Of a stretch of 64,000 nucleotides of DNA, positions 1-64,000 are shown one piece after another; positions within the stretch are counted from its first letter, which is position 1; every line of letters starts with the position of its first letter. Both the position numbers and the translations under genes were made by a program. The DNA lies in the NCBI GenBank assembly GCA_045565775.1, contig JBJLES010000008.1:177408-241407 (forward strand), given 5' to 3'. The stretch comes from Pseudohongiellaceae bacterium (GTDB taxonomy: Bacteria; Pseudomonadota; Gammaproteobacteria; Pseudomonadales; Pseudohongiellaceae). A model generated the notes under the pieces. That model saw nothing but the letters and a program-made list of their open reading frames with translations, was not told the DNA's origin and made no database searches.

Positions 1-240
1 TACAGGTTACGGGCTTTTATCCATAAACAACTTGGATTCAGAAACTTCAATGCTATGCTACATGAATACCGTGTTGAAGATGCTAGCGTTCTTCTTGGTG
101 ATAGCGAAAATGCCAATGTCCCGGTATTAACGATTGCCCTTTCTGTCGGTTATCAATCTATAACGCCATTTAATAATGCGTTTCGGAAAATTAAGGGTGT
201 CACTCCCTCTGAGTACCGCAAACAGCAAAGAAGACGTTGA
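1..240 (+). CDS. AraC/XylS-family transcriptional regulator, C-terminal fragment (5' end lies outside the window)
   Basis: Frame 1 is open from base 1. The peptide LTIALSVGYQSITPFNNAFRKIKGVTPSEYRKQ matches the second helix-turn-helix of AraC-type regulators. Stop codon at 238-240. Confidence 0.7.
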   Translation, partial: YRLRAFIHKQLGFRNFNAMLHEYRVEDASVLLGDSENANVPVLTIALSVGYQSITPFNNAFRKIKGVTPSEYRKQQRRR

Positions 241-403
241 AAATCTAGAGACGAGTTACAAGCAGGAAGATGGGATGGCTAGATTTTAGGCGGCGCCTTG
301 GTTATTCTTATAAAAAATTAGAACGCATTGATGCCGAGCTCAGCTTTTTCTTTGCAAAACCAAAGTGGGCTAAGAATGGTTTGATAGTTTTGGAGGTTTT
401 TGA

Positions 404-973
404 GTGAACGAGCTTATCTACAATTTTGCGGTATGGTTGGACGATACCGCTTATAGCGCCATGCTGCATGAGTCGTATTACATGTATAACTGGGTTGAAT
501 CTACGCACGTTCTGACGCTGATGATTAGTCTTGGTATGTTGTTTCTAATTGATTTAAGAATGCTTGGATATGCTTTCCCCGACGTGCCAGCTTCCAAGAT
601 CGCAGAGCGCTTAAATGTGCCTATGCTTATTGGTTTCTCGGTAATGTTCGTGACTGGAATCCTTCTGTTTTATGCAGTACCAGTTCGGAGTTCACAAAGT
701 CTATGGTTTCGTATCAAATTAGTATTATTAGTGGCATGCGCCGTTAATGCATATCTGTTTCACAGAAGAATGAGCGACTCTGTATCAACGTGGGATGGCG
801 ATGCGAAAGCGCCCGATCGAATCAGGCTGGGCGCGTGGTTGTCACTTGGGTTTTGGTCGATCGTAGTTATATGTGGAAGATTCATCGCTTATGATTGGAT
901 GGATTGTATCAGGGACCAGCCTGCTTTCATTGAATTTTTGGCAGGCTGTATAGAGGGTCAGACTCGTTTCTAA
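404..973 (+). CDS. Four-helix membrane protein, uncharacterised family, type-1 member of a paired module (paralogue of 36196-36702 and 58866-59366)
   Basis: GTG start. Hydrophobic helices carry the shared motifs ESTH (helix 1), DLRMLG, F-x2-K-L-x6-A-x2-N and a C-terminal CGRFIAY, all repeated in the two paralogues. Confidence 0.65.
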   Translation: MNELIYNFAVWLDDTAYSAMLHESYYMYNWVESTHVLTLMISLGMLFLIDLRMLGYAFPDVPASKIAERLNVPMLIGFSVMFVTGILLFYAVPVRSSQSLWFRIKLVLLVACAVNAYLFHRRMSDSVSTWDGDAKAPDRIRLGAWLSLGFWSIVVICGRFIAYDWMDCIRDQPAFIEFLAGCIEGQTRF

Positions 974-1007
974 TTTAATGGCTATTTAAAAAACAGGATA
1001 TACTGCA

Positions 1008-1589
1008 ATGCCCACTTCAATATTAGGTCCCTACACGAGAACTATTGTGACAGGCGTTATCATTTGGATAACTGTTGTTTTTTGTTTTACATTAATGCCT
1101 AACGCTTATGTCGGAATATTCCCGTTCTTTGAGTGGATGGAAACTACTTGGTTTGGAGTAATAGGGAAAACATGGGGTGCCGCTTTTGCGTTTGTGCAAA
1201 CCATTCACCTCTTAAGCCTTGCATTATTAGGAGGCGCGGTTCTTGCGGCAGAGGGTCGCATACTGGGGCTTCTTCTCACAGATGTATCGGCGCAAATTGT
1301 TATCGAGCGGTGTCACGTATTGTTGGTCTGGGCATTGGTGCTGTTAATTTCAACCGGTGTATTTATGGCCTGCGGAGTCGCATTGAAAGTTTATTACTTG
1401 CCTGTCTTTTGGTACAAAATGTTGGCACTGGGCACTGGAATTTTGTTCCACTTTTATATCAGGAAGCCACTATTCAGATTTGATTTACAACAAATCAATC
1501 CGATTGTTGTGAAGATGACTGCTATCGCATCGATTCTCGTCTGGTTTATGGTGGCTGCTACTGGGCGCTGGATTGGCTTTAGTGGTTAA
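1008..1589 (+). CDS. Four-helix membrane protein, type-2 member of the paired module (paralogue of 36713-37216 and 59439-59978)
   Basis: Lies 34 nt downstream of the type-1 gene. Motifs are QTIHLL, GRILG, FWYKML and a C-terminal TGRWIGF. The overlapping ORF 1133-1483 in another frame has no such support. Confidence 0.65.
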   Translation: MPTSILGPYTRTIVTGVIIWITVVFCFTLMPNAYVGIFPFFEWMETTWFGVIGKTWGAAFAFVQTIHLLSLALLGGAVLAAEGRILGLLLTDVSAQIVIERCHVLLVWALVLLISTGVFMACGVALKVYYLPVFWYKMLALGTGILFHFYIRKPLFRFDLQQINPIVVKMTAIASILVWFMVAATGRWIGFSG

Positions 1590-1625
1590 TGTTTAGAGCT
1601 AAAATAGTGTTAAGGAGAAGTAAAC

Positions 1626-1796
1626 ATGACTGAGTCTAAAAACACAGATTACCAGGAAAAAACCGAAGACGAGCATTTGAAAGATTCGCAAAATTCTGCA
1701 TTCTTGGCCGCGGCAACAATTATTTTATTCTCTGGAGTCTACTGGGCGATCCAAATTGAATCGGTGAAAGAATTATTAATTCTTGCTTACGGTTAA
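1626..1796 (+). CDS. Small (56 aa) single-helix membrane protein, hypothetical
   Basis: Below the ORF-track length cut-off. An ATG at 1626 follows AAGGAG at about 1612-1617. It has an acidic N-terminus followed by one hydrophobic helix (AFLAAATIILFSGVYWAI). Stop TAA at 1794-1796. Confidence 0.4.
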   Translation: MTESKNTDYQEKTEDEHLKDSQNSAFLAAATIILFSGVYWAIQIESVKELLILAYG

Positions 1797-1855
1797 TTGA
1801 GTTATGCCAAGCTTAATCGCCGGGATTTGCACCCGGCAATTATCTAGGTGATGTT

Positions 1856-2314
1856 TTATTTCATCGGTGAATAATCAGTAGCCACCATATATTTGCGTTC
1901 GACACCAGCCAAAATTTGACCATTCTTATTGGACTCCTCCGCAACACTTGCCCACTCTGGATCAGCTCCAAATGCTTGCCATGATGCATCTGCAGCGTCT
2001 TGGCTGTCGTGGGCAAGTAAGTAAACTAAAATGTCATCTCTTTCTTCCTCGCTTGTGGGGGACCAAAAACCAACGATCTCCATGCCATGTTTGCGAAAAA
2101 TCCGTATGGTGTGGTCGCGGAAACGTGCATGTAGATTTCCAAGATTCCCTGGTGTTGCTTGGTAGGTTCGTAATTCAAAGACTTTTTGGTTTTGGGCAGA
2201 TGTCGAGTAGAAGGTCCCGGCGCCAAGCCCTACTATCAGTGATATACTAGAGATTGATAATATTTTTAGAAATTTTTCCACATTATGCTCCTTTTGATTG
2301 AACTTATTAGGCAA
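1856..2314 (-). CDS. NIPSNAP-family protein with an N-terminal signal or anchor
   Basis: VFELRTYQATPGNLGNLHARFRDHTIRIFRKHGMEIVGFW is the typical NIPSNAP dimeric alpha-beta barrel signature. A hydrophobic N-terminal segment precedes it. Confidence 0.7.
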   Translation of the reverse strand: MPNKFNQKEHNVEKFLKILSISSISLIVGLGAGTFYSTSAQNQKVFELRTYQATPGNLGNLHARFRDHTIRIFRKHGMEIVGFWSPTSEEERDDILVYLLAHDSQDAADASWQAFGADPEWASVAEESNKNGQILAGVERKYMVATDYSPMK

Positions 2315-2467
2315 TTACTGAGTATCAGTATAATCAAGGTTGTCCTTCATTTCACGGATAGAATATGTAATCGTAGTAACGGCGTATCAGTGACTTGCAC
2401 TGCTGTTTCGCACTTTCAGGGAATTGCCAACACGGGGACTACCTAAACCATAGGACGCTTAGCGATT

Positions 2468-3838
2468 ATGTGCCTTTGCAAAGCAATATTGAGGTGGGTC
2501 TTTTTACTGCCTAGTTTCTCAGTTCTTGGCCAGCAGGCCTTTATTTCGCAATATGAGGACCTAGATAAGGCACAGTTCTATGTTGAGGAACTGGAGCGGG
2601 AATATGGTCAAAATAGCCTTGCTTTAGCTGAACCCCTTTCTGAACTTGCCGGTTTATACACTCAGCACGGGCGTTATGAAGACGCGCATCGCTCGATAGA
2701 TAGAGCCACATTGATTATCAGGCGAGTTGAAGGGTTGTATACTCGTGAACAAATCCCTTATCTGCAGCAAAAAATAGAAAATTTCGCGGCTTCCTTCGAT
2801 TGGGTAAATGCGAGAGAGCAAATGGAGCACATATACTGGTTCTATCTTCAAAAGAGCCAAATTGCTGCTCCTGATTTAACCGAAGATCTTCTCCACCTCT
2901 CTGATATGCATATTAGAGGTGCGAATGAAGATTCCGTAGTTTATCAAAGTTATCATCTGCGTCGTGCGATGACCCTAAACTGGGCAGCTCTGGCCGTAGC
3001 TGAGAAAATGTTTACTGCTAACGATCAAAGGCTGGTAACAATAATTTATAAGTTGTTGAAACAGTATCATTTGCAACTCGTGGCGGTAAAGAATGGAGGT
3101 TCATTAGGATATCAGTTGCGAGAAATTTACCCAGGGTCAAATTTAGTTCGGTCCAGATCGGACACCCGGAAATATTTTTATTACATGGGGCGAAGGCTCT
3201 TAAACCAGCTTGCTGCTATCTACTCTGACCCGGATAGCTTAAATTTTGAGGCCCAAGCGATGGTTTCCTTGTATGTTGCGGATTGGCAGGTTATTTTTGG
3301 CAGACATGCAGAGGCTCTGCAAACTTATCAGGGCTCGTTTGATGAGTTAACGAAAATATCGGGAGAACAAGCGAGTTCCTTGTTCGAAAGCCCAAGGCTA
3401 ATTCCTGTGCAAGACTTTCATGATTCCATCGAAGGGGCGATTGACGCAGACAAAAGTGCTGGTTTTGTGAGTGAGGGAGGAATCAACGGTAATTCACAGC
3501 CAATGGTATTTTTAGAATCTGGAGCCGGTTTCCCAAATATTGGACAGTCTTCTGAGTTTTCAATGGCCGATGACATTCTGCTCAGCAGAGCATTATTCAC
3601 GTTTGAGCTCCCAGAAGTGGTTGATAACGTGTCTCGGCGTTCACGTATGAGGAAGATGCCGTTTGGTAAACCGGTGAATGCTAAGATCCTAGAATTAGAA
3701 GGGGGAAGTTTAGATCAGCGTGAAATCTTTGAAAATCGTATTCAGGACCTTTCGTTTCGGCCGAAATTATTAATGGGCGTGCCTCAAGCGACGGAAATTA
3801 CGCTGGAATACAAGATGTTCTCGAAACTCAAGAATTAA
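2468..3838 (+). CDS. Hypothetical secreted protein with a TPR-like N-terminal region
   Basis: A 456 aa ORF with a signal-like N-terminus (VFLLPSFSVLGQQ). The helical repeat-like segment (LAEPLSELAGLYTQHGRYEDAHRSIDRA) is the only recognisable motif. Confidence 0.45.
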   Translation: MCLCKAILRWVFLLPSFSVLGQQAFISQYEDLDKAQFYVEELEREYGQNSLALAEPLSELAGLYTQHGRYEDAHRSIDRATLIIRRVEGLYTREQIPYLQQKIENFAASFDWVNAREQMEHIYWFYLQKSQIAAPDLTEDLLHLSDMHIRGANEDSVVYQSYHLRRAMTLNWAALAVAEKMFTANDQRLVTIIYKLLKQYHLQLVAVKNGGSLGYQLREIYPGSNLVRSRSDTRKYFYYMGRRLLNQLAAIYSDPDSLNFEAQAMVSLYVADWQVIFGRHAEALQTYQGSFDELTKISGEQASSLFESPRLIPVQDFHDSIEGAIDADKSAGFVSEGGINGNSQPMVFLESGAGFPNIGQSSEFSMADDILLSRALFTFELPEVVDNVSRRSRMRKMPFGKPVNAKILELEGGSLDQREIFENRIQDLSFRPKLLMGVPQATEITLEYKMFSKLKN

Positions 3839-3932
3839 ATTTTTCGATGTGTGGCTTCATTAGGTATCCTAACTTAGTCCAAAGGGTTCAGAATAGACTA
3901 GTGGTGGTTTTAGGCGATAATAGAGGGAAATT

Positions 3933-4166
3933 TTGGAAAATATATTAAACCAAGGGTTCGGGCTTGCCTTATTCGGGATGATAACAGTCTTTTCGTTTTT
4001 GACACTGTTGATTATTGCGACTCGATTAATGTCATTCTTAGTTTCTCGGTTAGACAAAGAGCAAGACCTGCCTCTTGCAAACACAGAGCCGCTGCAAGAG
4101 AATCATCCGCCGATTACTGTCATTATGGCGGCAATTGCACATTACTTATCTAGAAGGCAATCTTAG
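3933..4166 (+). CDS. oadG: Oxaloacetate decarboxylase gamma subunit
   Basis: TTG start preceded by AGAGGGAAA. A small protein with one N-terminal helix ([20 protein letters not shown]) typical of OadG, immediately upstream of oadA and oadB. Confidence 0.7.
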
Positions 4167-4210
4167 GCTTAGCATTCATCGCTCAATCAGAATGGAATCG
4201 GAAGCTAATT

Positions 4211-6004
4211 ATGAGCACCACAAAAAATCCATTAGGTCTTACAGAACTCGTTCTGCGGGATGCGCACCAATCTCTTCTGGCGACTCGTATGCGAATAGAA
4301 GACATGCTACCGATCGCAGGCAAACTCGATCAGGTAGGTTTTTGGTCGATTGAGTCTTGGGGTGGTGCCACATTTGATGCTTGTATTCGGTACCTAGGCG
4401 AAGATCCTTGGGAACGAATTCGAAAATTTAAACAAGCAATGCCAAACACGCCCCAACAAATGTTGTTGCGAGGGCAAAATATTCTGGGTTATCGACACTA
4501 TGCCGACGATCTGGTTACTAAATTCGTCGAAAGAGCCGCAGAAAACGGAGTTGATGTTTTTCGTATTTTCGATGCTATGAATGATATGAGAAATTTAGAG
4601 ACTGCTGTTAAGTCGGTACGTAAAGTTGGTAAGCATGCGCAAGGAACCATGTCTTACACTATAAGCCCGGTATACACGATTCAAAGTTGGCTGGATATGG
4701 CAAAAGAAATTGAGGATATGGGTGCGGACTCACTATGTATCAAAGATATGGCCGGGCTATTGAAGCCATACGTGGCATTTGAGTTGATTTCAAAATTAAA
4801 AGAGACAATTTCGCTACCTATACATATGCAGTGCCACGCTACAACAGGCCTCTCTACGGCGACTTACGTGAAAGCTATCGAAGCCGGAATTGATAATTTG
4901 GATACTGCGATTTCGTCCATGAGTATGACTTATGGCCATTCTCCCACCGAAACCTTTGTTTCTATGCTTGATGGTGAAGATAGAAGTACGGGACTAGACA
5001 TAGAATTGTTAGAAGAGATCGCAAGCTACTTTCGAAAGATTCGGGAGAAGTATTCAAAGTTTGAGGGGCAACTTAAGGGCGTAGACTCTCGTATATTGGT
5101 TGCCCAAGTTCCGGGTGGCATGTTGACGAATCTAGAAAATCAGCTGCGAGAGCAAAGCGCGAGTGATCGACTTGATGAAGTGTTGCAAGAAATACCGGGG
5201 GTTAGAAAGGATTTAGGATTCATTCCCTTGGTTACGCCAACGTCGCAGATTGTGGGTACACAAGCTGTTTTAAATGTATTAGCTGGAGAACGGTATAAAA
5301 ACATAACAAAGGAGACTCAGGGAGTCTTAAAGGGTGAGTACGGAGCCACTCCAGCCCCTGTGAACGGTGAGCTTCAGAACAAAGTCTTAGCTGGTTCTGA
5401 TCCGATTGAGTGTCGACCAGCCGACCTTCTAGAGCCAGAGTTTGAAAAACAAAAGATCGAGCTATTAACTCTCGCTAAAAAAGAACGCGTAGCTATCAAA
5501 AATGAGTTTGACGATACCCTGACTTACGCGTTATTTCCGCAGGCTGGTTGGAAGTTTATAAAGAATAGAGGCAATCCCTCTATGTTTGAACCTAAGCCAA
5601 GTGATGAAAAGAAAGAGCCGAATGTTTCAACCTCCGAGAAACGCGATCCCGGAGTTTACACTGTGGAGGTTGAAAACAAATCTTATGTCGTGAGGGTAAC
5701 AGAGGGCCTTGGAGTAACGAAAATAGATCCTGCGAAGAAGAATATGCCTGATATAACTGACGCGAATGCGAAGCAAGCAGGTGATAAGGCTACTACGGAG
5801 GTCACAGCACCGTTAGCGGGCAATGTCTTCACCGTCAACGTAAACATTGGTCAGGACGTAAGCGAAGGTGATACCGTGCTGGTTCTTGAAGCAATGAAAA
5901 TGGAGACAGATATAAGAGCGAATGGGTCAGGGAAGGTTGCCGAAATTAAGGTAGAATCAGGCGATGCGGTAAAAGTTGGTGATGTCTTGTTAACTCTCAA
6001 CTAA
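4211..6004 (+). CDS. oadA: Oxaloacetate decarboxylase alpha subunit (carboxyltransferase plus biotin carrier)
   Basis: N-terminal HMGL-like carboxyltransferase domain ([13 protein letters not shown]). C-terminal biotinyl domain with the EAMKME biotinylation motif. Confidence 0.93.
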
Positions 6005-6016
6005 GCGGATAAGTTC

Positions 6017-7150
6017 ATGAATCAGCTTTGGACGTTTTGGCAAAATACTGGGATGTACCAGCTTAGCGTAGAACAGTTCATAATGATCCTCATTGGATTA
6101 CTCCTACTTTATCTAGCAATTATTAAGCAGTTTGAGCCTTTGCTGCTCATCCCAATTGGTTTTGGAGGCATCCTCTCAAATATTCCAGGAGTAGACATTG
6201 CTGTCGGTAATGGTGTGCTTGCACAGTTTTCGGCTATGGGGTTAGATACCGGCATTTTCCCTCTGCTTGTTTTTATGGGAATTGGGGCAATGACCGATTT
6301 TGGGCCATTGTTGGCTAATCCAAAAACAATGTTGTTAGGTGCGGCGGCTCAGTTTGGTATCTTTTCAACATTGCTCGGCGCAATTGCGATGAATGAAATT
6401 GGTATGTTCGATTTCACTCTACCACAGGCTGCGGCCATAGGAATAATAGGGGGGGCAGATGGCCCCACCGCCATATATGTCTCAAGTGTTTTAGCTCCAG
6501 AACTGCTCGGAGCTATTGCCGTCGCGGCCTATTCTTATATGGCACTTGTCCCTCTGATTCAGCCGCCAATAATGAGAGCACTGACCTCGCAAAAAGAGCG
6601 GAAGATTCGAATGCAAGTTATGCGCGAAGTTCCTCAGACTGAGAAAGTTTTGTTCCCCCTCGTGTTGCTTCTCCTGGTAGCGTTGATAGTGCCCGGTGCT
6701 GCGCCTTTGCTTGGCATGTTTTGTTTTGGCAATCTAATGAAAGAATGTAGGGTGGTCGCCCGCCTATCGGACACGGCACAAAACGCTCTTATTAATATTG
6801 CTACCATATTTCTAGGCTTGTCAGTTGGATCTAAATTAGTTGCTGATGAGTTTTTAGTGGGTGAAACTCTGGGGATATTGGCTTTGGGGATCGTTGCTTT
6901 TGGCATAGGGACCATGACTGGTGTACTTATGGCCAAACTAATGAATCTGTTCTCTAAAAATAAGATTAATCCTTTGATTGGTGCAGCCGGTGTTTCGGCT
7001 GTACCAATGGCAGCAAGAGTTGCTAACAAGGTGGGCATCGAATCCGATCCAGATAACTTTCTTATCATGCACGCAATGGGGCCGAATGTAGCTGGAGTGA
7101 TTGGCTCAACAATAGCCGCAGGTGTCTTAATTCAATTTGCTGCAGGGTGA
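6017..7150 (+). CDS. oadB: Oxaloacetate decarboxylase beta subunit (Na+ pump)
   Basis: Polytopic 377 aa protein with sequence typical of Na+-transporting decarboxylase beta subunits ([24 protein letters not shown]). Lies 12 nt after oadA. Confidence 0.93.
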
Positions 7151-7222
7151 TCTTCTCTTCGTAGATATTTTTATGAGGGATAATTGATAAAGTGGCATCG
7201 GACTATAGTGTCGACCGATGGA

Positions 7223-8005
7223 TTAAGACTCATCTTCAAAAACGTTTTGTTGCATAGTCTCTGCAGGCGCATCTGACGCTGGCGTGCCAACATTTCTCGC
7301 GGGAACTCCAACGACTGTGGTATGTGGCGGGACACTATTAAGTACTACACTTCCGGCACCAACCTTAGCACCTTCTCCTACTTCAATGTTCCCAAGAACT
7401 CTCGCTCCAGCAGAGATGAGTACGCCAGACCGAATTTTTGGATGGCGGTTACCCTGTTCGTTGCCAGTGCCACCGAGAGTGACTTGTTGTAAGATAGAGA
7501 CATTGTCTTCAATCACGGTTGTCTCTCCAATGACGATTCCTGTAGCGTGATCAAACATAATGCCGTTTCCCATCTCGCATGCGGGATGGATGTCAACGGA
7601 AAAAACTTCGGAGTTTCGGCTTTGAATAAACAATGCTAACTCTTGGCGATTATTTTTCCACAGAAAGTTTGCTAATCGGTGAACCTGAATCGATTGGTAC
7701 CCCTTTAAGTGCAAAATGACTGAAAGAAAAGTGCAGATCGCTGGATCTCTATCGAAGACTGCTTGGATGTCTGCTATTGAGCTTTGAATAATTAAGGGGG
7801 AGGAGTCAAAAATCTCAGAGAATAGGGATTTTAATGTGGTTTGAGACATGACATTATCGGAAAGCTTATTGGCGAGAATAAAGCTAAGCGCAGACTCGAA
7901 TGAATTATGCTCCAGAATGCACTTCGTGACATAATCTGAAAGTAAAGCCTCTTCTACGCCAATTTTCCTTGCTTCTTCGTTGAGTTGGTCCCAAACTTTA
8001 TTCAT
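7223..8005 (-). CDS. cysE: Serine O-acetyltransferase
   Basis: N-terminal SATase helical domain plus hexapeptide repeats with the NRHPKIRSGVLISAGARVLGNIEVGEGAKVGAGSVV signature. Confidence 0.9.
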   Translation of the reverse strand: MNKVWDQLNEEARKIGVEEALLSDYVTKCILEHNSFESALSFILANKLSDNVMSQTTLKSLFSEIFDSSPLIIQSSIADIQAVFDRDPAICTFLSVILHLKGYQSIQVHRLANFLWKNNRQELALFIQSRNSEVFSVDIHPACEMGNGIMFDHATGIVIGETTVIEDNVSILQQVTLGGTGNEQGNRHPKIRSGVLISAGARVLGNIEVGEGAKVGAGSVVLNSVPPHTTVVGVPARNVGTPASDAPAETMQQNVFEDES

Positions 8006-8246
8006 TATTCCTTGACCGGCTGCGTTTTGTGAAGACTTGATTATACGGTTTGGGGTCTTCTATACAACAATGAATTTAATGTTAACTATGAAGTGTAAAC
8101 TTCCTTGAGATAGACTTTGATTTTAACACTCCCATGGTAATATGAATCATTCAAGCGTTAGTTGAATAGAAGACTCAATTTAGGTCTGGATAGAGATTTT
8201 ATAGAGTTGTGTCAGAATCGATCTGGCGCAAAAATGGTTATTCCCG

Positions 8247-9179
8247 ATGCGAGATGCTTTTAAAATGCGTTTAAATATAGTTATCTGGCTTGCCTGGGTT
8301 ATTACGTTTGATGCGGGTGCGCAGGAAATCTCTCAGTACCAATACTGGTTAGAACTCTCTTCCGCTGATCAAACTTATGCTGATAGATCTGCTGAAATTG
8401 GCCGCACTGAAGCATTTCGAGAATTTTTGGGTCAGGGCTCGATAGTTTTTCGTGAGAGCCGAGGACCAGTTGATGCTTTGGAAGAGTACCTTTCTGCGAA
8501 TTATAGAGTCGACGAATTAACATGGGAGTCGCATTATATTGATGTTTCTCGAGATGGTGACCTTGGTTTAACTGCTGGCCCCTATGAGTCGAGAGATCGA
8601 TCTAACGAATCCGATCAGTATTTCTTTGGACACTTAGTCTCGGTCTGGAAAAGGAGTGATCGTGGGTGGGAGTTGATGGCAGATATAGCTGCAGGTATCC
8701 CTGGTTATCTTCGTCTTAACGTGGAGCCAAATTATGATGATACCCGACCCGTGCTTGACGAGACCGCGGCGCCAGGAACAGGATCATTAGAAGTTAATGA
8801 TATGCAAAGTCTGGTTGATGCCGACAATCTATTTGGTCTGTCAATTAACTTCCGCGGCGGACAGCGCGCTTTGCTTCGGTATGGTCTTGAGAGCACTAGG
8901 GTCTATCTGCCGGGTATGGGGCCGGCCATTGGTGCTGAGGCAAGTTCTGTATATGGCGCGTATCTGGATAACGAAATATCCACTTCTAATCCAATAAATC
9001 TCACCCATATGGGTGGGTTTCTCTCTACTTCGAAAGAGATGGGATATACCTATGGGATTATGGAGACGGATGAAAGCTTAGACGATAGCTCTGCATTTAG
9101 AGCTGGATACTTACGTCAATGGCGTTTTAAAGAGAATAACGAATGGGGGATTGCACTTGAGGTTTTAAGGCCTCTATAA
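8247..9179 (+). CDS. Hypothetical secreted protein
   Basis: A 310 aa ORF with a signal-like N-terminus (the probable start is MRLNIVIWLAW at 8265). No family motif recognised. Confidence 0.45.
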   Translation: MRDAFKMRLNIVIWLAWVITFDAGAQEISQYQYWLELSSADQTYADRSAEIGRTEAFREFLGQGSIVFRESRGPVDALEEYLSANYRVDELTWESHYIDVSRDGDLGLTAGPYESRDRSNESDQYFFGHLVSVWKRSDRGWELMADIAAGIPGYLRLNVEPNYDDTRPVLDETAAPGTGSLEVNDMQSLVDADNLFGLSINFRGGQRALLRYGLESTRVYLPGMGPAIGAEASSVYGAYLDNEISTSNPINLTHMGGFLSTSKEMGYTYGIMETDESLDDSSAFRAGYLRQWRFKENNEWGIALEVLRPL

Positions 9180-9180
9180 A

Positions 9181-11151
9181 TTACGGATTCTTAATTTCTA
9201 TCGATCTTTTTCCGTATTTTGTAGAGATGCTCTGACTATTAACCAAGATCAGCTCTAATTCATATTTACCATTTTTAAAACTCGCAGTGTCTAGCTCTGC
9301 GCGGAAACCCAGGTTGGGAATATTTGGTTCATTTTCGACTTGCATAGCCGAGACAACATCGATCCTTTCGAGTCCGTAATCTGCGCTAGTCACTAGTTCC
9401 CCATTCAGTGTAATTTGAATTGATTCGATACCAAGTTCTTCGTTAAAGGCCCATCCTTGTACGATGAATTTTCCACTCAAAGACTCGCTTGGCTTTGGGG
9501 AGTCTATCCATGCCCTTGGTGGATAAGGGCAGGGTAATGTTGCTTTTCTTGCTTCAGCACTAGGGTCTGAAATGGTGTTGGTCGAATAATAACTAAAGGC
9601 TTTATCTCCATTAAACATATCAAGTTGGCTTACGGCCGCCAATTCATCACTATAACTACACATTTCACCGATTAGTTCATGCTTTTCAGGAATAGTGAGC
9701 ACGCTGTCTTCGGTAATAAATAGAGCGGGTTTGTTTAACTGCTTAATCAAGCCGTTTTCATGCTTTCCCCAAATTTGGTATTGTCTGAATCGACCGTCGC
9801 GCTCAGCCTTGGACTTATCAATGGTGTACACCCTATTATAAATCCCGGCAAACTCAAGTTGTGCTGCGGTGTAATAATTATCTGTAACAATTATGGGATT
9901 TGTATCCAAAAATTCTCTGTCGAGCAACATGTCTGTATGCGTGACGAATTGCTCCCAGCCGGCCATCTTAGTTGATAGTACGCCGTCGCCAAGAATGTTT
10001 CTAAGCGGCGTCTGAAAAGCTTGAGATCCGATGCCGATCAACGCAGCGAGCGTCCCGCAAAACCCTATTGCTGGAATCGCAAACACCAATTCCTTGGCGA
10101 ACTTCTTGCTTCGACTTTTTTGAATTATTGCATAGGCATAACGCAGACCCTCGGGCATGAAAACCAGGAGAGGAATGTAGCCCGATAAGGGCCAGTGGAT
10201 GCTTGTGCTGTCGGAATCGGCCCAAGGGGCTAGAACTAAATAAATTAGTAAGTTTGTTAATGAAAAGCTTAATAATAATGCTGTGGATAAGGACTGAGTC
10301 CTAACTTTTCCAACCATCAGATAGATAGTCAATAGGAATAAGAGATACATCGGCGGCGAGCTGAGTGCGGCTTGCATAAATATGTGCAGAAGCCCTGCGG
10401 CATTGAACTGCCAAGGATGTCGGTCTATAAAATAAAACGCCGCGCTATCAAAATCATAAGAAATATTGAACCATAATATCGGTATCAAGCCGATACTAGC
10501 TATGATCATACAAATCCAGAGTCGGGGATTGCTCCAATATTTTCGTGCTGGTTTGAATAGAAGTAAAAATGAAATCGCAGAAATCGGGTACAGAAAAAAT
10601 CTATAGTGCGTGCTTAATCCCATCGCGACCACAACTCCTGTTGCTAGCCAAAACCGCATCAAGTTGGTTCGAGTCGACCTTTCAAAGAATCCGATTGACA
10701 GGATCCCAAAAAATAACAAAGGAACATCAGGGACCGCTAACAAACCAAGGAATCCGAGCAAAGGTAAACAAAGTGCCAGGAAGGCAGATTCTAAGGCTTG
10801 CTGCTTATTCGTGACTGGCAAAGCTAACCAGTAAACTAAAAATGGGATGGAGGAGCCCAATAATATGAAGATTGATCTGACCGCGAGGGGATTATAAGAG
10901 TCTAACGAGGTGCCTATACGAACTAATAGCGCGGTCATAAACGGGAGATCGCTGTAAGCGATAGAAGGTATTGTCGAAGCTTGCCAGTAGTAAATCTCAT
11001 CACTATATAAATCGAGGGTTGCTGCGAAGAAAACCTTTAGCAGTAAAATTAAAGAGAAGCCAACAAAAAATATTTTTGAGAGAGGTAGTTTATTTACCAA
11101 TGGTTCCGGGGCCGACAAATAAGATCTCCGATTAGATTTGAACGGCCTCAA
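9181..11151 (-). CDS. Glycosyltransferase family 39 / ArnT-like membrane protein with a C-terminal soluble domain
   Basis: The N-terminal roughly 400 aa is polytopic and has the DLYSDEIYYW motif typical of PMT/ArnT-type (GT-C) transferases. The C-terminal roughly 200 aa is soluble and beta-rich. The start overlaps the feoB 3' end by 20 nt. Confidence 0.7.
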   Translation of the reverse strand: MRPFKSNRRSYLSAPEPLVNKLPLSKIFFVGFSLILLLKVFFAATLDLYSDEIYYWQASTIPSIAYSDLPFMTALLVRIGTSLDSYNPLAVRSIFILLGSSIPFLVYWLALPVTNKQQALESAFLALCLPLLGFLGLLAVPDVPLLFFGILSIGFFERSTRTNLMRFWLATGVVVAMGLSTHYRFFLYPISAISFLLLFKPARKYWSNPRLWICMIIASIGLIPILWFNISYDFDSAAFYFIDRHPWQFNAAGLLHIFMQAALSSPPMYLLFLLTIYLMVGKVRTQSLSTALLLSFSLTNLLIYLVLAPWADSDSTSIHWPLSGYIPLLVFMPEGLRYAYAIIQKSRSKKFAKELVFAIPAIGFCGTLAALIGIGSQAFQTPLRNILGDGVLSTKMAGWEQFVTHTDMLLDREFLDTNPIIVTDNYYTAAQLEFAGIYNRVYTIDKSKAERDGRFRQYQIWGKHENGLIKQLNKPALFITEDSVLTIPEKHELIGEMCSYSDELAAVSQLDMFNGDKAFSYYSTNTISDPSAEARKATLPCPYPPRAWIDSPKPSESLSGKFIVQGWAFNEELGIESIQITLNGELVTSADYGLERIDVVSAMQVENEPNIPNLGFRAELDTASFKNGKYELELILVNSQSISTKYGKRSIEIKNP

Positions 11152-13249
11152 TTAAATTACTCGGAGCCAGAGTAGTGGAGAGCTTTTTCAACTTGATGAT
11201 GAATAAAGCCAATATAAGCAGCATACCTATAATCCAAAAAGAAGAAAATACGGGATGGGATCCGAAAGTGCCTACTTGATAGGTCACTGTTGCCGAAATG
11301 TATGCTAGTCCCGTACACCAGGTGAAGACGAGTAAGGTCCACTGCCAGCCTGCTTCTTTGTTAACTGCACCAAGCACTGCGACACATGGGGCATAAAGTA
11401 AAACGAAGATTAGATAGCAAAAAGCTGCGAATGGTCCTCCAAAAAGAGAAGTCATATTTGTGAGAGTACTAGTGCTTACATCTTGTTCTTCTGCGACGGC
11501 GTTTGCGTCAGACACATCACCGATTGAAATACCTAGCGGGTCTATGAGTGCTCCGCCCAGTGCTGCTACCTCCGACCCAATCGAGGAAAAAGCCTCTGAG
11601 GTAGCTAGAATTAGATCTGGTGGTCCTTCAGAAACCTCGGAGTCGGGCTCGCTATACAACGCATCCAATGTGCCAACAATGGCTTCTTTTGCGAACATTC
11701 CAGTAAATAACCCAACCGTGGCTGGCCAGTTATCCTCTTCGATACCCATGGGAGCGAATACGGGAGTAATAGATTTGCCGACTACGCTTAAAACGGAACT
11801 CTCCGAGTCCTCATTCCCAAAGCTTCCATCAGATCCTATTGAATTCAGAAAACTTAAGGCTATTACAACGATTACTATGGTCTTTCCAGCTCGAACAATG
11901 AATCCCTTCAATCTAAACCAAGTCGTGAATAAAATGTTTCTCGGTATTGGAACATGATAGGCGGGCATCTCCTGAAATGAGGGAGTAATTTCATCGGTGA
12001 ATAGTTGTTTTCTGAATATCCAACCCGTAAAAACAGCAAGCCCAATTCCAAAGAGATACAGGCCAAAAACAATATTTTGTCCATTCTGTTGGAAAAACGC
12101 GGCAGCAAATAAAGCATAAACCGTCAAGCGTGCACCGCAGCTCATAAAAGGTGCCATTGAAATTGTCATCAATCTGTCGCTATCCCTGCCCATCGTTCTG
12201 GCGGCCATAACTGCGGGTACGTTGCAACCGAAACCTACTATTAAGGGCACAAAGGCGTTTCCTGGTAAGCCTATACCGCCCATTAGTCGGTCAATGACGA
12301 AAGCTGCGCGAGACATATAACCAGAATCCTCTAACGCCGATAAACAGAGATAAAGAAATCCAATAACAGGTATAAAAGTTGCGACCAAGGTAATCCCGCC
12401 GCCTACTCCTTGAGCTAGGATCGTGATTAAGATGTCGGGAAATGAGATTTGTTCGAGCAACCATGTTGTTCCATCGACTAGAAATGCTGCGAAGAGAATA
12501 TCAAAGAAGTCTATAAAGACAGCTCCAAAATTTACGGCAACGGTAAACATCAGATATATCATCAATAAAAAGAAAGGAACACCTAACCAGCGATTAAGGA
12601 CAATGGAGTCTATCTTTTCTGATAAGCTATGTTGAATCGGGGCGACTTCGACAACACCATCCACTAGTTGTTTGGAATGGTGATATCTTTTCAGAATTTT
12701 CTCTTCAACTTCTTCATTGTCGTTGACCGATAATTCACTAGTCGTGACTCCATGACTTAAACCTATTGTGTGAATTGTTGAGCTAAGCTCGGTTATTCCC
12801 AGATTTTTCGAAGCTGTAATGGGCACTACAGGGATTTCTAGTCGGTCAGCGAGTTTCTCAGCAGATACAGATACGCCTTGTTGCTCTGCTACATCCATCA
12901 TATTGAGAGCAATTAAGACTGGAATTGACTTCTCAAGTAACTGCTGTGTTAGAACTAAGCTTCTTTCTAAATTAGTGGCATCGATGATATTGATAATCAG
13001 ATCGATGTGTCCGCTATTTAGATAGTCTAAGGCAATGCCCTCGTCTATACCCCGATACTCTTGTTCTAGGGAATAAATTCCTGGAAGATCTACCAGCTCT
13101 GCTTCCTTTCCAGAGATTTTAAAAAACCCTATTTTCTTCTCAACGGTAACCCCTGGCCAATTACCGACTTTTTGGTTAGCGCCGGTTAAAAGGTTAAATA
13201 TGGTTGTTTTTCCGCAGTTTGGATTTCCAATTAGAGCAACTTTTTGCAT
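11132..13249 (-). CDS. feoB: Ferrous iron transporter B
   Basis: N-terminal G-domain (GNPNCGKTT, DLPG, NMMD) followed by a polytopic permease domain, 705 aa in total. Confidence 0.95.
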   Translation of the reverse strand: MQKVALIGNPNCGKTTIFNLLTGANQKVGNWPGVTVEKKIGFFKISGKEAELVDLPGIYSLEQEYRGIDEGIALDYLNSGHIDLIINIIDATNLERSLVLTQQLLEKSIPVLIALNMMDVAEQQGVSVSAEKLADRLEIPVVPITASKNLGITELSSTIHTIGLSHGVTTSELSVNDNEEVEEKILKRYHHSKQLVDGVVEVAPIQHSLSEKIDSIVLNRWLGVPFFLLMIYLMFTVAVNFGAVFIDFFDILFAAFLVDGTTWLLEQISFPDILITILAQGVGGGITLVATFIPVIGFLYLCLSALEDSGYMSRAAFVIDRLMGGIGLPGNAFVPLIVGFGCNVPAVMAARTMGRDSDRLMTISMAPFMSCGARLTVYALFAAAFFQQNGQNIVFGLYLFGIGLAVFTGWIFRKQLFTDEITPSFQEMPAYHVPIPRNILFTTWFRLKGFIVRAGKTIVIVVIALSFLNSIGSDGSFGNEDSESSVLSVVGKSITPVFAPMGIEEDNWPATVGLFTGMFAKEAIVGTLDALYSEPDSEVSEGPPDLILATSEAFSSIGSEVAALGGALIDPLGISIGDVSDANAVAEEQDVSTSTLTNMTSLFGGPFAAFCYLIFVLLYAPCVAVLGAVNKEAGWQWTLLVFTWCTGLAYISATVTYQVGTFGSHPVFSSFWIIGMLLILALFIIKLKKLSTTLAPSNLIEAVQI

Positions 13250-13253
13250 TGGG

Positions 13254-13499
13254 CTAAGTGAGCTCCACTTTAATAATATCAGCTTCAGACTTACGTATAC
13301 TCAGAAAGCTGCCGCCCACCTTAACTTGGAGTGGGTCTCCTAAAGGCGCGAAACGTAGAACCTCTAATTTGGAACCTGGAATTACTCCCAGGGCATAGAG
13401 CCTGCTTTTGAGCTCGGCATGCTCCGGAGCAACTTCTGCTACTAAGCAAACGTCTCCGCGTGCAAGAGTTGAAAGGCGAGTCTGTTTCATAGACTTCAA
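13254..13499 (-). CDS. feoA: Ferrous iron transport protein A
   Basis: An 81 aa FeoA-like protein (GDVCLVAEV...GVIPGSKLEV) 4 nt upstream of feoB. Confidence 0.85.
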   Translation of the reverse strand: MKSMKQTRLSTLARGDVCLVAEVAPEHAELKSRLYALGVIPGSKLEVLRFAPLGDPLQVKVGGSFLSIRKSEADIIKVELT

Positions 13500-13576
13500 T
13501 TATATATTGAATTTCAATAAGTTGAAGAGATTTTACTCTCTGGCTGGATGCTATAAACTACCAGATCTTAATGTAG

Positions 13577-13606
13577 TTGACAATCGTTCGCATTTGCATT
13601 TAAAGT
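13577..13606 (+). promoter_or_regulatory. Putative sigma-70 promoter of bfd with an overlapping Fur-box-like sequence
   Basis: TTGACA at 13577-13582, an 18-nt spacer, and TAAAGT at 13601-13606, about 20 nt before the bfd ATG. The overlapping GACAATCGTTCGCATTTGC matches 11 of 19 positions of the Fur consensus GATAATGATAATCATTATC by eye. Confidence 0.35.
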
Positions 13607-13625
13607 ATGGCTCTAGGAGAGTTTT

Positions 13626-13814
13626 ATGTACGTATGTATCTGTAGGCAAGTCACTGATCGCGAAATTCGAGATATTTGTCGAAGCGGTTGCGCTGATTTT
13701 GCTGATGTGCAGGCAAAGACTGGTGTTGCAAGCGAATGTGGTAAGTGTGGCGAGTGCGCCAAAAGCCTAGTCGAAGAATTCAACAAGTCCGCAAGTTTCT
13801 CCAGCGCAGCATAA
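13626..13814 (+). CDS. bfd: Bacterioferritin-associated ferredoxin
   Basis: 62 aa with the cysteine pattern MYVCIC...CGKCGEC typical of the BFD-like [2Fe-2S] domain, upstream of bfr. Confidence 0.85.
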   Translation: MYVCICRQVTDREIRDICRSGCADFADVQAKTGVASECGKCGECAKSLVEEFNKSASFSSAA

Positions 13815-13890
13815 GTCCCTCAATACCTTTTCAGAAAACAGTTTTGGCAAAAAAACCATTGAGTTGGTGTTATTTTTTGCCGGGATTCTA

Positions 13891-13916
13891 AATGTTAATA
13901 AGATTGCTTATCATTT
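13891..13916 (+). promoter_or_regulatory. Fur-box-like AT-rich element upstream of bfr
   Basis: AATGTTAATAAGATTGCTTATCATTT contains the TTATCATT core of the Fur consensus. It lies about 40 nt upstream of a candidate bfr promoter (TTGACA 13956-13961, GACAAT 13979-13984). Confidence 0.3.
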
Positions 13917-14011
13917 TTATTACTATATATATCAATAGCTTACGTTAATTTTTGCTTGACAGTTAAGCGCTTAAACGTGACAATAACGCCATTCAAAAAT
14001 CGGAGTAAGTT

Positions 14012-14476
14012 ATGAAAGGCGACACCAAAGTAATTCAGTTCTTAAATAAGGCGTTAGGCAATGAGTTAGTCGCCATAAACCAGTATTTTCTTCATTCCCG
14101 AATGTTAGAAGATTGGGGGCTAAAAAAGCTTGCTGAGAAAGAGTATGAGGAGTCAATCGATGAAATGAAGCACGCCGACCAACTCACTCAGCGTATTCTC
14201 TTCTTAGACGGCCTTCCGAATATGCAAGATCTTGGAAAACTGTCGATCGGAGAAACTACAAAAGAAATTCTCGAGTGCGATCTAAGTTTAGAGCATGTCG
14301 CCTGCCCAGATCTTAAGGATGGCATAGTCTACTGTGAGTCTGTAGGGGACTTTGGTAGCAGGGATCTCTTGTCGTCAATCCTCGATAGTGAAGAGGAGCA
14401 TGTTGATTGGTTAGAGACCCAACTTTCCTTGATAGAAAAGGTTGGCATGGAGAATTACCAACAATCAATGATGTGA
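14012..14476 (+). CDS. bfr: Bacterioferritin
   Basis: 154 aa. The N-terminus [31 protein letters not shown] and the [11 protein letters not shown] segment are typical of Bfr. Confidence 0.9.
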
Positions 14477-14593
14477 ATGAGTTTGTTCAAACACCTTGAT
14501 CAATTCGAATTGCTCCGGTTTCTCGGATCCGTGCCGATACCTAGTAGGCATTTCAAATAGGTCACTATCATGCTTCAATAGTCCCCATGTGGC

Positions 14594-15574
14594 GTGACAT
14601 GGTTAATGCTTATGTATGCGTGTATCGACTTGGGTTCCAACAGTTTCCATCTTTTAATTGGCGAATGGCAGGAAGGGCGCCTCACCATCATTGAGCGACT
14701 CAGTGAAAAAGTTCAGTTAGGAGAAAATATTGGCGGCACGGGTAATATTTCCCAGCAAGCCTACCAAAGAGGCATGGCGTGTTTGCACCGATTTAAGTTG
14801 CTCATGCGTCAGTACCCCCTAGAGAAGTACTGGGCTCTTGGTACCAATACGTTTCGCATCGCGGAAAATTCAGAGGATTTTGTAACGGCTGCCAAGAAAA
14901 TTGGTATCGATATCTCCATAATTTCCGGAGTGCAGGAAGCTATCCTTATCTATGCGGGAGTAATATCTGCTTTACCTGTTTCTGACTCCCAGCGATTAGT
15001 AATAGACATTGGCGGCGGAAGCACGGAGGTAATTGTGGGGGAGAAACACCATAGATTGCTCACAGAAAGTTTACCTATAGGCAGCGTTGCATGGAGAGAT
15101 AGGTTCTTCCAAGCTGCTAGTTTTAGTCATTCGCATTTGTCTTCGCAAATGGAAAAAGGGGTAGAGGAAGCACGCAGCTTATTCATGTCCATATCACCCG
15201 GTGTCAAAAGAGCCTCTTGGAGTGAGGCCTACGCATCTTCTGGCACGACAAAAATGTTAGCCGCCATATGCCAAGAGCATGGGTATGGGAACAAACGAAT
15301 CACGCTCGAAGCTTTGACAGAGCTTAAAGATAAAATGGCAGACTTCGTAGCAACTGGGAAAGAACTGCCGGGCCTGAAAGAGCGCAGGAGAGATCTCTTA
15401 TTACCCGGTTGGTGCATTGTTACAGGATTGATGGAAGCGTTCGGGGTGCCAGAGCTTAAATTCAGTCACACGGCCTTGAGAGAGGGCATGCTTGATTTCC
15501 TCATGAAAAATGAAAAAACAATCAAGACTCTTCAGTCTGGAGATTTACCGGCGGTGAGTTTTGCTAAGCATTGA
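14594..15574 (+). CDS. ppx: Ppx/GppA-family phosphatase (short form without the HD domain)
   Basis: ASKHA-fold motifs IDLGSNSFHLL and IDIGGGSTE. The true start is probably the ATG at 14606 or 14612. Convergent with ppk1, with a 2-nt gap between the stops. Confidence 0.8.
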   Translation: MTWLMLMYACIDLGSNSFHLLIGEWQEGRLTIIERLSEKVQLGENIGGTGNISQQAYQRGMACLHRFKLLMRQYPLEKYWALGTNTFRIAENSEDFVTAAKKIGIDISIISGVQEAILIYAGVISALPVSDSQRLVIDIGGGSTEVIVGEKHHRLLTESLPIGSVAWRDRFFQAASFSHSHLSSQMEKGVEEARSLFMSISPGVKRASWSEAYASSGTTKMLAAICQEHGYGNKRITLEALTELKDKMADFVATGKELPGLKERRRDLLLPGWCIVTGLMEAFGVPELKFSHTALREGMLDFLMKNEKTIKTLQSGDLPAVSFAKH

Positions 15575-15576
15575 GG

Positions 15577-17754
15577 CTAGGAATGATCTAAAGATTTTTG
15601 CAGAAGTGTTTGAACTCCAATTGATTCATCAGCATGAGAAAGTCGTTCTTCATAGTCGCCATCTTTTGTTAGCTCCCAGGACTGGGCTTTATCTGTCCAA
15701 TAAAGCTCAATTTCTTCCACTATGCGATTTGCCCATTTTTTCTTAAGGATAGGGAAGCATACTTCAATCCTATTGGACAGGTTACGTTCCATCCAGTCTG
15801 CGCTAGAGCAGAAAACCTGATTCGGGTTATTTTGAAAGAAATAGACTCGGGAATGCTCTAAAAACCGCCCAACCACCGAGATAACACGAATGTTGTCACT
15901 GACCCCTTTGATGCCAGGTTTAAGGCAACAGGTGCCGCGGATAATCAAGTGCACTTCGACACCTGCTTGAGAGGCTTCATACAAAGCTTTGATAACGTCT
16001 GGATCTGTTAAGGCGTTCATTTTTGCCAGAATTCGAGCGGGCTTTCCCTGAGCGGCAGCCTTCTTTTCTGTTTGGATCATCTTTAGTATGGATTTTTTTA
16101 GATTAAACGGAGCATGAATTAGTTCCTTTGGATGAATTTTCTTACCCATACCAGTTATTTGTTGAAAAACTTTATGCACATCTGCGCACACTATTTTATC
16201 AGCCGTAAGTAAGCTGTAATCCGTATAAGTCAGAGAGTTCTTTCGGTGATAGTTGCCGGTCCCTAAATGAGCATAACGTCTTAGTTTGGTTCCGACTCTT
16301 CGAACAAACAAAAGCATCTTTGCATGTGTCTTGTAACCCATAACACCATATACAACAACCGCCCCAGCTTCCTGCAATAGGTTCGCGAAGTTTATATTCT
16401 CTTCTTCATCGAATCTGGCTCTCAGTTCGATAACTACTGTGACCTCTTTACCGTTTCGCGCTGCCTCTGAAAGAGCTTCAACTAACTCAGAAGACTCATT
16501 TGTCCGATACAGTGTTTGCTTTATTGATAGAACGGTTGGATCTTTCGCTGCTTGCCTGACCCAATCGATTATTGGTAAAAAAGATTCGAATGGATGGAGA
16601 AGCAATTGGTCTTCTTTCTCAATTGCAGAAAAGAGGTCCTCACCTTCTTCTAATACGGCAGGTAAGCCCGGTGAAAATTTTGGGAATCTTAAGTCTGGCC
16701 TGTCTACCATATCGAAAAGAGCCATCAGTCGCTGCAGATTGACGGGACCGTCTAAAGTGAATAACTCATCCTCGGAGAGATTGAAGCGCTTCAAGAGAAA
16801 CTTCGTTAGCTTTTCAGGACAATCCTTATCCACTTCAAGCTTTGCTGCCGCTCCAAACCTTCGGCTGTGAAGCTCTCCTTGTAAAGCGCTAGCAACATCT
16901 TCAATTTCGGCACTCGATACCTCTAAGTCAGAATTCCTTGTTACTCGAAATTGATGACATCCTTTCACTGTCATGCCAGGGAAAAACTCGTCTACGTATT
17001 CATGAATTATAGAAGATAAGAAAATAAAGCTATCACCTTCAGGTGCCAGGTCGGCAGGTACTTTTATTAGTCGAGGCAGTGCCCGTGGCGCAGGAACAAT
17101 AGCTAATCCACTTTCTCTGCCGAAGGCATCTTTCCCCTCCAGTGTCAGAATAAAGTTTAAACTTTTATTAACTAAACGAGGAAAAGGGTGCGCAGGATCT
17201 AAACCTAGAGGGCTAATGACTGGAAGAATTTCTTCAGTAAAATACTTCTTTGTCCATCGCTTAAGTCCGCCCGTCCATTCATGCCTCTGCAAGAAGTGAA
17301 TATTCTCTTTGGCTAGTTCGGGAAATAGATCCTCGTTTAAAATTCTATATTGTTCGTTTAACGCTTCACGGACTTTTGCATGAATTATCTTCAACACCTG
17401 CTCCGGATACATTCCATCAGGGCCAGGTCTTTGCCTACCAAAATTTAATTGTTTCTTTAATCCGGAGATTCTAATTTCAAAGAACTCATCCAAGTTTGAA
17501 CTAAAGATCAATAGGAACATCAATCTTTCTAATAAGGGATGGGCATGATTCTTCGCTTGGCTTAATACGCGCAGATTAAATTTAAAATGCGATAACTCCC
17601 GATTCCCATAATAGATGGGCGCTGTTAAATCTATACCCTCATTTTTTGCCAAGCCACTTGGAGTTGACAAGGAATTCGAATCAGTTGCTCTATTACTGAT
17701 TAGCTCCAATTTTGGTGAACGATGTTTGCTCATACTCTCAGAATCAAAATCCAT
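15577..17754 (-). CDS. ppk: Polyphosphate kinase 1
   Basis: 725 aa with PPK1 architecture, including the autophosphorylated-His region GYKTHAKMLLFVRR and two PLD-like C-terminal domains. Confidence 0.95.
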   Translation of the reverse strand: MDFDSESMSKHRSPKLELISNRATDSNSLSTPSGLAKNEGIDLTAPIYYGNRELSHFKFNLRVLSQAKNHAHPLLERLMFLLIFSSNLDEFFEIRISGLKKQLNFGRQRPGPDGMYPEQVLKIIHAKVREALNEQYRILNEDLFPELAKENIHFLQRHEWTGGLKRWTKKYFTEEILPVISPLGLDPAHPFPRLVNKSLNFILTLEGKDAFGRESGLAIVPAPRALPRLIKVPADLAPEGDSFIFLSSIIHEYVDEFFPGMTVKGCHQFRVTRNSDLEVSSAEIEDVASALQGELHSRRFGAAAKLEVDKDCPEKLTKFLLKRFNLSEDELFTLDGPVNLQRLMALFDMVDRPDLRFPKFSPGLPAVLEEGEDLFSAIEKEDQLLLHPFESFLPIIDWVRQAAKDPTVLSIKQTLYRTNESSELVEALSEAARNGKEVTVVIELRARFDEEENINFANLLQEAGAVVVYGVMGYKTHAKMLLFVRRVGTKLRRYAHLGTGNYHRKNSLTYTDYSLLTADKIVCADVHKVFQQITGMGKKIHPKELIHAPFNLKKSILKMIQTEKKAAAQGKPARILAKMNALTDPDVIKALYEASQAGVEVHLIIRGTCCLKPGIKGVSDNIRVISVVGRFLEHSRVYFFQNNPNQVFCSSADWMERNLSNRIEVCFPILKKKWANRIVEEIELYWTDKAQSWELTKDGDYEERLSHADESIGVQTLLQKSLDHS

Positions 17755-17939
17755 GTTTCATACTCAATCTTGTTCATTTTATGCCGGTAGTTCGACGCCC
17801 CGGACTTCAAAAATCACAAAGCCTTAAAGTAGTTTTGGATAAAAAATAGATGACAGCTTGACCGGGAAGGGATGTCTAGTCCGTTTATGTAATCAACAGT
17901 CAGTCGATAGAGGATAGCATTTTTCTGGCATCTTTAAAA

Positions 17940-17957
17940 TGTCATATTTTTGTCATC
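17940..17957 (+). promoter_or_regulatory. Pho-box-like direct repeat (TGTCAT-N5-TGTCAT, 11-bp register)
   Basis: TGTCATATTTTTGTCAT matches the PhoB consensus CTGTCAT-A/T-rich-CTGTCAT. It lies in the ppk-phoR intergenic region about 190 nt upstream of the ppk start, but the repeat reads on the strand opposite to ppk. Confidence 0.4.
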
Positions 17958-18019
17958 AAAAAGACAATTATGACAATCCTGTCCTGGTTAAATATTTCTT
18001 CGATTTGAATTAGTTAGGA

Positions 18020-19405
18020 TTATACTGCAGCGCTATCGCCTGAGATTGCCGCTTCATCTGAGGTTTCGGTGAAATCTTTCGCTATTGAAGGCTCAGCTTT
18101 CGAAATCCGACTTAACGGCAATTTGCAAACAAATCTCGAACCTATCCCGATTAAGCTATGCACTTCGAGCTCACCATCATGTCGCGCTAAAATATGTTTG
18201 ACGATAGCTAAACCTAGCCCGGTTCCCCCCGTATCTGTATTCCGGCTTTCGCTGACTCGGTAGAACCTTTCTGTAAGTCGAGGGATGTGTTGCTTTTCAA
18301 TGCCTAAGCCGTTATCGATAATCTCGATGATGAAGTTTTCAGCTGAGGCAGAAGCTTCGATCTTTATGGAGCCGCGTTTGTCTGTATATTTGGCAGCGTT
18401 AGATAACAAGTTTGAGACCGCGCTGTATAATTCGCCCCTATCGCCATTGATACGAACTTGCGGGTCGCATTCCACTGTATACTCATGCTTCTTTTTTTTA
18501 AAAACTTGCCGCGTGTCGCCTGTTATTTCCATTAATAGCGATAACAAATCAACGTCGTCTCTTTGCCCGGTTGGTGCTTCAGTCTCAAGTGAGGACAGTA
18601 TTAATAAATCTTTTATAAGATTTTTCATGCGAATTGACGATTGATGCATCTGCTTTAAAGGTTTCTTCCACTTTTTATCTACGTCACCGATATTATCAAG
18701 CATGGCTTCCGAGTAACCCTGAATTACGGTGATCGGCGTGCGAAGTTCATGAGAAAGATTGCCAACGAAATCTTTTCGCATTGATTCCAAGCGATCTAGC
18801 TGAGTAATATCTCGCACAAGCACAATTCGTTCTTGCTCCGTAAACATTAAAACTTGATATTCTAAGACCCTCTTATCATCTCTAGGAGAATGCGCGCGTA
18901 GAGGAAGGTTGTATCTTTTGCTCTCAAGGTATTGGAGTAAACGCTCGTCTCTAACAAGACTACTTATATGTTTGTCGCTTTCATTGGTGATAGTAAGCCC
19001 TAAAAGAGTCTCACTTGCGTCGTTGCACCAGTTCACAACCCCGTTCGAGTCAAGTATGAGTGTTCCAATTTCTGCTTGAGCAAAAAGATTCTTTTTGACT
19101 TGCAGCGGCTTTGGTATTGAAGTTTCGGGATTCGATACGCTCTCAGGGTTGTTTTGAGCTACCTGCGAAATCGACTCAATTAAGGCTGTCCATCCACGCC
19201 CAAGGCTGGCAGGAGGCAAGCGGTCTCCATTGTCACTTTTCAACAACCAATTATCGATACGTCTTAATTGATAAAGGTGTAACACAACGCTTCCAACTAG
19301 AGCCGCCAACAGGAATAACAAGATTTCACCAAAAATATAACCAGCGATAGCTGCAGTGCCTACAAGAAGAGTAAGCTTCATTAATTCTAAGCGCCAATAA
19401 TGCAA
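18020..19405 (-). CDS. phoR: Phosphate regulon sensor histidine kinase
   Basis: N-terminal helices, a PAS region, the HisKA box SHELRTPIT and the HATPase box GGTGLGLAIVKH. The overall layout is typical of PhoR. Confidence 0.8.
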   Translation of the reverse strand: MHYWRLELMKLTLLVGTAAIAGYIFGEILLFLLAALVGSVVLHLYQLRRIDNWLLKSDNGDRLPPASLGRGWTALIESISQVAQNNPESVSNPETSIPKPLQVKKNLFAQAEIGTLILDSNGVVNWCNDASETLLGLTITNESDKHISSLVRDERLLQYLESKRYNLPLRAHSPRDDKRVLEYQVLMFTEQERIVLVRDITQLDRLESMRKDFVGNLSHELRTPITVIQGYSEAMLDNIGDVDKKWKKPLKQMHQSSIRMKNLIKDLLILSSLETEAPTGQRDDVDLLSLLMEITGDTRQVFKKKKHEYTVECDPQVRINGDRGELYSAVSNLLSNAAKYTDKRGSIKIEASASAENFIIEIIDNGLGIEKQHIPRLTERFYRVSESRNTDTGGTGLGLAIVKHILARHDGELEVHSLIGIGSRFVCKLPLSRISKAEPSIAKDFTETSDEAAISGDSAAV

Positions 19406-19583
19406 TTTGAATGTCCTTTAGTTAGCTTCTTTTTGAGACAAGCCTGCAATCGGAGCGTGCCTAATTGAAGAAAGGCCCCTTGGCTTTCTGTTCAGCATCT
19501 GTTGCCGTAGGTTGTTTTCTGGTTGCGATTCCAGTTATGCGCTAACATTAACAGAATCAACTGATATTTTTTAGGGGAAAATA

Positions 19584-20600
19584 TTGAAAAATAGTAGAAT
19601 TGTATTTGCTAAACGGCCTTTTGGTGAGCCTGACGATGAGTGCTTTCGCTTAGAGGAGGTAGATGTGCCTCCGTTATCTGACAACCAGTTGCTAATTAAG
19701 GTGGGGTGGTTGTCGCTAGATCCATACATGCGAGGTCGAATGAATGATGTAAAGTCCTATGTCGAACCTATGCAGCTAGGGGATGTCATGACTGGTGAAT
19801 CTGCCGGCGTAGTCGTTGAGTCATCTTCTGAGCGTTTTTCCCCGGGCGATCATGTTGCGGTTCATCAGGGATGGCAGTCTTATATAGTTTGTGATGACGA
19901 CGACCCACGCTTGATGAAAATAGATCTGTCAAATGGGAGCCTGTCGGCTCACCTTGGTGTGGTGGGCATGCCGGGTAGAACAGCCTATTTTGGTTTGAAG
20001 GAAGTCGGAAAGCCTCAGGAAGGGGAAACCCTCGTCGTCGCAGCAGCATCGGGGGCCGTGGGGTCTGCAGTCGGGCAGATTGCAAAAATTCTGGGCCTGC
20101 GTGCAGTCGGAATAGCTGGAGGTCCAAAAAAATGCGCGTATGTCCGCGATGAGTTAGGCTTTGATGACTGTATTGATTATAAAGAAGAAGGGTTTACTGA
20201 AAGGCTCAGAGAGTCATGCCCAAATGGTGTAGATATTTATTTCGAAAATGTCGGTGGAAAGGTGACTAAAGCAGTGGCACCCTTACTCAATGCAGGTGCG
20301 AGGGTACCAATTTGCGGTTATATCTCAAACTATAACGATGAAGATATTACTAAGGCTGAAACACCATTTCATATATTAAAGTCTCTAGATAGTGTTCCGG
20401 AGCATCGTTTTTTTGTCGTGTTCGAATGGCAGGATAGATATGAAGAAGCAACCAAGCAGTTAGGAAATTGGGTCAAACAAGGTTCGCTGAAATACACAGA
20501 ATCCATCGGTGAAGGGCTTTCGGAGGCGCCGTCTTTGTTCAGAGGGATGCTCAAAGGGAAAAACTTCGGAAAGCAATTAGTTAAAATTGCAGACGTTTGA
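19584..20600 (+). CDS. NADP-dependent oxidoreductase, medium-chain (YncB/CurA/alkenal reductase-like)
   Basis: 338 aa with the Rossmann motif AAASGAVGSAVGQIAK and the end motif FGKQLVK typical of this MDR subfamily. Confidence 0.85.
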   Translation: MKNSRIVFAKRPFGEPDDECFRLEEVDVPPLSDNQLLIKVGWLSLDPYMRGRMNDVKSYVEPMQLGDVMTGESAGVVVESSSERFSPGDHVAVHQGWQSYIVCDDDDPRLMKIDLSNGSLSAHLGVVGMPGRTAYFGLKEVGKPQEGETLVVAAASGAVGSAVGQIAKILGLRAVGIAGGPKKCAYVRDELGFDDCIDYKEEGFTERLRESCPNGVDIYFENVGGKVTKAVAPLLNAGARVPICGYISNYNDEDITKAETPFHILKSLDSVPEHRFFVVFEWQDRYEEATKQLGNWVKQGSLKYTESIGEGLSEAPSLFRGMLKGKNFGKQLVKIADV

Positions 20601-20611
20601 GGGGCAAAATA

Positions 20612-21430
20612 TTGCGTGATAGTTTCAGAGTAGAGCATCTCTTTTCGGTGGAAGGGAAAGCTGCCTTGGTTACTGGGGGCTCCAGCGGCCTCGGTTTAAT
20701 AATGGCAAAAGGCCTTCTTCAGAACGGCGCAAAAGTTGTTATCGCATCGCGAAGTAAGAACAAGATAGATGAGGCTCTCAAAGAACTGGCAGAGCACGGA
20801 CAGGTTTTTGGATGTGCTGCTGATGTAACAGAGGCCGAAGATCGCCGTCAGCTTCTAGAGTTTGTCTCAGTCAACTTGGGTTGTTTGGATATTTTAGTAA
20901 ATAATGCAGGCTCAAACTGGGGCGCGTCACTTGAAGACTACCCCGATGACGGCTTTGAGAAAGTCATCAATACCAATTTAAATGCTGTTTTTTCGCTCAC
21001 TCGAGACGCTATTCCGCTTCTTAAGGTAGGTGTTGAAGCCGACGATCCAGCTCGAATCATTAACATAGGGTCGATGGATGGCATTCATGTCCCGATTGTC
21101 CAGAGGGTACCAACCTTCGCATATTCCGCTAGTAAGGCTGCATTGCATCACCTTACGAAAGTGATGGCAGTTGAGCTTGCCGATAAAAAGATTACTGTAA
21201 ACGCTGTGGCTCCAGGTTTTTTTGAATCCAAAATGACCGATTATGTTCTAAAGCACTATAGAGCGGATATTGAGCAGGATTGTCCGCTGGGACGGATTGG
21301 GCAAGAAGAGGAGATGGTAGGTATACTAGTGTATCTTGCTTCCCGAGCCGGATCTTATACAAACGGGGCGGTCATTCCTGTCGATGGAGGAACCAGCGTT
21401 TCGAAAGGAAAGCGTGACTGGATGCCTTAA
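20612..21430 (+). CDS. SDR-family oxidoreductase
   Basis: GKAALVTGGSSGLG cofactor motif, NNAG, and the YSASKAAL catalytic Y-x3-K. The start is placed at TTG 20612, 7 nt after GAGGGG (the ORF is open from 20597). Confidence 0.8.
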   Translation: MRDSFRVEHLFSVEGKAALVTGGSSGLGLIMAKGLLQNGAKVVIASRSKNKIDEALKELAEHGQVFGCAADVTEAEDRRQLLEFVSVNLGCLDILVNNAGSNWGASLEDYPDDGFEKVINTNLNAVFSLTRDAIPLLKVGVEADDPARIINIGSMDGIHVPIVQRVPTFAYSASKAALHHLTKVMAVELADKKITVNAVAPGFFESKMTDYVLKHYRADIEQDCPLGRIGQEEEMVGILVYLASRAGSYTNGAVIPVDGGTSVSKGKRDWMP

Positions 21431-21581
21431 CATTTTGTAGCGATGTCCTTAGGAGGCTTTTCCTTCTGAGGTGCTTGGTAATTTGACTTATCTCTTATTA
21501 TGCATTTTTTTCAATCTCAATCTGGGGTATGGATGAAAAGAACTCTCTATAAATTAGACTACCGAATATGCAGGAGCGGGA

Positions 21582-22346
21582 ATGAGTTTATTTGATCTGC
21601 AAGGAAAGGTTGCCTTGGTAACAGGGTCCACTAAGGGTATTGGTAAAGCAATTGTGTCTCGTATGGCTGAGCAGGGAGCACAAGTTGTCGTTTCGAGTCG
21701 AAATCAGGAGCTTTGTGATGAAGTGGCAGGAGAGATCAATGCGGCTGGAGGAACGGCTATTGGGATTGCTTGCAATATTAATTACAAAGAGCAGCTGGAA
21801 AACCTGGTGAAGCAGACGGAGATAAAATTGGGGAGCATCGACATTTTAGTCTGCAATGCCGCTATAAACCCTTATTTTGGTCCGTCTCAAGAAATCTCAG
21901 ACAGTGCTTTTGATAAAGTGATGCACGCAAACATAGGAAGTGTTCATAAATTGTGTCAGCTTGTTATCCCCTCAATGGCGGGAAATGGTGGGGGTTCAGT
22001 TATCATTGTATCTTCGATTGGGGGCTTAAAAGGATCAGATGCATTGGGGGCTTATGCGATTTCTAAGGCGGCAGATATGCAAATAGCCCGAAATCTCGCG
22101 GTGGAGTGGGGGCCTAAGAATGTTCGCATAAATTGTATAGCCCCTGGGTTAGTGCGAACAGATTTTGCTCGAGCTCTCTGGGAAAATCCAGAGATATACG
22201 CTGCCACAGTTTCAAAGTATCCATTAAGAAGGATAGGAGAACCGGACGAAATTGCAGGCACTGCAGTTTTGTTGGCATCTAATGCAGGTAGCTTTACGAC
22301 CGGGCAAACTATAGTAATTGATGGTGGTGGTACAATAGCTGGATAA
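21582..22346 (+). CDS. SDR-family oxidoreductase
   Basis: GKVALVTGSTKGIG, NAA and YAISKAA motifs, 254 aa. Confidence 0.88.
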   Translation: MSLFDLQGKVALVTGSTKGIGKAIVSRMAEQGAQVVVSSRNQELCDEVAGEINAAGGTAIGIACNINYKEQLENLVKQTEIKLGSIDILVCNAAINPYFGPSQEISDSAFDKVMHANIGSVHKLCQLVIPSMAGNGGGSVIIVSSIGGLKGSDALGAYAISKAADMQIARNLAVEWGPKNVRINCIAPGLVRTDFARALWENPEIYAATVSKYPLRRIGEPDEIAGTAVLLASNAGSFTTGQTIVIDGGGTIAG

Positions 22347-22378
22347 GAGATTTTAGCTTTAATTAAGTAGAGGTAGTT

Positions 22379-23593
22379 ATGGATCTGAGTTTGTCAGAAG
22401 AATTATTGGAAGTTAGTGGAAAGATTAAAGACTTCGTGTTTCACAAAGTAGAACCACTAGAGCCGGAATATCATGCTGAGGTAGGTGTCGGTGACAGATG
22501 GTCTCATACGGAGAGGCAGGATGAGATCTTGGGTAGTCTTAAAGAGGAGGCGAGGAAACAAGGCCTTTGGAACTTCTTCTTGCCTGAGAGTCAGGGTGGT
22601 GCTGGTATTTCAAATCTTGAATATGCCCATTTGGCTGAGATCATGGGGCGCAGTCGACTTGCTTCTGAGTCGTTTAATTGTAGTGCACCAGATACAGGGA
22701 ATATGGAAGTTTTAGAGAGATATGGCTCTGAGGAACACAAAAAACTATGGCTAGAGCCATTGTTAGCTGGAGAAATTAGATCTGCTTTCGCGATGACAGA
22801 ACCGTCTGTTGCATCCTCTGATGCTACGAATATTTCTACAAGAGCAGTATTAGATGGAGATGAATGGGTAATCAGTGGAGAAAAGTTCTATATATCGGGC
22901 GCGGGTGATGCAAGATGTAAAATTATGATTGTGATGGTAGTCACAGATCCAGATGCGCCGAAGCATACAAGACAGTCGCAAATACTAGTCCCAATGGATG
23001 CGGAGGGTGTTGAGGTTGTCCGACCCATGACGGTGTTTGGCAAGGATGATGCTCCTCATGGTCATATGCATATTAAATTCCACAATGTTCGAGTTCCAGA
23101 GAGTAATATTATTCTTGGGCGTGGGCGAGGTTTTGAAATTTCACAGGGTCGTCTAGGTCCTGGAAGAATTCATCACTGTATGCGTTCCATTGGGGCCGCT
23201 GAGAAGGCTCTTGATTTAATGTGCCAGCGTGCAGTGAGTCGAGAAGCGTTTGGAAAGCCTTTGGCAGAGCTGGGCGGTAACTATGATGTAATCGCAGATA
23301 GTCGGATAGAAATAGAGATGTGTCGCTTGCTTACTTTGAAGGCGGCATGGCTTATGGACACCATCGGCAACAAGGCGGCAAGGGATGCTATATCTCAGAT
23401 TAAGGTAGCAGTTCCCAATATGGCGCTGAGAGTAATAGATCGCGCGATCCAGATGCATGGGGCTGCCGGTGTATCACAAGACTTCCCCCTTGCTGCTCTA
23501 TGGACTAGTCAACGCACACTAAGACTCGCTGACGGACCAGATGAGGTTCATCGAAGAGTGATCGCCAGAAAAGAGCTCGCCAAATATAAGTAG
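22379..23593 (+). CDS. Acyl-CoA dehydrogenase (FadE2/ACAD10-11-like)
   Basis: 404 aa with the ACAD fold ([18 protein letters not shown]) and the C-terminal [19 protein letters not shown] typical of this subgroup. Confidence 0.88.
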
Positions 23594-23610
23594 AATTGGC
23601 ACCTAATTTT

Positions 23611-23640
23611 AAATGGGAGGCTTAACCTCCCATTTTTATT
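23611..23640 (+). terminator. Rho-independent terminator after the acyl-CoA dehydrogenase gene
   Basis: A perfect 10-bp stem AAATGGGAGG / CCTCCCATTT with the 5-nt loop CTTAA, followed by TTATT. Confidence 0.7.
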
Positions 23641-23661
23641 GAAGGCCGTAATCAATTAACT

Positions 23662-24510
23662 GTGAACTTACCATCTAACGTAAGTGTAGTTATCCCCACT
23701 TTTAACAGGGGTCATACCTTAAATAGAGCTATTGACTCTGTCTTGGGGCAAACTCTGTTGCCTTCAGAGATCATTGTTATTGATGACGGTTCGACAGACG
23801 GTACAGAAGAGCTAATCTCTAAAGAATACTCAAGTGTTTCCTATATAAAAACAAACAATAGAGGAGTGAGCGCAGCCAGAAATCTTGGTATGAAGGCAGC
23901 AAAAAGTGACTGGTTTGCATTTTTGGACTCCGATGATCAATGGTTGCCTCATAAGTTAGAGAAGCAGTTTGAATGTTTGTCGTGCAGCGGTGACTTCAGG
24001 CTCGTTCATTGTGATGAGCTTTGGATTCGAAAAGGTAAAAGGGTGAACCCAAAAGCTAAGCATCAAAAACAAGGGGGGTATATTTTTGAGCAATGCCTGT
24101 CAATGTGCGCTATTTCTCCATCGGCATCCCTAGTTCATCGAACCTTGTTCGATGAACTAGGTGGCTTTGATGAAACTTTGCAGGCATGTGAGGATTATGA
24201 CCTCTGGCTTAGGATTTGCGCTGTCTATCCGGTGCTGTATGTTGATGAGCCCTTACTTATCAAATTTGGCGGCCATGAAGATCAGTTATCTCAAAAATTC
24301 TGGGGAATGGACCGTTTCAGAGTCGAAGCATTGCGCAAGATTCTGCGAACTCAAAATTTAACTGAGTCTCAGAGGTTGAAAGCAAGCTCTAAGCTCATAG
24401 AAAAATGCTCTGTTTTAATAGGGGGTGCAAAGAAGAGAGGTAATGTTCAAATGGTAAGAAAATATCAAAATTTGATTGATAAATATCAATGGCGTGCGGA
24501 TGAGCAATAA
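23662..24510 (+). CDS. Glycosyltransferase family 2
   Basis: VSVVIPTFNRGHTL, IIVIDDGSTDGT and LDSDD motifs typical of GT-A/GT2 enzymes. Confidence 0.85.
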   Translation: MNLPSNVSVVIPTFNRGHTLNRAIDSVLGQTLLPSEIIVIDDGSTDGTEELISKEYSSVSYIKTNNRGVSAARNLGMKAAKSDWFAFLDSDDQWLPHKLEKQFECLSCSGDFRLVHCDELWIRKGKRVNPKAKHQKQGGYIFEQCLSMCAISPSASLVHRTLFDELGGFDETLQACEDYDLWLRICAVYPVLYVDEPLLIKFGGHEDQLSQKFWGMDRFRVEALRKILRTQNLTESQRLKASSKLIEKCSVLIGGAKKRGNVQMVRKYQNLIDKYQWRADEQ

Positions 24511-25330
24511 TCTCAGTTTCAATATCAATTTGATTGTTGCCCATAAGTTGGAGGCGACACCTCTTATTAGGCACTTCAAATTGAGAGCATTGACGCAAAG
24601 ACCCTATCAGGTTTTCACAAATGGCCAAGGGCTGCGACTTATAATTAGTGGAATGGGAGTTAGAAATACGGTCTCTGCAGTAAAATATATTTCGGAATAT
24701 CAGAGTTGCGAGCCATATTTGAAGGAAGGTTGGGTTAATGCGGGAATAGCGGGGCATAAAACTGCTGATTTAGGCATCTGTTTTTTAGCAAATAAAATTT
24801 TGCATCAAGAGACAGGAGAAGTTTACTACCCTTCGTTGCATATGGGTATAAAGAGCACTGAAATGCTGATCACTGTAGATAAACCAGAAAGATCATATGC
24901 TCAGGAAGCTGCTTACGATATGGAAGCCGCCGGTTTCTTCAAATCTGCGGCAGAGTGTTCAGAGATTGAATTAATTAGTACGGTAAAGGTAGTTTCAGAC
25001 AATGAGTCTAACTCAATCGATGCGATTACTGAGGGGCTTATTAATGATCTGATGCTGGAAACTATTGATTTTTTGGAATCTGTTATAGATGAGTTTAAAG
25101 AGAGACTGAACACGCTCAATCGAATCCTTATTCTAGAACAAGATTGCATGGATTTAACCAGGAATCTCCACTTCTCAGTTTCTCAGCATCATCAATTTAG
25201 AAAATACTGCCAGCGTTACCATGCGCTAGGAAAAGAAGATGAATTAGACGCTATCCTAAGAATTAAGCAGAATTCAGCAAGAGTGTTGCTACATAAATTG
25301 TCAGACGCATTAGTAATACAGGATCATTAA
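24500..25330 (+). CDS. Nucleoside phosphorylase/nucleosidase-superfamily protein (PNP_UDP_1-like)
   Basis: The N-terminal beta-alpha pattern LIVAHKLEA...LIISGMGVRN...NAGIAGH resembles the MTA/SAH nucleosidase and HpnG-type phosphorylase folds. The ATG at 24500 overlaps the GT2 stop by 11 nt. Confidence 0.5.
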   Translation: MSNNLSFNINLIVAHKLEATPLIRHFKLRALTQRPYQVFTNGQGLRLIISGMGVRNTVSAVKYISEYQSCEPYLKEGWVNAGIAGHKTADLGICFLANKILHQETGEVYYPSLHMGIKSTEMLITVDKPERSYAQEAAYDMEAAGFFKSAAECSEIELISTVKVVSDNESNSIDAITEGLINDLMLETIDFLESVIDEFKERLNTLNRILILEQDCMDLTRNLHFSVSQHHQFRKYCQRYHALGKEDELDAILRIKQNSARVLLHKLSDALVIQDH

Positions 25331-26314
25331 TTGTTTTCGGCTATATACATTGAAGAAGAAGTTCGTGACTGGCATCGAGTTCAAGAAATTATCCAACCTT
25401 TCGCCGATACGCCAAAGATAATCTGTGAACGTTATGGTGAGATTTTTAACAACACTAATCAGAACTTTAGGATTCAAAAGAAAGCGCCGGCATTGATACT
25501 CGCAAAAAAATACGGAAATTTAGTCTTGCCGTCACCTAGTGGCTACGGCTTTGAAGGAGGCAAAAGTTTCTACTTCTCGCACATGCTTAATTGTATCTAT
25601 GACTGTCGCTATTGCTTCCTTCAAGGGATGTATCGTTCCGCTAATTACGTACTCTTTGTCAATTATGATGATTTTGAGTCTCAAATTATTGAAAACATTC
25701 GCTCGCAAGATGGGAGCTCAATCTACTATAGCGGTTATGACTGCGATAGCTTGGCGCTTGAGCCTGTTAGTCAGTTCTGTGAGCACTTCTTACATGTATT
25801 TGAGATGCATCCTGAAGCTATTCTGGAAATCAGAACAAAAAGCACCCAGGTTCGTTGCTTGTTAGACAGAGCTCCTATTCCGAATTGTATTATAGCGATG
25901 AGTTTTTCGTCACAAGAATCAACGCAACGTTTCGAGCATAAGGTGCCTGCCATTAAAAAACGTATACAGACATTAAAAAAACTACAGGGAATGGGTTGGC
26001 AAATAGCAATTAGATTTGAGCCGATTATTTTTGAGGAAAGGTTAACTGAAAATTACAGACTTTTATTTGAAGAAATATTTCATTCCTTGGACGTCAGTCT
26101 CTTGCACTCTGTTAGCCTTGGAGAATTTCGGATGCCCAAAACCTATTACAAAAATATAGTTAAGCTATACCCTGATGAGCAATTGTTTGGACGTGAAACT
26201 AAGATGGTAGAGGGTATGATATCACTGAAAGATACTGATGCTGATTCATTGCAGAAACTTGAAGGCATCTTGCTAGAATATGTGAGTAACGACAAATATT
26301 ATCTTTGTGGTTGA
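25331..26314 (+). CDS. Radical SAM protein of the spore-photoproduct-lyase (SPL/COG1533) family
   Basis: The C-x3-C-x2-C cluster CIYDCRYCFLQGMY is the SPL-family form of the radical SAM motif. The TTG start directly abuts the preceding stop codon. Confidence 0.72.
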   Translation: MFSAIYIEEEVRDWHRVQEIIQPFADTPKIICERYGEIFNNTNQNFRIQKKAPALILAKKYGNLVLPSPSGYGFEGGKSFYFSHMLNCIYDCRYCFLQGMYRSANYVLFVNYDDFESQIIENIRSQDGSSIYYSGYDCDSLALEPVSQFCEHFLHVFEMHPEAILEIRTKSTQVRCLLDRAPIPNCIIAMSFSSQESTQRFEHKVPAIKKRIQTLKKLQGMGWQIAIRFEPIIFEERLTENYRLLFEEIFHSLDVSLLHSVSLGEFRMPKTYYKNIVKLYPDEQLFGRETKMVEGMISLKDTDADSLQKLEGILLEYVSNDKYYLCG

Positions 26315-26339
26315 GTATTGCGTCTCATTAGAGGGTTAT

Positions 26340-27068
26340 ATGATGAGTAATTGTACAGGTGGGATGGTTATCCTTACTGGGGCTTCCTCAGGAATAGGGT
26401 TAGCGATGACTAAAGCATTGTTGAGTAATGGCTATTCCGTTACCGGCATAGCGAGATCATTCGATGCTGGTGTCATAAATTCTGAGAACTTTGAGGCGGT
26501 GACTTTAGACCTTTCCGAGCTAGATTTATTATCGAAAAGGTTGGGAGAAATAATTTCTGAAATCTCTATACCTATCAGAGCTGTAGTACATAACGCAGGG
26601 GTCGGGAAATTTGCGTCTGTTGAGCAGCTTTCGGTTCCAGATATGAAGTTGGTAATGGAAACCAACTTTTTGAGTCATGCGATCGTAACTAAGGTCTTAC
26701 TCCCGATTCTTAAGCGCCAAGATACACTAGCTGACATCGTGTTCATGGGGTCTGAATCATCTATCAATGGTTCTCGTTATGGGAGTATATATTGCGCCAG
26801 TAAATTTGCGGTTCGCGGTTTTGCGCAGTCGCTGAGAGAGGAGTGCGCCAAAACGCCAATCCGGGTTTCCATCTTGAACCCCGGTGCGGTGCGAACCCCC
26901 TTTTTTGAGGATCTTCATTTTGAGCCGGGACCCGCCTCAGGGAATGCTATTCAGCCTGAGGATGTTGCAGAAGTTTTGTTGACGGTTTTAGAAGCTCGCC
27001 CAGGTACAGTAATTGACGAGGTTAATCTTTCGCCACAGACCAAAGTATGGGGCCGCAAACCTAATTAG
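26340..27068 (+). CDS. SDR-family oxidoreductase
   Basis: VILTGASSGIGLA, HNAG and YCASKFAV motifs. The ATG at 26340 is 4 nt after GAGGG (the ORF is open from 26307 and overlaps the previous gene). Confidence 0.85.
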   Translation: MMSNCTGGMVILTGASSGIGLAMTKALLSNGYSVTGIARSFDAGVINSENFEAVTLDLSELDLLSKRLGEIISEISIPIRAVVHNAGVGKFASVEQLSVPDMKLVMETNFLSHAIVTKVLLPILKRQDTLADIVFMGSESSINGSRYGSIYCASKFAVRGFAQSLREECAKTPIRVSILNPGAVRTPFFEDLHFEPGPASGNAIQPEDVAEVLLTVLEARPGTVIDEVNLSPQTKVWGRKPN

Positions 27069-27155
27069 TGCGACTAATTGTCGCAGAGTGAGCATTCTTC
27101 GCGGTAAAGCTGAGATAATCAGTATCTGATAGAGTTTCTTTATGGAGGGATACCC

Positions 27156-27527
27156 ATGAACTTGCCAAGGTTTATCGTAAGAACGTTTTTTTGTATTGTG
27201 TTTTCATTACCGGCGTTAGTGTCCGCGCATACTGCACTCAAGGAGTCTTCACCGGAGGATGGTGTAACTATTACATCGATACCAAGTGACTTGGATTTGG
27301 TTTTCAACGCGGATGTGCGGTTAATCAAACTTGAGTTGATGGGGGTTGGACATGAAATGCCGACCAACTTTGAGCCGTCAAGCACGGCTGTGAGCACCTA
27401 CAAAATTGAGACCCCGGGCATGCATCCTGGAGAGTTTACTGTAAATTGGGCTGCGATTGGCGCTGATGGTCATACTGTGACAAATTCTTTTAGCTTTGTG
27501 ATTGATACTGACGCCGCCTCCGACTGA
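27156..27527 (+). CDS. copC: Copper resistance protein C
   Basis: Signal peptide ending ALVSA. The mature N-terminus HTALKESSPEDG and an Ig-like CopC domain (VRLIKLEL...GEFTVNWAAIGADGH) follow. Confidence 0.85.
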   Translation: MNLPRFIVRTFFCIVFSLPALVSAHTALKESSPEDGVTITSIPSDLDLVFNADVRLIKLELMGVGHEMPTNFEPSSTAVSTYKIETPGMHPGEFTVNWAAIGADGHTVTNSFSFVIDTDAASD

Positions 27528-27588
27528 AAGATTGAAACTGACGGGACAGCAATTAGCATCAATCAGCTTTTGAGGGGCCAGTGTATAG

Positions 27589-28506
27589 ATGTTAATGGTC
27601 CCATCTACTTGGGAGTTTCTCAGCCTGGCTTGCAAGCTTCTTACCTATCTTGGAGCTGCTAGCTTATTAGGTGCTGTATTTTGTATATGGCTATTTAAGA
27701 ACGAAACCAGGCAGGTAACGCACAACATTTTAACTTACATGACCGTTGGAGCATTTTTAGGTTTTCAAGGGGCATTGTTTGGATTTCTGGTACAGATTGG
27801 GATGGTTGTCAACAACGGTCCAATCGGAATGTTTGACAGGGGAATCGGTTCGATTTATCTCGATTCCCCATTAGGTGATACCACATTCTTTCAACTCAGT
27901 GGTTTTGCCCTAACGTTTATCTTAGGTTTAACCTACGCTAATAAAATTCAACGAATTACCAGCCCCCCGAGATTAGATTATTTCCGATTTTTCAATACTG
28001 GCTGTATTTTGGCCTTTCTTCTTTTAATTTTTAGTTTTCGGTTTTCAGGGCATATTTCTATACTAAGTGTCACCTCTAAACTGTCAATCGCGGCACATTA
28101 TTCGGCTTTTGCGGCGTGGATTGGGTCTCTTTATCCGCTGTACTGTTTGTCTTTTTCAGAAAATCTTGAATACATTCAAGATCGGGTCAAGAAGTTTGGA
28201 GACAGTGCTGTAGCACTCGTAGCTGTGCTTATCGTTGCAGGAGGGCTGATGGTAATTGAATTATTTGATTCAATTGCGGAGGCGTTTTCAACTAAGTATG
28301 GGCAGATTTTTCTAATCAAGTTGTCTCTGGTGGTGCTTATTTTAGCTATTGCGGCGATAAATAGGCTAAGACTAACTCCGAGACTTGTTTCTAAAAGTGG
28401 GGTTGTATTATTCCGGCAATCGCTCAAAGTAGAAATTCTTGTAGCGCTGCTTATTCTGAGTATTACGACGTATTTCTCTACAATTGTCGGTCCACCAGAA
28501 CACTAG
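27589..28506 (+). CDS. copD: Copper resistance protein D
   Basis: A 305 aa polytopic protein downstream of copC, with the CopD-type helix KLSLVVLILAIAAINRLRLTP. Confidence 0.78.
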   Translation: MLMVPSTWEFLSLACKLLTYLGAASLLGAVFCIWLFKNETRQVTHNILTYMTVGAFLGFQGALFGFLVQIGMVVNNGPIGMFDRGIGSIYLDSPLGDTTFFQLSGFALTFILGLTYANKIQRITSPPRLDYFRFFNTGCILAFLLLIFSFRFSGHISILSVTSKLSIAAHYSAFAAWIGSLYPLYCLSFSENLEYIQDRVKKFGDSAVALVAVLIVAGGLMVIELFDSIAEAFSTKYGQIFLIKLSLVVLILAIAAINRLRLTPRLVSKSGVVLFRQSLKVEILVALLILSITTYFSTIVGPPEH

Positions 28507-28618
28507 AGAGTTAATTGGTTTGGACTAGCCTGTTGAGCGAATAATAAACTAAAAAGAGTTCTTTGTTGGCCGAAGTAATCTATGGTGTCAAGCAAAACGC
28601 GATGGAGTAAAAAAATAA

Positions 28619-29890
28619 ATGGTTTCTAATTCCGGCTGCGTAAATATTAGAATTGCCGGCATCTTAGTGGGCATACTAACTGTAATGATAAAAATTAAAA
28701 ATTCTGCCGTGAGCTATAAGTTAAAGCGCCAATGTATGATGGGATATTTAACTGACTTTAAGTACTTAATCGCGCTATTAACGTTTGGATTAATATCTTC
28801 TAACTCTTTTAGTGATGACGACTCCTCCTCCGGAGAAGTAGGCCCTGATTACAATGAATTTATCTATTGGCTGAAAAGAGCATCTGACGAGAAAGAAATC
28901 CCTGGCGCGGCCTTGGCGATTGTTTCGAGAGAGGAAATAATATATCTGCAAACCTGGGGCTTACGAGAGGTTGGAGCATCGGAACTTGTAGGGCCTGAAT
29001 CAGTGTTTAGAATTGCTTCTATGTCGAAGACTTTCGCGGGCACATCAGCTGCTATGCTTGTTGATCGCGATTTGCAATCCTGGGATGCGAAGTTAACTGA
29101 TATCTTTCCTAACTTGCGCCTGGGAAATAGAACAACGTCACGAAATATAACACTTAAACACTTGGCAAGTCAGTCAACGGGTCTGATGCCCCATTCTTAT
29201 TCTAATATGTTAGATGACGGTGTAATTTATGACAAAATAAGGCAAAAATTTCACGAAATTCCCACCGTTTGTGCTCCTGGAAAATGTTACGGCTATCAGA
29301 ATGTGGTTTTCTCTCTTATTGCAGACGTTGTTGAAGAGAGTGCCGGATTGAGTTACGAGAGATTTCTTGAGGAAGAAATTTTCAAACCTTTGGGAATGAC
29401 GACAGCTTCGGTAGGGTTGAATGCCTTTGAGAGTGATTCTAATGCCACTGCTCCCCACCGACTGATTAGAGGTAGTTGGCGATCAACGACGACTAATCCA
29501 GCGTACTATAGCGTTGCGCCTGCGTCCGGTATAAATGCGAGTATCTTAGACATGGCTATTTGGGTGAGAGCCAATTTAGGGGCATTTCCTGAAGTCATGT
29601 CGCCGAATTTTTTAGCAGCTGTTCATCAGCCAGTAATTGCGACTTCTCATGGAAATTATTTCAATCGTTGGCAGAACTTGGATAATGCGCATTATGGAAT
29701 AGGCTGGCGGATCTTTGACTATAACGATTTGCGTGTTGTACACCATGGTGGGGGCGTGAGAGGTTTTCGAAGCGAAATGGCTTTTGTTCCAGAACGTAAT
29801 GTTGGTATGGTGCTTCTATTCAATGCGGGCTCTAACTTAGCCAATGACATCGTTCCAGCGTTTTTGGATAAACTAGATAAACCAAGATAA
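28619..29890 (+). CDS. Serine hydrolase, beta-lactamase/PBP4*-like family
   Basis: S-x-x-K active-site motif ASMSKTF. The probable true start is near 28736 (MMGYLTDFKYLIALLTFGLISS signal). Confidence 0.82.
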   Translation: MVSNSGCVNIRIAGILVGILTVMIKIKNSAVSYKLKRQCMMGYLTDFKYLIALLTFGLISSNSFSDDDSSSGEVGPDYNEFIYWLKRASDEKEIPGAALAIVSREEIIYLQTWGLREVGASELVGPESVFRIASMSKTFAGTSAAMLVDRDLQSWDAKLTDIFPNLRLGNRTTSRNITLKHLASQSTGLMPHSYSNMLDDGVIYDKIRQKFHEIPTVCAPGKCYGYQNVVFSLIADVVEESAGLSYERFLEEEIFKPLGMTTASVGLNAFESDSNATAPHRLIRGSWRSTTTNPAYYSVAPASGINASILDMAIWVRANLGAFPEVMSPNFLAAVHQPVIATSHGNYFNRWQNLDNAHYGIGWRIFDYNDLRVVHHGGGVRGFRSEMAFVPERNVGMVLLFNAGSNLANDIVPAFLDKLDKPR

Positions 29891-29900
29891 ATTACGGGAA

Positions 29901-30644
29901 ATGAAAATGAGCTCAGTGATAGACTTACTGAAGTCGCACCGAAGTATCAGGAAATTTACAGATAAAGCAATTGACCCAGAAATATTGAATGATATTTTTC
30001 TAGCGGGTCAGGCTGCCGCGACATCCAGTTTTTTGCAAGGTTCTACAATAATTAGAGTAACTAACGAAAGAACGAGAGAGACTTTAGCAGAATTAGCAGG
30101 TAATCAACCATATGTTAGAAGCGCTGCCGAATTTATGGTGTTTTGTGCTGATCTTAAAAGGGCCGGAAACTACTGTCGAGAGTACGATAAGCCTTTTGAG
30201 GGTGACTATACAGAGCACTTTATTATTGCGACTGTTGACGTAGCACTGATGGCACAGAGCCTAGTCACGGCGGCGGAATCAGTTGGGTTGGGGATTTGTT
30301 ACATTGGCGGTATCAGAAATAATCCGATTGATGTTTCTAAGTTGCTCAAGCTCCCTATGGGGGTGTATCCGGTTTTTGGTTTATGCTTAGGATATCCAGA
30401 TCAGAATCCAGAAATTAAACCTAGGCTGCCTCTTTCCGTTATTGTGAAAAATGAAGTCTATAACGAGGATAGCGATCAAGAGAAAATTAGAGAATACGAT
30501 GAAACCATAAGAGAGTATTATCGAAATCGAACTGGTGGTGGTCATGGCATAAGTTGGACAGAACAAGTAGCAACGCTACTCTCTGAAAAATCTAGACCAC
30601 ACATGAAACAATTTCTTGAGGCTCAAGGTTTTAAGTTTAAATGA
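29901..30644 (+). CDS. nfsA: Oxygen-insensitive NADPH nitroreductase
   Basis: LLKSHRSIRKFTDKAI at the N-terminus and overall NfsA-like sequence, 247 aa. Confidence 0.82.
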   Translation: MKMSSVIDLLKSHRSIRKFTDKAIDPEILNDIFLAGQAAATSSFLQGSTIIRVTNERTRETLAELAGNQPYVRSAAEFMVFCADLKRAGNYCREYDKPFEGDYTEHFIIATVDVALMAQSLVTAAESVGLGICYIGGIRNNPIDVSKLLKLPMGVYPVFGLCLGYPDQNPEIKPRLPLSVIVKNEVYNEDSDQEKIREYDETIREYYRNRTGGGHGISWTEQVATLLSEKSRPHMKQFLEAQGFKFK

Positions 30645-30646
30645 TA

Positions 30647-31147
30647 TTAGTAGTCCTTAGTCGAGTTCTTAATTGTTTCTCTTCTATAGGCTCCAGTTGC
30701 GGGTAAATCTTCTTTTTTGTTACTAACCTGGGCCGCAATGGTTTCCGAGGGTGGGATCGCATCATCACCAAACGCAAACTTGAATTCTCCATTTACTAAT
30801 CCACGAATATCATCAGTGACCGACCATCTGGCGATAAAATACTCAGATGCGGGTAATTCAAATGGTATCGGTAGGACAAAGTTATTGTTTTTGCGGTTAG
30901 GGTCATATTTAAAAGCAATATCAATCCATTGCTCGTCTGCAGTATATAGCGCGAGTTTGAGTAGTCTGACGTCAACGCGAAAGCTCATGGTTACCATTTT
31001 TGGTGGATCAATCAATACGGCATCGTCTTGCGGAAATGTGACTCCAGGAGTTAGGATGCCGTGAGAATGCTGCGCGAACGAACTTGCAGAGGCAAAGCAA
31101 ATACTAAGAATAAAAGCTAAAAAGAAAAAGTTATTCATGCGATACAA
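30647..31147 (-). CDS. Secreted CopC-like domain protein (non-canonical)
   Basis: A signal peptide followed by QHSHG...PQDDAVLIDPPKMVTMSFRVDVRLLKLAL. This shares the P-x-D/G..L...P..V.L.F...VRLxKL layout with the CopC at 27156-27527 and is clearly homologous to 32088-32684. Confidence 0.5.
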   Translation of the reverse strand: MYRMNNFFFLAFILSICFASASSFAQHSHGILTPGVTFPQDDAVLIDPPKMVTMSFRVDVRLLKLALYTADEQWIDIAFKYDPNRKNNNFVLPIPFELPASEYFIARWSVTDDIRGLVNGEFKFAFGDDAIPPSETIAAQVSNKKEDLPATGAYRRETIKNSTKDY

Positions 31148-31191
31148 AAATCACCGGTTTCTAGAATACTCATAAATATTTTGACGTAATT

Positions 31192-32052
31192 TTAAGAAAA
31201 ATACACCATGCATTGCCGCGATAAGGCGCATAAGCGACCTTCTTCATCGTAAATCTTACCAGATTGTTGAGTATAGCCGTTAGCGGCGGCATCAACTAAG
31301 AATTCTAGATAAAACCAATTTGAAGGAATCTCGTCGGGTGGAATAACAAACTCCAACGACCAAGTCAGTGAGCTGGAAGGCACCGGGGGCTTATCGAAGT
31401 GAGAGAGAATGACTGGGGGAGGGATATCAGAGACTGTAATTAATTTTTCCGCAGGGAATTGATTTAGGTCTGTGTTGTGACGAACCCACATTGCTAGCTC
31501 ACGACTTAATTTCCCAGCAAAAGGCAATCCCTCGTTTACCCATTCTCCGTCGAAGAATTGAAGAAACCCCGGAGTTTGTTTAGCGTGATCTTCGAATTTC
31601 ACACCAGAGCCTCGTGGTGCTAGCTTTAAATTTTCAACTGACCTCACATTAAATGTCTCTCGAGAATGGCCGAAAGCGGCCATGGCTCGCAAACAGACAT
31701 TACCCCCACAAAGAACAGAGGCTTCCAGCTGAGTTACATTTTTCCCTTGCCGAATAATTTCAGCTTCAACTTTCACGATGCCAGGGGGTACTGGAGCGAT
31801 GAACGATACCATTAACGACCGCATGGGCTGATTTGGTGAGACTAATTTCCGCATTGCCGTGACAGCAAATGCGGCCGATATACCGCCGAACGCAGACCGC
31901 CCTTGCGACCAGCTTTCATCGAAAATTGTGGTATTGTTATCGCTCTCTTGTAACGATCTAAGAATTGAATCTAAGTTAGAAGGCTGCATTTTCTGGGTAA
32001 TAAAATACTTATTTGACTGGTCTATTAAATTGCGCAGTGTGCTATGATTCAC
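31192..32052 (-). CDS. Acyl-CoA thioesterase (TesB-like double hotdog)
   Basis: 286 aa. The N-terminal segment SQGRSAFGGISAAFAVTAM and the protein size fit the TesB-like thioesterase family. Confidence 0.7.
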   Translation of the reverse strand: MNHSTLRNLIDQSNKYFITQKMQPSNLDSILRSLQESDNNTTIFDESWSQGRSAFGGISAAFAVTAMRKLVSPNQPMRSLMVSFIAPVPPGIVKVEAEIIRQGKNVTQLEASVLCGGNVCLRAMAAFGHSRETFNVRSVENLKLAPRGSGVKFEDHAKQTPGFLQFFDGEWVNEGLPFAGKLSRELAMWVRHNTDLNQFPAEKLITVSDIPPPVILSHFDKPPVPSSSLTWSLEFVIPPDEIPSNWFYLEFLVDAAANGYTQQSGKIYDEEGRLCALSRQCMVYFS

Positions 32053-32087
32053 AAACTGACACTTTCTAAGTGCATGTCTGTTCTGTA

Positions 32088-32684
32088 ATGAAAACTTACT
32101 CTAGCTACATAAAATTTCTTTTAGCTCTATATGTGCTACTTGGTCTCTCTCTAAGCCAAAAAGTACTTAGTCAGCCTTTTTCGATTCCAAGATTTTTACA
32201 ATCAACGGATGTTACAGGAATCGCGGTTAAAACTAAAACTTCTCCGCCAGATGACTCTGTTCTGGCTGTTGCGCCGAAAGAGATGAATATAGAGTTCCCA
32301 ACTCCTGTGCGATTAGTAAAACTGACACTGCGTAAAGAAGAGCGAGACTGGGTCGATATTAATTTTCGTTATTCGCCCACGAATAGCAAAATTTATGAAT
32401 GGTCTTTGCCAGTTCTGAGCCCTGCTCCTTATTATACAGCAGACTGGGCTATACTTGCGGCGAACGATAGATTAATTCGAGGAAGCTTCAGTTTTTCTTT
32501 CGGGCCCAACGCTCAGCTGCCTTCTTTGGTTAAGGCGGAGGAGGACGAGTTACTTTTACAAAGGTATGGTGATCCCACGATCCGCTATGTGCCGCCGCCT
32601 CGGACTCAAATCATAATCAATCAGGATCCACCACAATTTGATCCGCCTTTTACTATTCAGTTGAATCAACAAGTTGATCAGTAG
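32088..32684 (+). CDS. Secreted CopC-like domain protein (non-canonical, no N-terminal His), with a Pro/Gln-rich tail
   Basis: SPPDDSVLAVAPKEMNIEFPTPVRLVKLTL...W.DINFRY.P is homologous to 30647-31147. The ORF is open from GTG 32070; the start is placed at ATG 32088. Confidence 0.5.
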   Translation: MKTYSSYIKFLLALYVLLGLSLSQKVLSQPFSIPRFLQSTDVTGIAVKTKTSPPDDSVLAVAPKEMNIEFPTPVRLVKLTLRKEERDWVDINFRYSPTNSKIYEWSLPVLSPAPYYTADWAILAANDRLIRGSFSFSFGPNAQLPSLVKAEEDELLLQRYGDPTIRYVPPPRTQIIINQDPPQFDPPFTIQLNQQVDQ

Positions 32685-32687
32685 TGA

Positions 32688-33629
32688 TTACTCTTCGACG
32701 TGCACAGTAATAAAGGCATCATGATAGAGTCCCCCATCATCAGCTCGGCCCCATAGCACATAACTGCCGGGAGACTCAAAGGTTGCTGTAATATTGTACA
32801 CTCCATCTTCAGGAACTGACGGTGGGAGCCATAATTCACCCCACGGAGAGTTTGCAGAAGTTCGCGTGTCTTCCCAAGGTTTTGGTAATGGCGGATCGAA
32901 GGAAACTTCTCCTTCTCCGCGGTATACGTTCCACGATAGGAATAACCCATTAATTTTCCCAACGGTGACTTGTGAGGGTCGTCTCATCATACGGCTATCT
33001 AATTCTTCGGAGGTGCCTGTTCTCTCCCTTCTCGGTTTCGGTAAGCCGTCATCCCAGACGTGAGTCGTTAAGTTAACAGGTTCACCAACACGAGCTACTC
33101 TAACCTGATCTCCCTGTATGGTAACGACAGGTGGTACATTTGCTCGAGACTCGGGGCTGCTTGTTCCTGCGCCGAGCGAACCAGTCTCTGAGGCAATAAC
33201 CATATTATCGACTAGGTAATCTTGCCTGAGAGTGGCAAAGGCTTTGCGTTCGACCCCATTTACGTTCAGCGTCCAAACTAGTTCCCTGTCACCCCAGTCG
33301 GACGGCACATTAACCTCGAACGTGAAACGATTCCGCCGCGGTAGGAAGTGAGTTGGCTGACCTCGATCCGCCTCGCCTGGCGAGAAAAAATTACTTTCCC
33401 CCACGCCTACATCAGGTTCTTCCTCCCAATTTTCGTTCATATAACCGAATATCATGCTAAACGAGCCATCAGGATTAGGTTTCCATCCTTCAAAGGCAGG
33501 TTCGACGTGTTGACCGGATGTGTATGTCTGCGTGTGCGAGGCAGAGGGAGAGAGAGACAGTGCTGATAAGAATAGGAACAGAACTAGACCTTCAGTTCTG
33601 CTCCTTTCTCGAAAGGATAAATACATCAT
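32688..33629 (-). CDS. Hypothetical secreted protein, co-transcribed partner of the cytochrome c / His-rich protein
   Basis: 313 aa with a signal peptide. Lies 9 nt downstream of 33639-35078. No family motif recognised. Confidence 0.5.
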   Translation of the reverse strand: MMYLSFRERSRTEGLVLFLFLSALSLSPSASHTQTYTSGQHVEPAFEGWKPNPDGSFSMIFGYMNENWEEEPDVGVGESNFFSPGEADRGQPTHFLPRRNRFTFEVNVPSDWGDRELVWTLNVNGVERKAFATLRQDYLVDNMVIASETGSLGAGTSSPESRANVPPVVTIQGDQVRVARVGEPVNLTTHVWDDGLPKPRRERTGTSEELDSRMMRRPSQVTVGKINGLFLSWNVYRGEGEVSFDPPLPKPWEDTRTSANSPWGELWLPPSVPEDGVYNITATFESPGSYVLWGRADDGGLYHDAFITVHVEE

Positions 33630-33638
33630 GACCCACCC

Positions 33639-35078
33639 TTAGTCGTTGGCAGCTACCTCATTGCTGTCTTCTTCCTCATCAAGGATCGGAGCAACAAGCG
33701 GGGCGCCACATAGGGGGCATCCAATAACGTGATCGTTGGGCCCGAGGTTGAGCGCGTCTCGCCTTTCTGCCATGGCTTCATGAAATTGCTCGTCTGTCAT
33801 CGTTACCCTGATGCCGAGATCAATAAACATATTGGTAACAGAACGGTTTCCAGAACCCTGCCAGTTCCGAGGGTCTGGGACGTTGGGGTTCGTCTCGGAG
33901 TTATTCATGTATCCAACGATGTGGAGGATTGTGCCTTTGGGAAGAAGAGGTGCAGCATTCTCTGCGTAAGGATAGCCCCTCACCCAGTTATGGTCATAGC
34001 CCACGCAAGAGAGTGTTTCAACCGTATAACCCCAGATAGCCTCAAGACACATCCTCTCACCCGGTGCATGGAGGTGTGGTTCGAAAGTGATTACTTTGGT
34101 GTGTTGATTTAGCACTGTATAGGCGTGCAACTCCTGATTACTCTCGTTACCAGCAATGCTGATGTCTACGCCATTTCCAAGGGCTATAAACGATGCTTGA
34201 TATTTCGGTTGATAGTCTTTTTCGTGAAATCGAAACCCAATTTCTAGGTGCCCTGTTGTGTCTTTCCCGTTAGAGTGTAAGTGAACTGAATCTGACACGA
34301 TCCAGCTATTGGCTTTGAGCAATCGACCTGCGTCTGCGTCAAAAATATCTGCATTTCGACCCACTTCATGCACTGGCCATGGTATGGATAGTCCAGGCAC
34401 ACGCTCTTCATTCTCATCAACTTGAGCTGTGGCCCAAATCATATGATGAAAGATATAACGCCCACCCACTGTTTCACGCCCAGTTCCAGCTTGATTATCT
34501 ACATCGTTTACTTCAACTACCTCTACCGATTTGACGTATCTATCTTCGGTTAGACCAGTAGGAACAGAGTCTACTTCACCCCACCAATCTGCGGTTCCTG
34601 CTAACTTAGTCACATCATTTAGTTTGACTATTAGATCTGGTTCCCCAGCGCCCCATTTCACGCTATCGTCAAAAGCGATAGGGTCGGGCGCGTCTGCTTC
34701 ACTACCTTTTGGTGTTCCACTGCGAGCCCAGTTTGATATGGCCGCGATCTCTGCATCTGACAGCGAGGGATCATCCTTGTATTCTTGGATACCTATATTC
34801 TTTTCCATATACCATGGTGGCATCGCGCCAGCCTTATCTCGCAAACCAGTTTTATACTCAATCAAACCGGCAAATGGGGCCACTTGTTCATAGGTCACTA
34901 GCGGCATGGGTCCTGCTCCGCCTTCACGGTGACAACCTTGGCAGCTCCGCTGAAGGATAGGCTCTATGTCTTTGTGAAAAGTCAGTTCTTCAGATTGAGC
35001 AAAAGCTGACCCGGCTGGCATAAGCGTGAACGCAGCTGTGGCTATACTGAGGATTGATTTGGTGGAAAGGATGCGCAT
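33639..35078 (-). CDS. Secreted mono-haem cytochrome c domain fused to a His-rich beta domain (possible copper monooxygenase-like)
   Basis: A signal peptide followed by FHKDIEPILQRSCQGCH...MPPW...SDAEIAAISNW, which resembles the Planctomycete-type cytochrome c domain. The C-terminal part carries HH (211-212), HxH (266-268), HxH (335-337) and later Met residues. Confidence 0.6.
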   Translation of the reverse strand: MRILSTKSILSIATAAFTLMPAGSAFAQSEELTFHKDIEPILQRSCQGCHREGGAGPMPLVTYEQVAPFAGLIEYKTGLRDKAGAMPPWYMEKNIGIQEYKDDPSLSDAEIAAISNWARSGTPKGSEADAPDPIAFDDSVKWGAGEPDLIVKLNDVTKLAGTADWWGEVDSVPTGLTEDRYVKSVEVVEVNDVDNQAGTGRETVGGRYIFHHMIWATAQVDENEERVPGLSIPWPVHEVGRNADIFDADAGRLLKANSWIVSDSVHLHSNGKDTTGHLEIGFRFHEKDYQPKYQASFIALGNGVDISIAGNESNQELHAYTVLNQHTKVITFEPHLHAPGERMCLEAIWGYTVETLSCVGYDHNWVRGYPYAENAAPLLPKGTILHIVGYMNNSETNPNVPDPRNWQGSGNRSVTNMFIDLGIRVTMTDEQFHEAMAERRDALNLGPNDHVIGCPLCGAPLVAPILDEEEDSNEVAAND

Positions 35079-35285
35079 AGTTACTTCTCCCGATGACCTT
35101 TAGATATTCAGAAATACTGATCCTGTAATTAATTAGCCATAATATACCATTCTTAGATTAAACTTTGAACGATTGTTCGATGAAATTTACGATTAAAAAT
35201 CATGATGTTAAATACTGTTTAGTCAAATGATAAGCATTACTGATTAAAGAGGCAGGCAAAGTGGTGTGTTGGTAGATTTGATGCC

Positions 35286-36086
35286 TTAGGTGCGGTCGCT
35301 ACCTCTTATGAGCGACCAAAGATTGCTACTAGCCAGAATTGCACCGAATATGACGATCAAGCCGAAGGTAAACCATTGAATTGCATAAGATAAATTCTGG
35401 TTAACGTCAGCATAAACTGCGGGCCAATGGCGAACAAGAACTCCTGCTTGGTCTTCCGTGAGGCGAACTTCAAAGGGGAAAACCTCCTCGCCTAAAATGT
35501 TAGCTATGACATCGATCTCTAAAGAACGAAGACGAAGAGGCCACTTATTTGGGTTAATTTCACTCGGGATAACCCTGGCATTGGGAGGAGGCACATATAC
35601 TTGCGCGTTGACCTCGACGGCACCTTCAAATGGCCTAATGGAGGGCTCAGTGTTTGCTGGCAGGATTCCAGAGGTCCAACCTCGATGGACGAGCACAAGC
35701 CCCCCGGTTCCAGCTAGCCTGAAAGGCGTGACGACCCCGTACCCTATTTGACCGTCAAAAAATTCTGCGAGCACCAATATGGTTCTTTCGTTAACATATT
35801 CGCCTTGGAGCTGGACATGCCTATTTTGCATAGCTGGATTTGCTCTATGCAGATGCCCTTGAGGGATATCCTCGATAGGTCCTGCGCTTTGCTCGAGTTC
35901 CAGTTCAAGGGCTTCTTGAGCTTCCACTTTTTCCGCTGCTCGACCAAGTTGCCAAATTCCCAAGTTAAGAAAGGTCAACGCGGTTGCAAGAACACACGCT
36001 GTTATTAGCCAGTTAATTTGAATTTGAAGAGCGCCCATTTGAAATTCGCGTGTAGTCATGCAAAAGCCCTCTGATCCCGTCACCAT
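35286..36086 (-). CDS. SURF1-family protein (cytochrome oxidase biogenesis)
   Basis: An N-terminal helix with LGIWQLGRAAEK, a central LVHRGW, and a C-terminal helix after YAIQWF are all SURF1/Shy1 hallmarks. The start may be 36059 or 36038. Confidence 0.8.
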   Translation of the reverse strand: MVTGSEGFCMTTREFQMGALQIQINWLITACVLATALTFLNLGIWQLGRAAEKVEAQEALELELEQSAGPIEDIPQGHLHRANPAMQNRHVQLQGEYVNERTILVLAEFFDGQIGYGVVTPFRLAGTGGLVLVHRGWTSGILPANTEPSIRPFEGAVEVNAQVYVPPPNARVIPSEINPNKWPLRLRSLEIDVIANILGEEVFPFEVRLTEDQAGVLVRHWPAVYADVNQNLSYAIQWFTFGLIVIFGAILASSNLWSLIRGSDRT

Positions 36087-36195
36087 AACCGATAATTAAA
36101 ACTTATCTACATAAATTAAACGATTCTGATCATCGCCTAGTTCAACCTTGGCAACTGGATTACTAGAAAACAATTTGTGATATCAATCCTGGTCA

Positions 36196-36702
36196 TTAAC
36201 ACAACCAACACCAATGATAAGGGGGTCGAAAATAGGTGATTAGCCGCCCGCAAATGATGACTATCGTCCAGCATATCAAAGACAGTCCAGCGATCAGTTT
36301 TGCTTGCTCAACGACACTGTTTGTTGCGTCGGTAGCTTTAACTTGTTTTGAGTATGTTGTATAGAACCAGAAAACATTTAAACCAGCGACAAACATGAAA
36401 AATAGCTTTGTTTGAAAAGCAGGGTTATAGATATATTGATCAGGAGCTGTGGTTAAAAACATGATTCCGGTCATGAGGTTGAGAAAGTAACCCAAGACTC
36501 CAATCTTTACGAGTTTATGCATGTCTAGATACGCAATCCCTCGCCCAATTCCTAGCATTCGCAGATCAAACACGCCGACTGTGCCTATCAGCATAGCAAG
36601 CCCTAAAAAGTGAATAGACTCCGCGGTTGGCCAACCCCAGGGACTATTCATGAAGGTATAAATGCCGGTAAATTCTGAAAAGTTGGAGAGCAAATCCACC
36701 AT
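36196..36702 (-). CDS. Four-helix membrane protein, type-1 member of the paired module
   Basis: Motifs ESIHFL, DLRMLG, NPAFQTKLFFMFVAGLN and CGRLITY, shared with 404-973 and 58866-59366. Confidence 0.65.
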   Translation of the reverse strand: MVDLLSNFSEFTGIYTFMNSPWGWPTAESIHFLGLAMLIGTVGVFDLRMLGIGRGIAYLDMHKLVKIGVLGYFLNLMTGIMFLTTAPDQYIYNPAFQTKLFFMFVAGLNVFWFYTTYSKQVKATDATNSVVEQAKLIAGLSLICWTIVIICGRLITYFRPPYHWCWLC

Positions 36703-36712
36703 AAACTTGGCC

Positions 36713-37216
36713 TTAAAAAAAACGAGACGCCAGCAGCACGCTGTTGGTGTAGGCCAAAAATCGGCCAGTCGTGATAGTGGTAATCCAACATAGTATAGAA
36801 ACTAGCGCTAACCATCTAATATTTTTAGAAATCGACTGATTACTGCTCCGAGTTCTAATTTGATCATGTAATTTTCGAGCAATCAGCAGCCCAACAGATA
36901 GCGTAATTAACTTCGTATAAAAAACGGGGTTTGTAAGCGCTTTTGCGGGATAAGCTAGTAGCAAGGCAAATCCCGAAACGAATATCAGAAAGACCGCGCC
37001 CCAGTGTATTTGGTAGAAATGCAATAAGGGCCTGAGTGCAAAAGATGGAACAAGGCCAATTAGCCGAAATGCGATGGCTAAATTGATCCCCACAACCAAC
37101 GCCATTGAAAGTGAGTGAAGGGTTAGTGAGCCAAAGAAGGCCACTCCTGATTCACGAAACCAAATACTAAGAGCTGTTTCCTCTAGACGGGCGAGTATTT
37201 CCAATTTTGATCTCAA
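36713..37216 (-). CDS. Four-helix membrane protein, type-2 member of the paired module
   Basis: Motifs LTLHSL, FRLIG, NPVFYTKL and TGRFLAY. Lies 10 nt upstream of the type-1 gene. Confidence 0.65.
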   Translation of the reverse strand: MRSKLEILARLEETALSIWFRESGVAFFGSLTLHSLSMALVVGINLAIAFRLIGLVPSFALRPLLHFYQIHWGAVFLIFVSGFALLLAYPAKALTNPVFYTKLITLSVGLLIARKLHDQIRTRSSNQSISKNIRWLALVSILCWITTITTGRFLAYTNSVLLASRFF

Positions 37217-37449
37217 TATATTCGTGTTAGTGATATTTACTTCGTTCTAACCGGGTGTAAAGTACTTGCTATTCCGTGCCATTACAGGCTATCTAGATAA
37301 AAATACCTACAACTTAATGTTGAAGAATAGGCGATATGTCTGTCAATATAAAAATCTGGTGACTTGAAGGCATTTCGCTGTGTTAGACTCTCTCAGCTGC
37401 AGAACAGCAAGTTGCTCACAGTTAACAAAAACAAAAGACGGAGTAGGGC

Positions 37450-38253
37450 ATGTTATTCATAAAGCAAAGATTTACTAATCTTGTAGCAGGATTTTCATTC
37501 TTAGTGTTTGCCGTAACCGCTCAAGCTCAGGGCGGTGATATACCAAGGACTGCCGACGGTAGGCCTGACTTCAGCGGTATCTGGCAAGCCATAGGTAGTT
37601 CTCATTACAATATTGAGCCACACTCGGCTGACTTTGGCCCGATGTTTGAGTTAGGGGCTATTGGTGCCATACCCGGAGGTTTAGGTATAGTTGAGGGCGG
37701 TGAAATTCCTTATACTGCGGCTGCCAGGCAGCAGCAAATGGATAATAAAGCAAACTGGTTAGAACTTGATCCCGTAGTTAAGTGTTACATGCCAGGGATT
37801 CCGCGCTCTAACTATTTACCTTTTCCTTTTCAAATTATCCAATCTCCAGAGCACATTGTGTTTGCTTACGAATTTGCAAGTGCAAGCCGGATAGTCTACG
37901 TCGATCAACCAGATTTTGAGTTTCCTATATATTCATGGATGGGACATAGCCTGGCTCATTATGAGGGAGATACGTTAGTAATTGACGTAACTGGCCAGGT
38001 TGCAGATACCTGGCTTGACCACGCTGGCAATCATCATACTGAGGAGCTAAGGGTAACAGAACGTTACACCCATATGGGTCCAAATGTAGTCATGTATGAG
38101 GCCACGTTGGAAGATCCTAATGTTTATACCGAACCTTGGAAAGTTTCATTCCCGCTGTATAGACGTTTAGAAGAGAATGTACAACTGCTAGAGTATAAAT
38201 GCGTTGAATTTACCGAAGAGTTGATCTACGGACATCTTCGAAAACAAGATTAG
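37450..38253 (+). CDS. Secreted protein of an uncharacterised 'GIW...EYxCxE' family (paralogue of 57729-58766)
   Basis: A signal peptide (AVTAQA), then DFSGIW, KCYMPG, WMGHSLAHYEGDTLVIDV, YEATLEDPNVYTEPW and LEYKCVEF. Each block has a counterpart in 57729-58766. Confidence 0.6.
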   Translation: MLFIKQRFTNLVAGFSFLVFAVTAQAQGGDIPRTADGRPDFSGIWQAIGSSHYNIEPHSADFGPMFELGAIGAIPGGLGIVEGGEIPYTAAARQQQMDNKANWLELDPVVKCYMPGIPRSNYLPFPFQIIQSPEHIVFAYEFASASRIVYVDQPDFEFPIYSWMGHSLAHYEGDTLVIDVTGQVADTWLDHAGNHHTEELRVTERYTHMGPNVVMYEATLEDPNVYTEPWKVSFPLYRRLEENVQLLEYKCVEFTEELIYGHLRKQD

Positions 38254-38316
38254 TTGTCGCTCCATATATCTTGCTATAAGAGACTTTCTAGCATCTATGA
38301 GTTCAATTAAATTGAT

Positions 38317-38348
38317 AAAAAAAATCCGCTTAACAGCGGATTTTTTTT
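38317..38348. terminator. Bidirectional Rho-independent terminator
   Basis: A8-TCCGCT-TAAC-AGCGGA-T8 lies between the convergent genes 37450-38253 (+) and 38365-39702 (-). Confidence 0.8.
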
Positions 38349-38364
38349 ACTTTGAAAAATGTTA

Positions 38365-39702
38365 CTAGTTACCTAGTTCTTTCAATAATGGTTGAGAAAC
38401 ACCATCAATTCCTACAAGTGATAGCATAATCAATAATGCTGTCTGTGGTCCAAGGTGAGAATTGGTCGGGATGAACCATTCGCCTGGCGAATGAGCGCCA
38501 CCACCGTTTCCTCCGCCGGCAATTGTAATTGCTGGAATATTGAGTGACATCGGTAAATTTGAGTCTGTGCTGGATGTTCCGAGTTCTTGGAGCTCGATAC
38601 CTAGCTCGTCGAATGAGAGTGCAGCAACCTGAACTATAGGAGAATCTGGTGATGTTTTGCCGACAGGTCGATCGCCGATCAAATTAAATTCAACAAAAAT
38701 TTTCCCGTTATCCCATCTTGCATTTTCTTCTGATACCGCCTCTTTAGCTGCCTCTTTAGCTCGTGCTTCAAGGCGGGCAAGCTCATCTGGGTCGTTGGAG
38801 CGCATATCTATTGCAAACGCCGCATCGGCGGCAATGGAATTAACTGATGTTCCCCCCCGAACGGTCCCTATAGTGAAAGTGGTTTTAGGAAAACTTGGAG
38901 TTTTTAAATCGGAAATTTTGGCGATGGCACGTCCCATTGCGTGAATCGCGCTTGCTCTTCCAAAGGCTCCAAACGAGTGTCCTCCGGGGCCCGTAAAGTT
39001 AAACTCAAAACGACGGCTGCCTGTGCCACCATTAGTGATCCTTCTCATAAGCGTCCCATCAATGGAGACGTATCCATCGATATAAGGGTGGTCACGGAAT
39101 ATAGCTTTGACGCCTCTTAAATCGCCTGTTCCTTCTTCGCCAACATTTCCCGCAAATATTATATCGCCGACTGTTTCGATCCCACTTTCATTTAATACGT
39201 CAATCACGCTTAATAACGCTGCTAAGCCTCGTGTGTCATCCCCGATGCCCGGCGCATAATAGCGCCCACCTCGAAGTTTAACGGTTGTATCTACTCCTTC
39301 GGGGAATACCGTGTCCAAGTGTGCAGATATTAGGAAGCTTGGTCCTTCACCTGTTCCTTTACGAATCCCGATAACATTCCCTTCTTCGTCTATGTAAGCG
39401 TCTTCAAGGCCGCGAGAACGCATTTGATTTAAATAATAAGCTGCGCGTTCTTGCTCCTTGAAAGGTGGAGCTGGGATTTCAGTTATACGGAATTGCTCTC
39501 GAATTGTATTTGGTTCAATCTCTAGAATTCTCTTTAATGATGCCTGCACTTTTATATCAGTGGTAATTCTTTTGAAGCTCTCAGAAATCTCGTCAGAGAC
39601 CGAAACAAGCTCCTGTTGACCCCAGCAAGGATTGCAAAGCAACACAATTATACCGGCACTAACTTTTGTGCCCAGAGAGATTGAAAAATTAAGAGGGCTC
39701 AT
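38365..39702 (-). CDS. M20-family metallopeptidase, secreted
   Basis: ISAHLDTVFPEG, GIGDDTRG and NVGEEGTGDLRG are M20 metal-ligand motifs. An N-terminal signal peptide is present. Confidence 0.82.
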   Translation of the reverse strand: MSPLNFSISLGTKVSAGIIVLLCNPCWGQQELVSVSDEISESFKRITTDIKVQASLKRILEIEPNTIREQFRITEIPAPPFKEQERAAYYLNQMRSRGLEDAYIDEEGNVIGIRKGTGEGPSFLISAHLDTVFPEGVDTTVKLRGGRYYAPGIGDDTRGLAALLSVIDVLNESGIETVGDIIFAGNVGEEGTGDLRGVKAIFRDHPYIDGYVSIDGTLMRRITNGGTGSRRFEFNFTGPGGHSFGAFGRASAIHAMGRAIAKISDLKTPSFPKTTFTIGTVRGGTSVNSIAADAAFAIDMRSNDPDELARLEARAKEAAKEAVSEENARWDNGKIFVEFNLIGDRPVGKTSPDSPIVQVAALSFDELGIELQELGTSSTDSNLPMSLNIPAITIAGGGNGGGAHSPGEWFIPTNSHLGPQTALLIMLSLVGIDGVSQPLLKELGN

Positions 39703-39777
39703 GACTTGTCCTAATTTTTTCGCGAAAACATATGAAGACTAACTATACATTAAAATCAGAATCTCTGTTTGTAATGG

Positions 39778-40353
39778 CTATTTTTGCTTTTGTATCAGTA
39801 ACAAGGCATCAAACAACCTAGCCTTATCTCGTTTGCTTACGTTTTTTGTGCTGATGGTGTCATAAAACAGCTCTCTATGCTGCTCAATTACTGGGTTATT
39901 ATTTTCTACCAATGTTGCTAGTTTTCTTACGATAGATTCTCCTAAATCAGAAAGCTTTGGTCGTATGACCTCCAAATCGGGAGCAGTTGCTTGTGGTGGC
40001 TTACTCAGCCAATCGGCGAGATGGCGGTACTGGATAGCTTTTGCGACACTGATTTGCGCTTCAAAAAAAGATTCAACAGACGGACCATAAAGGCCTAGCT
40101 CTGCCGCACTTTTAACTGCACTCTCTATAACGAACTGCTCTCTCACTATATCTTCAATCGCAATCTTATTTTTCACTTTATGGAGGGCTACGTATTCCAT
40201 ATGGCTTAGACGCTCGTCTATAAGCAAGAAAAACTCTTCAATTTCCGAAGTTTGAGCAAGGGCTTTATCTGCTGTTTGTACCATGCAAAGTATAATCAAG
40301 AACAAAGAGTAGCATTGTGTAGCATGACTTTCTCCGTTGGCAAATCCATGCAA
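39778..40353 (-). CDS. Periplasmic chorismate mutase (AroQ gamma class)
   Basis: A signal peptide followed by LIDERLSHMEYVALHK...IEDIVREQFV...FFEAQISVAKAIQ, typical of secreted AroQ chorismate mutases. Confidence 0.68.
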   Translation of the reverse strand: MHGFANGESHATQCYSLFLIILCMVQTADKALAQTSEIEEFFLLIDERLSHMEYVALHKVKNKIAIEDIVREQFVIESAVKSAAELGLYGPSVESFFEAQISVAKAIQYRHLADWLSKPPQATAPDLEVIRPKLSDLGESIVRKLATLVENNNPVIEQHRELFYDTISTKNVSKRDKARLFDALLLIQKQK

Positions 40354-40393
40354 TATTATAGTGACTGTTCTTGCATTAGGTATTTATAAACTT

Positions 40394-42043
40394 ATGGTAA
40401 AGATGATAAAAATTGCCGCCTTTGTCGCCGTGCTATGGGCTTTACTTGGTTGTGATAGCCTTGAAAAAAACCAGCTTTCTGGGTCGATCTTACCTGAAAG
40501 GCCTAATATTTTATGGATCGTAGCAGAAGATTTAAGTCCGATCATCCCGCCTTTCGGCGATCTTACCGTAGATACTCCGAATCTAACCCGACTAGCAGAT
40601 GAGGGTGTAAGGTTCACTCGGGTATTTTCAACCTCTGGGGTCTGCGCTCCTAGTAGGGCCTCAATTGCGACTGGGATGTATCAGAACCGAATTGGTGCTC
40701 ATCACATGCGTACGACGAGTGCTGTTGGTGAAGGACCAGCGGGTTTGATTCCCTATGAGGTTGTTCCGCCGCCTTACGTAAAGATGCAAAGCCAATATTT
40801 TCGCGAGGCTGGTTATTACACCTCAAATAATGCGAAGGAGGATTATCAATTTCGCAAACCGGTCACGGCTTGGGATGATAGCAGCCCGCAAGCGCATTGG
40901 CGCAATCGAGCATCTGGCCAGCCGTTCTTCTCAATTTTTAATATCGGGATTACTCATGAATCCCAGGTGTGGAGGCAACGAGATAATCCGCTATTATTAG
41001 CTTACGATGCTGAGGTGCCGATACCTCCATATCTTCCAGAAACGGATATAGCGGTCCGTGACATCAGACAGGTCTATAGCAATATTATTGCTATGGACAG
41101 AGAGATCGGAAAACTCCTTAGTCAGTTAGAGGAAGATGATTTAGTCGATGACACTATCATTTTCTTTTATAGTGACCATGGTGGCCCTTTGCCACGCCAG
41201 AAAAGATTGCTGTATGACTCGGGTATTCAAGTCCCCCTTATTATTCGTTTTCCAGGCAAGTGGCGCGCTGGGGAAATCGATGATCAACTAATTAGTTTCG
41301 TCGATTTCAAGTCTACAACGTTGTCGCTTGCTGGTATCGAGCCTCCTGCTTATAGCGATGGTAGGGCTTTTCTAGGAGATTTTGTCGAGACTCCAACTAG
41401 AGAGTATATCCATGCCGCTGCTGATCGCTTTGATAACGAATATGACACAATTCGCGCTGTTAGAGATTCTCGTTATAAGTATTTACGTAATTATAATCTA
41501 GACAAGGCATATTACCTTCCGTTGCCTTACAGGGAACAAATGCCGATCATGCGAGAACTTTTGCAATTAAATGAACAGGGGAAATTGAACCGATTTCAAG
41601 CGCAATGGTTTAGGGAGCAAAAGCCTCTCGAGGAGCTTTTTGATACTGACATTGATCCTTACGAGTTGGAAAACCTGGCGCAGGATCCAGCATATTCGAA
41701 TAAACTAAAAGAGTTGAGTGATGAGCTGGATAGCTGGCTTTTGGAGGTTGAGGATCTTGGTTTTACGCCAGAGAATGAATTGATCGAACACTTTTGGCCT
41801 GGCGGGGTTCAGCCAGTAACTGAGGTGCCAAGTATGTCCATTATAGATGGTGAAATTCACATCAGTAGTGCTACCCCTGGGGCTAATATCGCTTTTCAGG
41901 TTATTGGCTTAGATCAAGCTTCGGGGAGTAAGTGGCAGGTCTATTTAAATCCAGTCAAGGTAATTCCTTCTCGACGAGTAGTTGCAATCGCACATCGGAT
42001 TGGTTACGCGCCAAGTCAAAAAATTGAACTCTACTTAGATTAA
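40394..42043 (+). CDS. Sulfatase (formylglycine-dependent), probable lipoprotein
   Basis: C-x-P-x-R motif in SGVCAPSRASIATG, and DHGG in FFYSDHGGPLP. Lipobox ALLGC. The ORF is open from 40337; the start is placed at ATG 40394. Confidence 0.88.
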   Translation: MVKMIKIAAFVAVLWALLGCDSLEKNQLSGSILPERPNILWIVAEDLSPIIPPFGDLTVDTPNLTRLADEGVRFTRVFSTSGVCAPSRASIATGMYQNRIGAHHMRTTSAVGEGPAGLIPYEVVPPPYVKMQSQYFREAGYYTSNNAKEDYQFRKPVTAWDDSSPQAHWRNRASGQPFFSIFNIGITHESQVWRQRDNPLLLAYDAEVPIPPYLPETDIAVRDIRQVYSNIIAMDREIGKLLSQLEEDDLVDDTIIFFYSDHGGPLPRQKRLLYDSGIQVPLIIRFPGKWRAGEIDDQLISFVDFKSTTLSLAGIEPPAYSDGRAFLGDFVETPTREYIHAAADRFDNEYDTIRAVRDSRYKYLRNYNLDKAYYLPLPYREQMPIMRELLQLNEQGKLNRFQAQWFREQKPLEELFDTDIDPYELENLAQDPAYSNKLKELSDELDSWLLEVEDLGFTPENELIEHFWPGGVQPVTEVPSMSIIDGEIHISSATPGANIAFQVIGLDQASGSKWQVYLNPVKVIPSRRVVAIAHRIGYAPSQKIELYLD

Positions 42044-42052
42044 GACGTTGAT

Positions 42053-42589
42053 CTAAGCACTATTTCTCAAAGGGGCTAAACTTCGGTCAAGTATCGAAAG
42101 TAGGGTGCTGACCAACAAGACCCATGCAGAAAATGAAGCAGCCGCTTCCATAATTTCTTTGAAGTCTATACCAAGTCTAATTTTCGACATCGAAAGCAAA
42201 ACTAGAGGGCCAAAATAGAGAATGCCATTCCATCTCCCAAGAAAGCTCATTCGTAATTCTTTCTGTCTATAAAAGAAGTATGAGTCAATAACATATTGAC
42301 TAAAAGCGATAACAATCAAAGCTGGCAAGTAGGGATTTAGGAGTCCTGCTATAGCACACCCGGCCAAACCACTCGTGACAAAAATAAAGTCGGTAGCATG
42401 ATCAAATAGTTGTCCCTTTGCAGAGGAGCTGTTTGTCGCTCTGGCTACCTTGCCATCAAGGTAGTCAGTTGTGCAAGCTAACGAGATAAGAAGTAGCAAT
42501 ATGGGCCCAGGTAATAAGCCGTTTACAGCGAACCCAAATGCGACGGGTATCGCTAGCATGAGGCGAACCGCGGTTAGCAGATTCGCCAT
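42053..42589 (-). CDS. CDP-alcohol phosphatidyltransferase-family protein
   Basis: An exact D-G-x2-A-R-x8-G-x3-D-x3-D signature in DYLDGKVARATNSSSAKGQLFDHATD. Confidence 0.85.
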   Translation of the reverse strand: MANLLTAVRLMLAIPVAFGFAVNGLLPGPILLLLISLACTTDYLDGKVARATNSSSAKGQLFDHATDFIFVTSGLAGCAIAGLLNPYLPALIVIAFSQYVIDSYFFYRQKELRMSFLGRWNGILYFGPLVLLSMSKIRLGIDFKEIMEAAASFSAWVLLVSTLLSILDRSLAPLRNSA

Positions 42590-42591
42590 AA

Positions 42592-43596
42592 CTAGTTAAA
42601 TAGTTCTCTCTGAGCTCGACGCCAGAAAATAAGGCCTATCACAGCGTTAAACAAGATAAAGAAGTTGTGCTGAACAAAACCAAAAGCGGCCATTTGTCCC
42701 TCATTTTCTGGGAATAAAATCACCCAAAAGGTTATCGCTGCCGCTCGCATTGGTGTCGGAACTGCTGCAGCAAAAAATATGACCGGTAAATAGGGGAGGA
42801 GTTCCATAAACGAGGCATTAACTCCGAATAAGTTTAGCGCGATCGAATAGACAATAACGGCCGCAAGGAGTGCTGGGGATCTCAACAATAAAAACATTAA
42901 ATAATGCTTGAGTTTCGCTTGCCTGAATGCGTCCAGTATCCTTCTTTGTCGGAATGTATTATTGGGGAGAATTTTTCCTTGGAAGTATAGAAGCCAGATT
43001 ACGAAAAAGATGGCTGCGCCAGCACTAATGGCAGGCATCAGGCTAAAAGCTTCGGGCAATCCACTGCCACCGAACATATATCCGATTGAGGCCCAAACGA
43101 GTAAGTAGAATACTTCGCAAAACATAATAAATAACATGACCGAGCCAACTTCCCATCCAGGAATTTGATCACGCTTATTCAGGTAATAGGCCATGGCCCC
43201 CTTGCCAATTTGTTCATTAAAAATAGATATGATGTAGGCGCTCGCGCGAATGGGTAGAATGTCCTTATATTTTATGTTTGCCACAAACCAGTTCAATGCG
43301 CGAGTTACGACTAGCGTATCCACGAAGAAATAAAATAATGAATAAGCGATCATAAGCCCCAACCATGGCACCCAGGCAACGTTGGAGAATACCTGTGTCA
43401 TATAGGCAGCTAACGAGAGGCCTTCCCGAGCTGCGGCCCCGTTCAATCTGTAGTAAAGATATACAAAGCACAATGCGGTGATAATCAGAAATACAATTCT
43501 TCCTGCTGGACTAACTTTCTTTTGTGCCGTTCCTGTATCGTCCGGTGCTTCATCCGAGGTTTTAGTTTCTTCTTGTGCTTGGTTGGTTTCTGTCAT
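42592..43596 (-). CDS. Polytopic membrane protein, lysyl-PG-synthase TM-region-like (UPF0104/flippase-like)
   Basis: 334 aa with about 8 helices after a polar N-terminus. The call rests on size, topology and context only. Lies 2 nt from both neighbours. Confidence 0.4.
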   Translation of the reverse strand: MTETNQAQEETKTSDEAPDDTGTAQKKVSPAGRIVFLIITALCFVYLYYRLNGAAAREGLSLAAYMTQVFSNVAWVPWLGLMIAYSLFYFFVDTLVVTRALNWFVANIKYKDILPIRASAYIISIFNEQIGKGAMAYYLNKRDQIPGWEVGSVMLFIMFCEVFYLLVWASIGYMFGGSGLPEAFSLMPAISAGAAIFFVIWLLYFQGKILPNNTFRQRRILDAFRQAKLKHYLMFLLLRSPALLAAVIVYSIALNLFGVNASFMELLPYLPVIFFAAAVPTPMRAAAITFWVILFPENEGQMAAFGFVQHNFFILFNAVIGLIFWRRAQRELFN

Positions 43597-43597
43597 A

Positions 43598-44491
43598 TCA
43601 CTCGCCAGGGGTTGTCATTTTTTTTAAGGTTTCTCTTAGAGGCGTAAGTGTAATACCTATTGCGCTATCAGCGTTAGTCTTGACGACTTCATCTTGGGTA
43701 ATTACCTCTACAACGGTTGGGGTAATGCCGCCTCCTTTTAATATGCTGGTGACGGCGGCTCCAATTTTCGCCACGAATATGGGTATCGATCCAAAAGTGA
43801 CAGTTTTATCCATAAGTTCGGCTGTTTTTGCGATTATGTCTCTGTAGGATGCGCTTTCTGGTCCAACCAGCTCATAAGTGCTTTGCCCTTCTTTTGGGTT
43901 TAAACAGAGTTTAACGAGAGCTTCGGAGAGGTCGTCAATATCTAAAGGCCGCATTTGATAATGGCCGCCTCCTAGCAATTTTGCTTGCCCGGACGAAACC
44001 ATCCCAATGACTGCTTGAGAGCCAGCAGCGCTTGGGCCAAAAAGGATTGGAGTGCGTAATATACTTGATCCTAAACCCGAATCGATTATTAATTTTTCGG
44101 CTGCACCTTTCGAGCGAAAGTATGCGTTTTTTGACTCCGGATCTGCTCCGACAACGCTGATGAAAATGAGATTCTTAGTGCCACTTTTCATCGCAGCTTC
44201 AACTACTGCAGCCGTTGCTCCGACGTTTGCGTTGGCGTAATTTGAATGTTTAGTCTCTATCAAAATACCCGCCAAATGGATAACAAAATCTGTCCCTAGT
44301 AGGGCGTCTTCTAGTGAGCTGTCGTTATTGTAGTCAATGATTACTGGTTCGATCGAAGAATTTTTTGGTAGATCCGAGATTGCCCTTTCGCTGCGAACCC
44401 CAGCGATGACAGTCATATCTTGTTCCCTGCATAAACGTGTGAGTAGATTTTTACCCACACTACTGTTTGCTCCAGTTACTGCGATTTTCAT
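43598..44491 (-). CDS. NAD(P)-binding protein, atypical SDR / NmrA-like
   Basis: N-terminal MKIAVTGANSSVGKNL Rossmann motif, 297 aa. Confidence 0.72.
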   Translation of the reverse strand: MKIAVTGANSSVGKNLLTRLCREQDMTVIAGVRSERAISDLPKNSSIEPVIIDYNNDSSLEDALLGTDFVIHLAGILIETKHSNYANANVGATAAVVEAAMKSGTKNLIFISVVGADPESKNAYFRSKGAAEKLIIDSGLGSSILRTPILFGPSAAGSQAVIGMVSSGQAKLLGGGHYQMRPLDIDDLSEALVKLCLNPKEGQSTYELVGPESASYRDIIAKTAELMDKTVTFGSIPIFVAKIGAAVTSILKGGGITPTVVEVITQDEVVKTNADSAIGITLTPLRETLKKMTTPGE

Positions 44492-44571
44492 GAATTAAAA
44501 ATTCCTTTGTTATGGATTTCAGCCCGAGTGATTGTTATTCAGACTTAACGTATAAATTCTCGAAATCAGAT

Positions 44572-47022
44572 TTATAGTACTTGTGCGATGTTATCTAATT
44601 TTTTGCTGCGTTGAAGTTTAGCTGCTGCTGTATTTTCTACCTGCTTTAGAGTAGATGCTCTAAAAGCGAGTTCTCTCCTTGACTGAGGAGCTTCATCGTA
44701 ACTTGTTGTTCTCATTTTTGGTATTCTTCCCATACTGATGATGGTTTCTTCGATACCTTGTGGGTGCCATTCTTGTCCATGATCTGCTCCAGCTGCTCGC
44801 GTAATACTCTCATTCATCAGCGTGCCGCCGATGTCGTTTGCTCCAGCATTCAAGCAGGCCTGAACACCTTCCTGCCCCATTTTCACCCAAGAAGTTTGAA
44901 TATTATTTATGAGGCCTTTAAACGCTATCCGTGAAACTGAATGCATTAAAATGGCTTCTCTAAAACTTGGACCACGACGAGATTTACCTTTGAGATACAT
45001 AGGCGCCTCCATAGGAACATAGGGTAACGGTACAAACTCTGTGAAGCCTCCAGTTTGAAGTTGCAGATTACGCACTTCCGTTAGGTGATTTGCCCAGTGT
45101 ATTGGAGTCTCCACATGTCCGTACATTATGGTTGCGGTTGTTTTAAACCCAACTTGATGGGCTGTTTTCATTACCTCTAGCCATTGTGAAGTATTAATTT
45201 TGTCAGGGCAGAGTGATTTGCGAATCTCGTCATCAAGGATTTCTGCTGCGGTTCCAGGAAGAGTTGATAGCCCCGCCGATTTAAGATGCTCCAAAAACTC
45301 TCTCAATGAAATGCCCAATGTTTCAGCCCCTTGCCAAACTTCTAGTGGAGAAAAGGCATGAATATGAAGCTCTGGAACAGCTGTCTTAACTGTCGATAAG
45401 ATATCGAGATAAGTTTGACCGGTATAATCTGGATGGATGCCGCCTTGCATACAAACTTCAGTGGCACCTCTGGCCCATGCTTCTTTGCAGCGGCGCGCAA
45501 TTTCTTGAGCGCTTATGTCATAAGGCTTGCCGCGCAAGTTCTCGCTTGCCTTACCTTTCGAAAATGCACAGAACTGACATTTAAAGTAGCACACATTGGT
45601 ATAATTTATATTTCGATTCACAACATAAGTAACGGTATCTCCATTACATTTTTCTCTCAAATCATTAGCAGCATCGGTAATGTATTTAAAATCCGCGCCC
45701 CTCGATTGGAATAATCGCGCAAGGTCATTAATCTTTAAGTTAGAAACCTTGCTAATATTCGTTATGACTGACCGGATATCAGAAGAGACATTATTTTGGG
45801 TGAGAGGCTTTTTAATTAACTCTCTTTCTAATGGTGGAATAGATGTCCTCTCTCCAGGTATCCAAGAGTCTCTTTTTGAGAATCCGCATGAATCGGATAG
45901 ACTTAAGATGGTAGGTCTTATGTTGTTATCAATCCACCTTTCAGCATTCTCAATGTACGAAGGGTAAATTGTCAGGCGCTGCTCTAAAAATTTTCCAGCC
46001 GCTTCGGTTTCCCGGGCAAGGTTTTCAAGATGAGGCCACGGCGCCTCAGGATTTACATGATCTGGAGTTAGCGGTGATACACCACCCCAATCGTTTATGC
46101 CAGCGTTCACTAGCTTGGGGAGCACCCCAGGACTCAGGTTTGGTGGCGCCTGAATACTCATCTTAGCGCCGAATATCAGACGAGCAACGGCAATAGTCCA
46201 TAACAGTTCGTTAAGATCAGGTTCAGGAGCGGAGCGCATTTTTGTGTCAGGTTTGGCGCGAAAATTTTGTATGATTATTTCTTGTATATGCCCATAGATT
46301 TCATGAATACTTCTGATCGCTAAGAGCGACTCAATGCGTTCCAGCCTGGTTTCGCCTATACCAATTAATATTCCAGTAGTGAAAGGTACATTCTGTTGTC
46401 CGGCTAGCTTCATGGTGTGAAGTCGCACTTCCGGGACCTTGTCCGGCGAGCCATAATGAGGCATGCCTTTTTCACATAGTCGCGATGAGGCTGATTCGAG
46501 CATGATTCCCATTGAGCCACTGACTTTTCTTAGATCCGTTATTTCTTGTTCAGTAACATTCCCCGCATTGATGTGCGGCAGAACACCAGTCTCGACCATG
46601 ACTTTTTCTGCTACATGTGCGACGTAATCGATTGTGGTTTTGAAGCCTAGTGATTCTAGGGCCTCTCGGGCGACCTTATAACGCAGCTCTGGTTTTTCGC
46701 CAAGAGTGAATAGAGCCTCTTGGCAGCCCAATTCAGCACCCTGCTTGCAAACAGCCAGAACCTCATCGACGGAGAGATATGGGTTTTCTATACGGCGAGG
46801 TGTTTTAGCGAATGTACAGTAGTGGCAGACGTCTCGGCATAGATAAGTAAGAGGCAAAAAGATTTTTTTAGAGTAAGTCACGACGTTGCGATGAGAATGA
46901 TCTCTCATTTCACAAGCGATTTTGGTCAAAGCCCGCGTATCCGTTACTTCTGAAAGCTTGAGGGCGTCCTCAGCGGACAGAGAACTAGAGATATTGATTT
47001 TATCTAACAATAGCCTACTCAA
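44572..47022 (-). CDS. fbiC: Bifunctional FO synthase (CofG-CofH fusion; 7,8-didemethyl-8-hydroxy-5-deazariboflavin synthase)
   Basis: 816 aa with two radical SAM clusters, CRDVCHYCTF (CofG half) and CYFKCQFCAF (CofH half). Overall FbiC-like sequence. Confidence 0.88.
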   Translation of the reverse strand: MSRLLLDKINISSSLSAEDALKLSEVTDTRALTKIACEMRDHSHRNVVTYSKKIFLPLTYLCRDVCHYCTFAKTPRRIENPYLSVDEVLAVCKQGAELGCQEALFTLGEKPELRYKVAREALESLGFKTTIDYVAHVAEKVMVETGVLPHINAGNVTEQEITDLRKVSGSMGIMLESASSRLCEKGMPHYGSPDKVPEVRLHTMKLAGQQNVPFTTGILIGIGETRLERIESLLAIRSIHEIYGHIQEIIIQNFRAKPDTKMRSAPEPDLNELLWTIAVARLIFGAKMSIQAPPNLSPGVLPKLVNAGINDWGGVSPLTPDHVNPEAPWPHLENLARETEAAGKFLEQRLTIYPSYIENAERWIDNNIRPTILSLSDSCGFSKRDSWIPGERTSIPPLERELIKKPLTQNNVSSDIRSVITNISKVSNLKINDLARLFQSRGADFKYITDAANDLREKCNGDTVTYVVNRNINYTNVCYFKCQFCAFSKGKASENLRGKPYDISAQEIARRCKEAWARGATEVCMQGGIHPDYTGQTYLDILSTVKTAVPELHIHAFSPLEVWQGAETLGISLREFLEHLKSAGLSTLPGTAAEILDDEIRKSLCPDKINTSQWLEVMKTAHQVGFKTTATIMYGHVETPIHWANHLTEVRNLQLQTGGFTEFVPLPYVPMEAPMYLKGKSRRGPSFREAILMHSVSRIAFKGLINNIQTSWVKMGQEGVQACLNAGANDIGGTLMNESITRAAGADHGQEWHPQGIEETIISMGRIPKMRTTSYDEAPQSRRELAFRASTLKQVENTAAAKLQRSKKLDNIAQVL

Positions 47023-47103
47023 CCTGTTTCTTTGCTAACTAGATCCTATAGAGTACCAGTCTGAGCTAAAAAAAGGTAACCAAACCAATGGTAATTCCTC
47101 TAT

Positions 47104-47505
47104 TTACAAGGTTGAGATCAACCCCCAAACTCCGCCTAAGATGAGCGCGATAGATGCGAACATTCCAATCATAAACCCGACAGCTCTTTTCTCCGGGGCC
47201 TTGCGGTAACCAACAAAAAATAGGATCCGCCCAATAAAAAACGCGATGGCGCAAACGACGGCAAAGGTTTCGCTGAGGAAGTAGGAGCAGATCCAGAGGG
47301 CCGGAATAACATGAATCAATTGTTCGAGAGTATTTTGCTGTATTCGGAGAGTGGCTTCGAAGAGGGGGTCGCCCGTGGTAGCCGGTGCCTTGATCCCTGT
47401 CTTATGTCGCGCGGCACCTACAGACAAAGAAAATATAAAATATTGTATGAGAAGCGCCAGGGTAGCGCCCGCTGTAAATGCTAGAGAATCCATTTCTGTC
47501 TCCAA
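47104..47505 (-). CDS. MAPEG-family membrane protein
   Basis: 133 aa with 4 helices. The HKTG...TLRIQQNTLEQL region resembles the MAPEG/glutathione-transferase-like family. Confidence 0.55.
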   Translation of the reverse strand: METEMDSLAFTAGATLALLIQYFIFSLSVGAARHKTGIKAPATTGDPLFEATLRIQQNTLEQLIHVIPALWICSYFLSETFAVVCAIAFFIGRILFFVGYRKAPEKRAVGFMIGMFASIALILGGVWGLISTL

Positions 47506-47554
47506 TTATTAATCTGATTATTTTCGACTCACAAAATGTATCGACCATTAAACG

Positions 47555-49029
47555 ATGATATTTATCACCAAAGGGGGTAGTATTTTTAGTATGAAATTTT
47601 TAATAGATATGTGCTTAATGGGAACTAAGTCGGTTTTAGCAAGACTTTTCTTTCATCCTAGTAACCGTTTTCGTACTTTGTTATGCCTTGCCTTGTTCTT
47701 AATAAGTTTTGTTGAAGCTAATGCTCAGCAATTCCAGGACACAAGCCTAATGGTTATTCAGAACGCTAGAATTATTATTGGTGATGGTTCTGTAATCGAA
47801 AATGGATCGTTACAAATAGAAGGCGATTCGGTTGTGCAAGTTTCAGTTGAGATGCTGGAGCCTGATAATGCTCAAATAATTAATGCTACCGGCAAGACGA
47901 TCATCCCAGCATTGATTGATGGTCACTCTCACCTCGGCTATCAGGGGAGAAGTGATTGGGGTGCACACAACTATGGATTGATAAATCTCATCGACAATCT
48001 TGAACAATATGCATATTACGGCTTTAGTGCTGTCTTTTCTGCAGGAAGTGACTCTCTAACAGTAATGGATAGCGTTGAGAAAGAGCGAAGAGCGGGCAAG
48101 TTCAATGGACCTCGCATTCTTTTCGCGGCAGGGATGGCGCCCCAAACCAAGGACCAAATGATCAATTTCTCACTCATGCGTTGGCCGTGGAAAGACGGTT
48201 TGGAGAAATAATTCTATATGGTTTGGAAGATCCGGCTCAGGCGCGAGAGCAGGTTAAAATTGTTTTTGAGAAAGGTTTTAAATTCATCAAGATTTGGGTT
48301 GATGATAGGGGCGGTAGTCAATCAAAGTTGAGTCCCGAGATATACGCCGCTGTCATCGATGAGGCTAGTGACCTTGGTCTCAAAGTATTTGTGCATCAAC
48401 AGTTCGCTGCAGACATGCCGCCACTCCTGTCCGCTGGTGCTCATGGTTTTTTACATGGGCGTATTGGTTCTGATTTAGGGGAAGGTATTGCGAATCAAAT
48501 TCGAACTGCTGGCGCTTTTGTTGTGCCCAACTGGGGACTCGGAGAACTTAGGCAGGAAGCGATTGGAGAAGATGACTTTCTTAATCAAATATACTCTGCA
48601 GAAGAAATGAGCGGACTCACAAAAAACTTCAGTCGGCGATACGCGAAGTTTCGTAATTCAAATGAGCTTGAGGTCGAATTGGCGAGTAGCTTTATGAGTA
48701 TGCTCGACGTGGGCGTTGACATAGTTTTGGGAACTGATGCTGGGGCTGTTCCAAACCATCCTTTTGGATATACAGGACATCGAGAGTTAGAAATTTATGT
48801 CCGTCTAGGAATGTCGCCAATGCAAGCGATAGTTGCTGCAACGAGCAATGCAGCTAAGCATCTTGGCTTAACCGACCTCGGGTTGTTGAAAGCTGGCTAC
48901 AGCGCTGATTTTATAATACTCGACGAGAACCCCTTGGAGGAGATTCGTAACACGAGAACCATCGATAGTGTGTATTTATCTGGAAATAAAATCGACAGAG
49001 CCGCGTTACAACGAGGGTGGAATCCTTAG
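47555..49029 (+). pseudogene. Amidohydrolase-family protein with an interrupted reading frame (one base missing)
   Basis: The N-terminal ORF 47555-48211 carries IPALIDGHSHLGY (HxH metal site). The C-terminal part continues in frame 1, open from 48079 (ORF 48181-49029, DIVLGTDAG). Total length is 3n+2. The likely site is the C4 run at 48140-48143, and restoring a C gives GMAPPNQGPND. Confidence 0.75.
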
Positions 49030-49095
49030 GCATTGACGCATTTTTTGCTGGTTAAAAATTCGACCCTGTCGTTGATCGTGAAAGAGGCTATATGT

Positions 49096-49584
49096 ATGGC
49101 AGAAGAAATAGATGTTGATTTTGATCCATTAAAACATCAGCTGACCGAAACGCGATATTTTGAGGACCTTGTAATTGGTGAACGGTTTCTAATCCCTTCC
49201 CGGACATTAGGAGACGCAAATTTTTCAGCGTTCCAGGCATTATCATTAGATAATCATCCGATTCATTATGATATTGAATATTGTAAACGAAAAGGGCATC
49301 GCGATCTTCTAGCTCACGGCTTGCAAGTATCAGCCTTATGCGCGCCAGGAGCAGGAATGTTGCCACATGAGTTGCACGAGAGTCTCATAGGGTTAGTTGA
49401 ACAAAGTGCTAAATTTTTAAAGCCAGTTTACAGAGGGGATACCGTGTATCCAGCTCTCCAAATAACAGAGTTAACCCCCTCTAAAACGACTGGCGTAATT
49501 AAATTGCGTACGACAGTTCATAATCAAGAACATCAGCTCGTGTTGGACGGGTTTCAAAAAATGCTAGTCAGTAAGCGTCCATAG
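49096..49584 (+). CDS. MaoC-like (R)-hydratase / hotdog-fold protein
   Basis: LSLDNHPIHYD and HGLQVSAL motifs. The ATG at 49096 is 8 nt after AAAGAGG (the ORF is open from 49033). Confidence 0.78.
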   Translation: MAEEIDVDFDPLKHQLTETRYFEDLVIGERFLIPSRTLGDANFSAFQALSLDNHPIHYDIEYCKRKGHRDLLAHGLQVSALCAPGAGMLPHELHESLIGLVEQSAKFLKPVYRGDTVYPALQITELTPSKTTGVIKLRTTVHNQEHQLVLDGFQKMLVSKRP

Positions 49585-49628
49585 TTGCTAGTTTAGTTTC
49601 GTGATTTCTGTACGTAACTGTTTCTAAC

Positions 49629-50225
49629 CTACCCGATCTCAATTCTACCCATGTGGTAAAACTCTTCGTTTGGACGTATATTGGCCATGTTCGCTAATCT
49701 GTTTGAGAGAGCAAAAAAGGCCGCGATGGACCCAATATCCCAAACATCTTGATCACTGAATCCATGCTGGGCTAGCGCTTGAATGTCTTCGTCTGAAATT
49801 GTATTGGCATGCCGAGAGACCTTAACTGCGAAATCCAGCATTGCTCTTTGTCTATCGGTGATATCTGCTTTTTTGTAGTTTGTTGCAAGTTGATCCGCAA
49901 TCAGCGAGTTCTTTTCGCGAATTCTTAGAATTGCGCCGTGCGCTACTACGCAGTAGAGACACTCGTTAAGTGCCGAGGTTGCTACCACGATCATTTCTCT
50001 CTCTCCTTTTGAGATGCCTGACTCCTTGTTCATTAGTGCGTCGTGATAGTAGAAAAAAGCTCTGAATTCCTCAGGACGGTGAGCAAGAGCTAAAAATACA
50101 TTTGGTATAAAACCAGACTTATCTTGGGTCTCGAGGATCTTGTTCTTTAGGTCATCGGGCAGCGTATTTATATCAGGAAGCGGAAAAAGGCTTACTCTAT
50201 CGTTTTTCATTATGATCGGTTCCAC
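49629..50225 (-). CDS. Carboxymuconolactone decarboxylase / AhpD-like peroxidase-related protein
   Basis: The CLYCVVAHG (C-x2-C-x2-H) motif within a 198 aa helical protein. Confidence 0.78.
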   Translation of the reverse strand: MEPIIMKNDRVSLFPLPDINTLPDDLKNKILETQDKSGFIPNVFLALAHRPEEFRAFFYYHDALMNKESGISKGEREMIVVATSALNECLYCVVAHGAILRIREKNSLIADQLATNYKKADITDRQRAMLDFAVKVSRHANTISDEDIQALAQHGFSDQDVWDIGSIAAFFALSNRLANMANIRPNEEFYHMGRIEIG

Positions 50226-50309
50226 AAATTATAGGTTTGTGTGCTATATAGTACTGAAATTTCCCTAAAAGCACGATAAAAATATTCGAATTAAGACTTA
50301 TGGAATTAC

Positions 50310-50332
50310 AAAAGGGTCATGTAGACCCTTTT
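50310..50332 (-). terminator. Putative terminator downstream of the 688 aa PQQ dehydrogenase
   Basis: AAAAGGGTC-ATGTA-GACCCTTTT hairpin about 100 nt beyond the stop at 50428. The T-tract is part of the stem. Confidence 0.45.
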
Positions 50333-50427
50333 ATAAAATTCATCTGAGTTCGGTTATCTGCCTACTTTAAGTAGAATTCTTTGCTTGAAGCTCAAAAAGC
50401 AACATCACTTGGAGAGATTAACTTTTT

Positions 50428-52494
50428 TCAATCCAAGCGAAGGCTATAGGCCACTAGCTGACCTGGCGTTTGTAATACAATTCTCTGCTTTCCGTCATGC
50501 TCAAAAGTCATCATGCCATACATTCCAAGCCCTGGAGATTCAATGCTCCCTATGCGCGCGCCAGTTTCTTTGTTTATGGCAAACATATAAGGGGTCTGGC
50601 CGTCATCACCTATAGCTGTATGAAGCAGCATGCTTGGCGTGACCATCAAGGCGGAGTGATTGATATTGCCAGTGGGAGGAATATCCAGGCCTTGCAAGGC
50701 TGGGTGCTCTTGGACGAATCGAGGAGTCCCGCCGTTCGGGATCCACCATAAATGCTCTCCCGTGTTAAGGTCAATCGCCGTAATTCGGCTATAAGGAGGC
50801 TTCTCGAGGGGCAGGCCCTGAGGGCCTCGGACGCCATTAGGTGTGCCCATTCCAACTGCATAGTCGGCTATTGTGAGTCCGGTTGGGCGTTCTAGTAGTA
50901 TGTCTCTTTCCTCTCCCGGGACTATCGTTCGCCACCCACAATTCGTCCTCGAAATGGTGTAAATAATACCTGTTGAGGGATCTGCTGCGGGAGGACCAGT
51001 AATATTAGTTCCGCCGAGCTCACCAGGGCACCAAATAGACCCAATGAGCCCTTCAGGATTGTCTTTTTGCATTGGGGGGTTAAAGATCCCACCAAGTTGA
51101 TAGTCGGCCACAATTTCTAAGGCCTCTTCTCGAAGCTCCGGGGTGTAATCAATCAAGCCATCGGTGGTGAGTTCTTGAATGTCATACGGGGCGGGTTTAG
51201 TAGGAAATGGCTGAGTTGGTGATAACTTCTCACCGGGAACATTTGACGAGGGAACCGGCTTTTCTACAATGGGCCAAATGGGTTCGCCCGTTTCACGGTT
51301 AAACGAATATAAAAAGGCTTGTTTAGTCGCCTGGAAGACGCCGGGGATCGTCCGCCCGTCTACTTCAACATCCATTAAAAGGGGTGCAGTGGGAGTATCA
51401 TTATTCCAAACATCATGATGCACCATTTGGAAATGCCAGGCTCTCTCGCCACTATCTGCATTCAGCGCAATCAAGCTCGCACTGAACAAATTATCTCCAG
51501 GCTGAAAACCTCCATAAAAATCAATGGTCGCTGCGTTTGTTGGTATATAAACAAGGCCTAATTCAGGGTCTGCGGATAACGGAGCCCACGAGGAGACATC
51601 ACCAGTGTATGACCATGCATCGCTTTCCCAGGTCTCATGCCCGACTTCGCCGGGGCGGGGTATCACATGAAACTTCCATTTAAATTCGCCGGTGAGAACG
51701 TCATAACCTAGAATGTCGCCGGGCACGTTCTCAGTCCTAGTTTGGTTGTATCCCTGCTCGGCTGAATTGCCTACAACAATTGTGTCGTTAACCACGATAG
51801 GTGGGGACGAATTAGTTATGTAGCCTAGTTCTAAGGGGATACCGATATTAGGATCATATTCCTGACCGGAATTTAGCCAGGGGCCCCAGTCCTGAACAAG
51901 ATCAGGAATCATGTCGACAACGCCAGTCTCCTCAAAGCCATCAAGTGGGACTGGTTTTCCCCAGTCTTCCAGAGGCTTACCGGTTTCAGCGTCGAGTGCG
52001 TAAAGAAAAAAAGCTGGTGTAACGATTAGAACAACGCCACGACCTTCAATCTCGGTATAAGCGATGCCCTTTCCCCAAGGAGCTCGCATAGAATATTCCC
52101 AGCGAAATGTGTTAGGCTCGCGAAAACTCCACAGAGTCTCTCCAGTGTTAGGGTCTATTGAGACAACATGACGTCTGGCTCCGGCCACTGTGAACAGTTT
52201 CCCGTTTGCATATACTGGTGTTGATCGGGGTGGAGTTGAACCAAAACTTGCATCGTTCCAGCTCCATTCGATTTCGAGATCCTCAAAATTTTCAGAAGTG
52301 ATCTGATTTAGAGGCGTTGATCGGGTATGACCGGCGTCACCGCCAATATACCGCCAGTCTCCTGGGCTTGGTCTAAAGTTAATTTGTTGGGCAGATATCG
52401 ATACGCAAGCTAAACCCAAAGTTAGCGCGCAAAGGAGGCGCACCATCTTGGGTAAAATTCTTGATGTATCGAGGGCAAATGGGACGCTATTCAC
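50428..52494 (-). CDS. Soluble periplasmic PQQ-dependent dehydrogenase (glucose/quinate-dehydrogenase-like beta-propeller)
   Basis: 688 aa with a signal peptide. Repeated W-containing propeller blades, and a VHHDVWNND segment aligning with HHDLWDMD of membrane glucose dehydrogenase. Confidence 0.82.
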
Positions 52495-52750
52495 TTGGAT
52501 CCTCCTTTCAGTTCACTCTTGCTGGCTAAAAGAGTTACGTGAGGTTTTTATTTTTGTAGTAAAGGAGAATAATGAAATTTTATTGACCTGTAAAAGCAAT
52601 TACGCCTGGTTAGGTGAAGATTGCGGTTATAAATCAATTTAACACTTAATTTTTGGCACTTTTCATAAATATAAATCGTCGATGGCCTTGCAGGCATTGG
52701 GTGTTTAGATCGAAAATCGGGGTCATAAATCTTTTCGGGAGGGTCACACT

Positions 52751-54688
52751 ATGATTAAGCCAAAAAAGGGCAAGGGGATTAGTCGTCGGGATTTTCTAAA
52801 TGGGGCAGCGATAGGTGCGGCGGCGAGTGGGTCGATTGCTCCTCTGGAGTCAATGGCTCAAGGATTATTGAATTCCTCCTCGGAAATTCCGTCCGGATAC
52901 TACCCTCCAGCTCTTACTGGGCTACGCGGTAGTCACGAGGGCTCGTTTGAGGTTGCTCACGGATTTCGCGATGGTGAGACTTGGGATGCCGCAGAAACAG
53001 GAGAGCGAGATTATGACCTTGTGATCGTCGGCGCTGGAATTAGCGGGCTTGCAGCCGCATACTTCTATCGAAAACAAAACGGCCCAGACTCGCGTATTCT
53101 ACTTCTGGACAATCATGATGATTTTGGGGGGCACGCTAAAAGGAATGAGTTTTGGCATGAGGGAAGGATGTACCTCGTAAATGGAGGTACTCTTAACGTT
53201 GAGGCGCCGAGCCAATATAGTACGATTGCTGCTGGGTTGCTGTGGGAACTGGGAATTGATCGAACCAGATACTTTGAAAAAAACAGGGATATGTTTTCGA
53301 TCTATAGAAAAATGGGCCTCAAATCCAGCTTCTTTTTCGATAGCGAATCTTTTGGTGAGGATAGGCTCATAGTTGGTTACGGAGCCGGGCCAATTCGCGA
53401 TTCTATTGCTCAGTCCCCGCTCAGCGATAAAGCAAAGGATGATGTTGTTCGGCTCTACGAAACGACGGAGAATTTTTTCCCTGGGCTAGATGCACAAGAC
53501 ACTCGGGACCGTCTCGGCAAGATGAGTTATCACGACTATCTCGTTAATATTGTCAAAGTAGACCCCATAGTTGTAAAACTCTTTCAGGCTTCTTTCCATG
53601 GGTCTTTTGTTGTGGGTCCAGATGCAATTCCTGCAATCTATTTTAGGGACAATGGTTATCCGGGTTTTGGAGGTTTAGATTTAGGGGACTTGCCGAGAGA
53701 TCTACTGGTAAACGAGGCAGGCGGACAGCATGGTCGAGAAAACTTGGCCAGGGCCCGCGAAGGCGACCCTGATATGTATTTCCCAGATGGGAATGCGACT
53801 ATAACCCGTTTGTTGGTTCGATCACTTATACCTGGAACGTTGCCGGGAAAGGACGTTGATGACGCGTTAACTGCGATATTAAATTACCAACAGTTAGATA
53901 AATCACAAAACGCTTGCCGCATTCGCTTGAACAGTTTTGTGACCGATGTGAGAAATGAGGTAAATGGCGGAGCGAAAGTGACTTATGTGAATGGAGGTAG
54001 GGCACATTCGGTGAAAGGAAAGAATGTCATTTTGGCGTGTTGGAACACCATAATTCCTTATATTTTTCCGGAAATTTCAAGTAAGCAAAAAGCAGCCCTT
54101 GCTTATGGAACTAAATCCCCTTTGGTCTACTCTGGGGTATTGCTCGCTAACTGGCAATCCTTTGTGCGAGCAGGGATATCTGGAGTGACTGCTCCAGGCA
54201 AAACATTTTCACGGTCCAGTTTGCAAGCTTCAGTAAGTATGGGTGACTACTCAGCGAACAGAAATCCAAATAAGCCAGTGGTCTTGCGTATGTCCGCGTA
54301 TTTTGATGCACCTAATCAAGGCTTAAATCGTCGCGAGCAACATCGAGTCGGTAGGAATGAAATGTTAAAAACTTCGTTCAATGATTTCGAGTTCATGATC
54401 AGAGACAAACTCTCGCGCGTACTGGGTCCCCATGGGTTTGATGATGAAAGAGATATTTTAGGGATTACCGTCAATCGTTGGCCCCATGGATATACTTACT
54501 CTTATAACCCGCTGTCCGATTCTGAGAAGTGGGCATATACGACGAGTGATGACCGTCCCTGTGTTGTAGGGAGGCAGAGAGTGGGCAGGGTTGCTATCGC
54601 GAACGCCGACGCATCGGCAAGTCCGCATACTGATGCTGCTATTAACGAGGCTTATCGAGCTGTAGGTGAAATAAGGAGTTTGGGTTAG
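52751..54688 (+). CDS. Tat-exported FAD/NAD(P)-binding oxidoreductase (amine-oxidase-like)
   Basis: Twin-arginine signal SRRDFLNGAAIGAAASG. Dinucleotide-binding motif DLVIVGAGISGLAAAY followed by LLDNHDDFGGHA. Confidence 0.75.
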   Translation: MIKPKKGKGISRRDFLNGAAIGAAASGSIAPLESMAQGLLNSSSEIPSGYYPPALTGLRGSHEGSFEVAHGFRDGETWDAAETGERDYDLVIVGAGISGLAAAYFYRKQNGPDSRILLLDNHDDFGGHAKRNEFWHEGRMYLVNGGTLNVEAPSQYSTIAAGLLWELGIDRTRYFEKNRDMFSIYRKMGLKSSFFFDSESFGEDRLIVGYGAGPIRDSIAQSPLSDKAKDDVVRLYETTENFFPGLDAQDTRDRLGKMSYHDYLVNIVKVDPIVVKLFQASFHGSFVVGPDAIPAIYFRDNGYPGFGGLDLGDLPRDLLVNEAGGQHGRENLARAREGDPDMYFPDGNATITRLLVRSLIPGTLPGKDVDDALTAILNYQQLDKSQNACRIRLNSFVTDVRNEVNGGAKVTYVNGGRAHSVKGKNVILACWNTIIPYIFPEISSKQKAALAYGTKSPLVYSGVLLANWQSFVRAGISGVTAPGKTFSRSSLQASVSMGDYSANRNPNKPVVLRMSAYFDAPNQGLNRREQHRVGRNEMLKTSFNDFEFMIRDKLSRVLGPHGFDDERDILGITVNRWPHGYTYSYNPLSDSEKWAYTTSDDRPCVVGRQRVGRVAIANADASASPHTDAAINEAYRAVGEIRSLG

Positions 54689-54747
54689 TTAAAACAAGGT
54701 TGAGGTAGATCAGCGGCCCCGAAAACTCAGAGCCGCTTAATTTTGTC

Positions 54748-56392
54748 TTAATCGTCTAAACCAAACGTATATACAACGTTCCCGGAAGCGATAGTTACAT
54801 ATTGCTCGCCATCAACTTCATAGGTTATCGGTGCGGCATGGACTCGCCTCCCCAAGCTGATGTTCCATAGCTCTTCGCCGGTATTAGCGTTAAGGGCAAA
54901 GAAATAGCCATCAGCTGTCCCACTAAACAAAAGCTCGCCTGATGTGGTAGTGATACCAGCAGAGGAGCGAGGCATTATTGGAAACTCCCATACAGTCTCT
55001 GTGGTGGTTGGATCTACGGCGCGAATCCAGCTCTTAAAGGCGTCCATAGGTCTATCATAGCGGCCGCCACCACCCGTGTATCTCTCACCCTCTTCATAAT
55101 CTTCGTCTCTCTTAAAAAAGACTTGTTCACCGTCAAACGCGGTGACATAGAAAAGGCCAGTATCCGGACTAAACCCCGGGGAGTACCAATTGGTGCCTCC
55201 AGTAATCGGTGGTGAAACCATTATGCCTTCGTAGGTTGGAGCCATCCCGGGAACACGCACGGGCCGCCCGTTGGCGTCTAGTCCCTGCGCCCAAGTTTGC
55301 GTTGCAAACGGACTAGCTTTAAGGAACTCGCCATCGGCGGCATCGATGCTGTAGAAAAACGCGTTTCTGTTAGCCCACATCATGACTCGCCGGTCTTGAC
55401 CATCAATGTTCAAATCCGCGAGGATAGGAACCTGTATCGCATCCCAATCGTGGACATCGTGCGGCGTGAATTGGAAATACCAGTCGATTTCACCTGTATC
55501 TCCGTTCAACGCGAGTGCTGAATCTGAATAGAGATTATCGCCCAGCCGAACATCACCATTCCAGTCCGGCCCAGGGTTTCCAGTACCCCAATAAATGAGA
55601 TTGAGGTCTGGGTCATATGCGCCTGTGATCCAGGTTGCTGACCCACCAGTCTTCCAGCTATCCCCAGACCAGGTATCGTCTCCAAACTCACCCGGCTCGG
55701 GAATTGTGTATGTGCGCCAGGCAAGTTCTCCGGTGTCAGCATGATAAGCATCAATAAAGCCCCGAATCCCGAACTCACCGCCGGCAATACCTGTGACTAC
55801 TAGATCTTTGACAATTAGAGGTGCAGCAGTTTTAGAGTAACCAGAATCATGTTTTGCTACCTCGACATCCCAGAGTAAGTTTCCTGTGCGAGCGTCGATG
55901 GCTACAAGATGAGCGTCTAAAGTGCTCATAAAAAGTGTTTCGCCAAGAATTGCTACACCGCGGTTATTCCGGCCACAACAGATTCGGAGATCCTCTGGGA
56001 GCTCATGGTTGTATCTCCAGTACTGACGCCCAGTTCGTGCATCGACCGCGACTACATTGCTTGGGGCCTCCGTAATGAACATTATCCCATCAACTACCAA
56101 AGGCACGGTTTCCGCTCTATCAATTTCCGGAATTTGGTAGGCCCATTTCAGCTCTAACTCGTCAACATTGTCTATGTTAACTTGGGTCCAGAGAGCTGTG
56201 CCTCTGGGCGTCGAGCGATCCAGAGTACATTAACCAGTTTTGGGGCTCCTCCTTTGCATTAACTAACCGCTCCCATGTGATGGGCGAGAAGGCAGGGGTC
56301 ATTACGGTTTCAAACTCCTGCTCTTGCGCCGAAGCCTGAATATTAATTGTTGCTATTAAAAATCCAACAAACGTGAAAAGCACGCGTTTCAT
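54748..56392 (-). pseudogene. PQQ-dependent alcohol/methanol dehydrogenase family (XoxF/PedH-like) with an interrupted reading frame (one extra base)
   Basis: ORF 56177-56392 encodes the signal peptide and the typical N-terminus (EPQNWLMYSGSLDAQRHSSLD). The other frame continues as QVNIDNVDELELKWAYQ...VPLVVDGIMF into ORF 54748-56106. A vicinal CC is present (RICCGRNNRG). Length is 3n+1, and the break is at the GGG run at 56184-56186. Confidence 0.8.
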
Positions 56393-56393
56393 A

Positions 56394-57236
56394 CTAGTTC
56401 TCCTCTCTTCGCAGAGAAAATAGGTAGGCGACTAAATCGTCTAGTTCGTTTTCTGACATCGAGCCGTCGTAGCTAGGCATTGTCGATCGCTCAATACGCT
56501 CAATAGATCGAATATCGTTCTTTTGATAGGACCAAAGATTCGAGTCGGTGTCCATGATGCGCACTGAGAAGCTGTCTTCACCCATTCGGAATCCTGACCT
56601 AGTGATCCCGTCGGGGCCGGTGATTTCCAAAGTCCACCAACGTGGATCAACATCTTTATGCGGGTTGGTAATTGCCACCATTAAGTCTTCGGGTCGTGTG
56701 CTTTCTCCAACACGCGACAAATCCGGCCCTAACCTGCCGCCGTTACCTCTCACCATGTGGCATGAGGCGCACTCGCCTTTACCCTGGAATAGGGCAAGTC
56801 CAGAGTCAGCACTACCGTCTAGCTGAACTGAATTCGGATCGTATCTCAAGGACTCTATGTAGGCTACAAGCTGCCAGACTTGTGTGTCAGGCAAATCTGC
56901 GTCGACTGGCAGCATTGCGGTACCAGGCACACCGTTTCGAATTACGTTAAAAATCCCAACTTCATTGCTCGCCCGGTTTAAGCGACCGGTCAGGTCTGGC
57001 GCGCCGGTTTCGTCATTGCCTTTTGCGTCGAAGCCGTGGCATCGCGAGCATTGTCTCTCGAAGTATCTCTCACCGAGGCTCACATCATAAGGCGTGTTAT
57101 AAAGCGCACCCGCGTCCTCAGCCAAACTTGGCAAGCTAGTTAAGATGAATGGTAGCGCGGAAACATACATCAGGCGTTTCCACAGTAAATGTGCTTGATT
57201 AAGCATATCCGCTCCTTCCTCCAATATTAGTCCCAC
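56394..57236 (-). CDS. Dihaem c-type cytochrome
   Basis: Two CxxCH motifs (CSRCHG, CASCHM). The second domain has the long insert and MPSY...ELDDLVAYL ending of the Pirellula/Verrucomicrobium-type haem-binding domain. The stop lies 1 nt before the PQQ-ADH start. The true start may be 57206. Confidence 0.85.
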   Translation of the reverse strand: MGLILEEGADMLNQAHLLWKRLMYVSALPFILTSLPSLAEDAGALYNTPYDVSLGERYFERQCSRCHGFDAKGNDETGAPDLTGRLNRASNEVGIFNVIRNGVPGTAMLPVDADLPDTQVWQLVAYIESLRYDPNSVQLDGSADSGLALFQGKGECASCHMVRGNGGRLGPDLSRVGESTRPEDLMVAITNPHKDVDPRWWTLEITGPDGITRSGFRMGEDSFSVRIMDTDSNLWSYQKNDIRSIERIERSTMPSYDGSMSENELDDLVAYLFSLRREEN

Positions 57237-57417
57237 TTAGAGATCTAGTGTAACACCAGCATAATTCGATGCAATCGCATAAGCTTTGGGGGCTTACCTA
57301 GTGTTGTGCCGCATATGAATAACTTAAATTAGAGCAATAAAAGATTCAGTTGAATAAATTGTGCGCTATGTGCCGCTGCAGAAGCTGGGACACGAGCTAA
57401 ATCAGTGGCAATGACAA

Positions 57418-57732
57418 TTAATTTCGGGCGGCATAAGCTCCAATCGCCGCAAATCCTATCGCATCGACTCGCTCAGCGTCCCTTGAGTAAAAACTAATAG
57501 AATTATCTTCATTCACCCAGTGTTCAATCTCTCTCGACAGGAGTTCGTTTATGATGTCCTGTCGAATCTCAGAATTTCGCACATTAAAACTTTCGATTTG
57601 TAAATTATCGCTTGGAAGCGGACTTAAGGTTGGAGCAGGATCCTGAGTGCAGCTGGAAACGACTAGTAAAGCCGCGATAGTCATTATTCTCAGGGTCTGT
57701 TCAATCATTCGGCTGATTAGGATACAAATCAA
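57418..57732 (-). CDS. Small putative lipoprotein, hypothetical
   Basis: Lipobox-like LLVVSSC. The start overlaps the stop of 57729-58766 by 4 nt (ATGA). Confidence 0.45.
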   Translation of the reverse strand: MICILISRMIEQTLRIMTIAALLVVSSCTQDPAPTLSPLPSDNLQIESFNVRNSEIRQDIINELLSREIEHWVNEDNSISFYSRDAERVDAIGFAAIGAYAARN

Positions 57733-58766
57733 TTCGTGGATTGTTCTTTTTCAGCTCTTCTGGCGCCAGCCAAGATTCCTGGCATTGAGTAGTTTCCTTC
57801 ATGGCAAGCGTACTCATAAATCCTTCCTTCTAGCGGATAAAAACTGAGCTCAGCTGTCCATGCCTCGCGGTACAGGTCTGCGTCTTCGACCGTAAACTGG
57901 TATACGATTTCGTCAGTCGAGGAGCGAGTGAATCTCTCGATGATTCTCCCGTTAGGGGAGATTGGTATTGGGCTTTGGCTCATTTGTAATTTATTGATGT
58001 TAATAGTTTCTACTACTAGCGTAGATTCTTCATACCAACCAACGGAATCACCAAGCCACTGGTTTAGAGTGGAGGGACGATGATTTTTAGACGCCTCTTC
58101 CTTGGAGTCGAATAATGGGATAATTCGGGTGTCATGCACCATTTCAACCATTATCATGAGGTAGTCGTCAGTCTGAACAAATTGATAGCTGCTGTTGTAG
58201 AGCGTTCCCATCATGCCCGGGCCCGCTGTGTTTCCAAACCCTATTAAGCAGCGTTCCGCTATCGGGATAGCCTCTGGCCCAGATGCGTCTGCAACGCCTG
58301 TAACATAGCGGGCTCCAAATTGAGGTCGTTTTAGATCGTATTTTGGGTTTTCCAAAAACGGTATAGAACCGCTTTCAGGGCTTGTAATGTAGGAAGTTCG
58401 AAACTCCCCTTCAACTCTGGCGAGAGTAGAGCCAGGGTCGGTCCAGAATAAGTTGTATCCCCGTAAGCCAAAATCATTAGAGCCAGCGGGGGGTGCGCCC
58501 GTTTCCGGATCAATGGAGGGACCGTTTTCGATATTTTCCCTCGAAATACCAGCAATCGACAGATTTCTGACGATTTCCTGCGCTTGTGATGCGGATACGA
58601 CTAATTCTGTACCCCGCGGGCGAGTTAAGGAGGTGCGAGAGGCATTTGACCAAATCCCGGTCAAATTAGGGTGCTCGTCGATCTGCGCTAAAGATATATG
58701 CTGATGGCTAAGCAATACTAGCCCAAACATAAGAACGGGAGCGGATATAGGTTTTAACGATGGCAC
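57729..58766 (-). CDS. Secreted protein of the uncharacterised 'GIW...EYxCxE' family (paralogue of 37450-38253)
   Basis: A signal peptide, then NLTGIW, ERCLIGFG, WLGDSVGWYEESTLVVET, YQFTVEDADLYREAW and YEYACHEGNY, colinear with the blocks in 37450-38253. Confidence 0.6.
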   Translation of the reverse strand: MPSLKPISAPVLMFGLVLLSHQHISLAQIDEHPNLTGIWSNASRTSLTRPRGTELVVSASQAQEIVRNLSIAGISRENIENGPSIDPETGAPPAGSNDFGLRGYNLFWTDPGSTLARVEGEFRTSYITSPESGSIPFLENPKYDLKRPQFGARYVTGVADASGPEAIPIAERCLIGFGNTAGPGMMGTLYNSSYQFVQTDDYLMIMVEMVHDTRIIPLFDSKEEASKNHRPSTLNQWLGDSVGWYEESTLVVETININKLQMSQSPIPISPNGRIIERFTRSSTDEIVYQFTVEDADLYREAWTAELSFYPLEGRIYEYACHEGNYSMPGILAGARRAEKEQSTN

Positions 58767-58865
58767 AGCTAGACTCCTTTAAAATTCCTTAATAATGACA
58801 TTCGATACACAGGTGCTACGTTATAAATATAAATCCCTCGCGAACGCCGAGCAACTTTGCATTAA

Positions 58866-59366
58866 TCAGATTATATGGCCAACCCACCGTCCGGCCAACA
58901 TTACTCCGGCCCATAGAAAAAGAGAAAGGCTACCAACTATTTTCAGCTGGATAGAGGGGGCAGTGGTTGACTCATAGTGCTCTACATTCTTATAAAGTTT
59001 GAAGTGAAAGTAAGCCATGTTTAAGCCTGCTAGCATGAGCAAAATAATTTTTGATTGAAATGCGGGGTTTAAGACATGAGACGCTGCTCTAGTGATAAAC
59101 ATGCCAACTCCTGTGACAGACGCAATAGCGAAAGCTCCCCAAGCCCAGGGTAGTGATTCTCTACTCATAGTTTTTATCGGATATTGAATCGCTGCAACTC
59201 CCAAGAGCCTTAGGTCTACCCAGAGTATGCTGCCCACCACCATGGCTGCAGCAATTACGTGAATTGACTCGAGCAAAGGGAACCAGTTGGTGCCGCCAAT
59301 AGTCCAAGATATCGTCCATTCTTCAACATCAAGCCAAATTGTAGAGTTAAGAAAACTGGAAATCAT
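58866..59366 (-). CDS. Four-helix membrane protein, type-1 member of the paired module
   Basis: Motifs ESIHVI, DLRLLG, NPAFQSKIILLMLAGLN and AGRWVGH. Confidence 0.65.
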   Translation of the reverse strand: MISSFLNSTIWLDVEEWTISWTIGGTNWFPLLESIHVIAAAMVVGSILWVDLRLLGVAAIQYPIKTMSRESLPWAWGAFAIASVTGVGMFITRAASHVLNPAFQSKIILLMLAGLNMAYFHFKLYKNVEHYESTTAPSIQLKIVGSLSLFLWAGVMLAGRWVGHII

Positions 59367-59438
59367 TATGCCCTTGTTTAATATGTGGAATAAAAAGTAT
59401 CAGCGATATTCTTAAATAACTTTGTGAGTGGGAGATCG

Positions 59439-59978
59439 TCAAAAACTCCAAATCGGATATTGTAGATGTTCAAGATAAGCTATCCATCGACCTGCAAAAC
59501 TAACCATTAGCCATAGTCCAAGAGAGACGATGGCTAATGTTCTGCCGGACCATTTATTTTTCTCCTGCTCCCAGTAACCGGCTGTCTTTTTGTGCATTAT
59601 CATAAAATAGATCAATAAAGAGACAGCGGCCAGCAGGAAAAGCATCTTCCAAGCAAAGACAGGATTATTAAAGTATCTGGCAGGCCTTCCAAAAACAAAA
59701 AACGATCCCGAAATAACATTGCTTATCAACGCGGTATAAAGTAATGGTGCGATACGCGCAGTCATTTCGGTAATGTTTTGCGACGGGACGGCTACACCCA
59801 ATATTCTTAAATTTAATAGTACTGCAGTACCCATGACCGCTGCTATACCGAGAATGTGCACTGTCTGTATAATCGGCGGAAAACCAGGCACGTTAGTAAG
59901 GACCCAAAGTGCCCCTGCCTGCAGGACAGATCCTGTTAGCAGGTCGCCGATACCGATGAAAAAATCTGGCAAATTCAT
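59439..59978 (-). CDS. Four-helix membrane protein, type-2 member of the paired module
   Basis: Motifs QTVHIL, NLRILG, NPVFAWKML and AGRWIAY. Confidence 0.65.
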   Translation of the reverse strand: MNLPDFFIGIGDLLTGSVLQAGALWVLTNVPGFPPIIQTVHILGIAAVMGTAVLLNLRILGVAVPSQNITEMTARIAPLLYTALISNVISGSFFVFGRPARYFNNPVFAWKMLFLLAAVSLLIYFMIMHKKTAGYWEQEKNKWSGRTLAIVSLGLWLMVSFAGRWIAYLEHLQYPIWSF

Positions 59979-60015
59979 TCTCCTTGGTTATCTTTGTCGG
60001 CCAATCTAAATCTAG

Positions 60016-61697
60016 TTACAGGTATTTGTCCGTAACCGCACCCTCCGAGGCGGAAGCCACTGATGCAGCATATTTTGCTAATACTCCGCGAGTGTAGCGT
60101 GATGGTGGCTTTTCCCATAGAGCCAACCGTGCGTCTATCTCCTCGCTACTCAGCTTAAGTGTAATTTCATTTGATTCAGCATTAATTGATATGACGTCAC
60201 CATCCTTAACAATGGCTATAGGGCCGCCCTCATAGGCCTCAGGTGTCATGTGTCCCACTACGAAACCATGTGAGCCGCCCGAGAATCTTCCATCTGTAAT
60301 AAGTGCTACTTCTGCCCCTAAGCCCTTACCCATAATGGCCGAAGTAGGTGATAGCATTTCTCTCATTCCGGGAGCCCCCTTTGGGGCCTTCATAACGGAT
60401 AACGAGGACGTCACCCTTTTTTACCGTACCATTCAGGATGCCTTTCAGGCATTCCTCTTCTGAGTCGAAAACTCGGGCGTTACCCGTAAATGATAAGCCC
60501 TCTTTTCCGGTAATCTTTGCAACGGCACCAGTTGGTGCGAGATTTCCTTTCAAGACTACAAGGTGAGAGTCCTTCTTTATTGGGTTATTGAAGTTTCTGA
60601 TGATGTCTTGATCGCTTGGGTAAGCCTTAACATTAGCAAGATTCTCCTTCAGTGTCTTTCCCGTTACCGTCAGGCAACTGCCATCCAGCATTTCAGCCTC
60701 TAGCATTTCTTTCATCAAAGGCTGAATTCCGCCTATTTTAATTAGTTCCGACATGAGGTATTTGCCGCTAGGTTTAAGGTCCGCAACCATCGGAATTGTC
60801 TTACCAATACGGGTGAAATCATCAAGCTCTAGTTCGACATTCATGGTGTGAGCCATCGCGAGCAAGTGTAAAACCGCATTGGTGGATCCACCTAGGGCAA
60901 TTATGACCTTAATAGCATTTTCAAAAGCAGGCCGAGTCATTATGTCAGAGGGTTTTATATCACGCTCAACTAGGTTCATTATAGCTTCGCCCTGAGTTAA
61001 CGCAGTCATCAACTTTTGCTTGAGAAATTGCATCTTGAGCTGAGCTATTGGGTAAGCTCATACCCAACGCCTCTATAGCCGACGCCATGGTGTTCGCTGT
61101 GTACATTCCGCCGCACGAGCCCGGTCCGGGGATTGCGGTATCTTCGATTTGCTTGAGTTGAATATCTGAAATAGAACCAGCCGAGTGGGCTCCGACTGCT
61201 TCAAAGACAGAAATGATATTCGTATGATTAGGGCCGGGTTGTATAGTGCCACCGTACACAAATATCGAGGGGCGGTTTAATCTGGATAATCCCATCATCA
61301 GGCCGGGCATATTTTTGTCACAACCACCGATTGCGATGATGGCATCATGCCCCATGCAACCTGAGACTGTCTCAACACTGTCCGCTATTACTTCTCTTGA
61401 TACAAGAGAGTATTTCATGCCTTCTGTGCCCATAGAAATCCCATCGGAAATCGTAATGGCGTTATAGATAATTCCTTTACCTCCAGCGCTGTCTGTTGCT
61501 CGATTGACCTGTTCCGCAAGCTTGTCTATATGCATATTGCATGGTGTAACCATGCTCCATGTGGAGCAGATTCCAATCTGTGGCTTCTTAAAATCATCAT
61601 CATCAAAGCCGACCGCGCGGAGCATAGAGCGACTTGGCGCCTGTTCGACGCCATCTACTACAATACTTGAATGCTTGCGTAAGTTTTTGTTATTCAT
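60016..61697 (-). pseudogene. ilvD: Dihydroxy-acid dehydratase with the reading frame interrupted twice
   Basis: Three overlapping ORFs (60966-61697, 60326-61033, 60016-60414) are colinear with IlvD. Break 1 is at the T4 run 61014-61017 (QAK then LMTALTQ). Break 2 is at the C5 run 60375-60379 (YEGPKG then APGMREML). Total length is 3n+2, consistent with two inserted bases. Confidence 0.9.
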
Positions 61698-61841
61698 GGC
61701 TATTCCATACAGTTTTAAGACAGGTCAGGAAATGACCTATGGTACTTTAAATCATTTGTGTCTTTGAAACGAAAGAGTTTTTGATTACGTTATAATAGGC
61801 AATCGAAAACAAGGGCGATACTATACACAAAAATTGTCCCT

Positions 61842-62348
61842 ATGTGTGCTAGCGAGAGCATCCGTATCTTGTCCACCTATTACTATTATTACGAATCGCT
61901 AGTCGGAGAACTTCTTTTAGTGAGCGACGGAGCGAATTTGAATGGAATTGGTCTCCCACATGGCAAAATGAAGCGCCAGCACGAGTTGAGTTGGGTTAAT
62001 GATATACAGCCTTTCAAAAAACCCATCGCTCAGCTTGAAGCGTATTTCAGAGGTGAAAGAAAGAGCTTTGACCTTGCCGTTTCTTTATCGGGAACTTCTT
62101 TCCAGACTTCAGTATGGAAAGCTCTGAAGAAAATCCCTTATGGTAAAACGTGGTCTTATAGAGAGGTCGCCGGCTATATCGGCAGACCTCGAGCGAGCCG
62201 CGCCGTAGGCTCGGCAAATGGCCTAAATCCGATTCCAATTATTATTCCATGCCATAGAGTAATCGGAAGTAATGGAAGTCTCGCTGGGTTTGGTGGGGGT
62301 GTGAGATTAAAAAAGTCACTGCTGGATCTTGAGGCGAGAAATAGTTAG
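61842..62348 (+). CDS. ogt: Methylated-DNA--protein-cysteine methyltransferase
   Basis: The active-site motif IPCHRV together with YGKTWSYREVA and SRAVGSANGLNP. Confidence 0.9.
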   Translation: MCASESIRILSTYYYYYESLVGELLLVSDGANLNGIGLPHGKMKRQHELSWVNDIQPFKKPIAQLEAYFRGERKSFDLAVSLSGTSFQTSVWKALKKIPYGKTWSYREVAGYIGRPRASRAVGSANGLNPIPIIIPCHRVIGSNGSLAGFGGGVRLKKSLLDLEARNS

Positions 62349-62502
62349 TTCTGCAGAGCAAGCCTGGAATAGCAGAGTGCTAGGATTCTTAAAATATATT
62401 GAACAGTTATTCGTGCTTATTCGTTCAGGTTGTTTCGATTCTCCTCGCTGGTATAGTAATCGAAAGTCCCCTGTATTTTTAAAAAAATTTTGAGAAAAGG
62501 CT

Positions 62503-63478
62503 GTGCTAAGTAGTCAACAACAAATCATATCTTTCGTAAAAACCCATCTGCACAATGAGAAACCGGTCTGGTTGTGCACGATCTTAAAAACATGGGGTTC
62601 ATCGCCAAGGCCAATAGGGGCTATGATGGCATGCACCCTCGAGGGGGGAAATAGTAGGTTCAATATCAGGCGGCTGTATTGAGGAGGATTTCTTAAAACA
62701 ACTCCAAGAAGGGAAGTTGAAGGATTTGTACCATAAACAACGAAAACCATTTACTGTCGTTTATGGAGAAACCGAGGCAGAGCAGGCGAGACTGAAGCTA
62801 CCTTGCGGTGGTCAACTTCATGTTCTGTTGGAGCTTTTAGCACCGACTGCGTTGAATGTTGATATCTTTGAACAACTCAACGGTGCATTAGAAGACCACA
62901 GGAGAGTTAGCCGAATTGTTAACCTAGAAAATGGGTCAGTTTCTGTAGCTGATCAGGCGGGTGAGAATGCGGTGACAATTGATCAGCAAACATTGACTCA
63001 TAGCTTAAGCCCTATGTATAAGTTGTTACTTCTGGGTGCCGGCGACGTTGCAAAGTACGTTGCGGAAATGGCTATTGCATTGGAATATGATGTTACGCTG
63101 TGTGATCCTAGGGAAAACTATCTGGATAACTGGCGAGTCCAGGGTGTGGAAACCACGCCGCGTCTTCCAGACGATGTCGTTAGAGAGTCTTTCAATAATC
63201 CGTATAGTGGAGTCATTGCTCTTGCGCACGACCCGAGGGTAGATGACATGGCTTTGATGGAGGCTTTAAAGACTGAAGCTTTCTACGTCGGTGCTATGGG
63301 GTCTGAAAGAACATCTGCGGCAAGAAGAGAGCGTTTGCCGGAACTCGGATTAACAAAGGATGAGATCGATTCGCTTTATGCGCCTATCGGGCTTGAGATT
63401 GAGAGTAAAACTCCTGCAGAAATCGCGATTTCAATTATGGCCGAAGTCACCGCCGTGCGTCACGGGATCAAAACCTAG
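62503..63478 (+). pseudogene. XdhC/CoxI-family accessory protein with an interrupted reading frame (one extra base)
   Basis: A GTG-initiated 59-codon N-terminal ORF (LCTILKTWGSSPRPIGAMMACTLEGG) stops at 62680-62682. The other frame continues IVGSISGGCIEEDF into ORF 62717-63478 (LLLGAGDVAKYVAEMA Rossmann-like). The break is at the G6 run 62643-62648, and length is 3n+1. Confidence 0.75.
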
Positions 63479-63549
63479 CGGAATGCCAAATAATTTTTCT
63501 AAGCATGTGCGCTAAAAAATTTGGGGCTCGTTGGGATATTGAAGAGCCA

Positions 63550-63581
63550 AAGGCCCACCCGACTGTAGGGCGGGCCTTTTT
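63550..63581. terminator. Rho-independent terminator between convergent genes
   Basis: AAGGCCCACCC-GACTGTA-GGGCGGGCCTTTTT has a GC-rich stem with one mismatch, followed by a T5 tract. Confidence 0.7.
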
Positions 63582-63597
63582 CTGTGACCGCCTTTTA

Positions 63598-63999
63598 CTA
63601 TTGAAAAAGTTCCGCTAGAGTAGCTTTTTCAGTATCACTGGCTGTGTGATTAATGCCGGCGATAATTCCAGCGAGTTGTTTTGCATAGTCTGGAGCCTGC
63701 GCGTTCTCTTGGATGCGCGCCATTGCCGCCTTACCTTGATCATTCGCACTATGACTAATGTTGGAAACAGTCCTGGCCATTGCTCTTACGCCCTGGGCAA
63801 GGTTATCGTTTCCAGCAATTTCAGAGAGAGTAGCCTTGTCTGCATCCGAGGGGAAGTGATTTAGTGAGGCAACGATGCCAGCTATTGTTTTAAGTGCCGC
63901 GCCATTTTCTCCGCTTTGAGCGATGGCTGCGGCAGAGAATAACCCTATGCAGGTTGAGACTAATATTGAGGTACTAATTAATCGTAATAATATTTTCAT
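63598..63999 (-). CDS. Small secreted protein with three His-containing helical repeats, hypothetical
   Basis: A signal peptide (AAAIAQ) followed by three roughly 33-aa repeats, each with [LI]-[NS]-H-x-[PA]-[SN]-D-x2-KA (SLNHFPSDADKATL, NISHSANDQGKAAM, GINHTASDTEKATL). Confidence 0.5.
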   Translation of the reverse strand: MKILLRLISTSILVSTCIGLFSAAAIAQSGENGAALKTIAGIVASLNHFPSDADKATLSEIAGNDNLAQGVRAMARTVSNISHSANDQGKAAMARIQENAQAPDYAKQLAGIIAGINHTASDTEKATLAELFQ

Positions 64000-64000
64000 G

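Follow-up and report, generated by a model that had tools for sequence, protein, structure and literature searches.

The window analysed here is a stretch of 64,000 nucleotides from a contig of a Pseudohongiellaceae bacterium, and on its minus strand four open reading frames follow one another. The first, T1 (59439..59978), encodes a protein of 179 aa with four transmembrane (TM) helices and the second, T2 (58866..59366), a protein of 166 aa, also with four TM helices; they are the B-type and the A-type DUF6644 subunit, respectively, of what we call pair 1. The third, SEC345 (57729..58766), encodes a secreted protein of 345 aa with a signal peptide, and the fourth, LIPO, a small lipoprotein. 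The initial annotation had described these four ORFs, with gaps of 72 nt and 99 nt, and we find them as described. The 4-nt overlap between SEC345 and LIPO that it also reported exists, but its sequence is TTGA and not ATGA, with TTG as the start codon and TGA as the stop. That TTG, at 57732, opens the mechanically called LIPO frame (57418-57732, 104 aa); an ATG 24 nt inside the frame, near 57708, is the more likely start, which would place LIPO at 57418..57708 (minus strand).

T1 has a good Shine-Dalgarno sequence and begins 37 nt past the stop of an ilvD-family dehydratase gene (60016..61697, minus strand), which lies directly upstream and is represented by three broken ORFs in the window. 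Before SEC345, still inside the 3' end of T2, lies a sigma-70-like promoter match (58870..58898, minus strand; TTGGCC-17-TATAAT, 10/12). It is no more than a match to the consensus; the region holds no more such matches than expected from shuffled sequence. Downstream of LIPO are a dihaem c-type cytochrome of 280 aa (56394..57236, minus strand), matched by PF13442 and PF00034 in two stretches each, and a PQQ-dependent dehydrogenase (54748..56106, minus strand; PF01011, E = 1.4e-67), the 5' end of which is seemingly truncated or frameshifted when compared with relatives of 547-549 aa.

Three pairs of DUF6644 proteins

All six membrane proteins of the window match PF20349 (DUF6644), a Pfam entry that consists of a name only, and five of the six reach its curated gathering score of 27 bits. 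T1 matches with E = 1.7e-9 (38.4 bits) and T2 with E = 5.8e-11 (43.2 bits). The further pairs that had been noticed at 36196-37216 and 404-1589 are real, and all of their members match the family. Pair 2, on the minus strand, comprises a B-type subunit of 167 aa (36713..37216; E = 1.7e-5), which at 25.4 bits is the one copy just below the cut-off, and an A-type subunit of 168 aa (36196..36702; 28.8 bits) with the C-terminal sequence PPYHWCWLC. After the A-type gene the pair adjoins SURF1 (35286-36086), and orthologues of the B-type subunit in two other loci (L056 and L076), 44-46% identical to it, are found in the same DUF-DUF-SURF1 order. Pair 3, on the plus strand, comprises an A-type subunit of 189 aa (404..973; E = 2.4e-7, 31.5 bits), with a C-terminal tail carrying two Cys, and a B-type subunit of 193 aa (1008..1589; E = 2.5e-48, 164.6 bits), which is the window copy nearest to the Pfam model. 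An AraC regulator and a 45-aa ORF stand before this pair and a 56-aa ORF after it.

The family is large (about 7,700 clusters when grouped at 50% identity). Some orthologues already carry the NCBI name 'DUF6644 family protein', while DUF6644 is mentioned in no paper of the literature searched. All 210 homologues of T1 match PF20349, as do 25 of 26 diverse relatives. The earlier impression that neither type of membrane protein could be assigned to a characterised family was borne out, since the profile search gives DUF6644 alone above threshold. Among the sub-threshold relatives the best is DUF2214 (PF09980; 3/26 members, best E = 3.3e-7), which adds no functional information because it is itself uncharacterised, with passing mentions only in the literature searched. 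UPF0093/HemJ (PF03653) appears in 4/26 members at E <= 1, spanning helices 1-3; its best score, 18.7 bits (E = 0.0023, for the protein encoded at 404-973), does not reach the gathering score of 34.2 bits, and the NCBIfam HemJ model TIGR00701 gives 12.4 bits against a cut-off of 138. CopD (PF05425) appears in 3/26 members, with a best score of 17.3 bits (E = 0.0064) against a gathering score of 32.1 bits, and these matches are in a consistent register, helices 2-4 aligning with CopD profile positions 10-100. SirB is a further sub-threshold relative, and DUF4405 matches 3/26 members at E >= 0.04. A sequence search of the PDB with a fused DUF6644 profile returned nothing meaningful. The resemblance that had been claimed to a helix of the window's genuine CopD (65.5 bits against PF05425) found no support in a direct comparison: hhalign of DUF6644 profiles against that CopD gave a probability of 0.1-0.2%, in a comparison of a profile with a single sequence that is of low power and compatible with a superfamily-level relationship.

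Pairing, fusion and conserved residues

T1 and T2 had been taken for distant paralogues, and BLASTP agrees (26% identity over 136 aa, E = 2e-15). Among 80 related species loci, T1 was followed by T2 in all 78 that could be evaluated, and in 30 of these species loci the two genes form a single in-frame fused ORF; two-domain proteins also occur among the global representatives. The A-type and B-type proteins are distinct ancient subfamilies, both of which are present in every pair. The proposal that the pair is a functional unit is therefore well founded, and since T1 and T2 are always paired and often fused, they probably form one complex. We believe that the DUF6644 core is probably an obligate two-subunit inner-membrane protein, predicted to form an eight-helix, pseudo-symmetric unit. 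Among the longer proteins, P0351 and P0352 are without helix 1 of T1, and P0254 ends after helix 1 of T2.

The motifs first recognised in the two proteins, QTVHIL/ESIHVI, [DN]LR[IL]LG, NP[AV]FxxK and GRW[IV], are all present. The key residues of T1 are His41, Arg58, Gly91, Lys111 and Gly163-Arg164-Trp165, and the helix-1 His of T2 lies within ESIHVI. Across 134 representatives of 50%-identity clusters, His41, Gly91 and Lys111 are kept in 134/134, so that the single conserved His per subunit is invariant as had been supposed; Arg58 is kept in 132/134, and Arg164 and Trp156 in 128 of 129 representatives. The resulting signature is shared by all six window copies and by 26 diverse members. Helix 1 has the His close to its beginning and is followed by the Arg in loop 1; helix 2 supplies a Gly; helix 3 opens with F-x2-K, and helix 4 closes with S-x3-W-x6-G-R. 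Of the K...N helix that had been described, the Lys is family-wide, whereas the Asn is limited to the T2 class. Neither the 26 diverse members nor the 134 representatives have a Met, a Cys or a second His that is conserved family-wide.

The prediction of four helices per subunit is matched by the hydropathy of a fused orthologue, which gives eight segments. Judged by the order of the helices, the His, the Lys and the Gly-Arg would share one face of the membrane with both termini. We infer that this face is periplasmic from the acidic character of the N-terminus and of the linker between the domains, by side-specific charge counts in 28 fused proteins in which the charge bias is small, and from the pairs of Cys at the C-termini of related A-type subunits.

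The secreted protein and the lipoprotein

SEC345 is marked by a GIW motif, an invariant Cys pair (C173/C321) and a C-terminal EYxCxE. Its recurrence at 37450..38253 had been suggested and is genuine: SEC267, encoded there on the plus strand and divergent from pair 2, is a true paralogue (BLASTP 2e-10 over the C-terminal 134 aa), and these two are the only members of the family in the window. Searches of Pfam and NCBIfam with SEC345, SEC267 and LIPO returned no family, and a PDB sequence search with SEC345 nothing meaningful. The SEC family is nevertheless sizeable, numbering over 7,000 clusters at 90% identity, and Pfam has no model for it; SEC345 retrieves 7,662 homologous clusters and SEC267 6,963. 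One UniRef entry (P0201) bears a DUF1329/LolA-like name, which we rejected, as 0/34 members, P0201 itself among them, match PF07044 or a relevant Pfam family at E <= 10.

The AlphaFold2 model of SEC345 has a mean pLDDT of 58 with a confident beta core at residues 190-315, and that of SEC267 a pLDDT of 66. Low in confidence as they are, both models retrieve FABP/CRABP/CRBP barrels first in Foldseek, at E values of 1.5e-3 to 5e-3 and a target-normalised TM-score of about 0.5: SEC345 gives weak FABP/CRABP matches (E about 1e-3) and SEC267 FABP/CRBP/lipocalin-like ones (E about 5e-3). These models weakly suggest a lipocalin/FABP-like core, on the barrel strands of which the conserved polar residues E208, R214, E277, Y289, D295 and Y299 would lie. 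Tandem arrays of two to five SEC genes are found, a hint that the ligands have diversified.

LIPO has a lipobox (...VVSS-C), the Cys of which is kept in 10/10 orthologues, and a conserved C-terminal DAIGFxAIGAYAARN. Within Pseudohongiellaceae it is always behind SEC345-type genes, and LIPO and SEC are found together in loci L008, L010, L011, L052, L053, L070, L077, L078 and L083. SEC345 and LIPO are a separable, mobile two-gene cassette, preceded by the promoter-like site, and are not part of the DUF6644 core.

Gene neighbourhoods

The most constant neighbour of pair 1 is the ilvD-family gene, directly upstream in 61 of 69 loci; it has no obvious logic as a redox partner. In orthologous loci the pair is followed directly by cytochrome c and PQQ dehydrogenase genes, by a peptidase or by others. 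Counting up to 8 kb downstream of pair 1, 23-24 of 59 loci have cytochrome c and PQQ dehydrogenase, and 9/59 have SEC and LIPO. Only the nearest relatives, L008, L010 and L011, have T1-T2-SEC-LIPO in close succession; in L009 the contig end interrupts the locus. The four genes had been put forward as an operon, and as a conserved unit this fails: SEC is present in 9/59 loci, as against T1 with T2 in 78/78.

The association was also examined from the side of SEC, in a sample of 80 distant loci. A DUF6644 pair is present in six of these and is not found nearby in the other 74. The six pair loci are diverged, their DUF proteins being 35-62% identical to one another, and the pair usually follows tandem SEC copies, a DUF6152 protein and a cytochrome c'-like lipoprotein. 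De novo clustering of SEC neighbours found no dominant partner, as neighbourhoods vary widely, and the second-largest cluster proved to be an artefact of antisense ORFs. The A-type subunit of pair 3 is the nearest window relative of the A-type subunits beside SEC arrays in distant metagenome loci, and is 33-58% identical to the first genes of the pairs in L128, L129, L142, L147, L153 and L160.

It is rather unlikely, in our judgement, that the adjacency of SEC and the pair is due to chance, that is, to rearrangement only, with SEC345 and LIPO travelling with cytochrome c and PQQ dehydrogenase or alone and the pair with ilvD or alone. Such an explanation would account for the 50 of 59 orthologous loci that lack SEC and LIPO; for L005 and L012, in which cytochrome c and PQQ dehydrogenase come straight after T2; for L001, in which SEC345 has cytochrome c and PQQ dehydrogenase nearby and the DUF6644 gene of the genome is some 30 kb away; for the close relative L003, in which SURF1 is beside SEC267 and there is no pair; and for the promoter-like site that separates T2 from SEC345. 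It would also fit the SEC-side sample, 74 loci of which have no pair and in which PQQ dehydrogenase adjoins SEC genes in 7/80 loci, about as often as DUF6644 pairs do. Against it, both SEC paralogues of the window adjoin DUF6644 pairs, and in L160 SEC is followed directly by the pair with a gap of 3 nt. Moreover, because DUF6644 makes up about 4 in a million protein clusters, less than one SEC-side pair locus would be expected by chance. As the association recurs in six diverged lineages, far above chance, a facultative functional link between SEC and the pair is likely. The linkage of pair and secreted protein claimed in the initial annotation stands in so far as it recurs across these lineages, and falls in so far as most SEC-side loci are without the pair.

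Several distant loci place the pair among genes that could act on metals or electrons. In some the pair comes after a DUF6152 protein with HH right behind its signal peptide. The order in L147 is PQQ dehydrogenase, cytochrome c'-like lipoprotein, HupE/UreJ_2, a 207-aa protein and two DUF6644 genes, and in L128 and L142 a CxxCH lipoprotein is immediately upstream of the pair and a TonB-dependent receptor heads the cluster. A role in handling metals would suit several of these neighbours about as well as a redox role, namely the DUF6152 protein with its N-terminal HH, HupE/UreJ_2 and the TonB-dependent receptor, and it would suit the CopC/CopD genes in the region of pair 2 too. DUF6152 was not found in the window or in almost all pair-1 loci, and no paper of the literature searched mentions it; a DUF6152 gene near the fused gene of L071 sits in an integron-like cassette array and was not counted as an association. 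No CopC-domain gene is directly beside any of the three window pairs, those at 27156, 30647 and 32070 being at least 3.5 kb from pair 2. A 479-aa neighbour was considered, from its motifs, as a fusion of a PHM-like copper monooxygenase and a cytochrome c, and the idea was dropped, since Pfam shows a weak cytochrome c match only; PDB sequence searches with this and a 313-aa neighbour returned nothing meaningful.

Discussion

We tentatively propose, with somewhat less than even confidence, that T1 and T2 make up a b-type cytochrome of the membrane, a heterodimer with its active side towards the periplasm, comparable to HemJ, which is a four-helix haem-b protein that works as a homodimer. In our model T1 and T2, with four TM helices each, would form an eight-helix unit in which a single b-type haem would be ligated by the two helix-1 histidines. 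The haem propionates would be held by the Lys and the Arg, and the Gly residues would allow close packing. This small membrane cytochrome would exchange electrons with periplasmic c-type cytochromes and PQQ dehydrogenases; within Pseudohongiellaceae, such redox neighbours may represent inherited synteny in genomes rich in PQQ dehydrogenases. SEC345 is predicted to act as a periplasmic beta-barrel, probably a binder of a small ligand, with LIPO as its putative lipoprotein partner, both of them facultative additions.

Haem binding is suggested by the one His per subunit and by analogy with other small membrane proteins. SdhC and SdhD form a heterodimer in which one His comes from each subunit. 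In these two, as in MsrQ, FezC and DUF4405, haem b is bound by conserved His residues of a helical membrane protein, usually two to four per unit; no homology of this group to DUF6644 can be demonstrated. For DUF4405 and FezC, small His-bearing membrane proteins, haem b binding has been shown, and MsrQ and FezC are homodimers by AlphaFold models (PMC11334425). HemJ/PgdH2, a protoporphyrinogen IX dehydrogenase, is a small multi-helix membrane protein that forms a dimer and binds haem b (PMC13564367). Whereas HemJ is a homodimer encoded by one gene in haem-biosynthesis contexts, DUF6644 has two diverged subunits or their fusion and no haem-biosynthesis neighbours, and its similarity to HemJ is below every curated cut-off. 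The haem ligand of HemJ is reportedly the His of its first helix.

The main rival to haem is copper or another metal. The pair may be CopD-like, taking metal from a periplasmic chaperone across or into the membrane via its paired histidines, the chaperone being perhaps DUF6152, the mature N-terminus of which would begin with His-His, or possibly the SEC protein. CopD/PcoD, which works with CopC, is likewise an inner-membrane protein of about eight helices with a periplasmic partner, and the 4+4 helices of the pair, often fused, invite comparison with it, as do the consistently registered sub-threshold CopD matches of three members. The HH behind the signal peptide of DUF6152 has the layout of a histidine brace, a copper site with an N-terminal His as in CopC, and metal-related neighbours are found in some loci: HupE/UreJ_2 in the L147 operon, the TonB-dependent receptor heading the L128 and L142 clusters, and, in the region of pair 2, CopC, CopD, two further CopC-domain genes and SURF1. 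However, there is no adjoining CopC, and a path for Cu(I) or Cu(II) would be poorly supplied with ligands by the one conserved His of each half, there being no conserved Met, Cys or further His. Given in addition the negative hhalign comparison with the window's CopD, the canonical CopCD already present in the genome, and the lack of DUF6152 in the window and in almost all pair-1 loci, we regard a CopD-like role as unlikely. Least probable of all is another alternative, in which the pair acts on a small hydrophobic substrate, either as a membrane enzyme (for example an oxidase or dehydrogenase of the HemJ or PuuD kind) or as a carrier of lipids or quinone-like molecules, and a calycin-like SEC protein delivers or removes the ligand in the periplasm. 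HemJ-type and PuuD-type relatives are oxidases on planar substrates, and both SEC models match FABP/CRABP/lipocalin barrels weakly but reproducibly, with conserved polar residues on the strands. Model confidence is low, however, no Foldseek match reaches E = 1e-3 or better, and the widely varying neighbourhoods offer no substrate candidate.

As far as can be told, the obligate pairing of A with B, the fusions that occur in nature and the invariant signature of His, Lys and Arg have not been described before, the Pfam entry being a name only. We would also put forward, as a distinctly doubtful extension, that DUF6644 A/B heterodimers constitute a hitherto unrecognised class of periplasm-facing b-cytochromes, or redox-coupled metal gates, which would anchor in the membrane a modular periplasmic system of SEC beta-barrel proteins, DUF6152 proteins with His-His at the N-terminus and cytochrome c'-like lipoproteins, sometimes downstream of a TonB-dependent receptor.

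DUF6644 and SEC are sizeable, unstudied families of envelope proteins that are common in marine Pseudohongiellaceae and reach into soil metagenomes. If the pair proves to be a cytochrome, the HemJ-like small membrane haemoproteins would gain a member that is a heterodimer, and there would be a hint at how some periplasmic dehydrogenases and cytochromes are connected to the membrane; if it does not, a well-defined protein pair remains. Should the anchored SEC/DUF6152/cytochrome system prove true, marine and soil Proteobacteria would have in it a new route by which an imported substrate is taken up or reductively processed.

The four genes and their relatives in the window

The initial annotation described a four-gene operon of unknown function, and the four minus-strand ORFs are present as claimed: T1 (59439-59978, 179 aa) and T2 (58866-59366, 166 aa), which encode membrane proteins, SEC345 (57729-58766, 345 aa), which encodes a secreted protein, and LIPO (57418-57732), which encodes a small lipoprotein. 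The gaps are 72 nt between T1 and T2 and 99 nt between T2 and SEC345. The 4-nt overlap of SEC345 and LIPO also exists, but its sequence is TTGA, in which a TTG start overlaps a TGA stop, instead of ATGA; judging by the sequence, an ATG 24 nt further in is a more plausible start for LIPO than the TTG. T1 and T2 are indeed paralogues (26% identity over 136 aa, E = 2e-15), and the further pairs at 36196-37216 (pair 2) and 404-1589 (pair 3) are real, as is the second secreted protein, SEC267 (37450-38253; BLASTP against SEC345, 2e-10). A scan of all ORFs in the window returned exactly six proteins of the membrane type and exactly two of the SEC type.

Two genes near pair 1 (T1 and T2) are broken. 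The ilvD-family dehydratase (60016-61697, minus strand) is spread over three ORFs in differing, overlapping frames where relatives have a single 559-aa ORF, and the PQQ dehydrogenase in the region 54748-56393 (minus strand) is without about 95 N-terminal residues compared with its 547-549-aa relatives, so that 288 nt separate it from the cytochrome c gene. Both breaks are frameshifts, arising either from assembly indels or from pseudogenisation.

The membrane proteins belong to DUF6644

Of the assignments raised in the initial annotation (CopD, cytochrome b561-like or a DUF), only DUF6644 (PF20349) scored above cut-off. All six membrane proteins matched it, five above the curated cut-off and one at 25.4 bits against 27, and an NCBIfam search with the six returned no family. 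Sub-threshold Pfam matches recurred on DUF2214, UPF0093/HemJ, CopD and SirB; among 26 diverse DUF6644 members they were seen for DUF2214 in three (best 3.3e-7), for HemJ in four (best 0.0023) and for CopD in three (best 0.0064), and no match to these four families reached the curated threshold. The CopD encoded in the window (27589-28506) is genuine (PF05425, 65.5 bits), and direct profile comparison detected no similarity between it and DUF6644. By sequence, then, the membrane proteins belong to a DUF and nothing else, though weak hints point to a superfamily resembling HemJ and CopD. A profile of the six paralogues retrieved 7,745 clusters at 50% identity globally, 4,001 of them with E ≤1e-10, mostly single-domain proteins of 160-170 aa and in a few cases two-domain proteins. 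We found no mention of DUF6644 in the literature searched; the family is catalogued, since a Pfam number exists, yet unstudied. We rate it as a kind of small, His-bearing, HemJ/CopD-like membrane protein and not as something categorically new.

DUF6644 proteins form A/B pairs that are often fused

Homologues place the window in Pseudohongiella/Pseudohongiellaceae. We collected 80 species loci with a T1 alignment and searched them by HMM and by phmmer. In every one of the 78 loci that no contig end interrupts, T2 comes after T1, and in 30 of the 80 the two form one uninterrupted ORF of ~345 aa with both domains, joined by a linker of the form ...AYLEYLEYPLWYMEPYxDG.... This agrees with the earlier proposal of a functional pair, and the natural fusion is the strongest genomic evidence that T1 and T2 would act as one complex. 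Because the 72-nt spacer in the window is AT-rich and the closest relatives are likewise split, the separation of T1 and T2 here is genuine. Every pair examined consists of one A-type subunit (T2, 36196-36702 and 404-973 in the window) and one B-type subunit (T1, 36713-37216 and 1008-1589), and the heteromeric design therefore predates the triplication.

A gene for a secreted, all-helical protein of ~160 aa sits between T1 and T2 in 13 Pseudohongiellaceae loci (L018, 8570-9052, plus strand; also L019, L021-L025, L027, L029-L032 and L074). The protein has two Cys and no Pfam match. Its gene follows the fused gene in L081 and L082 (about 9700-10230), survives as a remnant in L072 and has no copy in the window.

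Conservation was counted in 134 single-domain representatives, or 129 for some positions, in T1 numbering. His41, Gly91 and Lys111 are kept in all 134, which bears out the single invariant His in helix 1 of each subunit noted earlier; Arg58 is kept in 132/134 and Phe108 in 125/134, followed by Trp156 and Arg164 (each 128/129), Ser152 (127/129) and Gly163 (126/129). Family-wide, these representatives have no conserved Met or Cys and no second conserved His. Hydropathy gives four helices per domain, and helix order puts His41 (start of helix 1), NPxFxxK (start of helix 3) and G-R-W (end of helix 4) on the face that bears the termini, with the DLRxLG turn on the opposite face. In 28 fused proteins, acidic residues mark the N-terminus and the linker (mean 2.2 and 5.6 Asp/Glu, respectively), and the face opposite has a slight positive charge. 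A-type subunits of the pair-3 type end in a tail that contains two conserved Cys, DWMDCIRDQPAFIEFLAGC in the window (404-973, plus strand) and, for example, NWFDCDRQPQPEWINWAAGC among L128, L129, L142, L147 and L160, while those of pair 2 (36196-36702, minus strand) end in PPYHWCWLC; these Cys could form periplasmic disulfides or metal sites. The acidic N-terminus and linker, the slightly positive opposite face and the two-Cys tail weakly suggest a periplasmic location for the termini and the His site.

The secreted protein and the lipoprotein

No Pfam family was matched by SEC345, SEC267 or 32 homologues, no NCBIfam family by SEC345, SEC267 or LIPO, and a PDB sequence search with SEC345 was empty. 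A signal peptide is present in both SEC proteins, as is a conserved GIW close to the N-terminus of the mature protein. They also share a number of invariant residues, some acidic and some aromatic, and a pair of invariant Cys, probably disulfide-bonded (C173 and C321 in SEC345). Confidence in the AlphaFold2 models is low to medium overall (mean pLDDT 58 for SEC345 and 66 for SEC267); each has a confident antiparallel beta core, and the top structure matches of both are FABP/CRABP/CRBP and lipocalin-like barrels (E 1.5e-3 to 5e-3; target-normalised TM-score ~0.5). From these models SEC is probably a calycin-like ligand-binding barrel, an assignment we make with low confidence. LIPO, which keeps its lipobox Cys and a C-terminal DAIGFxAIGAYAARN in every orthologue, was found solely 3' of SEC345-type genes in the 80 species loci scanned.

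The SEC-DUF6644 link is facultative

The four genes proposed as one operon are not conserved as a unit. Of the 59 loci that extend for at least 6 kb downstream, nine have a SEC345-type gene downstream of the pair, 61 to 5,837 nt away, and LIPO comes next in seven of these; only in the closest relatives (L008 to L011) are T1, T2, SEC and LIPO tightly packed. Cytochrome c and PQQ dehydrogenase genes lie downstream in 23-24 of the 59, and they directly follow T2 in L005, L006 and L012; a peptidase does so in L004 and an FG-GAP protein in L007. One relative has SEC345 near cytochrome c and PQQ dehydrogenase, ~30 kb from its fused DUF6644 gene, and another has SEC345 alone. A promoter-like sequence, by consensus match only, lies between T2 and SEC345. 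Immediately 5' of the pair is an ilvD-family gene in 61/69 loci. In L071 (9031-12600), from a Pseudomonadales metagenome-assembled genome, the fused gene precedes an integron-integrase-like gene and several small cassette-like ORFs, among them one for a DUF6152 protein.

From the SEC side, 80 metagenome loci, soil samples included, encode proteins 36-64% identical to SEC345. Six contain DUF6644, two genes every time; these proteins share 35-62% mutual identity, and their A-type subunits are closest to pair 3 of the window. With about 4 DUF6644 clusters in every million protein clusters, chance would give fewer than one such locus on our own estimate, which is not phylogeny-corrected. In L160, SEC is followed after 3 nt by the pair. 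L128 and L142 share the order TonB-dependent receptor, CN-hydrolase, three SEC genes, DUF6152, a ~145-aa CxxCH lipoprotein and two DUF6644 genes; in L147, DUF6152 accompanies a tandem array of five SEC genes, and the other strand carries a PQQ dehydrogenase, a cytochrome c'-like protein, HupE/UreJ_2, a 207-aa protein and two DUF6644 genes. The ~145-aa lipoprotein is cytochrome c'-like by its C-terminal CxxCH and a weak PF01322 match (E = 4e-4). DUF6152 (PF19649) lies with these lipoproteins between the SEC arrays and the DUF6644 pairs (L128, 10361-11262; L142, 8915-9857; L147, 10912-11391 and 14314-14844) and, present in about 10/80 SEC-side loci, is commoner there than the pair. Its proteins would begin with His-His after removal of the predicted signal peptide, which is the sequence layout of a histidine-brace copper site, and we found no mention of the family in the literature searched. 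In L128 the genes after the pair (12429-16530) are pgl, zwf and an ILVD_EDD-family dehydratase, probably edd; in Pseudohongiellaceae an ilvD-family dehydratase lies immediately 5' of pair 1, and the parallel may be coincidence.

The link between SEC and DUF6644 is thus real and facultative, at ~10-15% of loci from either side. That the four genes have no joint function, SEC and the pair being mere neighbours, we consider unlikely, a reading weakened by the recurrence of SEC with the pair in six diverged lineages; it concerns only this link and could be compatible with either cofactor model discussed below.

Surroundings of pairs 2 and 3

The region 27156-35078 is rich in copper-related genes: CopC (27156-27527), CopD, and CopC-domain proteins at 30647-31147 (minus strand) and 32070-32684 (plus strand). 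After the CopC/CopD genes, and upstream of SURF1 and pair 2, come a conserved 313-aa protein and a 479-aa protein. The latter has an N-terminal CxxCH and FHHM, HLH and HLHAPGERM motifs. Pfam and PDB gave no convincing match for either protein, just a weak one to cytochrome c for the 479-aa protein. One relative, L003, has at this locus a 310-aa gene, a 478-aa gene, SURF1 and SEC267 in conserved order, without the DUF6644 pair. L007/L076 and L056 have SEC267-DUF-DUF-SURF1 as in the window, and in L028 a partial DUF6644 ORF is all that separates SEC267 from SURF1.

Pair 3 is preceded by a 362-aa AraC-family regulator, of which the window contains just the final 61 codons, and by a 45-aa ORF (window 1-1796; L168-L171), and is followed by a 56-aa ORF with a predicted membrane helix (1626-1796). 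Since COX15/CtaA (haem A synthase) lies ~5 kb upstream of pair 3 and SURF1 is beside pair 2, two of the three pairs are near haem-a/cytochrome oxidase assembly genes.

Discussion

The A/B pair of four-helix membrane domains, separate or fused, is ancient and obligate. By helix order, each half would donate one invariant His, Lys and Arg on one face of the membrane. We tentatively favour, by analogy, a role in haem binding and electron transfer, in which a single b-type haem would be ligated by the two His, one per subunit, the basic residues would hold the haem propionates and the invariant Gly residues would let the helices pack against the porphyrin; the resulting small cytochrome would exchange electrons with periplasmic partners. 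The neighbourhoods, with c-type cytochromes, PQQ dehydrogenases, a cytochrome c'-like lipoprotein immediately upstream and SURF1 by pair 2, are consistent with a redox role without proving it.

The main competing reading is that the pair handles metal as CopD does. The layout of four plus four helices, DUF6152 with its N-terminal His-His, the HupE/UreJ_2 neighbour and the copper-rich region around pair 2 favour it. It is weakened by the lack of any conserved Met or Cys and of a second conserved His, and by the failure to detect similarity to the CopD of the window, and we regard it as rather unlikely. That the pair is a substrate carrier or an enzyme seems improbable to us.

Three features of the family appear to be undescribed: the obligate A/B pairing with frequent fusion, the invariant signature, and the facultative coupling of this pair to a large periplasmic family for which no model exists.
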